Source of the DNA: a bacterium HR24
GTDB lineage: Bacteria; Chloroflexota; Dehalococcoidia; SM23-28-2; HRBIN24
Direction: 5' to 3'
NCBI GenBank assembly: GCA_002898715.1
Contig: BEIA01000001.1
Location: 1,994 to 65,993, forward strand
DNA length: 64,000 bases
In this document: piece after piece, positions 1-64,000 of the stretch
Layout of the letters: the number at the start of each line of letters is the position of its first letter
Numbering within the stretch: the first letter of the stretch is position 1
The notes under the pieces: model-generated
Told to the model about the DNA's origin: nothing
The model's database searches: none
The model's input: the letters and a program-made list of their open reading frames with translations, nothing else
Program-made: the position numbers and the translations under genes

Positions 1-225
1 TCCGTGGCCTCACATCCTCCTACAGCGGTAGATACAGAGGGCTGCACAGGGCATACCATCAATGCTAGACCTTGTCGCCATTGATACCTCGATGGCCGCC
101 TATGTCAAGGCTTGCCGAGCCCCATCCCGTATAGCCCCATCGTGCAGCGACTACGCTCAAGGGCGTCGACGCTGCCTTGGCCGTCCTTGACGCCGCAACG
201 GCAGCGGTGATAAAGTTATCCTTGG

Positions 226-252
226 TTAGCACTCTCGGGTCGAGAGTGCTAA
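226..252 (+). promoter_or_regulatory. CIRCE operator (HrcA binding site) upstream of hrcA
   Basis: Perfect inverted repeat TTAGCACTC-N9-GAGTGCTAA at 226-252, immediately before the hrcA start at 275. Confidence 0.85.
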
Positions 253-274
253 ACGGCAAGGGGGTGTCAGCGGG

Positions 275-1291
275 ATGCTGACGGAGCGGCGGGCCGCCGT
301 CCTGCGCTCCATCGTCGACGAGTACATAGACTCGGCCCAGCCCGTGGCCTCGCGCACGGTGGCCCTCAAGTATCTGGCCCACGTCTCGCCAGCCACCATC
401 CGCAACGAGATGATGCGGCTGGAAGAGGAGGGCTATATCTCTCAGCCCCACACCTCCGCCGGCCGCGTCCCCTCCGATAAGGGCTACCGCTACTACGTGG
501 AGCGCCTCATGCGCGAGGAGGCCCCCTCCCGCGAGATGGGCCTAATGGTCCGCCATCAGTTCCACCAGGTGGAGGAGCGGCTGGAGGACTGGGCCCGGCT
601 GGCAGCGGTGGTCCTCTCCGCCCACGTCCAGGCGGTGGCGGTGGTGACGGCGCCCCGCACCCGGCCCGCCCGACTGCGCTGGCTGGAGCTGGTGAAGCTG
701 CAGGAGCTTCTGGCCCTGCTGGTGGTGGTGCTGCAGCATGCCCAGGTGCGCCAGCAGCTCCTGGCCCTGCCCGAGGCCCGGGAGCAGGACGAGCTCTCAG
801 CGCTGGCCCGTTCCCTCAGCGAGCGCTTCGCTGGCCTGGGCGCTCAGGAGGTGCGCAGCCGGCTGGAGGGCCTCCCAGAGGTGGAGCGGTCGGTCATGGA
901 GGCCGTGGCCTCCATCCTCGAGGCCGAAGACCGCGCCAGCCACGAGGCAGCGGCGGTGGAAGGGTTGCGGGACGTCCTCCACCAGCCCGAATTCGAGGAG
1001 CGGGAGCGGGTGCTCGGCCTGCTGGAGTTCCTAGAGGGCAGCCGCCTGGGCCGCCTCCTGCCCTTCCCCACACCACAGCGGGGGCAGGTCCAGGTCATCA
1101 TCGGCAGCGAGCACCCCGAGGCGTCCCTGCGCCACTACAGCGTGGTGGCAGCGGCCTACGGCCTGCCCGGTGCCGTGGGGGCAGTGGCCCTGGTGGGCCC
1201 CACCCGCCTCCGCTATGGCCGCGCCGTGGGCATGGTCCGCTTCGTGGCCTCCTTGCTGGACGAACTCATCGCCGCCAGTTTCGGGGGGTAG
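275..1291 (+). CDS. hrcA: Heat-inducible transcription repressor HrcA
   Basis: 338-aa ORF; N-terminal winged-helix (LTERRAAVLRSIVDEYIDSAQPVASRTV) and overall HrcA-like sequence; CIRCE upstream; followed by grpE-dnaK. Confidence 0.9.
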   Translation: MLTERRAAVLRSIVDEYIDSAQPVASRTVALKYLAHVSPATIRNEMMRLEEEGYISQPHTSAGRVPSDKGYRYYVERLMREEAPSREMGLMVRHQFHQVEERLEDWARLAAVVLSAHVQAVAVVTAPRTRPARLRWLELVKLQELLALLVVVLQHAQVRQQLLALPEAREQDELSALARSLSERFAGLGAQEVRSRLEGLPEVERSVMEAVASILEAEDRASHEAAAVEGLRDVLHQPEFEERERVLGLLEFLEGSRLGRLLPFPTPQRGQVQVIIGSEHPEASLRHYSVVAAAYGLPGAVGAVALVGPTRLRYGRAVGMVRFVASLLDELIAASFGG

Positions 1292-1297
1292 ATAGCT

Positions 1298-1879
1298 TTG
1301 GCCGAGGAGCAGAAAGTCTCCCAGGAGCGTCCGGCCCAGGGGCAGGCGACGCCCCAGGAAGAGGTTGACGACCTGCGCTCCCAGCTCGAGTCCGCCCGCA
1401 GTGAGGCCCAGCGCTACCTAGACAACTGGCGCCGGGCCGAGGCCGACTTCGCCAACTACAAGAAGCGGGTCGAACAGGAGAGGGAGGAGACCCGACGCTT
1501 CGCTAACGCCTCCCTCATCATCAACATACTGCCGGTGCTGGACGACCTGGAGCGCGCGCTCCAGAGCCTAGACGCCCGTCTGGCGGGCCTCACCTGGTTC
1601 GATGGCATCCGTCTCATCTATCGCAAGCTCCAGGCCGTCCTGGAGAGCGCCGGCGTCAAGGAGATCCCGGCCGATGGCCAGCCCTTCGACCCCCGCTACC
1701 ACGAGGCCATCCACTATGCCGAGGGCGATGAGGGCAAGGTGCTGGCGGTGGTGCAGAAGGGCTACACCTTGCACGACCGCGTCCTGCGCCCGGCCCTGGT
1801 CATAGTGGGCAAGCGTCTGACCGAGAGCGGCGGAGGCCAGCAGGGCAGCCAGCAGGCCCAGGAGGGAACGACATCATGA
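1298..1879 (+). CDS. grpE: Nucleotide exchange factor GrpE
   Basis: 193 aa; GrpE-like coiled-coil N-term and motif [19 protein letters not shown]; TTG start; classic hrcA-grpE-dnaK order. Confidence 0.9.
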
Positions 1880-1916
1880 GCGACCGGTACAGCCAACAGC
1901 AGTGGGGGTGGGCAGC

Positions 1917-3803
<1,887 letters not shown>

Positions 3804-3827
3804 GGCCAGACTGTCACCGCCGCAGCG

Positions 3828-3851
3828 GGGGTGGGACGCGGGGCCCACCCC
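3828..3851 (+). terminator. Possible stem-loop terminator after dnaK
   Basis: GGGGTGGG..CCCACCCC inverted repeat 25 nt after the dnaK stop; weak U-tract (high-GC genome). Confidence 0.3.
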
Positions 3852-3927
3852 TCGCCGCTTCCTCGTCGTTCCTGCAACTAGGCGACGCTGCTAAAATGGG
3901 CCTGGGACTCCACCGAGGGAGGACGCT

Positions 3928-4947
3928 ATGGCCACAGTCGGTCGCACCGCTCTGCCCAAGCTCTGGTGGCAGGCCATCTACACCGTGCCCCAGGTAGATT
4001 TGTCGCGCGTGGACCCGGTAACGCGCTGGTTGGTGCTGTCGCGGGCAGCGGTGGTGGCCATGACGGTGACCTCGGCCGCCATTGGCGGGCTGCTGGCAGC
4101 CAGGGACGGCGTGTTCGACGGCCCCCGCTTCGTGCTGGCCCTGGTAGGGCTGGTGCTCGCCCACCTGGGCTCCAACCTGGTCAACGACCTGGGCGACTAC
4201 TTGCGGGGCATCGACGCGCCCGATTCGCCCCGGGCCCAGTACGGCCCGCACGGCCTGGCCCACGGGGGTGCCTCGCTGGCCCGTTTCGCCCTGGCTACGG
4301 CCCTGGTGCTGGCTGCCGCCACCGCAGTGGGGGTGTGGCTGGTGGTGCTGGCCGGCCCGTGGGTGCTGGCCTTCGCCCTCGGCGGCGCCTTCGTTCTTCT
4401 GTTCTACTCCGGCTTTCCCTGGTCCCTCAAGTACGTGGGCCTGGGTGAGCCCTCGGTGCTGCTGGTGTGGGGCCCGCTGATGGTGGGCGGGACGTACTAC
4501 GTCATGGCCGAGACCGTGCCTGCCCACGTCTGGGTGGCATCCCTCCCCTACGGCCTGGCCGTTACGGCGGTGCTCATGGGCAAGCACATCGACAAGCTGG
4601 AGTTCGACTCCGCTCGCGGCGTCTGGACCATGCCGAGGCTGCTGGGCGAGGCGCGGGCGCGACGCTTCACCCAGGCCCTCATTGTGGCCGGCTATCTGGC
4701 CGCCCTGGCGGTGGCCATCTGGCAGGTCATGCCCGGGCTGCTGCTGGCGGCCCTCGCCCTGCCCGTGGCCAGGCGAGTCCTGGCCGTCTTCCAGCGCCCC
4801 AAGCCGACCCAGCCCCGCCGGCCGGTGCCCGGCTGGCCGTTGTGGTTCGTCAACTTCGCTTTCTACCACACGCGGCAGTTCGGCGCCTATCTGGTAGTGG
4901 GGCTAGCGCTGCAAGTAGCGGTGGAGCGGCTGCTGGACGCTTTCTGA
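3928..4947 (+). CDS. UbiA-family prenyltransferase (MenA-like polytopic membrane protein)
   Basis: 339 aa, multiple hydrophobic helices, Asp-rich motif NDLGDYLRGID typical of the UbiA/MenA family. Confidence 0.65.
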   Translation: MATVGRTALPKLWWQAIYTVPQVDLSRVDPVTRWLVLSRAAVVAMTVTSAAIGGLLAARDGVFDGPRFVLALVGLVLAHLGSNLVNDLGDYLRGIDAPDSPRAQYGPHGLAHGGASLARFALATALVLAAATAVGVWLVVLAGPWVLAFALGGAFVLLFYSGFPWSLKYVGLGEPSVLLVWGPLMVGGTYYVMAETVPAHVWVASLPYGLAVTAVLMGKHIDKLEFDSARGVWTMPRLLGEARARRFTQALIVAGYLAALAVAIWQVMPGLLLAALALPVARRVLAVFQRPKPTQPRRPVPGWPLWFVNFAFYHTRQFGAYLVVGLALQVAVERLLDAF

Positions 4948-5008
4948 GCGCGCTGCGTACACCAAAGCAGGGGGGTAAGTGCCCCCTGCTCCTGCCACCG
5001 CCCCGGGG

Positions 5009-5563
5009 CTAGTCCTGCTTGACCGCCTCCACCTCGAGGTTGATACGCACCGTGTCGGCCACCACCACACCGCCCGTGTCCAGGACGGCGTTCCACTTTA
5101 CGCCGAAGTCGTGCCGGTTGATGGCGGTCTGGGCGCTGAAGCCGATGCGCTCCTTACCCCACGGGTCGCGGGTGCGGCCCAGGTACTCCACGTCCAGGGC
5201 AACCTCCCTGGTCACGTCGCGGATGGTGAGGTCGCCGATGACACGGGCCCTGTCCTCGCCCAGCAGCTCCACCCGCTTGCTGCGGAAGGTGATCTTGGGG
5301 TACTTCTCGGCATTGAGGAAGTCGTCGGAGCGCAGGTGGGCGTCGCGCTGGGGCTCGTTGGTGTCGATGCTGGCCGTGTCGATGGTGACCTCCACGGAGG
5401 AGTTCTCGGGGTTGGTCTCGTCCAGCCGGATGGTGCCCTCGAAGGTGCGGAAGCGCCCCTTCACGGTGGCGACCATCATATGGCGGACGGAGAACTCCAC
5501 CAGGGAGTGGCTGGGGTCGATGACCCAGGTGCTGACAGCAGCCGGCGCAGGTGCAGTGGTCAT
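5009..5563 (-). CDS. yceI: YceI-family periplasmic/lipid-binding protein
   Basis: 184 aa; YceI-like beta-barrel sequence (WVIDPSHSLVEFSVRHMMVATVKGRF...); convergent with the upstream gene. Confidence 0.75.
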   Translation of the reverse strand: MTTAPAPAAVSTWVIDPSHSLVEFSVRHMMVATVKGRFRTFEGTIRLDETNPENSSVEVTIDTASIDTNEPQRDAHLRSDDFLNAEKYPKITFRSKRVELLGEDRARVIGDLTIRDVTREVALDVEYLGRTRDPWGKERIGFSAQTAINRHDFGVKWNAVLDTGGVVVADTVRINLEVEAVKQD

Positions 5564-5706
5564 ACCGTCACCTCCCTCGTCGCTGGTCTCTGTCTCTGGT
5601 TTCCAGGCTAAGGGGCGTGCCTTACTTTGGTCAAGTAGCTAATGAAAGAATAGTACAGCGCCAGCGGTGGGCTTTAGCCTCGGCAGCCGGGTTACAATGT
5701 AGGGGA

Positions 5707-5783
5707 GCGCCCCAGTAGCTCAGTAGGAAGAGCGGCGGCCTCCTAAGCCGCAGGCCGAGGGTTCGAGTCCCTCCTGGGGCGCC
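5707..5783 (+). tRNA. tRNA-Arg (anticodon CCT)
   Basis: Acceptor stem GCGCCCC/GGGGCGC; D-arm AGCTCAGTAGGAAGAGC; anticodon loop CTCCTAA with stem CGGC/GCCG; T-arm GGTTCGAGTCC. Confidence 0.85.
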
Positions 5784-5856
5784 ACTGCGTTGGCCATCGG
5801 CGGGCGCAGGCGCTATAATGAGGGGTGCGAGCGCCAGCAAAGCGGGGGATGGAGCC

Positions 5857-6216
5857 ATGATCAACATGACCGAACGGGCAGCCAGCAAGGCCAAGGAGAT
5901 ACTGGAGCAGAAGGGCATCGGCCCCCAGGGCGGTCTGCGCGTGTTCGTTGTCGGCGGCGGCTGCTCCGGCTACCAGTACGGCATGGCCCTAGCCCGTGAG
6001 GTCGAAGAGGACGACTTCGTCATTGAGAAGGACGGCATCCGCCTGGTGGTGGACCCCGAGAGCGCCGCTCTGCTGGAAGGGGCGGAGATCGACTACGTGG
6101 ACGACCTCATGAAGGCCGGGTTCACCATCTACAACCCCAACGCCGTCCGTACCTGCGCCTGCGGGCACTCCTTCGCCACCGCCGAGGGCGGCGGGGCGCC
6201 CCGGCCCTGCCACTGA
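5857..6216 (+). CDS. Iron-sulfur cluster insertion protein (IscA/ErpA/HesB family)
   Basis: Core RVFVVGGGCSGYQYGM ... CACGHSF with the three conserved Cys; start at MINMTE inside the 5818 ORF. Confidence 0.8.
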   Translation: MINMTERAASKAKEILEQKGIGPQGGLRVFVVGGGCSGYQYGMALAREVEEDDFVIEKDGIRLVVDPESAALLEGAEIDYVDDLMKAGFTIYNPNAVRTCACGHSFATAEGGGAPRPCH

Positions 6217-6367
6217 CGGCATCGGGCACCACTGACGCGCTTGCGGCTCTGGAGCCTGCATCCTCGCTATCTGGACCCCCGGGGCCTGACCGCGCTATGG
6301 CGTTGCCCCTTTACAAGGGCGGGCCGGCCCGCTAGCCTACGAACTGGCCCACCGCCGGAGGTGACCC

Positions 6368-6511
6368 ATGGCCTACTGGATCGTCGTCGGCTCGGAGGAG
6401 AACTTCCGCATCGCTCAAGAGCGAGGTTTCGACATCTTCGGCTTCAACGGCGACGTCACCTCGGCACCGTTGTGGTCCGGTAGGTGGCTCCGCCCAGGCG
6501 TCGCCTGCTGA
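6368..6511 (+). pseudogene. Truncated EVE/PUA-like domain gene fragment (48 codons)
   Basis: MAYWIVVGSEENFRIAQERGFDIFGF resembles the start of EVE-domain proteins, then stops after 48 codons; it lies between the tRNA and the IS fragments, so it is probably a host gene truncated by insertion. Confidence 0.3.
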
Positions 6512-6999
6512 AGGACGCGATCTACCGCGTCGGCCTGGGAAGGAGCGTACCTAGAGACGGCATTCTTGTCCCTAATCACCCCATACTGCCGCTGGCCGCC
6601 GATAAGTGCCATCGCCGGTAGCCGTGCCCGCGACCGCCTGCAGGGCCTTACTTTACACTTGGTCATCAAACTGGTCATCAAAACCTGACCACCCCCTGCC
6701 AGATTTGGGCCGGCCACCCCCAACAGGTCCTGCCCAGGCCTACCGCCATATGACGTGGCGGGGGAGCCGTATCTACTGAAACAGTTGCGAAACAGATGGG
6801 CCGGCGCTGGAACAGTTGGAAACGGTCCGGCAACAAAACTCCGGAGATAAAGTCTGCATATAATGGAAACAGTGTGAAACAGATGGCCCGGCCTCAACAT
6901 GCCCGCTGGCCCTAACAGTCCCGTCGTAGGGAAGGACATGATGAGACGGAGCACGCAAGACCACCGGTTGAGGCCCAGCCCTAAGGCGCATTATGCGCA

Positions 7000-7720
7000 T
7001 TAGACCAGCCGGAGGGTCATGATGGTGTGGGCGAGGATGGCGGCAGCGGTGCGGGTCAGCAGGCCCCGGAAGCTCTTGGCCCTATGGCGAGCAAGGCCCA
7101 GTCGCTCCATGAGCTGCGCCTGCCCCTCTCGGCAGCTGGTCGGCCACGGCCCGCTCATCGACAGCGGCCGGCACAATGGCCTAGGCCCGCACGAGCCTGC
7201 TGGCCAGCTCGCTGCGCAGGGCCAGCCGGAAGCGGCACGTCCACTCGCTGTGGGCGGCATCCCAGCCGAAGCCTGCCACCAGGCCACCAGGCCCCTGCCA
7301 CTGGTCTGCGCCCCGCACCCGGCTGGGGTGCTTGACGGGCAGGGCGGTGGTGTCCACCTGCTGCCAGGGGTCCTCGGGCAGGTTGGCCATCAGGCAGGCC
7401 GGCAGCTCCTCGAAGGCGACGTGCAGCCAGCGCAGGCGACGGGCGAGCTCGCTCTGGCTGGGCAGGTGGGGGAAGCGGTGGCGCCACTCCCGCCTGACCT
7501 CTTCCAGGAAGGCCTTCTCGCTGTGGCAGCCCAGGAGGTGGCGCACCAGGGCGATGGCCAGCAACGTCGGCGTCGCTGCAGGCGGGCTTGGGGCCTGGGC
7601 GGTTGGGGATGCTGACCCTCTCCTCCTCGATGGCGTCGTCAACCAGCACACAAGTGTGGACGAACAGGTCGGCCAGTGGCCGTCAAGACTGGGGGCCTCC
7701 GCAGCTGGGGTTGTCTGCAT
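7000..7720 (-). pseudogene. IS4/IS5-superfamily DDE transposase remnant (frameshifted and internally deleted)
   Basis: ORF 7181-7720 has a DDE_Tnp_1-like N-terminal region (WQQVDTTALPVKH); ORF 7000-7287 in another frame ends with a typical transposase C-terminus (ERLGLARHRAKSFRGLLTRTAAAILAHTIM); total length is too short for an intact gene. Confidence 0.5.
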
Positions 7721-7936
7721 CCCCTTTAGTGCTGCGGTAGGCCTCCACTTCTCAATTCATCTCTAAGGGCGGGGGCCGAGTCAACGCTTCCTCAGGGCGC
7801 CATGGCCTCCTCCCTCCTGGCCACAGGGCCAAAGGACACGCTCCCGAGCAGCGCCGAGAGTCACTCTCCGTCCCTGCCCGAGGACAATATGTCCCGTATG
7901 CGAGGCAGGCTGGGAGGTCACAGGGCCGGCCATCGT

Positions 7937-8979
7937 CTAGGCCATGTAATGGCTCGAGCCCGCCTGCCCCTGGGGAGCAAGGTGCGGGCCCACCTCCCTG
8001 TAGGACCTGCCCGTCCTGAGCATCCAGAAGACGGCCTTGGCGAGCTTCCTTGCCACCGCCACCCTCGCCTTCTGGGTCCCCTTGCCCACCAGGAGCCGCC
8101 GGTAGAACTCCTGCAGGGGCCCAGGCCGCCCCACGGCGCCCGTGCCCGCCTCCACCAGGGCCCACCTGAGGAAGCGGGAGCCCTGCTTGGTGATGGCGCC
8201 GTGCCTTACCGCCCCTCCCGAGGCGTAGGTGGAGGGCACCAGCCCGGCGTAGCTGGCGAGGTGCCTGGCGCTGGGGAAGCGGGAGACGTCCCCTATCTCG
8301 GCCAGCACCAGGAGGGCAAGATAGTAGCCTAGGCCGGGCACGGTGGTGAGCAAGAGGGCCCGCTCGTCCCTCCTGGCCACCTCCCGCACCCTCCCTGCCA
8401 GCAGCTCAAGCTCCTGCCTGAGGGCCGAGAGCAGCCGCAACAGGCCCCCAAGCTCCTCGCCGTAGGGCTCGGGCAGCCTGAGCCCCGCCAGCCACCCGAG
8501 CCCCTTCCTGGAGAAGGGGGTGGGCATGGGCGGCCGCACCGGCAGCCGGTCCAGGAGGGCGTGGATGCGGTCCTTCACCGCCCTCTGCAGGCCCACCAAG
8601 AAGGCCCGGTAGCGCAAAAGCTCCCTCAGGGCCCTCGTCTCCTTGTCGGCCACGTAGGCCCTCGCCACCAGGTCTGCCCGCATCTCCGGGCCAGGATGTG
8701 GGCGTCCGGCCGGTCGCTTCCCCGGCCTGGCCGAGGCTATGGCTCTTGTCTTGTAGGGATGGACGAGGGTCACCTCCAGCCCTGGTCAGAGAGGAGGCCC
8801 ATGGCCCACTCCCAGGCCCTGGTGGCCTCCAGGGCCACCTTGAGCCCTCCGCTCAGGCCCGCAAGGGCCGCAAGCAACCCCTCGGGGCTGCTCTCGGCCC
8901 TCCCCTGCCTCACGGTCCTACCCCTCTCGTCCACCACCGCCAGGTAGGAGTGCCTTCCCCTCAAGGTCCAGGCCCGCAT
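7937..8979 (-). mobile_element. IS110-family transposase gene, split by a frameshift near 8770
   Basis: ORF 8770-8979 is the IS110 N-terminal DEDD domain (YLAVVDERG...LKVALEATRAWEW); ORF 7937-8773 is the C-terminal IS116/IS110/IS902 domain (VPGLGYYLALLVLAEIGDVSRFPSARHLASYAGLVP); the two frames overlap by 4 nt. Confidence 0.75.
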
Positions 8980-9075
8980 AGAACATCTCTCTGGGGCCTC
9001 CTTTCCCTCAGGGTTTCTCTCTTTACCCCCACTGTAGGGCAGGAGGCCCCCGCCCTTATAACATCACGTAACGCG

Positions 9076-10296
9076 CTAACGCAGCGCTTCGCCCGTCTCC
9101 CGCCCCTCGCCACCCACGAGGCGGTCCAGGAGGCGCATGGCCTCCTCGCTGCCGCCCGCCAGCACGTGCGAGTAGACGTCCAGAGTGGTGGACGGCACCC
9201 GATGCCCCAGCAGCTCGGCAACCACCCGCACGCTCACGCCGTGCCCCAGCAGTAGGGATGCCACCAGGTGCCGCAGGTCGTGTACCCGCAGCCCGGCCAT
9301 GCCCAGCCTGGCCGCGGCCTGCCCCAGGTAGTACTGGACCCGGCGGGCGCTCTCCGGCGCCCCGCCCTCCCTCACGAACACATAATCACCGGGGCTGGGC
9401 TCCCGCCCCATCATCTGTCGCCACGCCGCCGCCTGCCGCTCCAGGGCCCGGCAGGCCATGTCCCCGATAGGGATGGTCCTGTCCGAGCCTGCCTTGGCGC
9501 CCCGCTCGTGCACGCCGCCGCTCGTCCGGCTCAGGGTGCGCCTCACCTGGACCAGCCGCCGCTCCAGGTCCACATCCCCCCAGCGCAGCCCCAGCGCCTC
9601 TCCCAACCGCATGCCCGTCGCCGCTATGAGCGCTATCGCCGGCCCCACCGGCGACCCCTCCACCTCCCTGAGCAGCCGCGCCAGGCCCTCCGGCGACGGC
9701 AGCTCGGGCCTGCGCGGCCGGTACACTCCGGGCCTCACCCGAGCGCACGGGTTGTCTGGGAGCAGCCCCATGCTCACTGCATCGTTCAGGGCCTGCCTCA
9801 GCACGGCGTGGATGTTCCTCACCGAACCCTGGCCCAGGCCCCTCTCCCGCGCCCGGAGCAGCACCGCCTGCACGTCCATCGGCGTCAGCTCGCGCAGACG
9901 CAGGTGCCCGATGACCGGCACCAGGTGGTGCTGCACGACGATCCGCTGCCCCTCCACCGTAGCCGGCGCAAGGCCTCCTTCCCGCATCGCCAGCCACCTC
10001 TCCAGATACGCCGCCACCGTCACCCTCCCCGTCCCCCTCGCCTGCCCCAGCCTCCCCTCGTCCCGCCTGCGCAGCAGCTCCGCCCTAACCCGCTGAGCGT
10101 CCTTGTATGTGCCGCGGACGGTCACCCGTATGTACGTCCGCTTCTTCTGGCGCGAGTCGTAGCCCATGTAGACCCGCACGGACCACGAGTTGCTTCCCCG
10201 CTTCTCGATCCCCTCGGGCACGGCCCACCCCCGACGTGCAGCGTGGGTTGTCCACCAGCGCCATCCCGTCACCGGCCCCGCATCTCCTCCTGCCAC
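9076..10296 (-). CDS. int: Tyrosine-type site-specific integrase (phage integrase family)
   Basis: 406 aa; conserved box II/catalytic region HDLRHLVASLLLGHGVSVRVVAELLGH...TLDVYSHV; AP2-like N-terminus; 3' end faces the tRNA-Arg; true start may be an internal Met. Confidence 0.9.
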   Translation of the reverse strand: MAGGDAGPVTGWRWWTTHAARRGWAVPEGIEKRGSNSWSVRVYMGYDSRQKKRTYIRVTVRGTYKDAQRVRAELLRRRDEGRLGQARGTGRVTVAAYLERWLAMREGGLAPATVEGQRIVVQHHLVPVIGHLRLRELTPMDVQAVLLRARERGLGQGSVRNIHAVLRQALNDAVSMGLLPDNPCARVRPGVYRPRRPELPSPEGLARLLREVEGSPVGPAIALIAATGMRLGEALGLRWGDVDLERRLVQVRRTLSRTSGGVHERGAKAGSDRTIPIGDMACRALERQAAAWRQMMGREPSPGDYVFVREGGAPESARRVQYYLGQAAARLGMAGLRVHDLRHLVASLLLGHGVSVRVVAELLGHRVPSTTLDVYSHVLAGGSEEAMRLLDRLVGGEGRETGEALR

Positions 10297-10393
10297 CCGG
10301 CAGCGGCCACCAGGTGGGCAAGCAGGCGCACGGTCAGCCGCACGAGCGCCTCCAGGTCATCGCCGGACCATCCCCCTGCCTCGGCCATCATCT

Positions 10394-11119
10394 TCAGCCG
10401 CCTTCCCCCGTCTTCCCCTTCCCCTCGCCTCCCCCCTCTTCCGGGGGCCACTCCAGGGCCGACAGCAGCGCCCGCCGCGCCCGTCTCACCCGTTCCTGCC
10501 ACGGCATCACCTCCTCCAGCAGCTCCAGCAGCCTCTCCAGCCACTCGTAGACGTCCCGCGGCGTCCGCCACAGGCTGCCCATATTCTGTTCGAACACATG
10601 TTCGGGTGTCAACGGCCCGGCGCCACCCGTCCCCTCCTGCAGCAGCCCGGCCAGCCGCGATGAGAGCGAAGCCGCGACGGGCCACACCTCCTGCAGGACC
10701 GCCAGCTCCCTGTCGCCGCAGCGCCTGAGCCACTCCTCCACCGCCCGCAGCAGGCGCACCCGCCGGGCGAAGGCGTCCTGGGGATGGCGCCATGCCGGCC
10801 CGGGGAAGCGCTGTCCCTCCTCCCCCTCCCCCAGCTTTTCCCATTCCAGCCCCAGCACCTCTGCCACCGCCCGCAGCTTCGCCTCCGAGGTCCACGCCAC
10901 CTCGCCCCACTCCACCCGCCGGATGTAGTCCGCCACCACACCCTGCCTTGCCCCCTGCTCCAGCAGCCGCCGGCTGGCCATCTCCGCCACCTGCTCCCGC
11001 GAGAGCCCCAGCTGCCGCCGCCGCCGGTAGACAGCCCATGCCCTGGCCGGGGTAACCTCCACAAGGTCCCTGCCCCCCATGCGCCGCCGGCCCCTTCGTC
11101 CCGCAGATCCATTCAACAT
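10394..11119 (-). CDS. HTH (XRE-like) DNA-binding regulator, possible element repressor
   Basis: HTH segment QLGLSREQVAEMASRRL near the N-terminus; adjacent to and co-oriented with the integrase; start may be the internal MGGRDL. Confidence 0.45.
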   Translation of the reverse strand: MLNGSAGRRGRRRMGGRDLVEVTPARAWAVYRRRRQLGLSREQVAEMASRRLLEQGARQGVVADYIRRVEWGEVAWTSEAKLRAVAEVLGLEWEKLGEGEEGQRFPGPAWRHPQDAFARRVRLLRAVEEWLRRCGDRELAVLQEVWPVAASLSSRLAGLLQEGTGGAGPLTPEHVFEQNMGSLWRTPRDVYEWLERLLELLEEVMPWQERVRRARRALLSALEWPPEEGGGEGKGKTGEGG

Positions 11120-11358
11120 AGCCGCCTCCTCGCAGCAGGTCCGCTCGCATCCCGGTCGCTGCTATCGTAAGCCATCACGCCCATCTTCGCCCCACCTCCC
11201 CCGCAGCCGTCGCAGACGGCAGATCTCCGCACACCGCCCCCACCACCCCGGCGCCACACTTCCGGCCGCGCGCCCCCCCTTTGACAACCGCTGCTCGAAC
11301 AGATATGCTGAGTGCACAAGGTCGCGAGTGTCACACGACATGGCATGAGACCCTAGAG
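11120..11358. promoter_or_regulatory. Divergent intergenic region between the regulator and the excisionase-like gene (putative genetic switch)
   Basis: ~240-bp gap between oppositely oriented HTH genes, the typical position of phage or ICE switch promoters; no motifs verified. Confidence 0.25.
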
Positions 11359-11847
11359 ATGCGGTCGCAACAGCCGGGCAGCATCCGCTCCATCGCCGCC
11401 AAGCTCGGCATCTCGCCCACCCTCGTATACCGCATCCTGCACGGCACCGCGAGCCCCGAGAGCATCATGGCCTACGGCCCGCTGGTCAACGCGCTGCGCC
11501 AGGGCAACGGCACACACGATGCCGCCCCGTCCGCCACTGCGGCGGCTACGCCCCGGGGGCACGCCACAACGCGCCACCCGCCGGCAGCTGTAGATACGGC
11601 GCTGACCCCTGCCCAGGCAGCCCGCCTCCTTCAGCTAAGCACGCGGACGGTCTACCGCCTTTGCCGGCGCGGTCTCATCCCCCATGCTCGCATCGGCCGC
11701 CTGTACCGCATCTCGCCGCAGGCCGTCCGCTGGATCCTGGCATCGCGAGGCGCCATCCCCATCCAGATGGCCCAGACAACAGGACTGCTGCCGCCCCGCC
11801 CCGAAGGCGTCCCACCGTCCGCCAGGAAACGAGGTGAAGGTCGATGA
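11281..11847 (+). CDS. Excisionase/MerR-like HTH_17 DNA-binding protein
   Basis: C-terminal LTPAQAARLLQLSTRTVYRLCRRGLIPHARIGRLYRISPQAV matches the excisionase/HTH_17 fold; an earlier HTH-like SIAAKLGISPTLVYRIL is also present; start may be at 11359. Confidence 0.5.
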   Translation: MTTAARTDMLSAQGRECHTTWHETLEMRSQQPGSIRSIAAKLGISPTLVYRILHGTASPESIMAYGPLVNALRQGNGTHDAAPSATAAATPRGHATTRHPPAAVDTALTPAQAARLLQLSTRTVYRLCRRGLIPHARIGRLYRISPQAVRWILASRGAIPIQMAQTTGLLPPRPEGVPPSARKRGEGR

Positions 11848-12926
11848 CGACCCAGCTGCCCACCGAGCAGCGTGACGCCCCCCAGAGCCCGGCCCCCTGG
11901 CCCATGGCCATCGCCCTCGACGAGATCGAGGCCCAGGCCCGCTACAACGCCATGGTGGCCGACCGCATCGCCGCCGTCATCCGTGACCACATGCAGCCGG
12001 GCGTCCACTACACCTACAAGCTGGGCGAGACCTACTTCCCCAGGCCCGTCCTGCTCGATGCCGGCGTCGCCTACATCATGAGCGTCCTGCGGCTCGTGCC
12101 GCGCCACCACGTGGAGCTCGCCCTGCGCGAGCCGGTGCCCGTCCAGCGCCCCGACGGCAGCACGGAGCACCGCCTGCTCATAAAATACGTCGTTCGGGCA
12201 GAACTGTGGCACATCTCCCCCGACGGCAAGGAGCGGCTGGTGGCCGAAGGGCTAGGCAGCGCCAGCTCTTTCGAGACCCGCCACCTCTACCGCTGGGTGT
12301 CGGACCGGGAGCTACCCGCCGGCGCCGACCCCTCCCGGCTCCCCAGCCGTGGCCAGGGCAGCTCGGCCCGCTACCGGGTCTACAACCCCGACCCCGACGA
12401 CCTGGACAACACCATCCTCAAGATGGCCGCCAAGCGCGCCGAGGCGGACGCCATCCGCCAGCTGCCGGGCGTCCTGGAGGCGTGCGCCCTCCTGCCCGAT
12501 GCCGAGATCCAGGCAGGGGGGCAGCCCCCACGCTCCCCGGCCCCACGCAAGCAGGAGTCACAAGGGGAGGCCCAGAGCGCCCCGTCACAGCCCCCACCCC
12601 GGGCGCAGCCGGGCAGCGCTCCTCGCCTAGCCGCCCCACAACAGGCCCCCACACAGTCGGAGAGGCGGCAGCGCCCCTCCCAGACCGAGGTGACCGAATT
12701 GGCGGCGGAGAGGGCCCTCATAGACATAGCCCACGACCTCTCGCCAGACGTCCCCGTCCACGTCACCATCGCCCGCCTGCTGGGCGTGCCCGAGCCCGAA
12801 AGGGGCAGGGCCGCTATCGTCCGTTGGCTGCAGCAGCACGGCCGCACCTGGCAGGACGCCCTCCAGCAGGTGCGGGAGAAGGTCGCCGCCCAGAGGCCGC
12901 AAGAGGGCCGGGGCGGCGCCAACTGA
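11844..12926 (+). CDS. Putative phage single-strand-annealing protein (ERF/RecT-like), uncertain
   Basis: 360 aa; segment DLDNTILKMAAKRAEADAIRQLPGV resembles the conserved KMAxKRA motif of phage SSAPs; C-terminal half is low-complexity and Pro/Gln-rich; sits among replication genes. Confidence 0.35.
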   Translation: MTTQLPTEQRDAPQSPAPWPMAIALDEIEAQARYNAMVADRIAAVIRDHMQPGVHYTYKLGETYFPRPVLLDAGVAYIMSVLRLVPRHHVELALREPVPVQRPDGSTEHRLLIKYVVRAELWHISPDGKERLVAEGLGSASSFETRHLYRWVSDRELPAGADPSRLPSRGQGSSARYRVYNPDPDDLDNTILKMAAKRAEADAIRQLPGVLEACALLPDAEIQAGGQPPRSPAPRKQESQGEAQSAPSQPPPRAQPGSAPRLAAPQQAPTQSERRQRPSQTEVTELAAERALIDIAHDLSPDVPVHVTIARLLGVPEPERGRAAIVRWLQQHGRTWQDALQQVREKVAAQRPQEGRGGAN

Positions 12927-13081
12927 GGACGGCACGAAGGGGAAAGGAGGTGAACGGGCCGCATTAAATTGAAGGCCTGCGACCACCCCGTTGGCCGCAG
13001 GCCCCCAAAACCTATCCTGAGACCCCTAGCGGCCTCAGGATAGCACAATCCTCGCCCCATGACAAGAGCGGCCCCCGCATC

Positions 13082-14416
13082 ATGCCCTACGCCGCTGCTA
13101 CCTCCGGCAGGCCCGAGATGGACATCTACCGCATCGGCCGCGCCGTCCTCGCCGAGATACCGGTGAACGGGGGCGTCCCGTTGCGCCTCCTGGCCACCAA
13201 CGTCCGCCGCGAGCGCACCGGCATCCACGCCACCCTCCACATCGTCCTGGGCGACCACGAGCTCGCCTGGACCACCTGCAACGTCGAGCGCGACGAGGAG
13301 CGGGGGCGGCTGGCCCGCAAGGCCCACCGCATCCTCAAGAGCGCGCCCGACACGGCCAAGGACTGCCCCGCCGAGCAGGACCTAATCCGCTGGCTGGACG
13401 AGTTCTGTCGCCAGGTCTGGCCCGTCTACACCGAGGCCCTCACGCCCATCCCCCTGGTGCCGGAGCCTGGCCCCCCTTACAACCCCCTCCTCGACCCTCC
13501 CCTCATCATCGAGGAGGGGGGCACCATCCTCTACGGCCCTCCCGGCCGCGGCAAGTCCTACACCGCCCTCGCCCTGGCCGTCGCCGCCGACGCGGGCGTC
13601 CCCCTGGGCCCCATCCGGCCCGTCCGCCCCCTGCGGACGCTGTACGTCAACCTGGAGCGCCCCACTATCAGCATGGCCCGCCGCCTCTATGCCGTGAACG
13701 TCGCCCTGGAGCTCCCGCCCGACCGCCCCCTCCTCATGACGCCCGCCCGGGGCCACACCCTCCACGACCTCCTGTCGGCCATCGAGCACGCCGTCTCCTC
13801 CGAGGGCGTGGAGCTGGTGGTAGTGGACTCCCTCTCTCGCGCAGGCATGGGATCCCTCGTCGAGGACGCCTCCGCCAACAGGGTCATGGACGCCCTCAAC
13901 TCCCTCCACGTCCCCTGGGTCGCCATCGCCCACACGCCCAGGGCCGACGCCACCCACGTCTTCGGCTCCATCATGCTGGATGCCGCCGCCGACATCTGCG
14001 TCCAGGTCATCACCCAGCGCCAGGACCGCTCCCTGGGCGTCGGCCTCAAGGTCACGAAGGCCAACGACATACCACCCCTACCCCGCTTCCCCATCCTCTG
14101 CTACGAGTTCGACGGCGGCGTCCTCGTCTCCATACGCAGGGCGGCGCCGCGGGAGTTCCCCGAGATCGAGGCCGAGCGGCAGCTGCCGCTGCCCGACCTC
14201 ATCGTCGAGACCATCCTCGATCAAGGGCCCATGACCGCTGCCCACCTGGCCGAGCTCCTGGGCTACTCCCGCTCACATGTCGTCAATACCCTCTCGGCCC
14301 TCCAGGCGAAGGGGGCCGTCACCGCCTACCGCTCAGGAAAGGAAGTGCTGTATGCCCTCAGGCAGGACACGCTGCCCCTGGACGGCGAGGAAGGGGAGGG
14401 GGAGGACGAGCTATGA
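13082..14416 (+). CDS. RepA-like replication ATPase (AAA_25 / RecA-fold) with C-terminal winged helix
   Basis: Walker A GTILYGPPGRGKSYTALALA, Walker B ELVVVDSL; resembles plasmid/phage RepA-type replicative helicase-loader proteins; followed immediately by iterons. Confidence 0.65.
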   Translation: MPYAAATSGRPEMDIYRIGRAVLAEIPVNGGVPLRLLATNVRRERTGIHATLHIVLGDHELAWTTCNVERDEERGRLARKAHRILKSAPDTAKDCPAEQDLIRWLDEFCRQVWPVYTEALTPIPLVPEPGPPYNPLLDPPLIIEEGGTILYGPPGRGKSYTALALAVAADAGVPLGPIRPVRPLRTLYVNLERPTISMARRLYAVNVALELPPDRPLLMTPARGHTLHDLLSAIEHAVSSEGVELVVVDSLSRAGMGSLVEDASANRVMDALNSLHVPWVAIAHTPRADATHVFGSIMLDAAADICVQVITQRQDRSLGVGLKVTKANDIPPLPRFPILCYEFDGGVLVSIRRAAPREFPEIEAERQLPLPDLIVETILDQGPMTAAHLAELLGYSRSHVVNTLSALQAKGAVTAYRSGKEVLYALRQDTLPLDGEEGEGEDEL

Positions 14417-14476
14417 TAGACATGCTCTATCACAAAAAGATTGACCTACGGGCAATCTGTCTGATGAAGGCCCCTC

Positions 14477-14637
14477 GCCAACACTTGCGCCAACACTTGC
14501 ACGCAGCCAAGTCGTATTTGGCCGCAGCGCCTCGGGAAGTGTTGGCAGATACAACACTTCCGGAAGTGTTGGTAGATACAACACTTGGGGGCCAACGGCC
14601 GGTCTCCAAATACGGCCGGGGCGCAAGTGTTGGTGGG
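14477..14637. repeat. Iteron-like cluster of 8-mer CAACACTT/AAGTGTTG (putative origin of replication)
   Basis: GCCAACACTTGCGCCAACACTTGC, then two tandem 27-bp units GAAGTGTTGG(C/T)AGATACAACACTT each with an internal inverted repeat, then GCAAGTGTTGG; 8 copies within 160 bp, plus one more at 14945. Confidence 0.6.
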
Positions 14638-14987
14638 GGGCGTCGACCAACAGGTGCATCAACAGTTGCGGTGCCCAAACGGGCGGGCGCAGATATGCCG
14701 AGCGGCAGCGAAACGGCCGCCGGCGCGCTTAATACACTACCGGGTAGCGTAAGCGTACCTCATGCCAAATGGTGTATAAGGGGACGGGACCGGTTAGCCA
14801 TTGCTACCATTGGCCTATTGGGTACGCCTGCCAGGAGAACGGTATGGCTGCTGCCCAGAAGGGAGATGAGAGGGAAGGCGGCGGTCTTTGGCTTACGAGC
14901 TACCATAGGCAACACAACGGCAGGAATAGACTTAGGGGGCCGCCGCCAACACTTGGCCACGGCCCCACAGCGCAAGGAGGTGTCACC

Positions 14988-15701
14988 ATGGCCACTGCTA
15001 TGACGGCTCGATCGCAGACAGGCGTCACGCTGCTCCGGCCCCGGCCGCCGCAGCGCGGGCTGGCGCCTCGCCCTCGCCAGACGCCTCGACCCCCACAAGC
15101 GCGCCGGCCATGCCGCTTCCTCGTGCCGCCCGAGGAGATAGAGCCCTGTCGCGAGCGCCTCATCCCCCTCTTGCGCCGCCTGGGCAGCGTGGCGCCAGGC
15201 AGCATCATCCACCGCTACGGCGCTGCCAACGTGGCAGCGGCCCTCTACTACGTCATCTACCAGCGACAGCGCGGCTACCGGCCCCGGAACGCGGGCGGCC
15301 TCCTTACCTGGCTCCTCAAGGCCTACGATGAGCGCAAGCTGCAGGGATGGCAGCTACGGCGCATCCTCAGGTTCGCTTGGGGCTTCCGCGAGGTGCCATG
15401 GTGGGCCAGGTGCCGCCTCCTCCTCTGGGCCAAGGAGCTACATGCTACCTGGCTGGGCAGGACCGCCTGGCGGCGCCTGCACCGCCTCTACAGCGAAGGC
15501 CTGCTGATGGACATGCTGCACCGCTGCCCGCACCCGGACATCTGGCGCACCATCCGCTACCTCCTGGCCACGTACTACAAGCCGCTGCCGCCGCCGACGC
15601 GGCTCCATACGCTCCTGTCATTGGCCAAGACCTTCCCTGGCAAGGAGGCGGCAGCGCGGCTCGCCGCTTCCCGGGAGCAACGGGTATTCCTCATGCCATG
15701 A
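14988..15701 (+). CDS. Hypothetical protein (Arg/Trp-rich)
   Basis: Start at MATAMTARS preceded by AGGAGG at 14975-14980; no recognisable domain. Confidence 0.4.
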   Translation: MATAMTARSQTGVTLLRPRPPQRGLAPRPRQTPRPPQARRPCRFLVPPEEIEPCRERLIPLLRRLGSVAPGSIIHRYGAANVAAALYYVIYQRQRGYRPRNAGGLLTWLLKAYDERKLQGWQLRRILRFAWGFREVPWWARCRLLLWAKELHATWLGRTAWRRLHRLYSEGLLMDMLHRCPHPDIWRTIRYLLATYYKPLPPPTRLHTLLSLAKTFPGKEAAARLAASREQRVFLMP

Positions 15702-15729
15702 CGTGTGCCACGACGTAGGGAGGCAGAGC

Positions 15730-15981
15730 ATGGACAAGACCCGTCAGGCCGGTGATGGGACGGCCCAGGAGAGGCCGCCAAGACTCCCTGTGCAGGAGCG
15801 CTTTCTCAGCCGCTGCCTGGGGAAGCCCATCGCCATCGAGCTGTCGGCGCCGCATATGGTCCTCGAGGGGGTGCTCCTCGGCTACGACGACTATACGCTG
15901 CTCGTCCGCCTCTCCGCCGAGGAGGGCGAGCAGCCGAAGGAGGTGCTGGTCTTCAAGCATGCCGTCGCCTTCGTCCACTGA
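15730..15981 (+). CDS. Hfq-like Sm-fold RNA chaperone
   Basis: QERFLSRCLGKPIAIELSAPHMVLEGVLLGYDDYTLLVRL...VLVFKHAVAFV matches the Hfq Sm1/Sm2 pattern (FLN..RK...V.I.L.NG..L.G.I..FD.F.vlL....Q.v.YKHAIST); GGGAGG RBS upstream. Confidence 0.6.
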   Translation: MDKTRQAGDGTAQERPPRLPVQERFLSRCLGKPIAIELSAPHMVLEGVLLGYDDYTLLVRLSAEEGEQPKEVLVFKHAVAFVH

Positions 15982-16213
15982 CCCCAGGCCGCGGGGCCAC
16001 CTCCTGCGTGCCGCCCTGCAGGCCCGCAAGGGCAGGCCGGTGGCGGTCGTCCTCCGGGACGGGCGCGCCCTGGTGGGCATCCTCTCCCGTTTCGAGGGGC
16101 ACCTGGCCTTCTGGCGGCTGGACAGCCTCGTGCTGACGGTGCCGGCCGAGCAAGGGGGCGCCATGACCGTGGCGGTGCCCCTTCGGAAGGTGGCCGCCGT
16201 CGTCGATGGCTGA
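15980..16213 (+). CDS. Second Sm-like segment directly after the hfq-like gene (start codon unclear)
   Basis: LRAALQARKGRPVAVVLRDGRALVGILSRFEGHLAFWRLDSLVL resembles an Sm1 motif; it is in the +1 frame relative to hfq-like and has no obvious ATG/GTG/TTG near its 5' end. Confidence 0.25.
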   Translation, partial: DPRPRGHLLRAALQARKGRPVAVVLRDGRALVGILSRFEGHLAFWRLDSLVLTVPAEQGGAMTVAVPLRKVAAVVDG

Positions 16214-16225
16214 AGGAGGTAGTCG

Positions 16226-16606
16226 ATGGCGCAGGGCCGCTCGCCGGTAGGACATGGGCCGGGGCAGGACGCGTCGCGCCCTCCCCCTGGGTCATTCCTC
16301 CTCCCTGCCCTCGTCCCGTCACCCCTCGTCAGGATGGCCATGAGCATGGGTGCAAGGCCCGCCATCCGCCTTACCCTGCGTGAGACGACCAACGAGGCGA
16401 GCGACCTGGGCCTCCTCCGGTCGGTGGTGGACCTGGTGCATGCTTATCCGGGCAATGACATCCTCCTTCTGACGGTAGTCACCCTGGACGGCGAGCGCCG
16501 TCGCTTCATCTGGCGGGTCCGCGCCTGCCGTGAGCTGCGCTTCCTACTGGCCTCCCTCCTCGCCGCCTGGGCCAGGCCCAGGCCCCACGGCGGCGCGGCG
16601 GGCTAG
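16226..16606 (+). CDS. Hypothetical protein
   Basis: 126-aa ORF, no recognisable motifs; its end overlaps the stop of the convergent RM gene. Confidence 0.25.
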   Translation: MAQGRSPVGHGPGQDASRPPPGSFLLPALVPSPLVRMAMSMGARPAIRLTLRETTNEASDLGLLRSVVDLVHAYPGNDILLLTVVTLDGERRRFIWRVRACRELRFLLASLLAAWARPRPHGGAAG

Positions 16607-19320
16607 GCATCATCCCTGCCGGCATGGGCCTGGCCCTCGGGACCGCCCGCGCCAAGCGCGGCAATGCCCTCGAAGATGCTGGCCTCAGCATCGGCCAGAG
16701 CACGCTCCAGCTTCTGCTTCGCCTCGTCCAGCTCCTGGCGAGCGACACGTACTTGCTGAGCTATGGCACGTTGCTGCTCTAGCGGTGGGACAGGCACCAT
16801 CAGCGATTCGAAATCCACCGGCTGCGTTCTTCGCCGGTTGGAATGCCCGGTGGTGATAGCTCGCAAGGCAGCGCGGAACGTGTTGCTCCGAAGGAGGATG
16901 GTCAGGTAGTCCGGGTCGATCCTGCTGCGCCATTCCTCACGGACCTGGTAGACCGGAAACTCCTGGGTTACGATAGCGCCATCATACTCCTCAGGGACCA
17001 CTGTGATGCAGCCACGCCAGAGGTCGATACGAGAAAAGAGCACATCGCCTGCATGGACACGGTACCAGACGGTGCCTGGACGGAAGTAGCTGCCCTGCCA
17101 GGCAGGGGGGTTGATGCCCTTGCCGGCCTCCCTCCGGCGCAGAGTGCCATCCTGGCCCAGCTCGATAGTTACAAATTCCTGCTCAGGCTCTTGCCAGGGT
17201 CGCACTACTTCGCGCCTTCGGACCAGGATTTCGCCCAGGCGGGCCATGGTAGTCCTGCCGGCATGAGTCAGGCTACGCAGCCTGAATAGGTGATACTTAG
17301 CGTCCAGCCTCCGGGAGGGGTGTGCCTGGAAGATATCAACAATGGAGGCACAAGCGGTGCGTGGCGTGTCGCTCCCCGCGAAGGAGCTGGGATTGCGGAG
17401 GAACACCCGCCATTGACCCAACACCGTGCCCGGGTCATCTTCGCAAATGTGGCCGTCGTCGGTGAGCGAGTACAGGTCATTGCGGGGAGATCGCTGCCCG
17501 GCCGGCAAGTACCCGATATGCTCGGCCTCTGCGAAGAAGACGGGATAATTTAGCGCTGCCAGTCCGGCATGAATAGCGGCATCTTCGGGCAGGATATGGC
17601 TACTGGAGGTGTCCAGCAGGCATCTGTTGTAGGCCTCCTGGAACCGAGCATGCTCCTCGTCGGTGAACTTTTGTAGGAAGATAAGGCTAGTCTTGTTCTG
17701 AGCGCCAGCTTTCCTGAAGGCATAGTCCGGTAGCGAGACGACTGCCAAGACCTTCGTCCGTTTCAGGATGAGGCGGCGGGCAGCCGGGCAGCCGCTCGCT
17801 TCGCTCGCGTTGTTGAGAAGGCCGTCGGGGACTACCATGCCAAGCCGTCCCCCAGGGGCAAGGAAGTCGATAGCCCGTTCCAGAATGACGATCTCGCTGC
17901 TGATCCTGCTCCTGCCTCTGGCTACGGCAAAGTCGCTCAGCGACGCATCACCCAGACGGTCACGGTCTCCCTCCCGGACCTCGTCGCCGAACGGCGGATT
18001 GCCCATTACGACTGTGAAGCGTCCTAGGTCGAGCCCGGCGACGGAAAAATGCCTATCGAGACAGCTGTGCCCCACCTCGACATTAAGGTGGCCATCCTTA
18101 TGCAATAAGAGGTTGGTCTTACAGATGCGCCCAACTACCTCATGTATCTCTATGGCATAGACATGTTTCTGGGCGAATTCGATCTTGAGGCGCTCGATGT
18201 CAGGTCTCCCGACGAAGCTGGTATCGATCCGCCGCCATACCTGCAAGAGGGCCTCCAGCAAGAAGCCGCCGCTGCCGGCCGTTGGGTCCAGGACAAAATC
18301 CTTGTGTGTCGGTGCCAGCAAGGCACATACGAAGCGACAGATCTCGCGACGGGTGAAATACTGCCCAAGCTGCCCGCGAAAGATTTCCCCGAAGAAGCTC
18401 TCGAAGGCCGTGCCCAGCGCATCGACTTCGCACATAGTGAAGCCGATGTCCTGCACCAGCTGGACTACCTGCCATATCGTTTCGTCTGGCAGGTGGATCT
18501 CCGGATCGGCGAATATGGTGGGGTCCTGTCGTATGGCCTCTCTGTAGCACTGGCGAATGCGCCTGGCTACATCCGTGGGAGGCTCACCAACGCCTGCCTG
18601 GAACTGACGGGGATCACCATTGGGAGTGAAGCGCTCGTCCCACACCTTGGCAAACATGAGCTTGCTCCACTCGTCGAAGGCTGTAAGCGGGTCCCTTCTC
18701 CCGCCAGCCCAGATGCGTCCGTGGGCCTGCCTGATGCGGGCTGAAAGGGTGCGAGCGTCTACGGGGCGAACATCTTGCGTCGAGCCGGCAACGAGGCGCA
18801 AGCGTACGGCTGTGCCAAATGCCTTAGGCAGAGAACGGCGATCCCCTAGTACATATTCCTCGATGTCATCCGGGCTGGGACAGTTATCGACGTCAATAAG
18901 GACCGATGTGTGGCCGTCGTCCACCAAAAGGTACCGGGCCCGGAGGCTAGCGGCATAACCGAAACCCTGTCGCAATCCCTCCTCCCACTCGCTGGAGCTG
19001 CAATTCTCGCGTTTGGCCTCTACCACTAGGTAAGGCCTTCTGGCGTTATACAAGACAATGTCCGCACGCTCATCGCCCTTCTTGGGAACACGCACCTCGA
19101 CTGCGATGTCCCAAGGGTTGTACCCCCGATCGAGCACCAGCCAGGCATAGAGGCGTGCTCGAACACGCTCCTCGGGATGACCATAGTCACAGGTACGGGC
19201 CTGGCGACAATGGTAGGTTATGAGGGCACCTTGCTCGTCCAGGGAAAGGTAGCGCAGCGTCTCAGCCCGAGAGACGACAGAGTCGTCCAAAAGGGGGCCC
19301 GTGAACCTGAGCCGGGCCAT
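16603..19320 (-). CDS. Type IIG/IIL restriction-modification enzyme (fused PD-(D/E)xK nuclease + gamma-class N6-adenine methyltransferase + target-recognition domain), MmeI-like
   Basis: N-term nuclease motif DIVLYNARRPYLVVEAKREN; MTase motif I VLDPTAGSGGFLLEA and motif IV NPPFG; C-terminal HsdS-like TRD; start taken at MARLRFTG (19320) with AGGAG RBS, though the ORF extends to 19569. Confidence 0.8.
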   Translation of the reverse strand: MARLRFTGPLLDDSVVSRAETLRYLSLDEQGALITYHCRQARTCDYGHPEERVRARLYAWLVLDRGYNPWDIAVEVRVPKKGDERADIVLYNARRPYLVVEAKRENCSSSEWEEGLRQGFGYAASLRARYLLVDDGHTSVLIDVDNCPSPDDIEEYVLGDRRSLPKAFGTAVRLRLVAGSTQDVRPVDARTLSARIRQAHGRIWAGGRRDPLTAFDEWSKLMFAKVWDERFTPNGDPRQFQAGVGEPPTDVARRIRQCYREAIRQDPTIFADPEIHLPDETIWQVVQLVQDIGFTMCEVDALGTAFESFFGEIFRGQLGQYFTRREICRFVCALLAPTHKDFVLDPTAGSGGFLLEALLQVWRRIDTSFVGRPDIERLKIEFAQKHVYAIEIHEVVGRICKTNLLLHKDGHLNVEVGHSCLDRHFSVAGLDLGRFTVVMGNPPFGDEVREGDRDRLGDASLSDFAVARGRSRISSEIVILERAIDFLAPGGRLGMVVPDGLLNNASEASGCPAARRLILKRTKVLAVVSLPDYAFRKAGAQNKTSLIFLQKFTDEEHARFQEAYNRCLLDTSSSHILPEDAAIHAGLAALNYPVFFAEAEHIGYLPAGQRSPRNDLYSLTDDGHICEDDPGTVLGQWRVFLRNPSSFAGSDTPRTACASIVDIFQAHPSRRLDAKYHLFRLRSLTHAGRTTMARLGEILVRRREVVRPWQEPEQEFVTIELGQDGTLRRREAGKGINPPAWQGSYFRPGTVWYRVHAGDVLFSRIDLWRGCITVVPEEYDGAIVTQEFPVYQVREEWRSRIDPDYLTILLRSNTFRAALRAITTGHSNRRRTQPVDFESLMVPVPPLEQQRAIAQQVRVARQELDEAKQKLERALADAEASIFEGIAALGAGGPEGQAHAGRDDA

Positions 19321-19519
19321 ACGAACTCCTGCCCTGGCCAGCAATCGATATCCTGGCAATGATAGTACCTGGACTCTCTCACCCTGACAACAGGGATAAC
19401 CTACAACTAACACCGGCCATCTGGGCCGTGGACGGCCTCCCCGTCGCGCACCGTCCCTGAATCCCCTGCCCACCCCTTTCCTGGCAGCGTTCCCTCTCGC
19501 CGTGCTATATTGACGCTTG

Positions 19520-21187
19520 ATGAGTGTGGCATCGCATCGCTCAAAAGCCTCGCCATCCCTGCCCTCCACCCCTGCCCGGCTGGGCCTGTCCGGGTTCTCG
19601 TCCTGGCGGCCCGGGCAGCGGCAGGTCGTGCAGTCCTTCCTCCAGAGCTCCCGGCCCTACGTGATGCTGGAGGCGCCCACGGGGTCGGGCAAGAGCCTCA
19701 TAGCCGTGGCCGCCGCCAGGGCCATGGGGGCGCGCCTCCTGTACGTCGTCTACACCCGCCAGCTGCAGGAGCAGCTGGCGCGGGACTTCCCGGTGGCCGT
19801 CATCATGGGCCGCAACAACTATCCCACCGCCAACCATCCCTCCCTCACAGCCGAGGCGTGCGAGCTGCGGCCCGGCAGGCGTCACTGCCCCCACTGCTGC
19901 AGCCCGCGCCTGCGCTGCAGCGGCCCGACGCCGGGCTGTGATGCCCCCTCCCGCTGCCCCTACCTCCGCGCCCGCGCCCTTGCCGAGGACGCGGATATGG
20001 TCGTCGCCAACGTGGCCTACCTGCTGCACGACCTGGAGGCGGGAGGAGGCCTCGCCACCGGCCGGCAGCTCCTGGTCATCGACGAGGCGGACGAGCTGCC
20101 GTCGGCCCTCGTGCAGCACCTGACGGTCCACATTACGGCCGATGACCTGGACCTGCTGGGGATGGGCCCGCCTCATGACCCCTCCCTGCCCGACGCCTGG
20201 CAGGGGTGGGCAAGCGAGGCCCTCCGTGCCCTCGACGCCGCCTGCGACCGCCTGTCGGAGCTGCTGGAGGCCGACGACGACCCCTTCGAGAGGGCGGGCC
20301 TTGCCCGGGACCTGCATCGCCTGGAGGCGCTGCAGCCCCGCCTCGAGCGGCTCGCGGCAGGAGGCCGTTCCCCCTGGGTGGCGGCCGTGGAGGACCCCCG
20401 CCGGGGCCCCTTCACCCTGCGGCCCCTCTATCCGGCGGCGTACGCGAGGGGGCTCCTGTGGGGCAGGACCGAGGGGCGGGTCCTGCTCATGAGCGCCACC
20501 GTCCTGGACCCCGCCGCCCTTGCCCGTGACCTGGGCCTCCCCGAGGGCTCGTGGGAGCGTCTCTCCCTCCCATCACCTATCCCGCCCGAGCGCCGGCCCG
20601 TGGTCTACATGCCCGTGGCGCCCCTTTCCCACACCAACGCCGCCGACACCTGGCCCCTGGCGGTGCGTGCCCTGGACCGCATCCTGGACCGCCACCGGGG
20701 GGAGCGGGGCATCGTCCATACCCAGAGCTACCGCCTCGCCGCCTACGTCATGTCCCACAGCCGCCACAGGCGCCGCCTGCTGGGCCACGAGGACGCGGCC
20801 GGTCGCAGCCGCGCCCTCCGCCGCCATGCCGAGAGCGAGGACGCAGTCCTCATCTCCCCCTCCATGGAGCGGGGGGTGGACTTCGCCGGCGACCGTGCCC
20901 GCTTCGCTGTGGTCCTCAAGGCCCCCTACCCCAACTTGTCGGACCCGTGGGTGGAGGCCCGCCTCCGGGCGCCCGGCGGCCAGGAGTGGTATGCCCGCGA
21001 GACGGTGCGCGCCCTGGTGCAGGCCTGCGGCCGTGTCTGCCGTGGTCCCGACGATTACGGCGTCACCTACATCCTCGATGCCGGGGTGGGCCGCCTGCTG
21101 GCGCGCCACCGGCGCCTCTTCCCCCAGTGGTTCCTCGCTGCCCTCAGGGAGGCGCCTGACGGTGCGGCACTGCCGGAGGTGATCTAG
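19520..21187 (+). CDS. DinG/Rad3-family ATP-dependent DNA helicase
   Basis: Walker A LEAPTGSGKSL, DEAD/H-like box LLVIDEADEL, Cys-rich insertion (CPHCCSPRLRC...CPY), C-terminal helicase_C_2-like region (QACGRVCRG). Confidence 0.75.
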   Translation: MSVASHRSKASPSLPSTPARLGLSGFSSWRPGQRQVVQSFLQSSRPYVMLEAPTGSGKSLIAVAAARAMGARLLYVVYTRQLQEQLARDFPVAVIMGRNNYPTANHPSLTAEACELRPGRRHCPHCCSPRLRCSGPTPGCDAPSRCPYLRARALAEDADMVVANVAYLLHDLEAGGGLATGRQLLVIDEADELPSALVQHLTVHITADDLDLLGMGPPHDPSLPDAWQGWASEALRALDAACDRLSELLEADDDPFERAGLARDLHRLEALQPRLERLAAGGRSPWVAAVEDPRRGPFTLRPLYPAAYARGLLWGRTEGRVLLMSATVLDPAALARDLGLPEGSWERLSLPSPIPPERRPVVYMPVAPLSHTNAADTWPLAVRALDRILDRHRGERGIVHTQSYRLAAYVMSHSRHRRRLLGHEDAAGRSRALRRHAESEDAVLISPSMERGVDFAGDRARFAVVLKAPYPNLSDPWVEARLRAPGGQEWYARETVRALVQACGRVCRGPDDYGVTYILDAGVGRLLARHRRLFPQWFLAALREAPDGAALPEVI

Positions 21188-21188
21188 C

Positions 21189-22265
21189 ATGCCTGCCGTC
21201 CCATCGCTGCTGCTGGTGGACCCCGACGAGGCTGCTCGCGAGGAGACGCGTCGCCTCCTGTCGGTGGCCGGCCTAGCGGTGGTAGCCCATGCCGGCTACG
21301 GGCCCGAGGCCGTGCGGCTCCTGCAGGAGATGCGCCCCGATGCCGTCGTCATGGCGGCAAGGGGCATGCCGCAGCGGGTGGAGGCGATGCTGGAGCGCCT
21401 GCGCCGGGCGGCGCCGGATGTCCCCGTCCTCCTCTACGGCATGCCGTCCTTCGCGGGCCGCGCCATGGCCCTTGGCGCCCGCTCCTGCCTGCCCGACCGC
21501 CCGGGGGATGCCCTGGTGGAGGCCGTGCGCTCCGTTCTGGCGGCGGAAGGGCGCCTCCGCAGCGCCGACGGCGCCCTCCCCGCAGGCGGCGCCGTCCTCG
21601 CCGTCGTGTCGGCCCGTGGCGGCGTGGGCAAGACGACGGTGGCCGCCGGCCTTGCTGCCGCCTTCCACGCGCGGCTGGAGCTCTCGGCCGTCCTCATCGA
21701 CTGCGACCCCTACGGCGGCGCTGCCGCCCTCTTGCCCCACGACCGAGGGGCGCCGGCCGTCCTGCCGCCGTCGGCCCTCGAAGAGGCGCAGCGGCTGGCG
21801 GGCGCCCACGACTGGGTGGTAGTGGACACGGCTGCCGGCCTGCGGGAGGAGGCGCTGCGCGCCCTCGAGCTCTGCGACCTGGCCCTGCTGGTGACGACCC
21901 CGGAGGTGGGGGCCCTCAGGGAGCACGGCCGCGCCATCAGGCAGCTCGCCGACTGGGGCTTCCCGCCGGACCGCCTCCTGGCGGTCCTGGACCGCACCCA
22001 CCCCTCCCATACGGCACCGGCGGCGGAGGTTGCCCGCGCCCTGGACTGGGAGGTGGTCGCCGACATCCCCTACGACCGGCGGCTGCGACGCCTGGCGGGA
22101 GAGGGCGTGACGCCGGTGCTGGCCGCCCCCTCCTCGCCGGCCGCCCGCTCCCTCCTCCGGCTGGCCGCCCGGCTGGCGGGCGTGGGCGACCCTTCCCGCC
22201 GGCGCCGCCTGAGCCTGCCGCCCCTCCTGGCTGCCCTCCTGCGGCGCCGGGGCGGCGCTGTGTGA
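21189..22265 (+). CDS. cpaE: CpaE/TadZ-like pilus-assembly protein (receiver-like N-domain + ParA/MinD-type ATPase)
   Basis: Deviant Walker A VVSARGGVGKTTVAAGLAAA, MinD/ParA-like core, N-terminal pseudo-receiver; heads a cpaF-tadB-tadC operon. Confidence 0.7.
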   Translation: MPAVPSLLLVDPDEAAREETRRLLSVAGLAVVAHAGYGPEAVRLLQEMRPDAVVMAARGMPQRVEAMLERLRRAAPDVPVLLYGMPSFAGRAMALGARSCLPDRPGDALVEAVRSVLAAEGRLRSADGALPAGGAVLAVVSARGGVGKTTVAAGLAAAFHARLELSAVLIDCDPYGGAAALLPHDRGAPAVLPPSALEEAQRLAGAHDWVVVDTAAGLREEALRALELCDLALLVTTPEVGALREHGRAIRQLADWGFPPDRLLAVLDRTHPSHTAPAAEVARALDWEVVADIPYDRRLRRLAGEGVTPVLAAPSSPAARSLLRLAARLAGVGDPSRRRRLSLPPLLAALLRRRGGAV

Positions 22266-22323
22266 GAAAGGCGTCATATGTCACGTCTAACGCATGCTAT
22301 AATGCCTCCCGTAGCGGAGCGAG

Positions 22324-23757
22324 GTGACGCCGAGCATGCCCACAGGATGGCGCCGTCCTGAGCGGCCGCCGCCGGGCCAGCCTGCGCGCTTGCCCCCCAT
22401 GGCTCCCCCGGTGCGGGCGCCCGAGCCCTCCGGGGGCGCCGGATCGGAGCCGGCCGGGCCGCCAGCCCTCCCTCCCGACCTGGAAGAGGCGGCCCTCGCC
22501 ATATATGACGCCCTGCTGCGCGACCTGGACACGGCCCGCCTGGGCCGCCTCTCTCCCGAGGAGGCCGCCGCAGCAGCCAGGGAGGCGGCCAGGCGTGAGG
22601 TAGAGGCGCGCCACCCCGACCTCTCGTCCCCCCTCCAGGAACGGCTCATAGAGAGGGCCCTCTGGGAGGTGGTGGGGCTGGGACCCCTGGAGCCGCTCCT
22701 GCGGGACCCGACCGTCACCGAGGTGATGGTCAACTCGCCCGTCGAGGTGTTCGTGGAGCGCGGCGGCCGCCTCCTCCGCGTCCCCGTGCGCTTCCGGGAC
22801 GGGGAGCACATCATGCGCATCGTCCAGCGCATCCTCGCCCCCCTCGGCCGCCACGTGGACGAGGCGTCGCCCATGGTGGACGCCCGGCTGCCCGACGGCT
22901 CCCGCGTCAACGTCATCATCCCTCCCCTGTGCCCCCGCAGCCCGGCCGTCACTATCCGCCGCTTCCGCTCGGAGCCGTTCTCCCTGGACGACCTGGTGGG
23001 CCTCGGCAGCCTGCCTGCCCCCCTTGCCGCCTTCCTGGCAGCTGCCGTGCAGGCCAAGACGAACATCCTCATCTCCGGCGGCACGGGATCGGGCAAGACG
23101 ACGCTCCTTGCCGCCCTGGCGGGGCACATCCCCGGCGACGAGCGCGTCATCACCATCGAGGACCCCATCGAGCTCCGCCTCAAGCGGGAGCACCTCCTGC
23201 AGCTGGAGGCGCGACCGCCGGGCATCGAGGGGCGGGGGGAGGTAACACAGCGCGACCTCCTGCGCAACGCCCTGCGCATGCGCCCCGACCGCATCATCGT
23301 CGGCGAGGTGCGCGGCCCCGAGGCGTTCGACATGCTCAACGCCATGAACACCGGCCACGAGGGCTCCCTCTCCACCATCCACGCCAACTCGGTGGACGAC
23401 GCGCTGCACCGCCTGGAGAACATGGTCCTCATGGCCGGGTTCGACCTCCCCCTCAGGGCAGTGCGGGAACAGGTGGCGTCGGCCCTGCACCTGGTGGTCC
23501 AGGTGTCGCGCCTGCCCGACGGCCGCCGGCGCGTCGTCCAGGTGATGGAGGTCCTGGGCATGGAGGGCGACCAGGTGTCGCGCCAGGAGCTGTACCGCTG
23601 GCGCCAGATGGGGGTGGACCCATCGGGCCAGGTCGTAGGCCGCGACGAGGTAGCCCCCCTGCGGCCCCGCCTGGCCGACCGCCTGGAGGCGGCGGGGTTG
23701 GCCGACGCGGTGCGCTCCCTCATGGCCATGGCCGAGGAGGTGGCATCCTGGCGCTAG
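22324..23757 (+). CDS. cpaF: CpaF/TadA-family secretion ATPase (type II/IV secretion NTPase)
   Basis: Walker A ILISGGTGSGKTTLL, Asp box and His box (IIVGEVRGPEAFDMLNAMNTGHEGSLSTIHANS); T2SSE-family core. Confidence 0.85.
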   Translation: MTPSMPTGWRRPERPPPGQPARLPPMAPPVRAPEPSGGAGSEPAGPPALPPDLEEAALAIYDALLRDLDTARLGRLSPEEAAAAAREAARREVEARHPDLSSPLQERLIERALWEVVGLGPLEPLLRDPTVTEVMVNSPVEVFVERGGRLLRVPVRFRDGEHIMRIVQRILAPLGRHVDEASPMVDARLPDGSRVNVIIPPLCPRSPAVTIRRFRSEPFSLDDLVGLGSLPAPLAAFLAAAVQAKTNILISGGTGSGKTTLLAALAGHIPGDERVITIEDPIELRLKREHLLQLEARPPGIEGRGEVTQRDLLRNALRMRPDRIIVGEVRGPEAFDMLNAMNTGHEGSLSTIHANSVDDALHRLENMVLMAGFDLPLRAVREQVASALHLVVQVSRLPDGRRRVVQVMEVLGMEGDQVSRQELYRWRQMGVDPSGQVVGRDEVAPLRPRLADRLEAAGLADAVRSLMAMAEEVASWR

Positions 23758-24644
23758 CGGCAGCCTTGCTCGCCGGCATCGCCGTCTTCCTGGCCCTCCT
23801 GCCCCCGCCCGGCCCGACCCTTGCCGAGCTGGTGCGCGGCGACCTGCCGCACCGCCGGTCGCGGCCCCGGCCGGTGCCGCTGCGCCGCCGCCGAGAGGCC
23901 ATCCTGGACCGCCGGCTGGCACAGGCAGGCATCCCCATGCGGGGCGCCGCCTTCCGGGCCCTCTGCATCGGCGCCGGCGCCCTCATCGCTGCCGCCGGCG
24001 CCCTGGCCGGCCTGCCCGTCCCTGCCCTCCTGCCCCTGCCCCTGGCGACCCTGCTCCTTGGGAGCGCCATCGTCGCCATGCGTGCCGACCGTGCCTGCGG
24101 CCGCATGGAGGCTGCCCTGGTGGGAGCCCTGCCGTCCCTGGTCGCCTCGCTGCGGGCAGGGGTGGGCATCGAGCTCGCCCTGGCCGAGCTCGCCTCGCGG
24201 GCGGCACCGCCCCTGCGTGAGGAGCTGGAGGGCGTCCTCGCCCAGGTCCGCCTGGGCCTCCCCCTCCCTCAGGCGCTGGAGGAGATGGCAGCCCGCTGGC
24301 CCCTGCCGCCGGTGCGCACCCTGGCCATGGCCGTCGCCCTCCAGCGGGAGACGGGCGGCCCCCTCGCCGAGGTGCTGCAGGTGGCCGAGGAGGGGATCCG
24401 CAGCCGGCACGAGCTGCTGGGAGAGGTACGCTCCCTCACCGCCCAGCAGCGGCTCACGGCCTACCTGCTGCTGGCCCTGCCCTTCGCCGTCATGGGCGGG
24501 GTATCCCTCTTCTCGCCCGACTATGCCTCCCGCCTCTTCCTCACCACCGCCGGCCGCCTCATGCTCACCGGCGCCATCCTCCTCCAGGCGGTGGGCTACT
24601 TCTTCATGCGCTCCTTCATGAGGGTGGAGGTATACGGTGGCTAA
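23748..24644 (+). CDS. tadB: TadB-like inner-membrane platform protein (T2SS-F domain)
   Basis: C-terminal ~300 aa of ORF 22929-24644: TM helices plus the T2SSF-type cytoplasmic domain (LPLPQALEEMAARWPLPPVRTLAMAVALQRETGGPLAEVL); 5' end uncertain (no clean ATG; possible CTG/TTG start after GAGGAGG). Confidence 0.6.
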   Translation: MALAAALLAGIAVFLALLPPPGPTLAELVRGDLPHRRSRPRPVPLRRRREAILDRRLAQAGIPMRGAAFRALCIGAGALIAAAGALAGLPVPALLPLPLATLLLGSAIVAMRADRACGRMEAALVGALPSLVASLRAGVGIELALAELASRAAPPLREELEGVLAQVRLGLPLPQALEEMAARWPLPPVRTLAMAVALQRETGGPLAEVLQVAEEGIRSRHELLGEVRSLTAQQRLTAYLLLALPFAVMGGVSLFSPDYASRLFLTTAGRLMLTGAILLQAVGYFFMRSFMRVEVYGG

Positions 24645-25467
24645 CATCGCTGCCGTCCTGGCAGGGCTTGCCGTCGTCCTCCTCCTCTGGCCTCAGGAGA
24701 CGACGGCCGCGAGGGGGAGCGGCCTCCGCTCTGTGCTCGCCTCGCTGCAGGAGCGGCTGGGCAGCCTCCTCGTGCGCCTCCTCCCCTCGCGTCTCGTGAG
24801 CGCCCTCGCCTTCGACCTGGACCGCTCCGGCCTACCCCTCAACCTGCCGTCCTTCGCCCTCCTCTGGGCTCTCTCGGCCCTTGCCCTGCCGCTTCCGGCC
24901 CTCCTCATGGGGGACGGGGGCCCCCTGTCACGCCTGCTCATCGTCCTCTCCCTGGCAGCAGGCATTGCGGCGCCGCCCTACTGGCTCCGGCTGCGCATAC
25001 GCCACCGCCGGCAGGCTGCCCTGAGCGAACTGCCCCTCTTCCTGGACCTGCTGCGCGTCGCCGTCCAGGCCGGCCAGGGCATCGATGCCGCCCTCGCCCA
25101 CGTGGGCCGCCACCTCTCGGGGCCCCTGGGCGAGGAGGTGCTGCGCCTCCTCCACCGCCTCCGGCTGGGATACGACCGCGAGGAGGCGTACCTAACATTT
25201 GCCCGCCGGCTGGACCTGGAGGAGGCCCATTCCCTCATCTCGGCCATCATGCAGGCCGAGCGCACGGGAGGGGGCCTCGCCCCCGCCCTGGCCTCCCAGG
25301 CCTCCTACCTGCGGGGCCGCCTCCGGCAGCGGGCCCAGGAGGAGGCGCGCCAGGCGCCCATCAAGATGCTCCTGCCCATGGCGTTCTGTCTGCTGCCCGC
25401 GATGATGGTAGTGCTCATGGGACCTGCCGTCCTGGACCTGGTGCAGAGCTTGCGCGGGGCGAGGTGA
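24637..25467 (+). CDS. tadC: TadC-like inner-membrane platform protein (T2SS-F domain)
   Basis: GTG start overlapping the tadB stop; T2SSF-like core (LPLFLDLLRVAVQAGQGIDAALAHV ... AIMQAERTGGGLAPAL) with flanking TM helices. Confidence 0.65.
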   Translation: MANIAAVLAGLAVVLLLWPQETTAARGSGLRSVLASLQERLGSLLVRLLPSRLVSALAFDLDRSGLPLNLPSFALLWALSALALPLPALLMGDGGPLSRLLIVLSLAAGIAAPPYWLRLRIRHRRQAALSELPLFLDLLRVAVQAGQGIDAALAHVGRHLSGPLGEEVLRLLHRLRLGYDREEAYLTFARRLDLEEAHSLISAIMQAERTGGGLAPALASQASYLRGRLRQRAQEEARQAPIKMLLPMAFCLLPAMMVVLMGPAVLDLVQSLRGAR

Positions 25468-25880
25468 TGGCGATGACGGCGCCCTTCCACCCACCTGGCT
25501 GCCGCACGGACGATGCCGCCCCTCGCCTCCCGGCCGTCGTGGACGAGCTCATGGCCCAGTGGCAGGAGACACGCTCGCTTTTGCAGGCAGCGGTGCAGCA
25601 CCTGCGACGGCTCCTCGCCGCCCGGCCCTGGCAGGAGGAGCTGGAGCGCCTCCGCCGCCGCGTGGAGGCGCTGGAGCGGGAGCGCGATGCCCTCTGGCAG
25701 GAGGTGTGGCAGCTGCGACGCCGCCTGGAGCAGGAGTCCTCCCTCCTGTCCCTGCCCCAGCGGCTGGCCCTGGCCAGGGACGAGCTGGCGACCCTGCAGC
25801 AGGAGCTGCACCGGCTATCGCGCGCCATCGAGCGCGCCTCGGCCGCCATCGAGGAGGCCGGCCCGGAGGAGGAGGTGTGA
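25464..25880 (+). CDS. Coiled-coil protein (hypothetical)
   Basis: Heptad-rich, Arg/Glu/Leu-rich sequence (ELERLRRRVEALERERDALWQEVWQLRRRLEQE); stop-start overlap with tadC. Confidence 0.4.
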   Translation: MMAMTAPFHPPGCRTDDAAPRLPAVVDELMAQWQETRSLLQAAVQHLRRLLAARPWQEELERLRRRVEALERERDALWQEVWQLRRRLEQESSLLSLPQRLALARDELATLQQELHRLSRAIERASAAIEEAGPEEEV

Positions 25881-25899
25881 GGCCCTGATCCTGCCCTGT

Positions 25900-26568
25900 A
25901 TGGAGCATCGCCAAGGCCGTAGCGCCCACCTGTACGCCTGGCGCCACTGGCAGGCGCCGGACCCGCACGACCTGGCCTGGCGCGTCTTCTTCGGCGCCCT
26001 GCGCATGCCGGTGGAGTACCGGGTGGGACACCTGCGCCTGGCCTGCGTATGGCGTGGCCACCCGCCCGATGCCTCCTGCTACACCGTCACCTGGTTCTGG
26101 CTGCCCTCCCTTGCCAAGGGGTGGCTCGTCCTCCCGCCCCTTCCTGTGGAGGAGCCCATCGGTTATGCCCTCACCCCGGTCACGAGCCTCGCCCGGCTCA
26201 TAGGTGCCCCCCTCTACATAGCCACCATGCCGCCTGCCCTGAGCTCGTCCTGGTCCGACCTGTGCGGCCGCTGCCCTTCGCTGCCGGACGACTACGAGGG
26301 CTACTACGTGGTCTACCCCGATCTGGGCTGGGACCATTTCCAGCAGTGGTGCCAGTGCCCATCATGTGGCGCCATCGATGTCCAATTCGAGGCGAGGGCC
26401 GCCCGCAACTGCGGCTGCCGGCCCGACGACGACCGGGGCCATAACGCGCACACGCTTGCCCTTTGTGGCGCCTATCAGGCTGCCCAGGCCTGCCTGCGGG
26501 ACCAGCCGCTCTATGCGGTCTCGCGCCTGTGGCGGGAGCTGTGCGCTCCGGACAGGGCGTGGAGGTGA
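25900..26568 (+). CDS. Cys-rich hypothetical protein
   Basis: Start MEHRQG; multiple CxxC-like pairs (CQCPSCG, CGCRPDDD, CGRCPSLPDDYEGYY); no recognisable fold. Confidence 0.4.
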   Translation: MEHRQGRSAHLYAWRHWQAPDPHDLAWRVFFGALRMPVEYRVGHLRLACVWRGHPPDASCYTVTWFWLPSLAKGWLVLPPLPVEEPIGYALTPVTSLARLIGAPLYIATMPPALSSSWSDLCGRCPSLPDDYEGYYVVYPDLGWDHFQQWCQCPSCGAIDVQFEARAARNCGCRPDDDRGHNAHTLALCGAYQAAQACLRDQPLYAVSRLWRELCAPDRAWR

Positions 26569-26575
26569 TGACCCG

Positions 26576-27451
26576 ATGGTGATGCCCATCGACCTGTCCC
26601 TGCATCAGGACGGCCCGGCTGCTCCGGAGGTCTACCGGGAGGCCGCGGTCCCGGCGGACGCCGCCGTGCCGCTGCCGTACGCCCTGCACGCCGTCGTCCC
26701 TGGCGACACCCTATGGGATATCGCCCGTCGCTACGGCACGTCCCTGCGCTGGCTCGTCCTCTCCAATCCCGACGTCGCGCCACACCCCGACCTCATCCGG
26801 CCGGGCCAGCAGCTGCTCGTGCCGCTGGGCGACGGGCTCGTCCACCGCCTGGCGCCGGGCGAGACGGTGGAGCAGGTGGCTGCCGCCTACGGCCTCGATG
26901 CCGCCGCCGTCCTCGCCCACCCCCTGAACCGGGGCGGCCTCCTCCCTTTCGCCCACGGCATCCTCTTCGTGCCCTCGCCCCGGTCGGTCGACGACCGGCA
27001 GCCGTCTGCCCCCTGGCACAGGGACCGGGTGCTGGGGGCCGTGCCTGCAGATGATGGCCTGCCCAGGGGCACGCCCCTCATAGGTCCCATCACATCCCTC
27101 TTCGGCGAGATGGCGCCCGAGCTCCGCTCCGGTCCCCACACGGGCATCGACATCGCTGCCCCGGCCGGCACGCCCGTCGTGGCCACCGCGTCCGGCGCCG
27201 TCGCCTTGGTCGCGTACGATGACGGCGGCTATGGGCTGTACGTGGTTATCGACCACGCCGGCCGCTATTCCACCCTGTACGCCCATCTGGGACAAGCAGC
27301 CGTCCGGCCCGGCCAGAGGGTGGAGCGGGGGCAGGTGATCGGCCGCGTGGGCACGAGCGGCCGCTCTACCGGCCCCCACCTGCACTACGAGGTCCGCCTG
27401 GCGGGCCGGCCCATTGACCCGCTGCTGACGCCGCGCGAGGGTGGGCCGTGA
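26576..27451 (+). CDS. Peptidoglycan hydrolase: two LysM repeats + M23 (LytM) metallo-endopeptidase
   Basis: LysM HAVVPGDTLWDIARRYGTSLRWLVLSNPDV and HRLAPGETVEQVAAAYGLDAAAVLAHP; M23 motifs HTGIDIAAPAGTPVVA, GRVGTSGRSTGPHLHYEV; GGAGGTG RBS. Confidence 0.8.
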   Translation: MVMPIDLSLHQDGPAAPEVYREAAVPADAAVPLPYALHAVVPGDTLWDIARRYGTSLRWLVLSNPDVAPHPDLIRPGQQLLVPLGDGLVHRLAPGETVEQVAAAYGLDAAAVLAHPLNRGGLLPFAHGILFVPSPRSVDDRQPSAPWHRDRVLGAVPADDGLPRGTPLIGPITSLFGEMAPELRSGPHTGIDIAAPAGTPVVATASGAVALVAYDDGGYGLYVVIDHAGRYSTLYAHLGQAAVRPGQRVERGQVIGRVGTSGRSTGPHLHYEVRLAGRPIDPLLTPREGGP

Positions 27452-29034
27452 TGGCGAGACGCAAGACTCCCCCCACACCTGTAGAGCTGCCGCCCCTCAC
27501 CGACGAGCAGGAGGCGGTGGTGGACGCCGTCCTGCAGGGACAGGACCTGAAGGTCCAGGCCTTCGCCGGCAGCGGCAAGACCACCACGCTCCTTGCCGTT
27601 GCCCGCGCCTACCTGGAGAGGCATCCCGAGGCACGGGTCCTCTATGTCACCTTCAACAACCGCCTCCTCAAGGAGGCCAAGGCCCGCTTCGAGGCCCTGG
27701 ACGCCTCCCTGCCGGGGGCAGGCAAGCGCCGCATCTATGCCTTCACCAACCACGGCCTGGCGTTCCACCACCTGGGCTGGCGCTACAGCGACCGGCTCCT
27801 CTCCGGGGGGTCCCTCCTCCAGGTGCGGCATGCCCTGCTGGAGCGCCTGCCCAGCCTGGGCGACTTCCGGCCCCTCCTCTACCCCGAGGATGCGGCCATC
27901 ATCGTCCTCGAGGCCCTCACCCGCTACATGTACTCGGCCGACGCCCGGCCCGGGCGGGAGCATCTGCCGGAGCTGCTGCCCTACGTCCTGGACGACCCCA
28001 TCTACGAGCCGGTGGTACGTGCCCTTGTTGCCCTGATGTGGCAGGCATGGCAGCTCCTCTCCGCCCCAGGGGAGCTGTCCGACCTGCCCATCATCCACGA
28101 CGTTTACCTCAAGACCTTCCAGCTCATGTCGCCCCGCCTCAACTACGACCTCATACTGCTCGATGAGGCGCAGGACGCCAACCCCGCCATGCTGGACATC
28201 ATTCTGCGTCAGCCGGCCCAGAAGGTGTGCGTGGGGGACGCCTACCAGCAGATCTACGCCTGGCGCGGGGCCGTCAACGCCATGGCATCGCTCCCCTGGC
28301 CGTCATACCCCCTCACCACCTCCTGGCGCTTCGGCGACGCCATCGCCGCCTACGCGTCCCGCCTCCTGCAGACCTTCCTGGGCGAAGAGGCTGCCATCAG
28401 GGGGGCGCCGGGCAAGACGTCGTCCATCGGCCCCCTCGCCGCCGCCGATGCCGTCATCGCCCGCACCAACGTGGGCGCCCTGCGCGAGCTGCTCATGCTC
28501 CTCCAGAAGGGAAGCAGGGTGGCCTTCGCCGGGCCCCTTGCCGACCTGACCGACGCCCTCATGGCCGCCTACCGCCTCTGGCGGGGCTACAGGCCTGCCC
28601 ACCCCGAGTTCGCGGTCTTCCGGAGCTGGGACCAGCTGCTGGCCCTCATGCAGCGCCTGCCGGCCGTCGCCAACCAGTACCGCCCCTACGTCAACATGGT
28701 GGAGGAGTTCCGGGACGAGGTCCCACGCATCTGCCAGACTGTACGCTCCCTGGTGGCCGTCGACGCCGGGGGCACCCGCCACTCGTGGGACGTGACCGTC
28801 TCCACCGCTCACCGCGCCAAGGGCCGTGAGTGGCGCCGGGTCCGCCTGGCGGCCGACTGGGCTGCCTTCTACCTCGTGGCCTTCGACGGGACCGTCAACG
28901 CCGAGGAGGTCAACGTGGCCTACGTGGCCGCCACGCGGGCGGCCGAGGCCCTCGACCCGGGAGGGCTCGACGAGGCAGTCGAGAGGGCGGCGGGCATGCT
29001 GGGCGAGGCGGCCACCGTCTACCCCTTCTCCTGA
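27451..29034 (+). CDS. Superfamily-1 DNA helicase (UvrD/Rep/PcrA-like, short form)
   Basis: Walker A VQAFAGSGKTTTLLAV; LILLDEAQDANP; UvrD_C-like WRFGDAIAAYASRLL and STAHRAKGREW; no relaxase domain. Confidence 0.75.
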   Translation: MARRKTPPTPVELPPLTDEQEAVVDAVLQGQDLKVQAFAGSGKTTTLLAVARAYLERHPEARVLYVTFNNRLLKEAKARFEALDASLPGAGKRRIYAFTNHGLAFHHLGWRYSDRLLSGGSLLQVRHALLERLPSLGDFRPLLYPEDAAIIVLEALTRYMYSADARPGREHLPELLPYVLDDPIYEPVVRALVALMWQAWQLLSAPGELSDLPIIHDVYLKTFQLMSPRLNYDLILLDEAQDANPAMLDIILRQPAQKVCVGDAYQQIYAWRGAVNAMASLPWPSYPLTTSWRFGDAIAAYASRLLQTFLGEEAAIRGAPGKTSSIGPLAAADAVIARTNVGALRELLMLLQKGSRVAFAGPLADLTDALMAAYRLWRGYRPAHPEFAVFRSWDQLLALMQRLPAVANQYRPYVNMVEEFRDEVPRICQTVRSLVAVDAGGTRHSWDVTVSTAHRAKGREWRRVRLAADWAAFYLVAFDGTVNAEEVNVAYVAATRAAEALDPGGLDEAVERAAGMLGEAATVYPFS

Positions 29035-29054
29035 CGGGCCGCCCCGCCGGCCTC

Positions 29055-30797
29055 CTACCCGTCGCCCGCCTCCCCATCGGGCCACAGGCCCGCAAAGAGG
29101 CCCCCTCGCCTTTCTCCGCCCACCTCGCGCCACACCTGCCCCAGGGCCCCCCTCGACTCGAGGGCGAGCATGTTGGTGGTCCGCACTGCCGGCAGCATGC
29201 CGCCGGGCATCACCTCCGTGGCCGCCCGGGCGATGGCCTCCTCGCGCGTCCCGTCGGGCGCCACCACCAGCAGCAGCGGCCAGTATAGGGGGCGACCGTA
29301 CCTCAGCAGGTGGCGGTAGTACCCCACGTACCCCCTCAGCTTCTGCCGCCAGCGGCCGTCGCCGGCGGTGCCCCGGTCCCACTCCAGCAGCAGGTGCACC
29401 ATCCTGCCCCCTATGACCACCGCCGCCGAAGCGTCGGGCACCAGCCGCCGCACGCGCCCATCCTCGGCGAACTCACGCGCCGTCAGGGGTGCCTCCCGCA
29501 GGGCCGCCACCCGTCCCCCAACGGCCCTCACCTCGCGGGCAAGCCTCGCGAGAAAGGCCCGCAGCTCCAGCTGGTGGGGCAGGAAGGACGGCGCCGGGAA
29601 GACCCGCTTGGCGCCTATGGGGATGCCCAGCAGCCGGCGTCCCAGCCGCTCCCCCTCGCCGGTGGCGGTCCACCTGCCCTCCACTTCCCTCGCAAGCCCC
29701 TCCCGCTCCATCGCCTCCAGCACCCGCCCCGCCTCCTCCGGCGTCGTGTCCGCCAGGGCAGCAACCTCGGCGGCGGTGCTGCCGGGGTGCCTGAGCAGCG
29801 CCGCCAGCACCCGCCTCCGCCCGGCGCCGGGAGGCATGGTGGGCGACCTCTCGCCACTCCCCGGCGGCGTCCAGGGCGGCAGGGCCGGCGCCCTCGCCTG
29901 GCGGAACGGCAGGGGCAAGGAGAGGGGCGCCTGGCCCAGACGGTGGAGGGTCGCATATAGCCGGCCCGTTCCCCTCCCCTCCACCCTGGTCCACAGCGCC
30001 TCCCAGGGACGAGAGAGGGCGCCGGCCGTGGCCATGTAGACCGGCGGCGCAGGCACACCCCTCCGGCCCCGGGAGGCAGAAAGGTACATGTCCCACTGGT
30101 CCATCTCCTCGTAGCTCGGCGTCACCAGCAGGAGCATGGCGCCGGCCATGACCGGCATCTCGGCCAGGAGACGCGTCCAGGCGCGGGCAAGGGCCTGGCG
30201 CTGCCTTGCCGGCCGCTCTTGCCTGTCCACCAGCACGAAGATGGGGGTGCACCAGTCCTCCCCCACCAGCACGACGATGCCCTGCGCGCCGGCGAAGGCT
30301 GCCCCCTCGACGCCCTGCCGGAGGCGGCACGCCTCCGCCACCGTCAGGCCCCGCTCGCGAGCGCCCCGCGCCAGCCTGGAGATGATGCGGGCGGCGGCGA
30401 GCGCGCCCGTCCCGTCCCACAGCAGGGCCTGCAGCCGCTGCGTCGCCAGCGGCAGGGCCTCCATCTGCACCCCCGCCGCCTCATAGGCCGCCAGCACCCC
30501 TTGGGATGGCAGCCACACCCGCACCACGTCCTCCCGCCCGGTGGAGACCATCTCCTCTCGTGCCCATCCCCTCCTGGCGAGCCTCTGCAGGGCAGCCTCC
30601 ACGTCGGGCAAGGCCATGCCCAGCAGGTCTGCCAGGTGCTCGGCCGCCGCCGCCGGGAGGCGCACCGTGCCCGCCAGCACACGCCGGTCATAGCGCTCCC
30701 AGGGCTTGAGACGTTCTAGGTCTGATGGCGCCGTGGGGGCGTCCATAACCGTCCCGGCGCCCCCACGGGAGTCCCCGTCCGACAGGACTGCTCTCAT
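29055..30797 (-). CDS. Replication-relaxation (Replic_Relax) family protein with two wHTH-like repeats
   Basis: 580 aa; N- and C-halves both carry a winged-helix-like segment followed by a similar conserved block (LVTPSYEEMDQW... / LLVVAPDGTREEA...), as in Replic_Relax proteins of actinomycete conjugative plasmids; co-directional with the T4SS genes. Confidence 0.5.
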   Translation of the reverse strand: MRAVLSDGDSRGGAGTVMDAPTAPSDLERLKPWERYDRRVLAGTVRLPAAAAEHLADLLGMALPDVEAALQRLARRGWAREEMVSTGREDVVRVWLPSQGVLAAYEAAGVQMEALPLATQRLQALLWDGTGALAAARIISRLARGARERGLTVAEACRLRQGVEGAAFAGAQGIVVLVGEDWCTPIFVLVDRQERPARQRQALARAWTRLLAEMPVMAGAMLLLVTPSYEEMDQWDMYLSASRGRRGVPAPPVYMATAGALSRPWEALWTRVEGRGTGRLYATLHRLGQAPLSLPLPFRQARAPALPPWTPPGSGERSPTMPPGAGRRRVLAALLRHPGSTAAEVAALADTTPEEAGRVLEAMEREGLAREVEGRWTATGEGERLGRRLLGIPIGAKRVFPAPSFLPHQLELRAFLARLAREVRAVGGRVAALREAPLTAREFAEDGRVRRLVPDASAAVVIGGRMVHLLLEWDRGTAGDGRWRQKLRGYVGYYRHLLRYGRPLYWPLLLVVAPDGTREEAIARAATEVMPGGMLPAVRTTNMLALESRGALGQVWREVGGERRGGLFAGLWPDGEAGDG

Positions 30798-31225
30798 CTC
30801 CCCTCCCCCTCGTCCTCCGGCCCCACGACGACGAAGGCCAGCCGCTCGCTGCAGTAGCCGCAGTACCTCTGCTGCGGCGGCCTATCGGGGTCGAACTCCC
30901 GCACCTCGACAATGACGGGCGTCGCCCCTGCCCCTTCGACGGCGCGGCGGCAGCTCTCGCAGAGGTCGCGCCGGGCCACTATCCGCGCCGGCCCGTGCGG
31001 GCAGCAGATGCCTGCCTCCTCCCAGCGCAGCAGCATCTCCAGCCGGCACCGGTCCGGCTCCCCGTCCAGGTCGGCGAAGGCACGAGCGCAATACTCCTCC
31101 AGCTCCCGCACCCACTCCTCCATGCCGTCCTCGTCCCGGCGCACCAGCGCCGCCAGGTCGTAGGCAGGCAGCCGCTCCCCCACCCGGTAGTGCCTGTCCA
31201 GCACGGCTATGACCTTCGTCTCCAA
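30794..31225 (-). CDS. Hypothetical zinc-finger-like protein
   Basis: 143 aa with CCPHGP...CESCRR and CGYCSERL cysteine pairs; stop/start overlap with neighbours. Confidence 0.4.
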   Translation of the reverse strand: METKVIAVLDRHYRVGERLPAYDLAALVRRDEDGMEEWVRELEEYCARAFADLDGEPDRCRLEMLLRWEEAGICCPHGPARIVARRDLCESCRRAVEGAGATPVIVEVREFDPDRPPQQRYCGYCSERLAFVVVGPEDEGEGR

Positions 31226-31252
31226 GGCTCTCCCCTCCTCCTGCCTTGTGTC

Positions 31253-33922
31253 CTACAGCTCGTACTCCGAGTCCTCCACCTCGCGCACCCCCGTTGGCAG
31301 GACTAGGCCCGGCCCCTCGCCGGCCGGCATCCTGGCCGCCATGAGCTCCCGCACCTTCGCCTCCACCTCCTGCCGGGGCCGGCCGTAGCGCTCGGCCGAC
31401 CGGCGCCGCACCTCCTCGGCCCGTCCCTCGTCGGGCAGGGGCGGCGGCAGGAGACGGAAGCGGAAGGTGGGCATCGTCTCGCCCTCGCTCCACCAGCGGG
31501 CGTAAGCCTCATGGTCGGGCAGCGACACCAGGTCCTCCACCTTGACGCCGTGGCCCAGCTCCTCCTGGAGGTAGCGCGCGTCCTGTGCCGACACGGTGAA
31601 GACCGTGAGACCATCGATGTTGGCAAACACCATGGGCGCCAGCCGCTCATCGTACTGCTTGAGCCTCTCCAGGCTCTGGGTCACCAGCACCAGCGACAGG
31701 CCGTACTTGGCCAGCTCCGACAGCATGCGCCCGAAGTCGGCTGCCCCCAGGGTGGCCGACTCGTCCACCAGGGCTACCACCCGCTGCCGCTCCTCCCTGG
31801 GCATCCGCACCTGCTCCTCGATGAGGCCCGCCACCAGGTTCAGCAGGCTCGCCCCTATGAGCATGGCGCTGCCCTCGCCCAGGTCGCCCACGGGCACGTT
31901 CACCACCAGCACCCCACCCCCGCGCAGCACCGCCCGCGGGTCCACCGTGGAGCTGGGCTGCCCCACGAACAGCTTGGCCGCCTCCGTCACGCCCCAACGG
32001 GTGACGCGGTTGACGATGGGCTGGGCCATCTCCAGGCGCCGGCTGGGCGGCTGGTCCTCGAAGTTGGGCTTCCACCACCCTATGAGCCCCTCGTCGGGCA
32101 CCTGCTTCAGCACCTCCTCGCGCCGGAAGGTCTGGTTCATGATCATGGGCACCACGTCCAGGATGGTGTACTGGTCCTCCCCCCTCCGCACGCGCGCCTC
32201 GTTGGCCATGTGCAGGCATGCCACCGCTGCCCGCAGCAGCCCCTCCATCCTGGCGCCCCAGGCGAGGGGGTAGAGGCGGTGGAACATGGAGATGATGCGC
32301 TCCACCTGCAGGTCCCGCTCGGGGAAGAGGCGCACGTCCAGCAGGTTAAGCCCCACCGGCCTCCTCAGGCCCTCGTGGCTGAAGTCCAGGTAGGCCACTC
32401 GTTCGGCCAGCGCATCGGGCACCAGCCCCGTCACGGCCCGCGCCAGGTCCCCGTGGGGGTCCACCACCAGCAGCGAGAGCCGCTCCCCCCGGGCCATCTT
32501 GTTCATGACATAGGCGGCGAGGTGCAGGAGCAGCGAGCTCTTGCCCCGCTGGGTCTTGGCCACCACCAGCTGGTGCTTGCCCAGCATGTCGTCAGGCATG
32601 TGGACCGGCATCTCCCGCCCCTGCCATATCACCATCCCCACCTTGCAGCCCGATGGCGCCGTGGCCCCTCTGGGCAACACCATCCGCGCGCCGGCAGGGC
32701 GGTACAGGGGCAGCGAGGCGTCCAGGTGGAAGAGCAGCGCCGCCTCCCCCGACCCGAGGATGTCCCTCCTCCCGGGCGGCGACGGCGCCATCGCCCTCTC
32801 CCCCTTGAGGACCCTCGGGACGAGGGCGCCGCCGGCCGGGTGGGCCACGGACCGGGCAGCGTCGGCCTGCCGCTCCACCAGCGCCAGCAGCCGCTCCCGT
32901 GCCCCCGGCCCGGCCGGCCCGATGGCCGCCACCCTCAGGTCGGCAGCGAAGAGGGCACCGGCCAGCATCTTCTCCTGGGCCTGCTCCGCCGTCAGGCCCG
33001 AGTCGCGGGTCAGCCGGCCCCAGGCATAGAGGGCAAGAGGGGTGCCGACGAGGGCTACCGCCCCGAGGGCCAGCAGCTTCTCCATCTCCCCCTGCCGGTA
33101 GAAGCTCATCCCCAGGAGCACGCCCATGAGCAGCAGGCCCCCCAGCACCAGGGTGACGGCGTCGTTCACCGGGCTCTGCCACTGGTAGTGCAGCCGCGCC
33201 TGGCGCATGTAGTCCTGTCGCATCTTGTGTCTGAGTATGACCTGGCGCAGGTGGGCGGCGATGGCGGCCGGTGCCGGCGACAGGTCCAGCCGCAGCACCG
33301 CCCGCTCCCGCGGCTGCAGGAGGCCCATCACCGCCACCGGCAGGGGCGGCGGCGCGTCGCTCAGGGCGTAGGAGATGGAGAGCTGCGACAGCGACGCCCT
33401 CGCCCCGGGGCCCATCTCCACCCGCGCCAGGGGGGCAAGCCTGCCCGGCCGCAGCTGCAGCCGCGCCGCTGTCATCTCCTCGCCCTCCCTCTTCGACCAC
33501 GGCGACCATCGCGCCTCCTCCACCTCCGCCTGCGGGTAGGCCGCCGAGAGGGCCGTGAGCGCCTGGCGGGCGAACTCCGCCGGCGCCTCGATGAAGTAGC
33601 GCAGGCTGCCGTTCTCGGCCGCCACCATGAGGGCGCAGGACGGCAGGGAGGCGAGCCCCGCGATGAGCCACTCCGCCCGCCGCGCCGGCTCCACGTCCAG
33701 CCGCGAGGCGAACACCTCGTACGTCACCATGCCACCGGCTGCCCCTGCGCCGGGGGTGCTGCCTGCCTCCTCCTCTCTGTCCAGGAGCAGTGCTCTCCCC
33801 TCCCGAGGCGGCCGGTCGTAGAGGGGCTCGTCCAGGGCGGTGTAGCGCAGCGCGTCCTCTATGGGCCGCTCCTTCTCCCATGAGAAGATGCCGGCATCGT
33901 CGGTCGGGTCCCACCTGCTCAT
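31253..33922 (-). CDS. T4SS coupling protein (VirD4/TraD/TraG-like, TraG-D_C/AAA_10)
   Basis: N-terminal TM helices, Walker A QLVVAKTQRGKSSLLLHL, Walker B RVVALVDESATL, C-terminal TraD-like region; start at MSRWDPTDD (33922) preceded by GGGAGGGAGG. Confidence 0.8.
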   Translation of the reverse strand: MSRWDPTDDAGIFSWEKERPIEDALRYTALDEPLYDRPPREGRALLLDREEEAGSTPGAGAAGGMVTYEVFASRLDVEPARRAEWLIAGLASLPSCALMVAAENGSLRYFIEAPAEFARQALTALSAAYPQAEVEEARWSPWSKREGEEMTAARLQLRPGRLAPLARVEMGPGARASLSQLSISYALSDAPPPLPVAVMGLLQPRERAVLRLDLSPAPAAIAAHLRQVILRHKMRQDYMRQARLHYQWQSPVNDAVTLVLGGLLLMGVLLGMSFYRQGEMEKLLALGAVALVGTPLALYAWGRLTRDSGLTAEQAQEKMLAGALFAADLRVAAIGPAGPGARERLLALVERQADAARSVAHPAGGALVPRVLKGERAMAPSPPGRRDILGSGEAALLFHLDASLPLYRPAGARMVLPRGATAPSGCKVGMVIWQGREMPVHMPDDMLGKHQLVVAKTQRGKSSLLLHLAAYVMNKMARGERLSLLVVDPHGDLARAVTGLVPDALAERVAYLDFSHEGLRRPVGLNLLDVRLFPERDLQVERIISMFHRLYPLAWGARMEGLLRAAVACLHMANEARVRRGEDQYTILDVVPMIMNQTFRREEVLKQVPDEGLIGWWKPNFEDQPPSRRLEMAQPIVNRVTRWGVTEAAKLFVGQPSSTVDPRAVLRGGGVLVVNVPVGDLGEGSAMLIGASLLNLVAGLIEEQVRMPREERQRVVALVDESATLGAADFGRMLSELAKYGLSLVLVTQSLERLKQYDERLAPMVFANIDGLTVFTVSAQDARYLQEELGHGVKVEDLVSLPDHEAYARWWSEGETMPTFRFRLLPPPLPDEGRAEEVRRRSAERYGRPRQEVEAKVRELMAARMPAGEGPGLVLPTGVREVEDSEYEL

Positions 33923-34854
33923 GTCCTCCCTCCCTGTGTCTCCAGCGCTGCCACGGCCAAGCGGTCTATGACGGCCGCCACCTCCTCGCCCCCCCAGAGC
34001 CAAGTGTGGAGGCCGCGCAGGCGCGAGCGGCGCATGCGCAGCCACCAGCGCGCCTGGGCTGCCGACAGGGCCCCATGGCCGGCAGCGCCGCCGCCGTACC
34101 GCCTGGCCCAGCGCCGCAGGAGCGGCCTTCTCGCCCAGACGCATGCTATGGCCGTCAGGAGCAAGGCCGGCACGGCTGCAGCAGGGCATGCCCAGAGGAA
34201 GGCGCTTGCCGGCAGCGTGGCTATGATGGGCGCCGCCGACAGGCCCACCACCAACAAAGCTAAGGCCGGCCGCCACTCATCGGTGGTCGCCCACATGGCC
34301 GGCCCCAGCCGCAGGGCATCGACCGCCTCCGGGGCCATCGCCTGGGCGCTGCCTGCCAGGACGAGCACGGTCCCGGCCAGCACCGTGACGCCCGCCGCCG
34401 CCCTCAAGGCCCGCCCCTCCGCCGGGACGGCCCAGGGCATGGCCACCACCTCCAGGAGGGTGCCTGCCGGAAGGCGTGGCCTGCCGGTGATGGTCCAGTG
34501 CGAGAGCCGCCACCAGAGGCGCCACCAGCCGACGGCCCCGGCCCACACCAGAAGGGGGACCGCCGCCCGGACCGGAAGGGATGCCGCGGCCGGCAACCTG
34601 GCGCCGATGACCTCGCCCGCCGCAAGGGGGGCGGCCAGGAAGAACAGGGCGAGCCCGGCCGCCCGTTGCAGCGCCGGGCCGTCCCAGCTCGCCTGCAGGC
34701 CCTGCCATGCCACCTGCGAGGCGCCCGGGCCGAGGAGGACGGACGCGGCTGCGACCGCGGCGACGGCCCCCAGGCGCCAGGCGGCCCTTCCCCGGCCGCC
34801 GCTCCTGCCGGGCGCCGCCCCGCCCGTTCCCACTTGGCCTCTCCCCGTCCTCAT
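33919..34854 (-). CDS. Polytopic membrane protein (conjugation-associated)
   Basis: Repeated hydrophobic helices (LALFFLAAPLAAGEVIG, AVPLLVWAGAVGWWRLWW, LALLVVGLSAAPIIATL, AVPALLLTAIACVWA); 4-nt overlap with the coupling-protein start; start taken at MRTGRG. Confidence 0.5.
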   Translation of the reverse strand: MRTGRGQVGTGGAAPGRSGGRGRAAWRLGAVAAVAAASVLLGPGASQVAWQGLQASWDGPALQRAAGLALFFLAAPLAAGEVIGARLPAAASLPVRAAVPLLVWAGAVGWWRLWWRLSHWTITGRPRLPAGTLLEVVAMPWAVPAEGRALRAAAGVTVLAGTVLVLAGSAQAMAPEAVDALRLGPAMWATTDEWRPALALLVVGLSAAPIIATLPASAFLWACPAAAVPALLLTAIACVWARRPLLRRWARRYGGGAAGHGALSAAQARWWLRMRRSRLRGLHTWLWGGEEVAAVIDRLAVAALETQGGRT

Positions 34855-35504
34855 GGCGCCCCTAGCTCCGCCCGAGGGCATGCCAGCGGGAGCGCGCCTC
34901 GGTGGCGGCGAGCAGCGCTGCCCTGTCCTCGGCCCGTCTGGCCGCCCTCTCGACCGCTCCCATGACCAGCTCCACCGACAGGGGCTCGCCCACCGCCTGG
35001 GAGAGCCTGATGGCCCATGCCACCTGATGGGGGATCTCGCCCTCCCTCCCCACCAGCAGGTCCAGCAGGAAGGAGACGCCTGCCCGGAAGCCGGCAAGGA
35101 AGGCCGCCTCGCCGCCGACGCAGCGGCACACGGGACCATCCCGGTTACGGCTCACGGCAGCCTGCTCCCCCGGGCCGGCTGCTCCCCGCATCGTGCTCTC
35201 CTCGGCCATACGCTCAACCCCACCCGACACATGTGCAGCGCTGCCATCGCCCCTGCCCCCGCCAGGGCGGCCGGCCACCAGCGCAGCCAGACGCCTGCCG
35301 CCCCCATGTGCCCGGCCGCCAGCAGCTCGCCGCCGGCAAGGGGCCAGAGGACCGCCGCCGCCGGCGCTGCCAGGAGGCCGTGCCGCTCGCCTGCCGCTGC
35401 GGCGATGGCTGCCGCCGTCCCGCCCAGGGCCTGGGCGGCGATCCCCAGCGCTGCGGCGGCGCAGACCATGGCCCCGAGAAGCCTTGCCGCCCTCCGCCAC
35501 GCCG

Positions 35505-37370
35505 TCACGACTCTCCCTCCAGGCCTCGCCCCGGCGCCTCCCCGCAGGGGCCGCGCCCCGACCTGCCCCATGCCCTGCCGGCCTCCTGCATGGCCGCCAG
35601 CTCCCGCGGGTCGGTGGTGCACAGGGCGTGCTCCTGCGGGCTGGCCACGATCCTCACCGCCGCTCGCGACCCGAGGGCCATCATCAGGCCCTCGCCCTTG
35701 TCGCACGACAGCAGGAACTGCCGCTCCTGCGGCGAGAGCTTGAACACCTCCTCCACCAGGTCCATCACCGCCGGGTCCTGCCGCATGAGGAAGGTGACGG
35801 CCACGTTCTGCAGCACCGCCCTCCCCTCCTCCGCCATGAGCATGTCGGCCACGTCCTGCGAGACGACCGTCAGGCCCAGGTAGTGCTTTCGCGCCCGCCT
35901 GGCCAGTGCCGACAGGAAGCGTGCCCCCTCCCGGTGGCGGGCCAGCGTCCACGCCTCGTCCACCAGGAAGATGCGCGGCCGGGGCCGGCGCCTCACCTCC
36001 CGCCAGACGTGGTCGGCGATGAGGTAGAAGACGATGGGGCGCAGCTCCTCCTCCAGGTCGCGCACGCCGAACGCCACCAGGGGCCGCCGCAGGTCCACCG
36101 AGGTCGGCTCGCGGAACAGGTGGGCATATGCCCCCTCGACGTAGCGCACCAGCCGGTCGGCAAGCCCGTAGGGGTTGCCCTGCGCCCGCAGCACCTCGTA
36201 CAGGTCGGCAAGCAGCGGCGCCGGGCGGCGGTGGGTGTGCGGCTCCCTGGTGATGCCCGCCCGCCGATAGGTCTCGCGGATGGCCACGTCCAGGGCACCC
36301 TGCTCCCGCGACGACAGCACCTCGCCGGGGGTCGTGATCATCAGGGAGACGAGCCCCTGCAGGGCCGCCACCCGCTCGGCCAGCACGTCCTCCCCCTCCT
36401 CCAGTGGCCGCTCCGGCAGGTCGAACGGGTTGATGTGCGCCGCCCTCGCCCCCGACAGGGTGATGAACTCTCCCCCTACCGCCTCGCACAGGCGCCGGTA
36501 CTCGTGCTCAGGGTCGACCACGTAGTACTCGATCCCCAGCAGCAGGGCGCGCAGCGCCTCCACCTTGCAGAAGTAGCTCTTGCCCGCCCCCGACTTGGCG
36601 AAGACCACCTTGTTAGCATTGGGCAGCTCCCTACCGAAGGGGTCCAGCACCACCAGCGAGTTGCCCTGCAGGTTGATGCCGTAGAGGATGCCGCTGCCCG
36701 TGCCCAGGTGGGAGGACGCGAACGGGAAGGAGTAGGCGAGGGTGGTGGTGTCCACGTTGCGTCTCCTGCCCAGGTAGTCCAGCCCCAGCGGCGCTGCCGA
36801 CAGCAGCCCCTGCCACTGCTCGTAGAGGGCCGGCCGGATGGCCGCCAGCATCCCCTCCAGGGCGGCGGCTGCCTGCCGCTGGCGCATCTCCAGGTCCGCC
36901 TCGCCCTTGCCCCTGAGGAGGACGTAGACGCGCAGCGAGTAGGCACGCTCGTCGCCCCTGGCCAGCGCCTCCCGCAGGCGCGCCACGTCCTCGAACGCCA
37001 CCATGCGGTAGGCCTCCTCTACCCGCCCCGCCTTGGCGTCCAGCATGCGCGAGCTCTGCAGCTCCGACAGCTTGCGCGTCAGCTGGCGCACGATGGGGCC
37101 TGTCGGCAGCGGCTCGATGTGCAGGGAGACGTCCACCGGCTCCTCCATGTCCAGCAGCGGCAGGAGCCAGCCGGCACTTACATGCCTGGGCAGGGCCGAC
37201 ATGTAGCAGGCGCGCACCCGCTCGCGGCCCTCCACCAGCAGGTGGTCGCGCCCTATCTCTATGGCCGTGGGCGCCGCCAGGTCGGCAACGCTGCGCCCTC
37301 CGCGGGCGGCGGCGCCTGCCCGGGGGCCTTCGGTCGCTCCCAGCGCCTTCTTAACTAGCCCGTAGAACAT
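35505..37370 (-). CDS. VirB4/TrbE/ConE-like conjugal transfer ATPase
   Basis: Walker A VVFAKSGAGKSYFCK, Walker B RIFLVDEAWTL, CagE_TrbE_VirB-type organisation; 621 aa. Confidence 0.85.
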   Translation of the reverse strand: MFYGLVKKALGATEGPRAGAAARGGRSVADLAAPTAIEIGRDHLLVEGRERVRACYMSALPRHVSAGWLLPLLDMEEPVDVSLHIEPLPTGPIVRQLTRKLSELQSSRMLDAKAGRVEEAYRMVAFEDVARLREALARGDERAYSLRVYVLLRGKGEADLEMRQRQAAAALEGMLAAIRPALYEQWQGLLSAAPLGLDYLGRRRNVDTTTLAYSFPFASSHLGTGSGILYGINLQGNSLVVLDPFGRELPNANKVVFAKSGAGKSYFCKVEALRALLLGIEYYVVDPEHEYRRLCEAVGGEFITLSGARAAHINPFDLPERPLEEGEDVLAERVAALQGLVSLMITTPGEVLSSREQGALDVAIRETYRRAGITREPHTHRRPAPLLADLYEVLRAQGNPYGLADRLVRYVEGAYAHLFREPTSVDLRRPLVAFGVRDLEEELRPIVFYLIADHVWREVRRRPRPRIFLVDEAWTLARHREGARFLSALARRARKHYLGLTVVSQDVADMLMAEEGRAVLQNVAVTFLMRQDPAVMDLVEEVFKLSPQERQFLLSCDKGEGLMMALGSRAAVRIVASPQEHALCTTDPRELAAMQEAGRAWGRSGRGPCGEAPGRGLEGES

Positions 37371-38067
37371 CGCCCTTCACCTGTCCTCTCCCATTGGTGA
37401 GCGCAGGGGTAGCCATGTGCACCGGCAGCAGCTCCGCCGCTATGTCCTGGGGCAGGGGCGCCGACGAGCCCAGAAAGTCGTGCAGGACCTGCACCAGCTC
37501 CTGTCCCGAGAGGCGGCGGCAGGGGATGCCCAGCGAGACGAGGCCGGTCAGCACCTGCTCCACCCTCATCTCCAGCAGGCGCAGGGTGCTCTCCAGCTGC
37601 TCCTCGGCCAGGCGCGCCGCCTCGTCACGTCTCCGAAAGGCCAGAAGGCCCTTGAGGAGCGACGGCGACGGCGCCGCCAGCGGCGGCAAGGGGTCTGCCG
37701 CCACCACCACGTAGATGCGCCGCTCGAGGATGGTCCTCTCCTGGGCCAGGCGGCGTACGAACGCCTCGTGCTCCACCGCCAGCCGCTTGAGGACGGGCGA
37801 CATGAGGAGCCCCTGCCGGGACCGCAGGTGCGCCAGGTAGTCGTCCACCGGCGCCGGCATGCTGCGCACCACGATCTGCAAGGGGAAGGAGAGCGAGTGC
37901 AGGAACGCCCGGAAGGAGGCCACCATCGCCTCCTGCTCGGCCGGAGGCCGGAGCACGAAGTTCACGGGCCTCGCCTCCAGGGCTGCCCTCGCCCTTCCCC
38001 CTTTCAGCACTATGCAGCCCTGACGCACGCCGGCGATGGGCAGGAGCTCCTGTACCGCGCCCGGCAT
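37351..38067 (-). CDS. Hypothetical conjugation protein (possibly VirB4 N-domain-like)
   Basis: Start MPGAVQELL directly after the upstream stop; weak resemblance to the N-terminal domain of the adjacent VirB4 (PVNFVLRPPAEQEAMVASFRAFLHSLSFPLQIVVRS vs VDVSLHIEPLPTGPIVRQLTRKL). Confidence 0.4.
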   Translation of the reverse strand: MPGAVQELLPIAGVRQGCIVLKGGRARAALEARPVNFVLRPPAEQEAMVASFRAFLHSLSFPLQIVVRSMPAPVDDYLAHLRSRQGLLMSPVLKRLAVEHEAFVRRLAQERTILERRIYVVVAADPLPPLAAPSPSLLKGLLAFRRRDEAARLAEEQLESTLRLLEMRVEQVLTGLVSLGIPCRRLSGQELVQVLHDFLGSSAPLPQDIAAELLPVHMATPALTNGRGQVKGDVLRAS

Positions 38068-38069
38068 CG

Positions 38070-39797
38070 CTAGCTGCCTCCCCCCGTCAGACGCCCGTAG
38101 CCGGGGGCCTGACGGATGAACTGGGAGATGTCGCCTGACCGCACGTAGTCCTCGTAGGCCTGCCTGGGCACGTCCACCGCTATGTACCGCGATGCACCAT
38201 AGGCTACGATCCGTGGGCCCCACTCGCGGAAAAGGTCCATGAGCGGCTGCAGGCCGGGCCACTCACCATAGGGCGCATAAGCCCTGCCCTCGGGTATGTA
38301 TATCTCCAGGTGGACCTTGTCGACCGTGCCAGGGGGTAGGATGGGCAGCCCCATGGCGTCCACCGGCTGGCCTGGCAGCGGGCCGCCGAGCAGCCCTCCT
38401 TCCTGTGCCGCCCGCTGGACTTGCGCCGCCCCCTCCTTCGCGATGCGCAGGGCATTCGGATAGTCCAGCGCATAGACGATGTTCAGCCACACTACCGGGT
38501 CCACGCCGGCGGGAGGCGAGGGCGGAGCGTCGCTCCAGGGGCGGGCACTCAAGGGGAAGCCAGCCGGGTTGTAGGCCCAGAAGTCACGCGGCGTGCTCGG
38601 CATGCCAAAGCCCAGGCCCCATGTGTACTTCTCCCCCAGGTACCGACGCACCCACTGCCCCAGGGGCGACGAGGCGAACTGCCCTCTTATCTCATTCACC
38701 ATCTGCATCGTCGCGTTGGCGCCGGCAAGGATCTCATCGAGGCTGGGCACGGCCGCTCCGTCGGCTCCGCTGAGGGCTGCGGCGCTGCCGGCAGAGCCTC
38801 CGCCACGTGCATCCTTGTCCCCCTTGGCAGCGGAGGCCTGCCCGCCGCCGGCAGTGGAGACCTGCACCGCGCCGGCCGTGCCGTTGCTGCTGCTGCCGGA
38901 GGCGCTGCCGCCGCCTATCGCACCGCCGGGCGCGGCCGCCACAGCGGTCGGGGCACCGCTGGCTACCTGCTCGCTGCCTCGGCTCTGCTGAGGGGTCGCA
39001 GCCGGGGCGGCAGGCGGGCCGGGTATCTGTGGGGTGGAGAGCCCGTTCGTGCCGGTGAACGCCCACAGGTAGTCGTCGTAGTACGGGTCCGTGATGCTGG
39101 GCTGGAAGGTGTTCACGATGTCAGGGATTTCGTCATCGAAGCCCGCGTACTCCACGGCCGCCACGATAAGCCCCGCCCCTGTCGATGGCCCCGCGGCAGC
39201 CGTCTGGCTGCCCCCGCCGGCGCCGGCAAGGACCTCGCTGGCTCCCTGGCTGTATGTCTCCCCTGCCGGGGTTGCCAAACCGGCCGTCGGCAGCGGCGCG
39301 ATGCCGATGACGTGGCCTTGCTCTACGGCAGCGGCCGGCGGTGCAGCCGGCTTCGGCACTACCTGCACGAAGGCGCTCAGGAAGACGGCGCCGGCTAGTC
39401 CTCCCTCCAGAAGGCGGCGCAGTGGCGGCACCGTCATCGCCCGCCACACCCTCTCCATCGCTGTCGCCTGCCGAGTATTGCCTCCGGCGGATGCGATGCT
39501 GATGGCGAGCCGCCCGGTAAGCACTGCCCCCAGGTAGGCTACGAGCGCCCAGCCGGCCAGGCTGACCACATAGCGTGCCGCCTCGAGCGGCGGCTCGGTG
39601 GCCGTCAGGGCACGGAGTACGTCGGCGCCGCCGGGCCATGTGGGCGGCGGCCCGGGTGGTGCACCTACGGCGGCCAGTGTGCAGCCGATGGCGGCCGTCA
39701 GGGCGGCTGTGCCCATGAACGTCAGCACCTTTGCCACCCCGACCGCTCCCGCCTCTTCCAGGGCTTCCCGGCGCGCTTCATGTGCGTTCATCCCCAT
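38070..39797 (-). CDS. Membrane-anchored protein with long Gly/Ala/Ser-rich linker and C-terminal globular domain
   Basis: N-terminal TM helices, ~150-aa low-complexity linker (GGGSASGSSSNGTAGAVQVSTAGGG), structured C-terminal domain; position fits a T4SS surface or channel component. Confidence 0.45.
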   Translation of the reverse strand: MGMNAHEARREALEEAGAVGVAKVLTFMGTAALTAAIGCTLAAVGAPPGPPPTWPGGADVLRALTATEPPLEAARYVVSLAGWALVAYLGAVLTGRLAISIASAGGNTRQATAMERVWRAMTVPPLRRLLEGGLAGAVFLSAFVQVVPKPAAPPAAAVEQGHVIGIAPLPTAGLATPAGETYSQGASEVLAGAGGGSQTAAAGPSTGAGLIVAAVEYAGFDDEIPDIVNTFQPSITDPYYDDYLWAFTGTNGLSTPQIPGPPAAPAATPQQSRGSEQVASGAPTAVAAAPGGAIGGGSASGSSSNGTAGAVQVSTAGGGQASAAKGDKDARGGGSAGSAAALSGADGAAVPSLDEILAGANATMQMVNEIRGQFASSPLGQWVRRYLGEKYTWGLGFGMPSTPRDFWAYNPAGFPLSARPWSDAPPSPPAGVDPVVWLNIVYALDYPNALRIAKEGAAQVQRAAQEGGLLGGPLPGQPVDAMGLPILPPGTVDKVHLEIYIPEGRAYAPYGEWPGLQPLMDLFREWGPRIVAYGASRYIAVDVPRQAYEDYVRSGDISQFIRQAPGYGRLTGGGS

Positions 39798-39838
39798 GGT
39801 CCATCCCTCCTTTACCGACCTTTATCGGTGCGCTCTAT

Positions 39839-40306
39839 TCATCCTCTGCTCTCTGCCATCGCTCTCGGCAGAGACCCCTTTATCCCTCTTATCCCTCCGG
39901 CCTGCGCCGTATCGCCTCCTCTCGTGCTCCTCGCTCTCCCTCCGGCGGCGGTCCTACCGCCCAAGACGAGCACCCCCTGCGCCGCCTCCTCGTCTGCCCA
40001 GTCGTTGTCGGCCGGCGTCCAGACCAGCACCCGCGGCGTCGTCCGGTACCTGGCGAAGGCGAGCAGCCAGTCCTCCATCTTGCGCCCGTCAGGCTCTATG
40101 AAGGCCACCGCCAGCGTCGCCGCTCCTATGACGGCCGCTACCAGGTAGCGCAGGGCGCCCGGCAGCGGCAGCGGCGGGGAGAGCACCACTGCTGCCGCAA
40201 AGAAGAGGCCGATGGCCATGACCATGACGTGCCGCACCGTCATGAAGCCGAAGAACACACGGTCCTCCACGTCCAGGTGGGTCGGCACCTCATGTCGCGG
40301 CAGCAT
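39839..40306 (-). CDS. Small membrane protein (VirB3/PrgI/TcpE-like candidate)
   Basis: Two hydrophobic helices (FFGFMTVRHVMVMAIGLFFAAAVV; LVAAVIGAATLAVAFI) in ~155 aa; location between the pilin-like gene and the large membrane protein. Confidence 0.35.
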   Translation of the reverse strand: MLPRHEVPTHLDVEDRVFFGFMTVRHVMVMAIGLFFAAAVVLSPPLPLPGALRYLVAAVIGAATLAVAFIEPDGRKMEDWLLAFARYRTTPRVLVWTPADNDWADEEAAQGVLVLGGRTAAGGRARSTRGGDTAQAGGIRGIKGSLPRAMAESRG

Positions 40307-40330
40307 GGCGCCCTCCCCTCGCCGCTCGCT

Positions 40331-40630
40331 CTAGCCACGCTCCATGCGGGCGGGGTTGCCCTCGGCCGTCATGTAGAGGAACGCTCCCCAGGCGATGAAG
40401 AGGGCGCACAGGGCCAGCGCCACGCCGGTGCCGATGTTGAGCAGGTTGTTGAAGAGCGTGTTGAGCTCGGAGGCCGGCGAGCCCTCGGCGCCTCCGCTGA
40501 CGCCTGGGATGGCGTCCTGCAGCATCCCTGCGATGGTCCGGGCCATAAGGACGATGATGAACCCCACGCCGGCGTTGATCATGGCCGCCTTGCCGGAAAC
40601 GTCCCGCAGGAGCGCATGCAGCCTCCGCAT
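40331..40630 (-). CDS. VirB2/TrbC-like pilin candidate (99 aa)
   Basis: Start MRRLHALL with AAGGAGGTGAAGG RBS; hydrophobic-charged-hydrophobic layout (AAMINAGVGFIIVLMARTIAG ... NIGTGVALALCALFIAWGAFLYM) typical of T4SS pilins. Confidence 0.45.
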   Translation of the reverse strand: MRRLHALLRDVSGKAAMINAGVGFIIVLMARTIAGMLQDAIPGVSGGAEGSPASELNTLFNNLLNIGTGVALALCALFIAWGAFLYMTAEGNPARMERG

Positions 40631-40707
40631 GGCCTTCACCTCCTTTCCCTCTCTCTGTCGCGCTACGGACCGTGTGTCCTCCATGGCGGTCGTCACCTCC
40701 CTTGCGT

Positions 40708-41232
40708 CTAGCTGCCCGGCAGAATCAGGTCCGATACCAGCCATCGCTCTCCCTCCTTTACGATCTGCAGCACTACCAGCCTCTCCGCCTGCCTCGGCCC
40801 GCTCCATTCGCCCCCGGGAGCGCCCGGCACGGCCCGAGCCGTTGCTCGCACCGCCATCTCGGCCCTGCCCTCCCCCTGGCGCAGGTCCACCGTCTCCACC
40901 TTGAGGACGGTGACCGTCAGCCGGTAGACCGACAGCTCCGGCTCGGGCTGCCGCGAGAGGATGCGGGAACGGATGGGGTCGGTGGCCAGCTCCGCCGCCC
41001 TCCGCCGCCACGCCTCATAGTCGCCCTCGTAGGTGTAGTAGCGGCGCACGAACTCCTCTCCCACCTTCTGAGGGCTCCGGGTGACATCCTCCTCCGCGGC
41101 CTTCGCCAGGATGCCTCCCTCCTTGGCACCCCCCTCCCCGCCGTCGCCGCCGCAGCGCACGAATGGCAGGGCGATGGCCGCTATGCATACGGCGGCGAGG
41201 GCGAAGAAGGCGAGCTCCAGCCTGGGCCTCAT
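40708..41232 (-). CDS. Secreted/lipoprotein-like protein (TcpC/NTF2-like candidate)
   Basis: Signal peptide MRPRLELAFFALAAVCIAAIALP followed by Cys; size and position match TcpC-like T4SS proteins. Confidence 0.4.
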   Translation of the reverse strand: MRPRLELAFFALAAVCIAAIALPFVRCGGDGGEGGAKEGGILAKAAEEDVTRSPQKVGEEFVRRYYTYEGDYEAWRRRAAELATDPIRSRILSRQPEPELSVYRLTVTVLKVETVDLRQGEGRAEMAVRATARAVPGAPGGEWSGPRQAERLVVLQIVKEGERWLVSDLILPGS

Positions 41233-41235
41233 CCT

Positions 41236-42213
41236 CTACACCTCCAGGAAGAGCAGCGGGTCCACCGCCTTGCCGTCCACGATGACCCCCAGGTGCAGGT
41301 GGGGCCCGGTAGACTGGCCCGTGTTCCCCACGGCCCCGATGACCTCGCCCTGCTGCACGGCCTGCCCGGGCGCCACCCACGCTTCGGACAGGTGGCAGTA
41401 GACCGTCCTGACGTTCTCCCTGTGGGCGATGACGATGCCCAGGCCACAGATGCTGTCCATCGTCACCGCCTGCACCACTCCACCGGCCGCGGCATGCACA
41501 GGCGTTCCTATGGGTGCAGGAATGTCGATGCCGGTGTGGGGTGTCGGCCCTCTCGCCTCGTCCACCTGCCCGAAGTAGCTGGAGATGCCATAGTAGCCCG
41601 GGACGGGCCACTTGAGGCCCCCTTGCCACTCGCCGCCCAAGCCGTAGGTGGCGGCCACCACCAGGATGCGGTCCACATAGCTCCAGTCGTGGTTGTAGGC
41701 GTACAGGGCCTGGCGCTGCGCCTCCAGGTCGTCATTGCGCCACCCGTGGTCCAAGAGGAAGCGCGCCACCGCCGGCAGGCAGTCCCGGTAGTCGTAGGGG
41801 TCTGCCACCCCGTCGCCGTTCTCGTCGCGGCCGTAGGCGGCCCACGTGTCCGGCATGAACTGACAGTAGCCCACGGCTCCTGCCGATGACGGCCCCATGT
41901 TCTGGCCGAAGCTCGATTCCTCCCTGGCGATGGCTGCCAGCACCTGCCAGGGAATGCCGTACCGCTCCTCGACGGTGATCATCACCTCCAGGTGGTCGGG
42001 CGGCACTGCCAACCCCTGGGGCCCGAAGTAGCTGCCCGCCTGCACGACCACGATGCCCATGAAGGTGGCGAGGGCGCCCAACAGGGCCGCCACGGCAGCG
42101 CCCACCGCCAGCATCACCCCTACCTTCACTCCCAGGATGCCGGCAAGCAGGCGCGCCGCCTGGCCTATCTGCCAGGCCGTCCCTATCGGGTTGGCATCCT
42201 GCTCCCTTCTCAT
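41236..42213 (-). CDS. Bifunctional cell-wall hydrolase: lytic transglycosylase (SLT) + M23 peptidase (CwlT/TcpG-like)
   Basis: SLT motif AIAREESSFGQNMGPSSAGAVGYCQFMP; M23 motifs HTGIDIPAPIGTPVHAA and GAVGNTGQSTGPHLHLGV; N-terminal TM anchor. Confidence 0.85.
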   Translation of the reverse strand: MRREQDANPIGTAWQIGQAARLLAGILGVKVGVMLAVGAAVAALLGALATFMGIVVVQAGSYFGPQGLAVPPDHLEVMITVEERYGIPWQVLAAIAREESSFGQNMGPSSAGAVGYCQFMPDTWAAYGRDENGDGVADPYDYRDCLPAVARFLLDHGWRNDDLEAQRQALYAYNHDWSYVDRILVVAATYGLGGEWQGGLKWPVPGYYGISSYFGQVDEARGPTPHTGIDIPAPIGTPVHAAAGGVVQAVTMDSICGLGIVIAHRENVRTVYCHLSEAWVAPGQAVQQGEVIGAVGNTGQSTGPHLHLGVIVDGKAVDPLLFLEV

Positions 42214-42229
42214 TTCCTAGCTGCCCCTG

Positions 42230-43462
42230 CTAACTGCTCCCGCTATTTGTCCGTGTGAAGCTACGCACCAGGTTGACGGTGCTGATGACGGGAGACCAGC
42301 CGGGCTGCCAGTAGCCCACGGCGCGGCTCAGCAGGTCAGGCACCTTCAGAGCAGCCAGCATGACGGCGATGGCAGCCACTGCCGTCACGACGAGGGGTAC
42401 TGACACCCCTGCTGCCCCCTGGACGGGGATGTAGAGTAGCCCCAGGGTCCCCCCCGACTCCTGCCAGATGATGTTCACCAGCCGGAAGCCCAGCACGAGC
42501 GTCCACACCTGGAGCGCCTGCTGAAAGACGGTAGCCGGGAAAAGGTCTGCCCACAGGCTGCTCCACTTCCGGGTCTGGGGCAGGATCCAGAGCATGAAGG
42601 CGATGGGCCCTGTCACCAGCAGCAGGTCGAGGATGACGAAGCGCATGAATAGCTGGCCGGCAAGGAATACCCCCAGTACCAGCATCACGATCCAGAAGAT
42701 GATCATGGGGACGACCCCAAGGGAGTTGAGCAGCTCCATCCCCGTGTTCTTCAGCTCGTCAGGGTGGATGACGGCCCGCACTAAGACGTTGTTGACGTCC
42801 ACGAGGAAGGTGGCAAGCCATGGGAACACGGCGATAAGGGCGATGGCCGCCGTTGCCCTAGGTAGCAGCTCTCCCACCTCATGGTAGGGGCTGGCTATGT
42901 GGCGGTTGGTCATGATGGCCACGCCGCCCCACATGAGGATGACGGCCAGGAGGCCGAGTGCTATCGCACGGGTGACCTGCATCATGTCCTGGACGAACGG
43001 GGCATGCACCGTGACCTCCTTGCCGGTGTTGCCCAGGAGGTCGTTAAAGGTAAACTCCACCAGCGCCACGAATGGCGCGAATATGAGCTTTATGAACCCC
43101 ACAAACACGTCCAGGAAGCACTTGGGCAGGTCGCCGAAGCACTCGCCCACCTTGCTGATGGTGCTGCCGATGCCGGTGAAAAAGCCCACGATGCCTCCCT
43201 CGCCCACCGGCCCCGGCGCATAGTAATAAGGAGGGCGCTGCTGGGGGGTCTCCTGGCCCGTTGGCGGCTCCGCCCCGCTCTCACCCTGGTCCTGCTGGGC
43301 CGCGGAGGGTGGGGGAGCATCGGCCCAGGCCCTAGCCGGCAGGCCCAGGCCGATGCTCCCCAGGGCAAGGAGCAACACCGCTACTGTCAGGAGTCGTGCC
43401 GCCGTCGTAGCTCGCAACATGCTCTCGCCTCGCTGCACGCCTCCCAGGGTAATGAGGCCCAT
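42230..43462 (-). CDS. Polytopic membrane protein (VirB6/TrbL-like channel component candidate)
   Basis: Signal/TM N-terminus then at least 6 hydrophobic helices (IIFWIVMLVLGVFLAGQLF, ILDLLLVTGPIAFMLWIL...); first gene of the minus-strand T4SS block; alternative start at MLRATTA (43420). Confidence 0.5.
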   Translation of the reverse strand: MGLITLGGVQRGESMLRATTAARLLTVAVLLLALGSIGLGLPARAWADAPPPSAAQQDQGESGAEPPTGQETPQQRPPYYYAPGPVGEGGIVGFFTGIGSTISKVGECFGDLPKCFLDVFVGFIKLIFAPFVALVEFTFNDLLGNTGKEVTVHAPFVQDMMQVTRAIALGLLAVILMWGGVAIMTNRHIASPYHEVGELLPRATAAIALIAVFPWLATFLVDVNNVLVRAVIHPDELKNTGMELLNSLGVVPMIIFWIVMLVLGVFLAGQLFMRFVILDLLLVTGPIAFMLWILPQTRKWSSLWADLFPATVFQQALQVWTLVLGFRLVNIIWQESGGTLGLLYIPVQGAAGVSVPLVVTAVAAIAVMLAALKVPDLLSRAVGYWQPGWSPVISTVNLVRSFTRTNSGSS

Positions 43463-43472
43463 GGTCTCCAGA

Positions 43473-43703
43473 GGGTCAAAGTGGCCTTCTTCGTGGTCTT
43501 GCCGGGGTCAAAATGGGCAGTTTCGGGGTCGTCTTAGGGTCAGATGGCGTAGTGTTGGCTAACCTAGTCGGGGTGGGCTATAGAGAGCTAGCGATACCTA
43601 TCTTGACCCTCAGGAGACCCTGGGAGGCGCCGATTTGACCCCCTGGAGACCCTGGAGAGGCGCGATTTGACCCTCTGGAGACCCTGGGGAGGCGTAGAAT
43701 GGG
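43473..43703. repeat. TTTGACCC-box array: inverted boxes (43473-43547) plus three ~35-bp tandem repeats (43603-43703); putative parC-like centromere or operator
   Basis: GGGTCAAAGTGG, GGGGTCAAAATGGG, GGGTCAGATGG (reverse orientation), then TTGACCCTCAGGAGACCCTGGGAGGCGCCGAT / TTGACCCCCTGGAGACCCTGGAGAGGCGCGAT / TTGACCCTCTGGAGACCCTGGGGAGGCGTAGA in tandem; lies downstream of parR. Confidence 0.55.
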
Positions 43704-43739
43704 GGAAGGGGGATGTCTCCACTGCTGCCGGGAGGATGC

Positions 43740-43979
43740 TTATAGGTCGTCATCCTCGCCGGCGATGTAGTCGAGCCACTCGTCCTGCCGATCGTCCTGG
43801 CACTGCTGTAGGTTCTGCCTCTCCAGCTCCGCATAGCTTGAGCGCAGCAGCTCCCGTATGAGGCTTGCTCGCTTCCCCCTCGGCGTCCTTGCCAACAGCT
43901 CCAGGAAGGTGCCATCTATGTCCGGGTCAAGGGTCACCCGCAGGCTGATGTGCACCCTCCTGGACCGTCGCCTGGGCAT
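43740..43979 (-). CDS. Ribbon-helix-helix (CopG/Arc/ParR-like) DNA-binding protein
   Basis: Start MPRRRSRRVHISLRVTLDPDIDGTFLELLARTPRGKRASLIREL is an RHH beta-strand plus helices; acidic C-terminal tail; directly downstream of the parM-like gene (ParR position). Confidence 0.55.
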   Translation of the reverse strand: MPRRRSRRVHISLRVTLDPDIDGTFLELLARTPRGKRASLIRELLRSSYAELERQNLQQCQDDRQDEWLDYIAGEDDDL

Positions 43980-45000
43980 CGGCCCCCTCCTCCTGCCTGT
44001 GCTCGAAATCGTCCTTCTGGGCCTGCTGCCTGGCAAGTAGGGCTGCACCTAGCTTCTGCAGACCGCGAGCGCCCGCTGCTATAGGATCCGTGGGGATGTG
44101 CACGTCACAGCGGACCGCCCTGCGCAGCTGGTCCAGTAGGCCCCTTTCCCGCAGCAGAGCCACGCCGCCGCCCGCCATGATGGTGAGGCTAGGACGTATG
44201 CCTGCCCAGCGTCTCCGGATGAAGCTGGCCACCTCGCTTGCCCATCTCGTGACTATCTCTTCACCCACAGTCAGCGTTCCTTCAGTGTATCGTCGCAGCA
44301 GCTCGTGGTAAGGCAGGTCCTGGTCGCCAGCTGCCTGTTCCAGCAGGAGCCGTACTCCCAGATCTGCACCCGCCATCATTCCCAAGTGGGCCTGCCCTCC
44401 TTCTATGCCCAGCAAATCGACAGTATTGAAGCCTATGTCGACAATGCCCACCAATGCTTTACGTGCTCCCGTAAGCAAGGAGCCGTCCGGCGTCACTGCC
44501 CAGTCCGCCCATACTCCCAGGGGCTGTGCCCTTATCCAGACTCGCTTGATGTCCAGGGTCATGGGGATGCCATCCACTTCGACGGTATGACAGCCTAGCA
44601 GGCGCTGTCGCGCTGCCCTTGTCACGTTCTCACTTCGGCCGCTCCCCTCGAGAACTGACACCGGTAGCCCTACCATGAGGCCGACCTGTCCCCCTTGGCC
44701 ACCAAGCGCCTTTGCCAGTGCACCGAGCATAAGTGCAATCGTCGGTGAGGTGACGAAGCGCATATCGTCGATGCTCTCGTAGGCGATGCCCCGCAGGGGG
44801 GCACCGCTTCCCACTGCGTACTCCTGGCCCTGCATCCGCACGATGGTGGCCTTGGCAACTCGCAGGCCGCTGGCAGCGAGTCCCACCCTACGCGGCGCGG
44901 CTACCAGGCTAGGCATGACTACGACGGACCTCTCAGTCGCCACCTTCACGTTGCCGAACCCGGGATCGAGTCCTACTGCCTGGAGCTTCACTGTCCTCAC
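43927..45000 (-). CDS. parM: ParM/StbA-family actin-like segregation ATPase
   Basis: N-terminal phosphate-1 motif VGLDPGFGNVKVA, later GIVDIGFNTVD (phosphate-2/adenosine motif), ~350 aa ASKHA fold; flanked by repeat arrays. Confidence 0.75.
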   Translation of the reverse strand: MRTVKLQAVGLDPGFGNVKVATERSVVVMPSLVAAPRRVGLAASGLRVAKATIVRMQGQEYAVGSGAPLRGIAYESIDDMRFVTSPTIALMLGALAKALGGQGGQVGLMVGLPVSVLEGSGRSENVTRAARQRLLGCHTVEVDGIPMTLDIKRVWIRAQPLGVWADWAVTPDGSLLTGARKALVGIVDIGFNTVDLLGIEGGQAHLGMMAGADLGVRLLLEQAAGDQDLPYHELLRRYTEGTLTVGEEIVTRWASEVASFIRRRWAGIRPSLTIMAGGGVALLRERGLLDQLRRAVRCDVHIPTDPIAAGARGLQKLGAALLARQQAQKDDFEHRQEEGADAQATVQEGAHQPAGDP

Positions 45001-45185
45001 CCCGTTTCATGTTACACGATTCGACCTCCTACGAAATATGTTACACGTTTGGCTCTGCTGCGGGAGACGCTACATGCAAGACATGACTCTCATCATCGCA
45101 CCATGCTCCCCCTGGTGCCCATTGCCTTCCTCACCAACTGCGCTCGGGAGGCCCCTACCGTTACCGCCCATTACGTCGTGCAGGC

Positions 45186-45465
45186 TACTGACTACTCGGT
45201 TTGACCCTGAAGGCGTAGATGTGACAGAGGAGAAAGAGGGAGATGGTAGGCGCGTGAGCAGATTGTACCACCTGCACTTTGGCTCCTGGCATGCCACCGG
45301 TTCTAGTCTTCTGTAGATGACTCCCAGATAGGACCTAGGGCGTGCCGCTTTATGGCTACCGACTACTCGTTTTGACCCTGAAGGCATAGCCGTGACACGT
45401 AAGCAAATGGGAGATAGCATGAGCAAGGGGAGATTGTACCATTGCCACTTGCCGTGTGCTGCCCT
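45186..45465. repeat. Two ~110-bp imperfect direct repeats upstream of parM (TTTGACCCTGAAGGC-containing; putative parC/promoter)
   Basis: Copy 1 ~45186-45300 and copy 2 ~45356-45465 share GACTACTCG(G/T)TTTGACCCTGAAGGC(G/A)TAG...GTGACA...GGGAGAT...GAGATTGTACCA...CTTG; a third TTTTGACCCTGAAATGACCCTGACATGAC box lies at ~45555. Confidence 0.6.
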
Positions 45466-46177
45466 CATACCCTGTCCGTAGCGTTAAGCTCATGCCAAAT
45501 AGGGGCCTCGGCCCTGCTCGTCCGGCCGCCTTAATTAAGTGAGCGCCCAATGTTTTGACCCTGAAATGACCCTGACATGACTATACCTCCCCCCAAAATC
45601 CCCCCGTCATTGCACCCGCGTGCTGCCATGACCACACCCGTGCCCATCATCACCTGTGCACCCGTTGGGGTATCGTCTTCCATGCTTTCCCTCTCGCCCA
45701 CATCGCCACCGGATCTCCTTCACCCGGCTACCGGTTCTCTCCTTCTCTCACCCACCGTCCCCTTCCACCGGTATGCCGTGTTCTTTGGGCTCGCGCATGC
45801 GATGTCGCAGCGGTCTGTGTCCCCATGTGCACCGTCGCGTGCCACAAGGCATGCGGGGGCAGGGACCGGCGGGTCCCAGCGCTTACCCACCACATCTCTC
45901 TGCGGGGGCATGCAGGTGCCCGATTGGGAGCGCATACAGACTCCCCTCACCTGGAGTACCCGAGGGGGTGCTATGGGAGGATAGGTAGGCGCGATCTGCT
46001 GTGAGGTCTGCCCGTTTTCAGATAGACAGGTGGCTATGGGCCGTGCTACCCAGGGGGCTTCCGTCCCATACCGCGGGACCTGTCCCCGTACAGGCCACGG
46101 CGGGACGACCTGCCGGGTGCGGGAGACGCCTCTGTTTGAGCCACCTGATGACTCGGGCCACTCGCCTGTGGGGACCT

Positions 46178-46606
46178 TCAGGCATGGGGGCCTTCCTGGC
46201 AGGCGTTCCCCATGAGGGCGCGGGCGCACCTGCACCGGTGAGCGCCGTCATCGGCGCCTGCCGGCGCGTGCAGGGCAAGCCGATGCCCCGGCGCGGCGCC
46301 TGCCCTAGCCAGCGTCCCGGCTGGCAGCTCCAGGGCGATGCGGGCATGGGGGCCTCCCATCACCATGCGGAACGGCGGGACGGCACTTGCCGTCTTGAGC
46401 ACCAGCCCGGTGCGGTCCAGGAAGGCGACATCGAGGGGGAAGCGCATGAAGAAGGTATGGATGGCAGAGCAGGGGGCTAGAAGGAGGCCCTCGCCCGGGT
46501 CCAGGCATCTGCGGCCCAGGAGGCCCACGAGCCTCCTCCACCAGGTGCAGGCACAGGCAAGGCGGTAGGCAAGGATGCTGCCGGTCGTGAGGTCTACCAC
46601 CTGCAT
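46178..46606 (-). CDS. DUF192-family protein
   Basis: MQVVDLTTGSILAYRLACACTWWRRLVGLLGRRCLDPGEGLLLAPCSAIHTFFMRFPLDVAFLDRTGLVL...ALELPAGT follows the DUF192/COG1430 pattern. Confidence 0.5.
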   Translation of the reverse strand: MQVVDLTTGSILAYRLACACTWWRRLVGLLGRRCLDPGEGLLLAPCSAIHTFFMRFPLDVAFLDRTGLVLKTASAVPPFRMVMGGPHARIALELPAGTLARAGAAPGHRLALHAPAGADDGAHRCRCARALMGNACQEGPHA

Positions 46607-47391
46607 CCTATAACCATGATAGGACGGGTGGATAGGGGCATCCCCGCCGTGTGCCTGCCCTCCCTTCGGGGAGCATCTCATCTCGTCGACCGTGCGCCGT
46701 GGCTGCCGGTGCACCGCCGGGGTGGTGGGGGCAGCCTCAGGGGTGGCGGATACACAGTCGGGTATGCCGGCGCTGCCGTCGGGAGCCTCGCTTCTGGGAG
46801 GGGCCTACCTAAGCGAGGGGCTGCAGCACAAATTGACCCCAAGCCGACCCTGGAGGGGTGGACGAGGGATAGGTGAGAATGTGAGATCATGGTTGGAGCG
46901 GTGATATCCTCGGGCGATGGATGCCTTGGAGTGCCTTAAGGTGACAGTATCCGCCCCTGAAGGTGTTGACAACCCTAGAGGGAGGCGCTAGCGTTAGCGG
47001 TTGCGAAGAGTGGTGTGATAGCCCCCAAGAGGGGGCACCTCGCCTCATGGGCGAGGCTCCGCCACCCCCGGCGGCGGCGTGAAGCCTATCCCCCTACAAG
47101 GGGCTCTGGGCTGAAGTGGCCGGGGAAGCGGACTGGGCCCTGTCGTGATGGGCCTTGGTCCGCACAGGAGGTAGCCTCCAGGAAGCGGGAGGAGGCACCT
47201 CCAGAGTGCCGTCGGCGCTCCGGTTGGGGACCGACGGCTGCGGGCAGTAGGAAAAAGCCCCCTCAGCAGGGGGGCCAACCCCAGGATTGAACGGGTTGGC
47301 GTCCCTGCCGAGGGGGTTATTGTCGTTTGACAGCCCCCTCGTCGGGTAGGGTGGCAGCATCCTGCCCCATCAGGGGGCTGTCGACCCCCAG

Positions 47392-47435
47392 GCCCCAGGA
47401 GGATGGCCCCACCTCCTGGGGCTTTTGTATTTGGG
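47392..47435 (+). terminator. Intrinsic terminator-like hairpin
   Basis: Perfect 10-bp stem CCCCAGGAGG / CCTCCTGGGG with 9-nt loop, followed by CTTTTGTATTTGGGG; a near-identical copy lies at 48832. Confidence 0.5.
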
Positions 47436-47495
47436 GCCCTCCGTCGGAGCTGGCCCGGCCGGCGGTGCAAAACCAAAAGGGCTGGAGGTGAACGT

Positions 47496-48242
47496 ATGCG
47501 ACGGTGGGTGTTGTTCTTCCTCCTGGGGGGCATCCCGGGGCTCCTCCTGGCACTCCTGCTGGGGGCTGCTCCCATGCCTCCCATTTTGCGGCGCCTCCTC
47601 CTGGTGGGGGGCGCCGGCCTGCTGGGGGCCCTCTTCCTGGGGGCCATAGCAGGCAACTTGGGGCTCCGGGCGACGGGGCCCGAGGACCCCACTCCCGCAT
47701 TCGCGGCTGCGGGCGCGGTGGCCGTGGCGGGCGCAGCCGTCACCCTGGCAGTCGTGGCCGCCATGGCCGTCCGGGCTGCCCGCCGGCCCGGACGGCCCGC
47801 TCAGGCCGCCCCGACCACCCCGACCGCCGCGGCCGCCACAGGGAGCGAGGGCACCCAGGGCAGCCCCGCTCCCGCCGTGGCCGTGCACGGCGCCGCCCCG
47901 GAGGAGGCGGCCCGGCTGGAGGCCCTGCTGCGGCCGGTCTCGTCCCTCCTGGGCCGGCCCCTGGTGGTGGTCATCACGCCAGGGAGGCCCCGCGGGTGGC
48001 GGCTGGAGGGGGGCGTCCTCCTCCAGGTCCCCCGCCCCCAGGAGCGGCTCCTGCTAGCCGCCCTGGAGGATGCCCTCCTGGGCAGCGGCAGCCCAGGCGC
48101 CCCTCGACGGGAGCGGCCGTCGCGGCGTGCCCCTGAGGCCGACGTGGCCACAGCATCCCGCCGGCCGCGGCCCGAGGACATCGCCGCCGCTGTGGGAGGC
48201 GCCACACCGGAGGGGAATGGTCCAATGAATGGAGGTGTATAA
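47496..48242 (+). CDS. Membrane protein, paralog A (Ala/Gly-rich TM helices + Pro/Arg-rich C-terminus)
   Basis: MRRWVLFFLLGGIPGLLLALLLGA... ; about 85% identical at the protein level to the product of 59106-59822; start chosen at the ATG preceded by GGAGGTGAACGT. Confidence 0.55.
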   Translation: MRRWVLFFLLGGIPGLLLALLLGAAPMPPILRRLLLVGGAGLLGALFLGAIAGNLGLRATGPEDPTPAFAAAGAVAVAGAAVTLAVVAAMAVRAARRPGRPAQAAPTTPTAAAATGSEGTQGSPAPAVAVHGAAPEEAARLEALLRPVSSLLGRPLVVVITPGRPRGWRLEGGVLLQVPRPQERLLLAALEDALLGSGSPGAPRRERPSRRAPEADVATASRRPRPEDIAAAVGGATPEGNGPMNGGV

Positions 48243-48469
48243 TGATGCTGGCGATGGTCAGTCGAGAGCTGAAGGAAGCGTTTCGAGCTGCAACGCGCCT
48301 GCCTCCGGAGGCACAGAGGGAGCTTGCCGCCTTGATCATGGAAGAGATTGCCGACGAAGAGCGATGGGCTGCCCTGTTTGCCGATCCTCGCAGTGAGCCA
48401 CTCATTGCGCGCCTTGCGGCTGAGGCGGTGGCAGAGGATGATGCAGGCCTCACCGAGCCCTGCGATTGA
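48242..48469 (+). CDS. Putative antitoxin (small acidic protein)
   Basis: 75 aa; ATGA overlap with the downstream RelE/ParE-like gene; acidic C-terminus. Confidence 0.45.
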   Translation: MMLAMVSRELKEAFRAATRLPPEAQRELAALIMEEIADEERWAALFADPRSEPLIARLAAEAVAEDDAGLTEPCD

Positions 48470-48738
48470 GGTCCAGGACAACTCGCTCGTTTAGACAGCA
48501 GTTGGAGGCCCTGCCACCGCACATCCGACGTCAGGCGCGCAAGGCGTATGAACTCTTCCGTGCCAATCCTTCGCACCCCAGCCTCCACTTCAAGCACGTT
48601 ATCGCTAATGTCTACTCAGTCCGCATCACACGAGGATACCGGGCGCTCGGCGTGAAGCGGGGGGATAGCATAGTCTGGTTCTGGATTGGCAGCCACGACG
48701 AGTATGAGCGCATGTTGAGGGCAGAGCCTGGGATCTAG
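48466..48738 (+). CDS. RelE/ParE-superfamily type II toxin
   Basis: 90 aa; core VYSVRITRGYRALGVKRGDSIVWFWIGSHDEYERML matches the RelE/ParE pattern (YR(I/V)..R.GDYRiiY.....i.il.IGHR.e.Y). Confidence 0.55.
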   Translation: MRSRTTRSFRQQLEALPPHIRRQARKAYELFRANPSHPSLHFKHVIANVYSVRITRGYRALGVKRGDSIVWFWIGSHDEYERMLRAEPGI

Positions 48739-48831
48739 CCTAACGACCGGTACTGAGGAGTCTCACCCCCCCAGCGCCCTTCGTGACGGGAGGGCGCCGG
48801 AGAGGGGGTGAGAGATTCATATGTCCCCAAG

Positions 48832-48875
48832 CCCCAGGAGGATGGCCCCACCTCCCGGGGCTTTTGTATTTGGGG
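48832..48875 (+). terminator. Intrinsic terminator-like hairpin (second copy)
   Basis: CCCCAGGAGG-ATGGCCCCA-CCTCCCGGGG followed by CTTTTGTATTTGGGG; ~95 nt after the toxin stop. Confidence 0.45.
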
Positions 48876-50322
48876 CCCCTGTCTGGCGGCGGGGCCGCAG
48901 GCGGCCAGGCGGGGAGTTTGTCGACGGGACTGCGGCAGGTGCCGGCAGGACGCCGTCCCCCAGGAGAGGGTGGGCCTGGGCGAGAAGGCCAGGGCCTATA
49001 GCGCCCCCGCCACCTGCTCCATCCCCATCTCCTGCGGGCGCCCGGGCGGAGTGGGGATGGTGCTGGTCGGGACCGGGCGTCGGGGTGGCCCCGCCCCGTC
49101 CTCTCGGAGAGCGGGAGGGCCGAGAGGAGAAGGACGCGCCTGCACCTCCATGGGAGGGGGCGCGTCCAGGGGGACCCTTCCCCGATGCTCCCCAGGGGAA
49201 GGGTGCTCAGTCCGGGGGAGCACCCGCCGGAGCTGGCCCGGCCGGTGGGGAAAGTTATGGGCCAAAAGGGGGGAAGAAGGGGTGAAGGAGGTGCTGTGTA
49301 GTCAGCGCTCCCCGGGCTGCCTGCCCACCCGGGAGGGGCGCTAGTAACTGAATCCCACCCACCCCTGTGGGTGAGGTGGGGGACGCCCCAGGGTTAGCCC
49401 TCCTGGGGCGATAAAGGCGGAGGGCCCCCAGGAGCCCCAAGGCGGGGGGCGCTCCCCCGCGCGGCGGGTATGGCGTCCGCGGCGGGGCCCCTGGGTTTTC
49501 CCCCCTCGTGTCGGGGCTACCGGCGCACGGAGGGTTGGCCGTCCGGCAGGCGGCCTGGCCCGGGCCGGCTGCGGCGAAGGAGTGTCCACCCCAGGGCGGA
49601 GAGGTCACCCCCTCTCCAGCGCTCTTTCTCAAGGGGAGGGCGCCGGAGAGGGGGTGAGAACTTTTTGAGAACTTTTAAGGCCTGCCTCAGGGATACGGCC
49701 CCGGAAGAGGAAGGGCCGCAGCCGGGGCACGTCCCTGTGGCCCATGTCCGGCCGCGGCCCTACCTCACCAGGAGGTTCGCATGGACAGGCGGACCCATTC
49801 GTGGTCCGTCCCGTGCTCCTGCGACCTTGGCGACGCTTGCCCCGTCGCCAAGGCCATTATAGCACAGAGCACGGCGACGGGCCGCGGGCAGGGCCGCTAA
49901 GCCCCTGCCCGCTCCAACCGAATCCCCCCACCCCGTGGGGCGGTGTTGGCCTGGTAGCCGCACCGGGGGCGATGCTCCAGCCCTGCCGGGGGACGTGGGG
50001 ACTCTCTCCCTACCATCGTGGCCGGATGGTAGGGGTCCGGGAAGGCCCTCCTCCCCGCACCCGCCAGGGAGGGGCCAACTGAATAGGGCTGGAAAACTGA
50101 ATAGCCCCGGCGCTCTCCCCGAGGCACCGGGGCAGGCGGGATAGGGGCAGGGGGTGGGAAGCCGCGGCAGCCGGCACCCACCCCTGTGTGTTGCTGCCCT
50201 CCCCTGTGGAGCGCCCGCCGCCACGGGGGAGTAGAGAGGGCGGGCTTCCCGCCCCTGGCCCCGGGGGCAAAGCCCTCCCCGAATGGGGCACAAATCGAAG
50301 GGGAGGGCAGGAGGAGCATCCC

Positions 50323-51423
50323 ATGGCAACCAGCAAGAAGAGCCATATCATCGACCCCCTTGACGAGGGGGTCGACCCCAGGCTGGCGGTTCTCGCCGCT
50401 ATCCGGGAGCAACTCCCGGAGGGCGGCGATGACGCCGCCGCCCCCGCCAAGACCGAGGCGCCCAAGGCGGGCGCCAAGGCTCAGGCCCAGGCCCCGGCCG
50501 TGGCTACCGTGGCCGACACCGACCTCCAGGCGGCCTTGCGCCGCCTGGAGGAGCGGGCCAAGACGGCCCGCCAGGAAGCCGAGGCCCGACTGGCGGAGGC
50601 CAACGGCCTCCGCCAGCGGCTGGGCGAGCTAGCCCGGGAACGGGGCCGGCTCGCCCACGTCGCCCGCCGCGCCCAGGCGCTTGCAGCCTGGGCCGGCGAG
50701 GAGGCCCGGGCCCTGGCGGAGCAGGCCGAGGCCCGCATGCGGGCCATCGAGGAGGAAATGGACGCCATCCGCATTCGCCTCCAGGAGATGGAGGCGGACC
50801 AGGGCATTCGCCTCCTCCGCGCCGAGGAGGCGGCCCGGGCCGAGGCCGAAAAGGCCAAGGCCCAGGCCGAGCAGGCCCGCCAGCTGGCGCGCGAGGGCAA
50901 GCTGGCAGAGGCCCTGGCCAGCCTCCCCGCCCGGCCCGAGGAGGGCTCCCCCGTGGCGGAGGCCCGGCAGGAGCTCCTGCGCACCGCCCACCGTGTGGTG
51001 GGCAACGCCATCTTCCGCGCCCGGGAGGCCCTCGCGGCCGGCGAGGCCGAGCGGGCGCTGAAGGAGATCCAGGGGGTAGCCCGCCTCCTCCCCCACGTTC
51101 GAGGGGAGGACCGGCGGGCGGCCCATGGGGTGTTTTGCCAGGCGGTTCACCGCCTGGCACCCCCCGGCCAGCCCCTAGTGGTCATCCGGGGGCGGCGGCT
51201 TGCCCGAAGGGGCCGTCTCACATGGACGGCCCCGCCCGGGGCCATTGCTGTCGGCACCCCCCTTCGTGGGGCTGCCAGAGTGCTCTACGACCTGGGCACC
51301 CCCTGGAAGGAAGGGGCCTTCGTGCGCGCGGAGGAGGCTGACATACAGCCCCTCCGCACGCGGCACGGTGCGGAGGGGAACAAGCCCCCCGCACCGTGCC
51401 GCAGCAAGGGGGCGAGGGGATAA
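50323..51423 (+). CDS. Coiled-coil hypothetical protein
   Basis: Start MATSKKSH preceded by AGGAGG; long Ala/Glu/Arg-rich heptad region (EEARALAEQAEARMRAIEEEMDAIRIRLQEMEADQG); conserved leader motif upstream. Confidence 0.45.
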   Translation: MATSKKSHIIDPLDEGVDPRLAVLAAIREQLPEGGDDAAAPAKTEAPKAGAKAQAQAPAVATVADTDLQAALRRLEERAKTARQEAEARLAEANGLRQRLGELARERGRLAHVARRAQALAAWAGEEARALAEQAEARMRAIEEEMDAIRIRLQEMEADQGIRLLRAEEAARAEAEKAKAQAEQARQLAREGKLAEALASLPARPEEGSPVAEARQELLRTAHRVVGNAIFRAREALAAGEAERALKEIQGVARLLPHVRGEDRRAAHGVFCQAVHRLAPPGQPLVVIRGRRLARRGRLTWTAPPGAIAVGTPLRGAARVLYDLGTPWKEGAFVRAEEADIQPLRTRHGAEGNKPPAPCRSKGARG

Positions 51424-51889
51424 CCCTCGCCCCCTCCCCTCCTAACGGAGGGGGCCTCCTGCTCCCACAGGGGGCCCCGAGAGGGAGGTGACAGTATGCC
51501 GTATCCCTTTCTCCTGTCACCCCGGCCCTCCAAGGGGAGGGCCCAACCTCCATCCTCGGGGCTCCCTGCGGGGGCAGGAGCCTCGTACCCCCATCGCCAC
51601 GGGCCCCCTGTGTCGCTCCGCCGCCCACCGCATCCCCGCGTGCCCCAACCTCGTCGCCGGCACTCCTGGGACGCGAGCGGCCCCGGGGCAGCGGGCGGCG
51701 GGTGGCAGAGGGAGGCCAAAGGCCAGCACGACCCCTGTCTTGGGGGGTGGTGCTGTCGGGGCCCCTGGGGGCGGAGGCCCCCACCCCCTTTCCTCTTCCC
51801 CCTTCCCCCCTTCGGGGGGGAGGGGGAGAAGTGTGCCGCTCAGAGCTCCACCCTGGGCGGCAGAAAGGGTATTGGGGAGGTGAGGTGAG

Positions 51890-52159
51890 ATGGTAAGCAT
51901 CACCGACCTCCTCCTACTGGCCAGGCGCCAGCAGGAGGACACCTTCGCTGCGGCCCTGGCGACAAGGCTCGGGCCGCCAGGGGAGGCGTGGGAGGCCGTG
52001 GCCCAGGCGCTGGGGATGCCCTGGGAGCGGTTCCTGTGCCTCCTTACCTGCCGCCTGCCCAGGACGGCAGCGGCGGCCGAGGCCCTGGCCGGGGCCTTCG
52101 GCCTCCCCAAGGAGGCCATCCTGGCCCTGGCCGAGGGGGAGCTGCCGGGAGGGGTGTGA
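51890..52159 (+). CDS. Small hypothetical protein
   Basis: 89 aa; GGGGAGGTGAGGTGAG RBS; TGATG overlap with the primase start. Confidence 0.35.
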   Translation: MVSITDLLLLARRQQEDTFAAALATRLGPPGEAWEAVAQALGMPWERFLCLLTCRLPRTAAAAEALAGAFGLPKEAILALAEGELPGGV

Positions 52160-53220
52160 TGGCCCGACCCGGCAGCGGGTGGAGGGACCTCAAGGAGGAG
52201 GTCCTCCGCCTGTACTCCCCCCTGGACGTGGCCCAGCGCTATGGGCTCGAGCTCCGGCGCATGGGCCGTGTCTGGGCAGCGAGGTGTCCCTTCCATCCGG
52301 ATACACGGCCCTCCTTCTTCGTGTATCCGGATGGCTTCCACTGCTTCGGCTGCGGCTGGCACGGGAACGTGGTGGACTTTGTCGCCGCGGCCGAGCAGGT
52401 GGGGTGGCGGGAGGCCCTCGACCTCCTCGCCGGCGGGCACCTCGGTGCCCCCAAGGCCGTCCGCCCACCGGCCCCGGAGGAGCGGGCGCCGACGGCCGAG
52501 GAGCTGGCCGCGGTGCAGGTCGCCTGGGAGACCTGCCGCCGGCACCTCCGGGACCGCCGGCCCCGCGAGTACCTCACCAGGCGGGGCATCCCCCTGGACG
52601 TGGCCGAGGAGCTCGGCCTCGGCTACTGGGCGCCAGGGGTGGCCACCCGCCTGGAGGCGCTGGGGCTGGTGGAGGCCGCCCTCGCAGTGGGGCTCCTGCG
52701 ACGGCGACGCTCCCCTATGGGGGAGGAGCTGCCGCGCTACTGGGAGCCCTTCCGGGGTCGGGTCATCATACCCGACCTCACGAGGGGCGGCCAGGCCCGG
52801 TGGCTCACCGGCAGAGCCGCCGATGACGTCACCGAGCCCAAATATCTCAACCTCTCCCTCCCCAAGCCCCTGCTGGGGCTGGACACGGTGGAGGGAGAGG
52901 AGGCGGCCCTGGTGGAGGGGCCCCTCGACTGGGTGGCGGCAAGGGCCATGGGCCTTCCCGCCGTCGCCACCCTGGGGGCCCACGTGGGCCGCCTGAAGAT
53001 CACCTCGCTGGCCAGGTTCCGGCGGGTGTTCCTGCTGTTTGACGCCGACGAGGCCGGGCAGCAGGCAGCCAGGGACCTGGCCAAGGCCCTGGGCCGGCGG
53101 GCGGTCATCGTCCCCATCCCCAAGGGGGCCAAGGACGTGGCCGACCTGCTGCTGGCCCAAGGCGGAAAGGGCCGCCTCCTCAGGGCCATGGAGGCGGCCA
53201 GAGAGAAAAAGGGAGGATGA
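52159..53220 (+). CDS. DNA primase (DnaG-type: CHC2 zinc finger + Toprim)
   Basis: Zinc finger CPFHPDTRPSFFVYPDGFHCFGCGWHG; Toprim motifs VIIPD...EGPLDWV...FLLFDADEAGQQAA. Confidence 0.75.
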   Translation: MARPGSGWRDLKEEVLRLYSPLDVAQRYGLELRRMGRVWAARCPFHPDTRPSFFVYPDGFHCFGCGWHGNVVDFVAAAEQVGWREALDLLAGGHLGAPKAVRPPAPEERAPTAEELAAVQVAWETCRRHLRDRRPREYLTRRGIPLDVAEELGLGYWAPGVATRLEALGLVEAALAVGLLRRRRSPMGEELPRYWEPFRGRVIIPDLTRGGQARWLTGRAADDVTEPKYLNLSLPKPLLGLDTVEGEEAALVEGPLDWVAARAMGLPAVATLGAHVGRLKITSLARFRRVFLLFDADEAGQQAARDLAKALGRRAVIVPIPKGAKDVADLLLAQGGKGRLLRAMEAAREKKGG

Positions 53221-53534
53221 GGATGGCGCTTGTCATCTCTCCCCTCCCTGCCCAGGCGCCCGCCTCTCGCCACCGGCGGGCACGGGAGCTCCTGCGGCTC
53301 ATGAGGGCCCATGCAGCTCTCATGGCAGCCGCCTCAAGGGTCTGCCCCGGCGCCCCAATGCCCGTCGGTGGCCCGGAGGCGCGCCGCTTCCTGCTACTCC
53401 TCCAGGAGGCAGGAGCGAGCCCCTATGCCCAGGGGCGCGCCCTGGCCCTGCTGGAGTGGCAGGCGGAGCGGCTCCTGAGGCAAGGAGGGGAGAGAAGTCC
53501 TACCTGCCGGGCAAAGATGCCACCCGGCAGGTAG
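53217..53534 (+). CDS. Hypothetical protein
   Basis: 105 aa; overlaps the primase stop; no motifs. Confidence 0.3.
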   Translation: MRMALVISPLPAQAPASRHRRARELLRLMRAHAALMAAASRVCPGAPMPVGGPEARRFLLLLQEAGASPYAQGRALALLEWQAERLLRQGGERSPTCRAKMPPGR

Positions 53535-53600
53535 AATGAGAGAGGGAGAGGGGCCCAGGGACTGCCCAGGGAGCCCTCCCCTGTGGGAGGGCAGGTGAGC

Positions 53601-53765
53601 CATGCCTCTACAGCCGGAGGCGGCCACCATACTGAGGCCCCTCGTGGAAGGGGGCCTCGCCCTGGGCGTAGGCATGGCCCTCCTCCTCTGGGCCGCCGGC
53701 TCCCGCTACTTCGAGGTCATCTTCATCCTCGCAGCCTTCGGGCTGCTCGTCTACATCTGGCGGTA
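53601..53765 (+). CDS. Small membrane protein (54 aa), absent from the ORF track
   Basis: MPLQPEAATILRPLVEGGLALGVGMALLLWAAGSRYFEVIFILAAFGLLVYIWR; GGGAGGGCAGGTGAG RBS 7 nt upstream. Confidence 0.3.
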
Positions 53766-53901
53766 GCCCGGAGGCCGCAGCAGTCCTCCCCCTGACCCCA
53801 ACCCCAACCCCAACCGAGATACCACCATCCTCGCCCCTAGTCCCGGGGGCATAAGCCTGTCCGAACGGGGCACGAATCGAAGGGCAGGCGGAGGTGAACA
53901 T

Positions 53902-55155
53902 ATGCGCGATGTCATCTTCACCGCCACCCCCTGTGGGGTGGCGGTCCTCCCCACCACCGACACTGCCCCCGCCGGCGCCCGGCGCCTTCTGGCGGGGCGC
54001 GCCTACCTTCTCCCCTCCCGGGAAGGCCTCCCGGCGGAGGGTGAGAGAGAGGTCCTCGACCTCGCCTCCCGCCTCGCCCGCCTGCGGGACGAGGTGGCGG
54101 TGAGGTTCGTGGCCAGGGACGAGCTCGCCCTGGCCACCGCCTGCGCTCTTTCGTCGGGAGAGCACCTCTTCGTCCTCTCCCCTCCCGGGGCGGCGAAGAG
54201 CGCGTTCCTCCGCGCCTTCGCCGAGGGCATTGGGGGCCGCTTCTTCCGGGTGGTCCTCAATCCCGATATCCCCCGGGAGGCCATCTTCGGCGCCATCGAC
54301 CCCTCGGCCCTCGCCGAGGGCAAGTGGCGCCGGCGGTGGGACGGGCTGGCCCGGGCCCACCTGGCGCTCCTGGACGAGGTGTTCAAGGCCTCGCCACAGG
54401 TCTTGAACACCCTCCTGGACGCCCTTGAGGAGAGGCGGGCCGGCCAGGGGGAGGACGAGGTCGTCCTCCCCCTCATCTCCGCCATGGGTGCCTCCAACGA
54501 GGCGCCCGAAGAGCCGGAGCTGAGGGCGGTCTATGACCGCTTCCTCGTCCGGCTCTCGGTGGGGTACGTCCAGGACCCCACCGCTTTCAAGGGGCTGCTC
54601 GTGGCCGATGCCGGCAGCAGCCCCATCACCCCTGTCATGACAGCAGAGGAGCTCATGCTCCTTGCTGCCGCCGTGGAGGCCATGAGCCTCCAGCCGCCCG
54701 CCGAGGTGGTGGAGGCCATGGCCACCATCTGGTCGGAGATGCGCGACCGCGCCGTCTCCGACCGCCGGTGGCGGCGCTCCCTCAAGGTCGCCACCGGCCA
54801 TGCCCTCCTGCGGGGTGCCCAGGCGCCGGAGGTCTATGACCTCGCTGCCCTGCGGTGGACCCTCTGGGTCGACCCGCAGGAGGAGAAGGAGGTCCGGGAC
54901 CTGGTCCTGGGCCTCACCGACCCCCTGGCGGGGAAGGTGCTGGACCTGGAGGCCCTCCTCGCCGATGCCGCCCGCCGTATGGCGGGCCTCGGCCAGATGA
55001 AGGCCGAGGAGAAGGCCCGCCTCCTGCGGGAGCTGCGGGAAATTCGCAGCGAGGCGGAGGGGGTCCTGCCCCAGGCGGGGCGCCATGCCCCGCGCGTCTC
55101 GGCCGTCGCCGAGGAGGCCCAGGCGATGGTCGAGAAGATCATCTCCAGCTTCTAG
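53902..55155 (+). CDS. MoxR-like AAA+ ATPase (AAA_5/AAA_3)
   Basis: Walker A HLFVLSPPGAAKSAFLRAF, Walker B ALLDEVFKASPQVLNTLLDALEER, sensor region; conserved leader GGGGCACGAATCGAAGGGCAGGCGGAGGTGAACAT directly upstream. Confidence 0.75.
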   Translation: MRDVIFTATPCGVAVLPTTDTAPAGARRLLAGRAYLLPSREGLPAEGEREVLDLASRLARLRDEVAVRFVARDELALATACALSSGEHLFVLSPPGAAKSAFLRAFAEGIGGRFFRVVLNPDIPREAIFGAIDPSALAEGKWRRRWDGLARAHLALLDEVFKASPQVLNTLLDALEERRAGQGEDEVVLPLISAMGASNEAPEEPELRAVYDRFLVRLSVGYVQDPTAFKGLLVADAGSSPITPVMTAEELMLLAAAVEAMSLQPPAEVVEAMATIWSEMRDRAVSDRRWRRSLKVATGHALLRGAQAPEVYDLAALRWTLWVDPQEEKEVRDLVLGLTDPLAGKVLDLEALLADAARRMAGLGQMKAEEKARLLRELREIRSEAEGVLPQAGRHAPRVSAVAEEAQAMVEKIISSF

Positions 55156-55167
55156 GGGGAGGGGGCC

Positions 55168-55902
55168 ATGCAGAACCTTCTCCGCCACACCTGCCCCTCC
55201 TGCCAGGGGCGATTCTGGCTGGAGCGGCTCCCGCAGGGGACCATCCTGTGTCCCTACTGCGGGGCGACTGTCTCCGGCTCCGGCCGCCTCGGGCGGAGGA
55301 GCAGCGCGGTCCCGGCGTGCACGGTCCGCAACGGGACCGCCGTCCCCGGCATCCGCACCGAGGATGGCCTCATCATCCTCGGTGAGGAGGGCCGGGGCAG
55401 GCGACTCACCCGGGTGCCCCTGCCGTCGGGGGCATCCCTAGACCGGGAGGGGACCGTGCAGGCCCTCCCGGTGTCCCACCCCGCCGCGGTGGCAGTGATC
55501 CTCATCCGGGACCACTCCGGCTACCGCGGCGGGTGGGAGCTCCTCACCCTCCCAAGGGAGGACTGCCCCCTGCGGGGCAAGCTGGAGCTCCTGTGGGAGG
55601 AGACCTGCCCCGTCTGCGAGTGGTGGGGCAGGCATGGGCCCTACCCCGTCCGCCAGCTCCGGGCGCAGGACCTCGGCCACCTCATCGCCGAGGGCTACTG
55701 TGCCCAGGGAGCTGCCGGGCGAATGGGCGGCGGGCCCGAGTACCTCATCGCCGCTCCCCCGGGGGAGTTCTGCATTTACCGCTGGGGGCGGCTCTACGGC
55801 GCACCCCGCTTCGTGGGGGTGCGCATCTACCCCGACGGCCGGGTGGAGACGTGGGACGTCATGGAAGCCCTCTCCTCCACCCGTGCCGCCGAGTCCTGGT
55901 AA
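55168..55902 (+). CDS. Zinc-ribbon protein (candidate vWA-MoxR-associated middle component)
   Basis: N-terminal CPSCQGRF...CPYCG zinc ribbon, further CPVCEW; sits between the MoxR and VWA genes. Confidence 0.45.
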   Translation: MQNLLRHTCPSCQGRFWLERLPQGTILCPYCGATVSGSGRLGRRSSAVPACTVRNGTAVPGIRTEDGLIILGEEGRGRRLTRVPLPSGASLDREGTVQALPVSHPAAVAVILIRDHSGYRGGWELLTLPREDCPLRGKLELLWEETCPVCEWWGRHGPYPVRQLRAQDLGHLIAEGYCAQGAAGRMGGGPEYLIAAPPGEFCIYRWGRLYGAPRFVGVRIYPDGRVETWDVMEALSSTRAAESW

Positions 55903-55918
55903 GGAGGGGGGTGAGGCC

Positions 55919-57493
55919 ATGAACGGCCCCATCCCCTACCTCCCTCCCGCCGCCGAGCGGGTCCTGGAGCAGGCCCGCAGGCTCTTCCTCCTGCGGGACC
56001 TGCGCTCGGTGGCGGCGGGGGCCGACCGCCTCTCCTTCCGCCAATGGGCGGAGGGGGTGCGCGGCTACCCCCAGGCCGCCGAGGCCAACGAGGACCTCGG
56101 CGGCATCCTCGGCGGGGAGCCGGTGAGGGACGCCTTCTTCCTCGTCACCTCGCCGGCGCCGCAGCTGGTGCCGCAGCCCCCACAGGGCACCGAGCTGCTG
56201 CACCGCATCCTGGGGGAGGCCATCACCACCCCGGGCTTCGGTCGCCTGCGGGAGACGGCGGGCGATGACCCGGTGGTGGCTGCGTACGGCGCCTCCCACT
56301 GGGCGCGGGAGCTCGTCTCGCAGCTCCCGGAGTCCATCAAGGAGGCCGCCCGCGAGGCAGCCGCTGCCCAGGGGGAGGTGCAGGAGGCCCGGGAAGCCCT
56401 GCAGCAGCTCGCTGCCCTCAAGGCCTCCCTCGAGGAGCAGGGCCGGGAGGTGCCCGGCGAGCTGGTGGAGCAGCTCGCCCAGGCCGAGGCAGCCGTCCAG
56501 GCAGCCACCGCTAGGGCCCAGGCGGCCTCCTCGACCACCCTCGCCCTCCTGGAGGAGAGGGCAGCAGAGGTGCGGGCCGCCGCCTCCCGAGCCGCCGAGG
56601 CGGCCTCCACCCAGGGCCGCCAGTTCGAGGCCTCGGTGAGGGGCTTCGACCTGGCGGCAGGGGGCGAGGGGGCCGTCTCGCCCGAGGCGGCGAGGGCCTG
56701 GATGGAGGTCCTCGCCCGCCATCCCCGCCTGGAGGCCCTGGCTCGCGAGCTGGGCTGGGCCCGCCGCCTGGTGGGCTCCCTCTGGCGCCAGTCGCCACAC
56801 GCCCGCACGGAGCTGGTGGGCTACCGCTCCGGCTACCTGCGGGCCGAGGAGCTGGCGCCCTGGGAACTGGCCCTCATGGTGGGGCCGGCGCCTGCCCGGC
56901 TCGACTTCCTGCGCCGGGCTGCCGAGGGTGACATCCGCCACCGGCAGCTGCAGGGCAGGGAGAAGATGGGACGGGGGCCGCTGGTGGTGGTCAGGGACGA
57001 GTCGGGCTCCATGCAAGGGGGTCCGCATGCCCTGGCCGTCGCCATCGAGTGGGCCCTCCTGGAGGTCTGCCGCCGGGAGGGCAGGCCCCTCGTCTCCATC
57101 TGTTTCTCCGGGCCGGGGCAGGTCCGGGCCTGGAGGGCGCCCACAGGCGGGCGGCCCGACCACGAAGGGCTGCTCCGCCACCTCTCCCACTTCTACGGGG
57201 GAGGGACGGAGCCCTACCAGGCCCTCTCCCTCGCCCTCCGGGAGGTGGAGGGGAGCGCCGAGATGAGGCGGGCCGACATCCTCCTCATCTCGGACGCCAT
57301 CTTCCCACCTCCGCCGGAGGAGGTGCGACGGCTGCTGGAGGCCGCCCGCCGGCGCCGCCCCCTGCACCTGGCCGCCGTCCTGGTGGGAACGGTGCCGGGA
57401 CCCCTGGAGGGGCTGGCACACCCCATCGTCAGGGTGTCAGACCTCCTCCAGGAGAGGGAGCGGCTGCGGGAGGCCCTCTCCGCCGTCCTGTAA
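55919..57493 (+). CDS. VWA-domain protein (MoxR partner)
   Basis: C-terminal VWA/MIDAS-like block LVVVRDESGSMQGG ... ILLISDAIF; long coiled-coil/Ala-rich N-terminal half. Confidence 0.65.
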   Translation: MNGPIPYLPPAAERVLEQARRLFLLRDLRSVAAGADRLSFRQWAEGVRGYPQAAEANEDLGGILGGEPVRDAFFLVTSPAPQLVPQPPQGTELLHRILGEAITTPGFGRLRETAGDDPVVAAYGASHWARELVSQLPESIKEAAREAAAAQGEVQEAREALQQLAALKASLEEQGREVPGELVEQLAQAEAAVQAATARAQAASSTTLALLEERAAEVRAAASRAAEAASTQGRQFEASVRGFDLAAGGEGAVSPEAARAWMEVLARHPRLEALARELGWARRLVGSLWRQSPHARTELVGYRSGYLRAEELAPWELALMVGPAPARLDFLRRAAEGDIRHRQLQGREKMGRGPLVVVRDESGSMQGGPHALAVAIEWALLEVCRREGRPLVSICFSGPGQVRAWRAPTGGRPDHEGLLRHLSHFYGGGTEPYQALSLALREVEGSAEMRRADILLISDAIFPPPPEEVRRLLEAARRRRPLHLAAVLVGTVPGPLEGLAHPIVRVSDLLQERERLREALSAVL

Positions 57494-57614
57494 CCGCCAC
57501 CCCTGATCCCTGTGCGTCCATGACGCCGCGAGGCGCACAGAAGGGGACAGGGGTCCCCACCGGCGTCGGCCCGGCCGGCGGGGTGAAGCTATGGGCCAGG
57601 AGGTGATATGTGAT

Positions 57615-59072
57615 ATGATACTGAACCTCCTACCCCCGCTTCACCGCCCTGCCTACATGGTGGGCGGGGCGGTGCGAGACATGCTCCTGGGGAGACCCCT
57701 CCACGACATCGATATCGTCGTGGAGGGGGACCCCCATGAGGCCGCCCGCGAGATCGGTGCTGCCCTCGCGGGCGCCCTGGTCCCCCTCAAGGGCCTGGTG
57801 CGGGTGGTGGCCACCCATGTGCAGGTGGACATCACCCGCCTTTCGGGGCCTATCGCCGAGGACCTGGCCCGCCGCGACTTCACCATCAACGCCATGGCCC
57901 TCCCGCTGGGATCCGGGAGGGAGAAGGGCCTGCCCCCGGTCCTGGACCCCACGGGTGGCAGGGACGATCTCCGCCGGGGCGTCGTGCGACTCGTCTCGCC
58001 CGATGCCCTGGCAGCCGACCCGGTGCGGCTCCTGCGGGGGCCCAGGCTCGCCCTCGAGCTGGGCTTCCGCGTAGAAGGGCACACCGCCCGGGCCATCAGG
58101 GCGCATGCCCAGCTCCTCGGCAGGGCAGCCCCTGAGCGGCTGGCGGAGGAGCTGCGCCGGCTGCTCCACCTGCCGGACGGCGGGCGGGGGATGGGCCTCC
58201 TCCACCACCTTGGCCTCCTCGTACAGCTCTTCCCCGAGCTGCAGGAGGCCGAGGGGGTGGCCCAGCCCTACCCCCACCGGCAGGACGTCCTCGCCCACCT
58301 GCTGGACGCTGCCAGGTGGGCCGACGTCATCCTCGGCCGCTCGGCGACGGCCGAGGAGGAGCGCGTCCGCCGGGCCACCGGCCACCTCATGACCCCACAG
58401 GTGCACGAGCGCCTGGGGGAGGAGGTGGCCCACGGCTGGCAGCAGGCGGCCCTCCTGCGGTTGGGGGCACTCCTGCACGATATAGGCAAGCCCCGCAGCC
58501 GTAGGAGAACCCAGGACGGCCGTGTCCACTTCTATGGACACGACCGCCTGGGCGCCGAGATGGCAGCAGCCATGGCGGCGCGCCTCCGGCTCCCCGCCAG
58601 GGCCGGCACCTTTCTCATGGCCCTGGTGAGGGAGCACATGCGGCCGGTGGGGCTCGCCGCCGCCCCCGGCCTGCCCTCCCGCCGTGCCCTCTACCGCCTC
58701 CACCGCGACGCCGGCGGCACCGCCACCGCCCTGGCCCTCCTGTTCGTGGCCGACACCCTGGCCACGAGCGGGCCCGGGGACCGGGAGCGGCTGGGGCGGG
58801 CGCTAGAGGTGGCCCGCCACCTCGTGCTCTACGGCCACGAGCAGGACGCGGTGCCCAGGCTCCTGTCCGGCCACGACGTCATGACCGCCCTGGGCATCGG
58901 GCCTGGGCCCCTCGTGGGCCGGGTGCTGCGGGCCGTGCAGGAGGCGGCAGCCGCGGGGGAGGTATGCAGCAAGGAGGAGGCGCTGGAGCTGGCCAGGCGC
59001 ATAGCCCAAGCTCCCGCGCCCTCCCAAGAGCCCATCCCTGCCCCTGGCCCCGGGGGTGAAGCCTGCCCGTAA
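57615..59072 (+). CDS. CCA-adding tRNA nucleotidyltransferase / poly(A) polymerase-family enzyme with HD domain
   Basis: Pol-beta NTase head GGAVRDMLLGRPLHDIDIVVEG, RRDFTINAMAL, HD motif ALLHDIGKP...HFYGHD; start at MILNLL with AGGAGGTG RBS (ORF extends to 57591). Confidence 0.75.
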   Translation: MILNLLPPLHRPAYMVGGAVRDMLLGRPLHDIDIVVEGDPHEAAREIGAALAGALVPLKGLVRVVATHVQVDITRLSGPIAEDLARRDFTINAMALPLGSGREKGLPPVLDPTGGRDDLRRGVVRLVSPDALAADPVRLLRGPRLALELGFRVEGHTARAIRAHAQLLGRAAPERLAEELRRLLHLPDGGRGMGLLHHLGLLVQLFPELQEAEGVAQPYPHRQDVLAHLLDAARWADVILGRSATAEEERVRRATGHLMTPQVHERLGEEVAHGWQQAALLRLGALLHDIGKPRSRRRTQDGRVHFYGHDRLGAEMAAAMAARLRLPARAGTFLMALVREHMRPVGLAAAPGLPSRRALYRLHRDAGGTATALALLFVADTLATSGPGDRERLGRALEVARHLVLYGHEQDAVPRLLSGHDVMTALGIGPGPLVGRVLRAVQEAAAAGEVCSKEEALELARRIAQAPAPSQEPIPAPGPGGEACP

Positions 59073-59105
59073 GGGGCACAAATCGAAGGGCAGGCGGAGG
59101 TGAAC

Positions 59106-59822
59106 ATGCGTAGGTGGGTCTTCTTCTTCCTGCTGGGGGGCATCCCGGGGCTCCTCCTGGCACTCCTGCTGGGAGCTGTCCCGGCGCCCCCCACCCTGCG
59201 GCGCCTCCTCCTGGTGGGGGGCGCCGGCCTGCTGGGCTCCCTCTTCCTGGGGGCCATAGCAGGCAACCTGGGGCTCAGGGCCACGGGGCCCGAGGACCCC
59301 ACGGCGGCCTTCGCCGCCGCCGGCGCGGTGGCCGTGGCCGGCGCAGTCGTCACCCTGGCAGTCATCACCGCCATGGCCGTCAGGGCTGCCCGCCGGCCCG
59401 GGCAGCCTGAGCAGGCCACCCCGGCTGCCCCGGTCGCCAGGGGGAGCGAGGGCGCCCAGGGCGGCCCTGCTCCTGTGGTGGCCGTGCACGGTGCCGCCCC
59501 GGAGCAGGGGGCCCGGCTGGAGGCCCTGCTCCGGCCGGTCTCGTCCCTCCTGGGCCAGCCCCTGGTGGTGGTCATCACCCCAGGGAGACCCCGGGGGTGG
59601 CACCTGGAGAAGGGCATCCTCCTCCAGGTGCCACGTCCCCAGGAGCGGCTCGTGCTTGCCGCCCTGGAGGACGCCCTCCTAGGCGGGGGCAGTGAGCGCC
59701 CTCGCCGCGAGAGGTCGCCTCGCCAGCTCCCCGAGGGAGGCGGGCCGACTGTGTCGCGCCGCCCTCGGCCCGAGGACATCGCCGCGGCCGTGGGTGGCGC
59801 CACGACGGAGGGGGAGGCATAG
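59106..59822 (+). CDS. Membrane protein, paralog B
   Basis: MRRWVFFFLLGGIPGLLLALLLGAVPAPPTLRRLLLVGGAGLLG...; near-identical to the product of 47496-48242; leader GGGGCACAAATCGAAGGGCAGGCGGAGGTGAAC upstream. Confidence 0.55.
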   Translation: MRRWVFFFLLGGIPGLLLALLLGAVPAPPTLRRLLLVGGAGLLGSLFLGAIAGNLGLRATGPEDPTAAFAAAGAVAVAGAVVTLAVITAMAVRAARRPGQPEQATPAAPVARGSEGAQGGPAPVVAVHGAAPEQGARLEALLRPVSSLLGQPLVVVITPGRPRGWHLEKGILLQVPRPQERLVLAALEDALLGGGSERPRRERSPRQLPEGGGPTVSRRPRPEDIAAAVGGATTEGEA

Positions 59823-59826
59823 CAGC

Positions 59827-61065
59827 ATGCACCCACCCCACTACCCCTCCGGCCAGGACCTGGAGCGGCTGGCCGAGAGGGCCATCGTCTTCCTCAACCG
59901 GTGGACGACCCTCGTCCCCTGCTTCTGGGGACCGTCCTCGGAGGGGAAGACCTACTTCGTGCGGGCCATGGCCGCACGCCTGGGCGCCTGCTTCCTGCAC
60001 GTCATCCTCAAGAACATGAAGCCCGATGACGTGCTGGGCGCCCAGGTCCTCACCCCATCAGGTGAGCTCAGGGTCGAGCTCTCCTGGTGGGTCAAGGAGG
60101 CCATGGGCGCCGCCCAAGGGGGGCGTAAGGTCGTCGTCTTCCTGGACGAGCTGGACAAGGCCGACGACGACCTCATCGCCCCCATCCTCACCTTCCTCCG
60201 GGACCGCACCGTCTACGGCGTGGCCCTGGAGGACGAGGAGGCCATCAGGGAAGGGAAGGAGGAGCGGCGCATCTACCTCGTCGCCGCCTGTAACCCGGGC
60301 GCTTTCGACGAGGCGATGCGCTGCCGGCTCGCCTTCATCTGGTGGCCCACCGACGCTGCCGGCTACTACAGCGTGGCCGGCAGCTCGCCCCTGGCGAGGG
60401 CAGCCGTCGAGAAGGCCGCCCCGCTGCTCGCCGAACGGCGCCGGCAGGCCGAGCGGCAGCCACCCCCGATGCCGGAGTTCACCAAGGCCACGGTAGACGC
60501 CCTCCGGCGGGGGGAGCAAGAGCTGCTACGCATGGCCCGCGACGAGCGCTGCTTCATCCTCTCCCTCCTCATGCCGCCCTCCCTCGCCGAGGCGGTGGAG
60601 GAGGAGATGGCCCACCGGCAGGAGCAGCCGCCGCTGGACCTGCTGGTGGAGCAACCCCAGGAGCTGGCGAGGCTCCTTGCCCGCCTGGAGCTGCCCGAGT
60701 TCGTGGCCACCGCCGCCTCGGCCCTCGGGCATGCCCTGAAGGTGGGCAAGAGGGAGGCACTCCCGGCCATCACCGCCGCCATCTACCGCGGCGCCCTCGC
60801 CCCCGTCGCCGCGGGCGGCAAGGATGCCGGCGCGCGGCGCGAGGCGCTGGAGCGTCTATCGGCCTGGATGGCCGAGCGGCCCGACAAGGAGCCGCTGGGG
60901 GAGCTGGTGGCCGACGCCCTCTCCCGGCTCGGAGGCGAGGCCTTCTTTGAAGCCCTCGCCAGGGACGGGCTGCTCCGCCTCCAGGAGGACGGCAGCCTCG
61001 GCGGCGAGCTGGTGGAGCTCCTGCAGGCCCTGCAGGAGCCCGTCCAGGGGGCGCTCATCCCATGA
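59827..61065 (+). CDS. MoxR/CobS-like AAA+ ATPase (AAA_5)
   Basis: Walker A GPSSEGKTYFVRAMAARLG, Walker B VVVFLDELDKADDDLIAPILTFL; followed by a VWA/metallopeptidase partner. Confidence 0.7.
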   Translation: MHPPHYPSGQDLERLAERAIVFLNRWTTLVPCFWGPSSEGKTYFVRAMAARLGACFLHVILKNMKPDDVLGAQVLTPSGELRVELSWWVKEAMGAAQGGRKVVVFLDELDKADDDLIAPILTFLRDRTVYGVALEDEEAIREGKEERRIYLVAACNPGAFDEAMRCRLAFIWWPTDAAGYYSVAGSSPLARAAVEKAAPLLAERRRQAERQPPPMPEFTKATVDALRRGEQELLRMARDERCFILSLLMPPSLAEAVEEEMAHRQEQPPLDLLVEQPQELARLLARLELPEFVATAASALGHALKVGKREALPAITAAIYRGALAPVAAGGKDAGARREALERLSAWMAERPDKEPLGELVADALSRLGGEAFFEALARDGLLRLQEDGSLGGELVELLQALQEPVQGALIP

Positions 61066-62393
61066 GCCACCCCCTCCTGGGCAAGGTCTTGGCTGCCCTG
61101 CCGCCGGCCCTGGCGGGCCTCTTCGAGACGGGCCTCCTCGCCATCGAGATACGCGACGGCCCCGAGGCCCGCCGGCCCTACGCCATGACCGTCTACCGGC
61201 GGGGCAGCTACACGTTCGCCATCGTCCTCGACGCCCACGCGGTGGCAGTGGCGTCGAGGACGGCCCTGCAGGCCATCGTCCGGCACGAGGTGGGCCACAT
61301 CGTCCTGGGCCACTTCGGGCCGGAGCACGAGGCCTGCCACCTCCCCTGCAACACCCTCGCCGAGGAGGCGGAGGTCAACGGCTTCCTCTCCCGGGAGGAG
61401 CGGGAGGCGGTGGCCGACGCCTGCACGGTCCTCGCCCTCAGGAGCCTCGCGAGGCGCCTCGGGCCGGCCATCGCCATGCTCCTTGCGGGCGCCGGCTTCA
61501 GGGCGAAGGTCGTGGACCCGGACGAGGTGCGGGCCATGGCCGGCCTCTCGCCTGACCTGCCGCCCCGTTGGAGGTGGCTCCATCCCCTCCTGCACCCTAT
61601 GCCGTCCGATCGGGAGCTGCCGGGTCTGGACGCCCACGGGGCGGGCGGCCCAGGCGCAGGGGTCGGGGCAGGAGAAGGGGACCACCTGGGCGAGGGCTAC
61701 CCCTGCGGAGGCGTCCAGGTGGAGGAGGGCGCCACGGAGGAGGCCGCCGGCGTGGCGGCAGCCCTTGCCGCCTCGCCCAGGGCGCAGGCAGCGCTGGAGG
61801 GACAGGGCCTGCGCGGATGGGGCAGCGGGGCGGGCAGCGCGACCATGGAGTGGCGCCCTCCCCTCCTGCCGCGCTGGGCACAGGAGGTGCTGGAGTGGGC
61901 ACGCAAGCTCGCCCACCGCACCTGGGCCCTCCGCCGCATCCGCCACCGGCCCCGCATCGACTTCCTGCGAGCCACCGGCCTCTACCGCCCCGACCGGGGC
62001 TACGACCGGGTGCGGGCCGGAGGGGAGGTGGTCTTCGTGGTGGACGCCTCGAGATCCATGGTCCAGGACGTCCACTATGCCCACCCGGCCATAAGCTTCC
62101 TCCTCCACCAGGGCATCACCGTCAGGTTCATCTGCGGCGATGTGCAGGTGGAGGTGGACACGCTCTTGCGGCCGGGAGATGAGATCCCCGCCCCCAAGGG
62201 GTGCGGGGGCACCGATATCTGCCCGCTCATGGAGCGGGCAGCCTCCTACCGGCCACACGGGATATGCGTCTACACCGATGCCGCCATCCCGCGCTGGCCA
62301 CCCCAGCCCGAGGGGGCAGAGGTCCTCTGGGTCGTCCCGGAGGGCATCACGCCCCCTTACGGGCAGGCCGTCCACTGGCGGCCGGAGAGCTAG
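61062..62393 (+). CDS. Putative metallopeptidase (HExxH, DUF2201-like) fused to a VWA-like domain (MoxR partner)
   Basis: HEVGHIVLGH zincin-like motif in the N-terminal half; C-terminal VWA-like block VVFVVDASRSM ... GGTDICPLM; ATGA overlap with the upstream ATPase. Confidence 0.6.
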   Translation: MSHPLLGKVLAALPPALAGLFETGLLAIEIRDGPEARRPYAMTVYRRGSYTFAIVLDAHAVAVASRTALQAIVRHEVGHIVLGHFGPEHEACHLPCNTLAEEAEVNGFLSREEREAVADACTVLALRSLARRLGPAIAMLLAGAGFRAKVVDPDEVRAMAGLSPDLPPRWRWLHPLLHPMPSDRELPGLDAHGAGGPGAGVGAGEGDHLGEGYPCGGVQVEEGATEEAAGVAAALAASPRAQAALEGQGLRGWGSGAGSATMEWRPPLLPRWAQEVLEWARKLAHRTWALRRIRHRPRIDFLRATGLYRPDRGYDRVRAGGEVVFVVDASRSMVQDVHYAHPAISFLLHQGITVRFICGDVQVEVDTLLRPGDEIPAPKGCGGTDICPLMERAASYRPHGICVYTDAAIPRWPPQPEGAEVLWVVPEGITPPYGQAVHWRPES

Positions 62394-62414
62394 GGAACTA
62401 CAGGAGGTGAGAGG

Positions 62415-62954
62415 ATGAGGTCAGAACTCCCCCTCCCCCAACAGGTGTGGGAGGCCCTCTATGGCCTCGCGGCCGAGGCCCGGCGGCAGGTGGAGAAGGA
62501 CGGGGGGATGAACCCCATCGTCGTGGCCATCGGCCGCGAGCAGGCCATCGTGATGGAGGCCAGTCACTGGGACGAGGCCTCCAAGCACGAGACCATGCGC
62601 ACCGCCGGGGCCATAGCGGCCCGCATCTCGCCCATGGCCGTGGCCCTGGTAGCCGACATTTACTACCTCGCCCTCACCCCCTCGGAGGGGGCGGCCGACT
62701 TCCCTCCCTCCCTCGCCGACGACCCGCGGTCGGTGGAGGCGGTGTGCCTGGCCGTGGTCGACCGGCGGGGGAACAGCTTCGTGCGCCTCTGGCCCTACCG
62801 GCGAGAGGTGCACGGGCTGGATGTGAGGACCGTCTGGCTGGACGAGGGAGAGGTCGGCCACCCGCCCCAGGACGCAGGGAGCATCGTCTCCCCCGTCGTG
62901 GCCAGCTTCTGGCAGGGGGTGGACGAGGCAACGCCCCCGCCTCATCAGGGATGA
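62415..62954 (+). CDS. Hypothetical protein
   Basis: 179 aa; GGAGGTGAGAGG RBS; no motifs. Confidence 0.35.
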   Translation: MRSELPLPQQVWEALYGLAAEARRQVEKDGGMNPIVVAIGREQAIVMEASHWDEASKHETMRTAGAIAARISPMAVALVADIYYLALTPSEGAADFPPSLADDPRSVEAVCLAVVDRRGNSFVRLWPYRREVHGLDVRTVWLDEGEVGHPPQDAGSIVSPVVASFWQGVDEATPPPHQG

Positions 62955-63247
62955 TGGCGGGACCTCCTGCCCCCTCCCACCTCGTCACCGAGGCCCTCGC
63001 CCTAGGGGCACGCCCCCGCCTCCAGATCTCCCTCAGGGAGACCTCAGACCCGGAGGGGGACCTGGCGCGGGCGCGTCCCCTCTTCCGCCTCCTCCAGTCC
63101 CACCCCGGCAAGGACGCCGTGGTGGTGACGGTCCATACGGCAGACGGCAGGAGGCGTCAGGTCCTCTTCCGCTGCTGCGTGGACAAAGATCTACTCTCAG
63201 CCATCGCGGCGGTCATGCGCCGCGACAAACAGGGGGTGAGAGCTTAG
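62951..63247 (+). CDS. Hypothetical protein
   Basis: 98 aa from MMAGPP, overlapping the previous stop by 4 nt. Confidence 0.3.
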   Translation: MMAGPPAPSHLVTEALALGARPRLQISLRETSDPEGDLARARPLFRLLQSHPGKDAVVVTVHTADGRRRQVLFRCCVDKDLLSAIAAVMRRDKQGVRA

Positions 63248-63443
63248 CTGCCCCGAGCGCTAGATAGCAGGCAAGACATCCCAGTGCAGGCGCCAGACCA
63301 GTGCATGACAAGCTAGTACAGCAAACGCCACCCCAAGGCACCCCGTGCCCCGATGACACGGCAGCCACATACCAGTTGAGGCCACGACCGTTCAGGCTAG
63401 CTCACCATACGCTACAAGCTTGCAACCACAGGAGGTGAGACGC

Positions 63444-64000
63444 ATGCGCAAGGATGCCTTGCAGGACCTCAAAGACTTCCTCTTCCGCAAGATCGCCGAC
63501 CTGGGCTGGGCGCCCCAGGAGCAACTGGCCCGCCTTGCCCAGAAAGAGATGGGCGCCGATGCCCTCTCGGTCCACCAGGCCCTCCGCTTCCTGGTCCGCC
63601 AGGACTACGTCACCCTCAAGGAGGGGCCCGATGGCCAGAAGGGCTACGAGGTGCTGCCACCCTCCACCTCTCAGAAGGGCCGCCAGGGGACCAGGTATGG
63701 CCAGTGGTCGCCCATCACGGTGGTCACGGCTACCTTTATCACGCACTCCCTGGCGCCCATGACCAGGCCGGGGGACGACACCCACTTCTTCTTCCCGCGC
63801 ATCCCCGACGGTCGCATCATCATCCCCCGCGCCAACATTATCGCCATGCTCAAGCGGGCATGGCTCCTCCTCGACAAGGAGGACGGCGTGGCCCAGGCAG
63901 CCCTCAAGCGCTGGGACGTCTACCCCGTCCTCTTCCCCCAGGACGCGGCCGCCGAGACGGTGGTCAGGCGCGTGGTGCGGCCCGACGGCCGCACCACCGA
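63444..64000 (+). CDS. Hypothetical protein, 3'-partial (runs off the window); not in the ORF track
   Basis: ATG at 63444 preceded by AGGAGGTGAGACGC; open frame with no stop to 64000 (MRKDALQDLKDFLFRKIADLGWAPQEQLARLAQ...). Confidence 0.4.
   Translation, partial: MRKDALQDLKDFLFRKIADLGWAPQEQLARLAQKEMGADALSVHQALRFLVRQDYVTLKEGPDGQKGYEVLPPSTSQKGRQGTRYGQWSPITVVTATFITHSLAPMTRPGDDTHFFFPRIPDGRIIIPRANIIAMLKRAWLLLDKEDGVAQAALKRWDVYPVLFPQDAAAETVVRRVVRPDGRTT

Follow-up and report, generated by a model that had tools for sequence, protein, structure and literature searches.

A coupled MoxR-class ATPase and zincin-VWA protein in a Chloroflexota conjugative element: a likely ATP-driven peptidase of the replication/establishment stage

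Several systems pair an AAA+ ATPase with a VWA-domain adaptor, including NorQ/NorD, RavA/ViaA, CbbQ/CbbO, CobS/CobT, and BchI/BchD, and the mechanism of the solved NorQ/NorD pair (PMC13036017) serves here as an analogy. None of these adaptors carries a peptidase, whereas the adaptor described here is fused to a conserved zincin. NorQ/NorD-type pairs also serve metal insertion or enzyme reactivation and have a known client, whereas there is no client gene at this locus. The most similar described pair is that of the gp24-like and gp25-like proteins of N4-like phages (e.g., ORF35 and ORF37 of Pseudomonas phage phiPA1-3), which match the same PHROGs as the pair described here, with the ATPase upstream in both. 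In N4-like phages, gp24 and gp25 are encoded by core genes of the middle expression class (PMC4193335).

Other points of comparison come from zincins. The minigluzincins (selecase MJ1213, proabylysin, and projannalysin) occur in archaea as stand-alone proteins about 110 residues long, whereas the zincin-like domain here has extra helices, a fused VWA domain, and a paired ATPase. Among the M48/M56 peptidases, we compared this domain with BepA, Ste24/ZMPSTE24, HtpX, and BlaR1. ArdC, the anti-restriction protein of plasmid R388, is a zincin of a conjugative element that acts at establishment (PMC7213743). It consists of an ssDNA-binding ArdC-N domain and a C-terminal zincin, and ArdC-N is not present in our protein. 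SprT/Wss1-type proteases with Cdc48 offer a conceptual parallel, i.e., a zincin combined with an AAA+ motor.

The pair lies in a 64,000-nucleotide stretch of Chloroflexota DNA, the whole of which we call the window. The window contains two ATPase/VWA pairs, numbered here by position, and this analysis mainly concerns pair 2. Its operon has the following features:

59041–59107, + strand: conserved 67-nt leader heading the operon, a member of a repeat family
59106–59822, + strand: first operon gene, 238 aa, with three N-terminal hydrophobic segments
59827–61065, + strand: MoxR-class AAA+ ATPase (AAA_5), 412 aa, identified by Pfam, PHROG, and motifs
61062–62393, + strand: zincin-VWA fusion protein (the partner), 443 aa
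61284–61313, + strand: zinc-site motif HEVGHIVLGH of the partner (H75, E76, H79, H84)
62043–62057, + strand: MIDAS DxSxS motif of the partner, DASRS (D328, S330, S332)
62199–62216, + strand: MIDAS T384 of the partner, in GCGGTD
62271–62282, + strand: MIDAS D406 of the partner, in YTDA
62415–62954, + strand: 179-aa gene downstream of the pair, with no known domain

Both ORFs of pair 2 are real at these coordinates, with a GC3 of about 0.91, which is usual for coding frames in this window of 68–75% GC. They are translationally coupled: the stop codon of the ATPase and the start codon of the partner share the sequence ATGA (61062–65).

The ATPase matches AAA_5 in Pfam (1.3e-8, 35.3 bits vs. a cut-off of 22), and its AAA core spans residues ~29–170. 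This core contains a Walker A motif (GPSSEGKT, 59929–59952), a Walker B motif (VVVFLDELD, 60130–60156), sensor 1 (VAACNPG, 60280–60300), and the conserved arginine. Seven residues (G35, G40, K41, D107, E108, N156, and R167) are invariant across the orthologues and the phage gp24-like protein. The C-terminal half, ~240 aa, is conserved and matches no known family. The nearest PDB sequence is NorQ, a weak match (E 0.067), an NCBIfam search gave no match, and PADLOC gave nothing significant, its one weak match being PDC-S01 (E 0.019).

The partner begins with a zincin-like domain (residues 1–180), continues through a poorly ordered linker and a helical middle region that matches nothing known, and ends with a DUF2201 VWA domain. 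Pfam detects the latter directly (PF09967, VWA-like, residues 323–437; 3.3e-12, 47 bits vs. a cut-off of 26.4). Its MIDAS is complete, with D328, S330, S332, and D406 invariant and T384 at least 90% conserved in 50 homologues. The zinc-site residues H75, E76, H79, and H84 are unchanged in all 11 close homologues and, like N106, at least 90% conserved in 50 homologues with 17–87% identity. By our estimate, an HExxH would occur by chance in 443 residues at a level of a few percent.

An earlier sequence-only reading of this DNA had placed a HEVGHIVLGH zincin N-terminal to the VWA domain, as in the DUF2201 architecture. This proved correct, as did the expectation that HExxH is kept among homologues (H75, E76, and H79 at least 90% conserved in 50), although the DUF2201_N model itself (PF13203) gives no Pfam match to the partner even at E ≤ 10 and matches only 15 of 50 members of the partner's family. 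When the partner subfamily is compared with canonical DUF2201_N+DUF2201 proteins using hhalign, the two align with a probability of 100% (E 2.5e-50) from before the HExxH through the C-terminus, and the partner's motif aligns with the HExxHxxLxH...AxDxxxN of canonical members. Residues 100–106 (AEEAEVN), downstream of the HExxH, are the counterpart of the canonical AxDxxVN. The partner and the canonical proteins therefore have HExxHxxxxH, Ax[DE]xxVN, and the MIDAS residues in common, whereas the N-domain here is too divergent for PF13203. Its membership of the DUF2201 architecture is established only by this profile–profile comparison. Either H84 or E102 is a candidate for the third zinc ligand.

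The structural model of the N-domain (pLDDT 93.5) folds as a zincin with the HExxH on the active-site helix. Its nearest folds are minigluzincins and M48 peptidases, and sequence identity to minigluzincins and M48/M56 peptidases is just 14–18%. The partner profile also matches MJ1213 in the PDB (E 8.6e-4). The full-length partner model is mediocre (pLDDT 67). PADLOC gave no match to the partner, and NCBIfam gave only a trace of a chelatase model (TIGR02442, 11.2 bits vs. a cut-off of 779).

The partner subfamily has invariant residues of its own: C92, an LHxxLH motif (H174 and H178), and C215-G-G. These are not invariant or near-invariant in the canonical DUF2201 set, and C92, H174, H178, and C215 may form an extra metal site. 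The branch is small: of 1.84 billion cluster representatives, about 30 match at E ≤ 1e-30. An 87%-identical protein was found in a Chloroflexota MAG.

The best PHROG matches of pair 2 are 1297 for the ATPase (2.8e-11) and 1314 for the partner. N4 gp24-like and gp25-like proteins match these PHROGs at 1e-128 and 1e-138, and the pair on a Rhodothermus plasmid matches the same two. As phrog_1297 covers only residues 29–156 of the ATPase, only the AAA core connects it with the phage gp24 family; hhalign of the ATPase with the gp24-like protein (probability 85%, E 6e-6) likewise covers residues 27–183. The ATPase here, at 412 aa, has a longer C-terminal region than the gp24-like protein. The gp25-like protein and the partner both combine an HExxH zincin with a VWA domain carrying a MIDAS, but hhalign aligns only their VWA halves, and the tblastn match is confined to the final 80 residues (about 30% identity). 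The N4-like gp24/gp25 pair also sits in a DNA-replication neighbourhood, as pair 2 does, but its host is a virus, whereas here it is a conjugative element. We regard pair 2 as a divergent relative, at the orthologue level, of the N4 gp24/gp25-type pair found in phages and plasmids.

The canonical DUF2201_N+DUF2201 proteins come from bacteria, plasmids, and jumbo phages, and at least 107 plasmids and at least 169 phage records carry the family. In 10 of 11 other distinct contexts (L001, L002, L003, L005, L008, L009, L010, L012, L013, and L014), the peptidase-VWA gene is preceded by an ATPase-sized gene, either immediately or with one small ORF in between. The upstream gene has no ATPase annotation or precomputed Pfam match in L008, L013, L014, and L019, and that of L008 matches phrog_1297. 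Immediately upstream in a Rhodococcus plasmid (L020) is a gene for a 209-aa hypothetical protein, and the plasmid's neighbourhood has its sole annotated AAA ATPase ~1.4 kb downstream.

In 9 of the 11 other contexts, replication genes are no more than a few kb away. L002, L003, and L005 have an SSB gene immediately upstream; L012 has a primase, SSB, and helicases in its neighbourhood; the phage-like contigs L010, L013, and L014 have UDG, PolA, and PrimPol; the N4-like phage L009 has a helicase and a DNA polymerase nearby; and the Burkholderia plasmid L019 has a DNA pol III beta gene. This association with a replication module is based on counts from a dozen contexts rather than on a statistical census. 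Searches for further relatives found none among phages and plasmids (megablast of 53000–64000) or in the genome contigs of 185,579 species representatives, and the literature on DUF2201/COG3864 yielded nothing useful.

From the identified domains and folds, the conserved motifs and synteny, and the coupling of the genes, we infer that the two coupled genes encode a two-component MoxR-AAA+/VWA machine which acts at the replication/establishment stage. Our preferred reading, to which we give a probability of roughly 0.6, is that this machine is an ATP-driven, MIDAS-targeted, regulated peptidase of a replication/establishment module. By analogy with NorQ/NorD, the ATPase would be a hexameric motor, and the partner would form a complex with it by docking via its VWA domain and linker. 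The metal site of the partner's MIDAS would grip an acidic residue of a target protein. The predicted outcome is probably ATP-gated cleavage, or cleavage and remodelling, of the bound target, because the adaptor, unlike those of chelatase or chaperone pairs, carries its own small minigluzincin/M48-like zinc endopeptidase. The motor may unmask a latent peptidase.

A more specific proposal, and a distinctly unlikely one in our judgement, is that the pair is a replication-stage, ATP-gated protease common to phages, plasmids, and ICEs. Through its MIDAS it would recognise a protein that sits on incoming or replicating element DNA, whether bound or covalently linked, and would then cleave it off. 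Candidate targets would include a relaxase or terminal protein, host SSB, and nucleoid proteins, and C92, H174, H178, and C215 would be an additional regulatory metal site. Such a protease would parallel, in bacterial mobile elements, the SPRTN/Wss1-Cdc48 logic.

Pair 1 of the window provides a comparison for pair 2. It and the other copies of the leader are positioned as follows:

50253–50319: further copy of the leader
53835–53901: leader copy heading pair 1
53902–57493, + strand: pair 1 as a whole, headed by the same leader element
53902–55155, + strand: bpMoxR/RavA-like ATPase of pair 1 (bpMoxR 7e-38, AAA_5, AAA_lid_8)
55168–55902, + strand: zinc-ribbon protein of pair 1
55922–57493, + strand: ViaA-like VWA protein of pair 1

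The NCBIfam matches of pair 1 to RavA (8e-35) and ViaA (1.9e-12) are both far under the equivalog cut-offs, and bpMoxR is matched by the pair-1 ATPase only, not by pair 2. The sequence-only reading had noted two distinct AAA_5-VWA pairs close together and suggested that both are cargo. There are indeed two, within 8.5 kb, and they are distinct, with ATPase cores 26% identical and VWA proteins barely alignable. Cargo status, however, is rejected: related elements retain the two pairs in unchanged order (87% identity in L001 and 58% in L005/L006), and the same conserved leader heads both. Because they are syntenic in relatives and share this leader, the pairs behave as backbone genes of the element family, and pair 2 belongs to the backbone of the replication/establishment region (primase, SSB) of a conjugative element. 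The CCA-adding gene between the pairs is missing from that position in L001 and L005/L006, and we accept it as putative cargo.

The elements of the leader are a palindrome, a hairpin, and a ribosome-binding site (GGAGGTG) ending at the ATG. Its core, GGGGCACAAATCGAAGGG, has three occurrences vs. zero expected. The copy at 50253 shows compensatory changes in the stem, and L001 has the leader at both equivalent positions. All three copies have the same predicted fold, with the Shine-Dalgarno sequence paired, but in this GC-rich sequence the fold energies are not significant against shuffles (z −0.6 to −1.8). Rfam at the gathering threshold found only a tRNA-Arg and left the leader unmatched, and scans of 57400–64000 for sigma-70 promoters and intrinsic terminators found none. 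Pair 2 is probably co-regulated with the RavA/ViaA-like pair through this common 5′ leader.

Several other roles could be proposed for pair 2. Iyer et al. noted a MoxR + metallopeptidase-vWA pair in jumbo phages of group 2.2 and proposed that it acts in virion assembly; tail assembly in the Acidianus two-tailed virus reportedly requires a MoxR-vWA system (PMC7824862). Pair 2 might by extension be an assembly chaperone and maturation protease for a large DNA-translocating structure (a virion in phages, the T4SS or a Tad-like pilus here), whose VWA domain would bind structural subunits for the peptidase to process. In line with this, the pair on Burkholderia gladioli plasmid 1 lies directly upstream of VirB11-like, VirB3, and VirB4 genes, and the first operon gene here encodes a probable membrane protein, because it has three N-terminal hydrophobic segments (about residues 4–25, 33–57, and 66–92). 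However, T4SS and pilus genes are 16–40 kb away from pair 2 in the window, with the T4SS block (29055–43462) on the opposite strand, most contexts adjoin SSB, primase, helicase, UDG, or DNA polymerase genes and not structural genes, and the N4 genes are middle-class, not late (PMC4193335). The pair is also kept by a conjugative element that has no virion; because an ICE makes none, this argues that virion assembly cannot be its general role and points to the replication/establishment stage. We consider an assembly role unlikely. The same can be said of an ArdC-like function, in which the pair would be an anti-defence or host-takeover protease, made on entry, that binds a host defence or nucleoid protein via its MIDAS and destroys it. 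Anti-defence genes usually vary, whereas the pair belongs to the core of N4-like phages and is syntenic in the element family. The pair has no ArdC-like ssDNA-binding domain, and PADLOC, which holds defence-system models only, found nothing significant for it.

MoxR/VWA pairs of known function are mostly of the metal-insertion kind (PMC13036017, PMC9976466), so pair 2 could instead be a chelatase-type chaperone (CobS/CobT-, NorQ/NorD-, or CbbQ/CbbO-like) that uses its HExxH for metal handling. The ATPase does weakly match NorQ and the CobS-type phrog_249 (4e-4, weaker than phrog_1297). This role is nonetheless very improbable: the fold and motifs of the N-domain are those of peptidases, related loci have no conserved client metalloenzyme nearby, and cofactor insertion fits poorly with a core role in lytic phages. 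The CobS/CobT cobaltochelatase in particular is rejected on these scores and on that of TIGR02442 (11 bits vs. 779). The recurrence in phages claimed by the sequence-only reading is supported (PHROGs 1297 and 1314; at least 169 phage records), but its "CobS/CobT-like" label is not, as phrog_249 reaches just 4e-4 and NCBIfam gives nothing. Nor is the pair a fragment of a cobalamin operon, a possibility that had been raised: CobS, CobT, and CobN models are unmatched, its neighbours in the window are primase, CCA-adding enzyme, and T4SS genes, and neither CobN nor cobalamin-pathway genes were found in related loci or among the likely window genes scanned (those from 9 kb onward, apart from several small ORFs). 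Little also speaks for a defence or abortive-infection conflict system, in which the MoxR-vWA couple would set the threshold of an effector peptidase (Kaur et al.) and so shield the host from phages or rival elements. Conflict systems have been described in which a MoxR-vWA couple has an effector fused to its vWA protein, and pair 1 matches the bpMoxR model from that work (PMC7159879). Pair 2 has nothing significant in PADLOC (the weak ATPase match at E 0.019), and the third component of such systems (VMAP, iSTAND, FtsH, or beta-propeller) is absent from it and its conserved neighbours. The pair is also core in lytic N4-like phages and occurs in jumbo phages, which argues against an anti-phage role, so we regard this explanation as scarcely credible.

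An AAA_5 + zincin-VWA pair is among the few genes common to N4-like phages, jumbo phages, megaplasmids, and conjugative elements, and this locus adds a divergent branch of it in Chloroflexota conjugative elements. The PHROG label for this family, "HNH endonuclease", is misleading and is spreading into phage annotations.

The remaining operon genes have no match in Pfam, PHROG, NCBIfam, or PADLOC. The 179-aa gene is 84% identical in L001 and 54% in L003, and the gene at this position in L002/L005 is not convincingly homologous (26–31% over a fragmentary alignment). It is therefore a loosely associated operon member, kept after the pair in some relatives only. Where the 238-aa gene stands here, L001 carries a 245-aa gene, and a paralogue of the 238-aa gene lies at about 47496–48242 (76–88% identical at the DNA level).

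Pair 2 consists of two forward-strand genes that overlap at an ATGA. The upstream ORF (59827-61065, 412 aa) encodes an ATPase that matches the Pfam families AAA_5 (1.3e-8) and AAA, with GPSSEGKT as Walker A, VVVFLDELD as Walker B and VAACNPG as sensor 1. The downstream ORF (61062-62393, 443 aa) encodes a zincin-VWA protein with HEVGHIVLGH at residues 75-84, a match to the Pfam DUF2201 VWA-like domain at residues 323-437 (3.3e-12), and DASRS, GGTD and YTDA at the positions of the MIDAS, the metal site of the VWA domain. The domain-level description in the sequence-only reading was therefore correct. NorQ is the solved structure nearest the ATPase (PDB sequence search, E 0.067), and the zincin-VWA sequence profile also reaches MJ1213 (PDB, E 8.6e-4). 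Our conclusion is that pair 2 is a two-component machine of the MoxR-AAA+/VWA type, in which the adaptor bears a conserved small zincin.

The closest relative of the zincin-VWA protein, 87% identical, is encoded on a 180-kb contig belonging to a MAG with the name 'Chloroflexota bacterium'. H75, E76, H79, H84, EEAEVN and all MIDAS residues are retained in ten close homologues, which are 55-93% identical. In a 50-sequence alignment reaching down to 17% identity, H75, E76, H79, H84 and N106 are at least 90% conserved and D328, S330, S332 and D406 are invariant, so the HExxH motif is a conserved feature. When a profile of the close homologues was searched against 1.84 billion cluster representatives, 1222 proteins matched at E<=1e-3 and only 30 at E<=1e-30, which makes this subfamily a divergent and sparsely populated branch within a large family. 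The Pfam DUF2201_N model fails to match this protein, even with the cut-off relaxed to E<=10; across the 50-member alignment it matches 15 sequences, and DUF2201 matches 49. When the profile of the subfamily (33 sequences) was compared with that of canonical members (25 sequences), the probability was 100% and the E-value 2.5e-50, over an alignment that spans from before HExxH to the last residue. The architecture is therefore DUF2201_N+DUF2201, as had been proposed, in a divergent form. The subfamily also has invariants of its own, C92, LHxxLH (H174, H178) and C215-G-G, which are absent from the invariant and near-invariant positions of the canonical set; from these residues we suspect an extra putative metal site.

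The window has a GC content of 68-75%, and its gene set was chosen by GC3-based frame selection, with a clear outcome. Its main features are as follows.

5709-5784, forward: tRNA-Arg(CCT), by Rfam match
9076-10296, reverse: tyrosine integrase
21189-25467: Tad-like pilus set (response-regulator/ParA-like ATPase, T2SSE, T2SSF)
29055-30797, reverse: Replic_Relax relaxase
31253-34276, reverse: coupling protein
35505-37370, reverse: VirB4-like ATPase
39839-43462, reverse: PrgI, M23/SLT hydrolase and TrbL
50253-50319, 53835-53901 and 59041-59107: copies of a 67-nt leader (in the related Chloroflexota MAG L001, about 4262-4362 and 7930-8030)
51988-53220, forward: DnaG-type primase
From 53902, forward: ATPase of pair 1, a three-gene set that ends at 57493 (bpMoxR, AAA_5 and AAA_lid_8 domains; best NCBIfam similarity RavA)
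Pair-1 middle gene, forward: 244-aa zinc-ribbon protein
Pair-1 VWA gene, forward: VWA_2 protein whose N-terminal region is a long coiled coil (best NCBIfam similarity ViaA)
57591-59072, forward: CCA-adding/poly(A) polymerase-family nucleotidyltransferase with an HD domain (phrog_2244, 6e-42)

UvrD-like and DEAD_2-type helicases are also encoded, and we assign the response-regulator/ParA-like ATPase as TadZ-like. Among the ORFs scanned (those from 9 kb onwards, apart from several small ones) there were no capsid or terminase genes. We take the window to represent an integrative conjugative element, which extends beyond the window's right end; the tRNA-Arg(CCT) and integrase, 3.3 kb apart, probably mark its integration site and left end.

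Pairs 1 and 2 are distinct, as had been proposed: identity between their ATPases is 26% and confined to the core, and their VWA proteins can hardly be aligned. The beta-propeller that defines bpMoxR ternary systems is absent from pair 1, and in the related loci L005/L006 pair 1 is conserved together with a small zinc-ribbon gene.

Both pairs had been read as cargo, and gene order does not support this. In L001 (87% identity), primase is followed by pair 1, the membrane protein, pair 2 and a 180-aa gene, which is the window's order minus the CCA-adding enzyme gene. L005/L006 (58% identity) have pair 1, two unknown genes, SSB and pair 2. Both pairs are therefore conserved backbone genes of the element family and not cargo. 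The real variable cargo or insert is the CCA-adding gene, which sits between the pairs in the window and is missing there in L001 and L005/L006. SSB is also directly upstream of the pair-2 counterpart in two further loci (L002, L003), and in L012 the upstream genes are a UvrD helicase, primase, SSB and an SNF2-like helicase. Distant subfamily members occur on phage-like contigs beside UDG, DNA polymerase A and PrimPol, with a terminase on one contig. In an N4-like phage, helicase and DNA polymerase genes follow the pair, and in a Burkholderia conjugative plasmid a DNA pol III beta gene is on one side of the pair and T4SS genes are on the other. Of the 11 other distinct contexts that were read, 10 have an ATPase-sized gene upstream, either adjoining or one small ORF away. 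That gene lacks both an ATPase annotation and any precomputed Pfam match in L008, two phage-like contigs (L013, L014) and the Burkholderia plasmid, though in L008 it matches phrog_1297; in a Rhodococcus plasmid the sole annotated AAA ATPase is ~1.4 kb downstream.

The best PHROGs are 1297 for the ATPase and 1314 for the zincin-VWA protein, which leaves a CobS/CobT reading unsupported and bears out the recurrence in phages. The 'N4 gp24-like' MoxR ATPase and 'N4 gp25-like' metallopeptidase/vWFA protein of Pseudomonas phage phiPA1-3 match these same families (1e-128 and 1e-138), as does the pair of Rhodothermus plasmid pRHOM17201. In N4-like phages, gp24 and gp25 are middle genes and belong to the 14 core genes (PMC4193335). 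A search with one canonical member found at least 107 plasmids, of which 29 are typed as conjugative, and 169 or more phage records, and Foldseek against viral models gave full-length matches in many phages. Other MoxR/VWA subtypes are in the backbones of pCAR1, R478, Rts1, SXT and R391 (PMC2642839). Pair 2 is a new, divergent member of an already known kind. Phrog_1314 is labelled 'HNH endonuclease', and many phage records repeat this; it looks like a propagated mis-annotation, because neither the sequence nor the models of its zincin-VWA proteins give an HNH nuclease any support.

NorQ/NorD (PMC13036017) is the basis for an analogy in which the VWA protein would dock on the ATPase hexamer and ATP hydrolysis would remodel its linker. 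The MIDAS site would hold a target protein, which the fused peptidase would then, most likely, cleave. Minigluzincin crystal structures are self-inhibited forms, making ATP-gated unmasking of the peptidase plausible. As to what this activity serves, Iyer et al. described the same combination of MoxR and metallopeptidase-vWA proteins in group 2.2 jumbo phages, for which they proposed a role in virion assembly (PMC7824862). An assembly or maturation role is accordingly one rival, but the pair's presence in a conjugative element, plasmids and phages, usually beside replication genes, argues for replication or establishment over virion assembly. Anti-defence, metal insertion and a defence-system role are the other rivals to this replication or establishment role. 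The main value of the finding is this cross-element context argument, together with a clean set of testable mutants.

The leader directly precedes three starts: a coiled-coil gene (50320), the pair-1 ATPase (53902) and a probable membrane-protein gene (59106) that heads the pair-2 operon. The leader's layout is palindrome, hairpin, GGAGGTG and ATG, and its core is found three times where the expected number is zero. In the 50253 copy, a compensatory stem replaces GCCTGCCC/GGGCAGGC with GCCCTCCCC/GGGGAGGGC. L001 has the leader at both equivalent positions, and all copies have a similar predicted fold in which the ribosome-binding site is paired. The leader has no match among Rfam families. Being shared, kept in L001 and folded alike, it points to co-regulation of the two pairs and may act on translation or transcription as a control element common to both MoxR/VWA operons. 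The 3' end of the CCA-adding gene overlaps it.

The three-TM protein at 59106-59822 has a paralogue 11.6 kb upstream (47496-48242; DNA 76-88% identical). A separate 54-nt repeat (47386-47439 and 48825-48878, 96% identical) flanks this paralogue plus a small cassette of two overlapping forward genes (48242-48469 and 48466-48738), which, from its motif, we take to resemble a toxin-antitoxin pair. The equivalent place in L001 (1178-1805) has a nucleotidyltransferase/HepT pair instead, so the slot seems to exchange addiction modules. Finally, two 97-nt direct repeats (45183-45279 and 45354-45450; 75% identical, 171 nt apart) sit in the window's lowest-GC stretch (GC 0.61), between the T4SS block and a DUF192 gene, and could be an origin, oriT or sRNA region.
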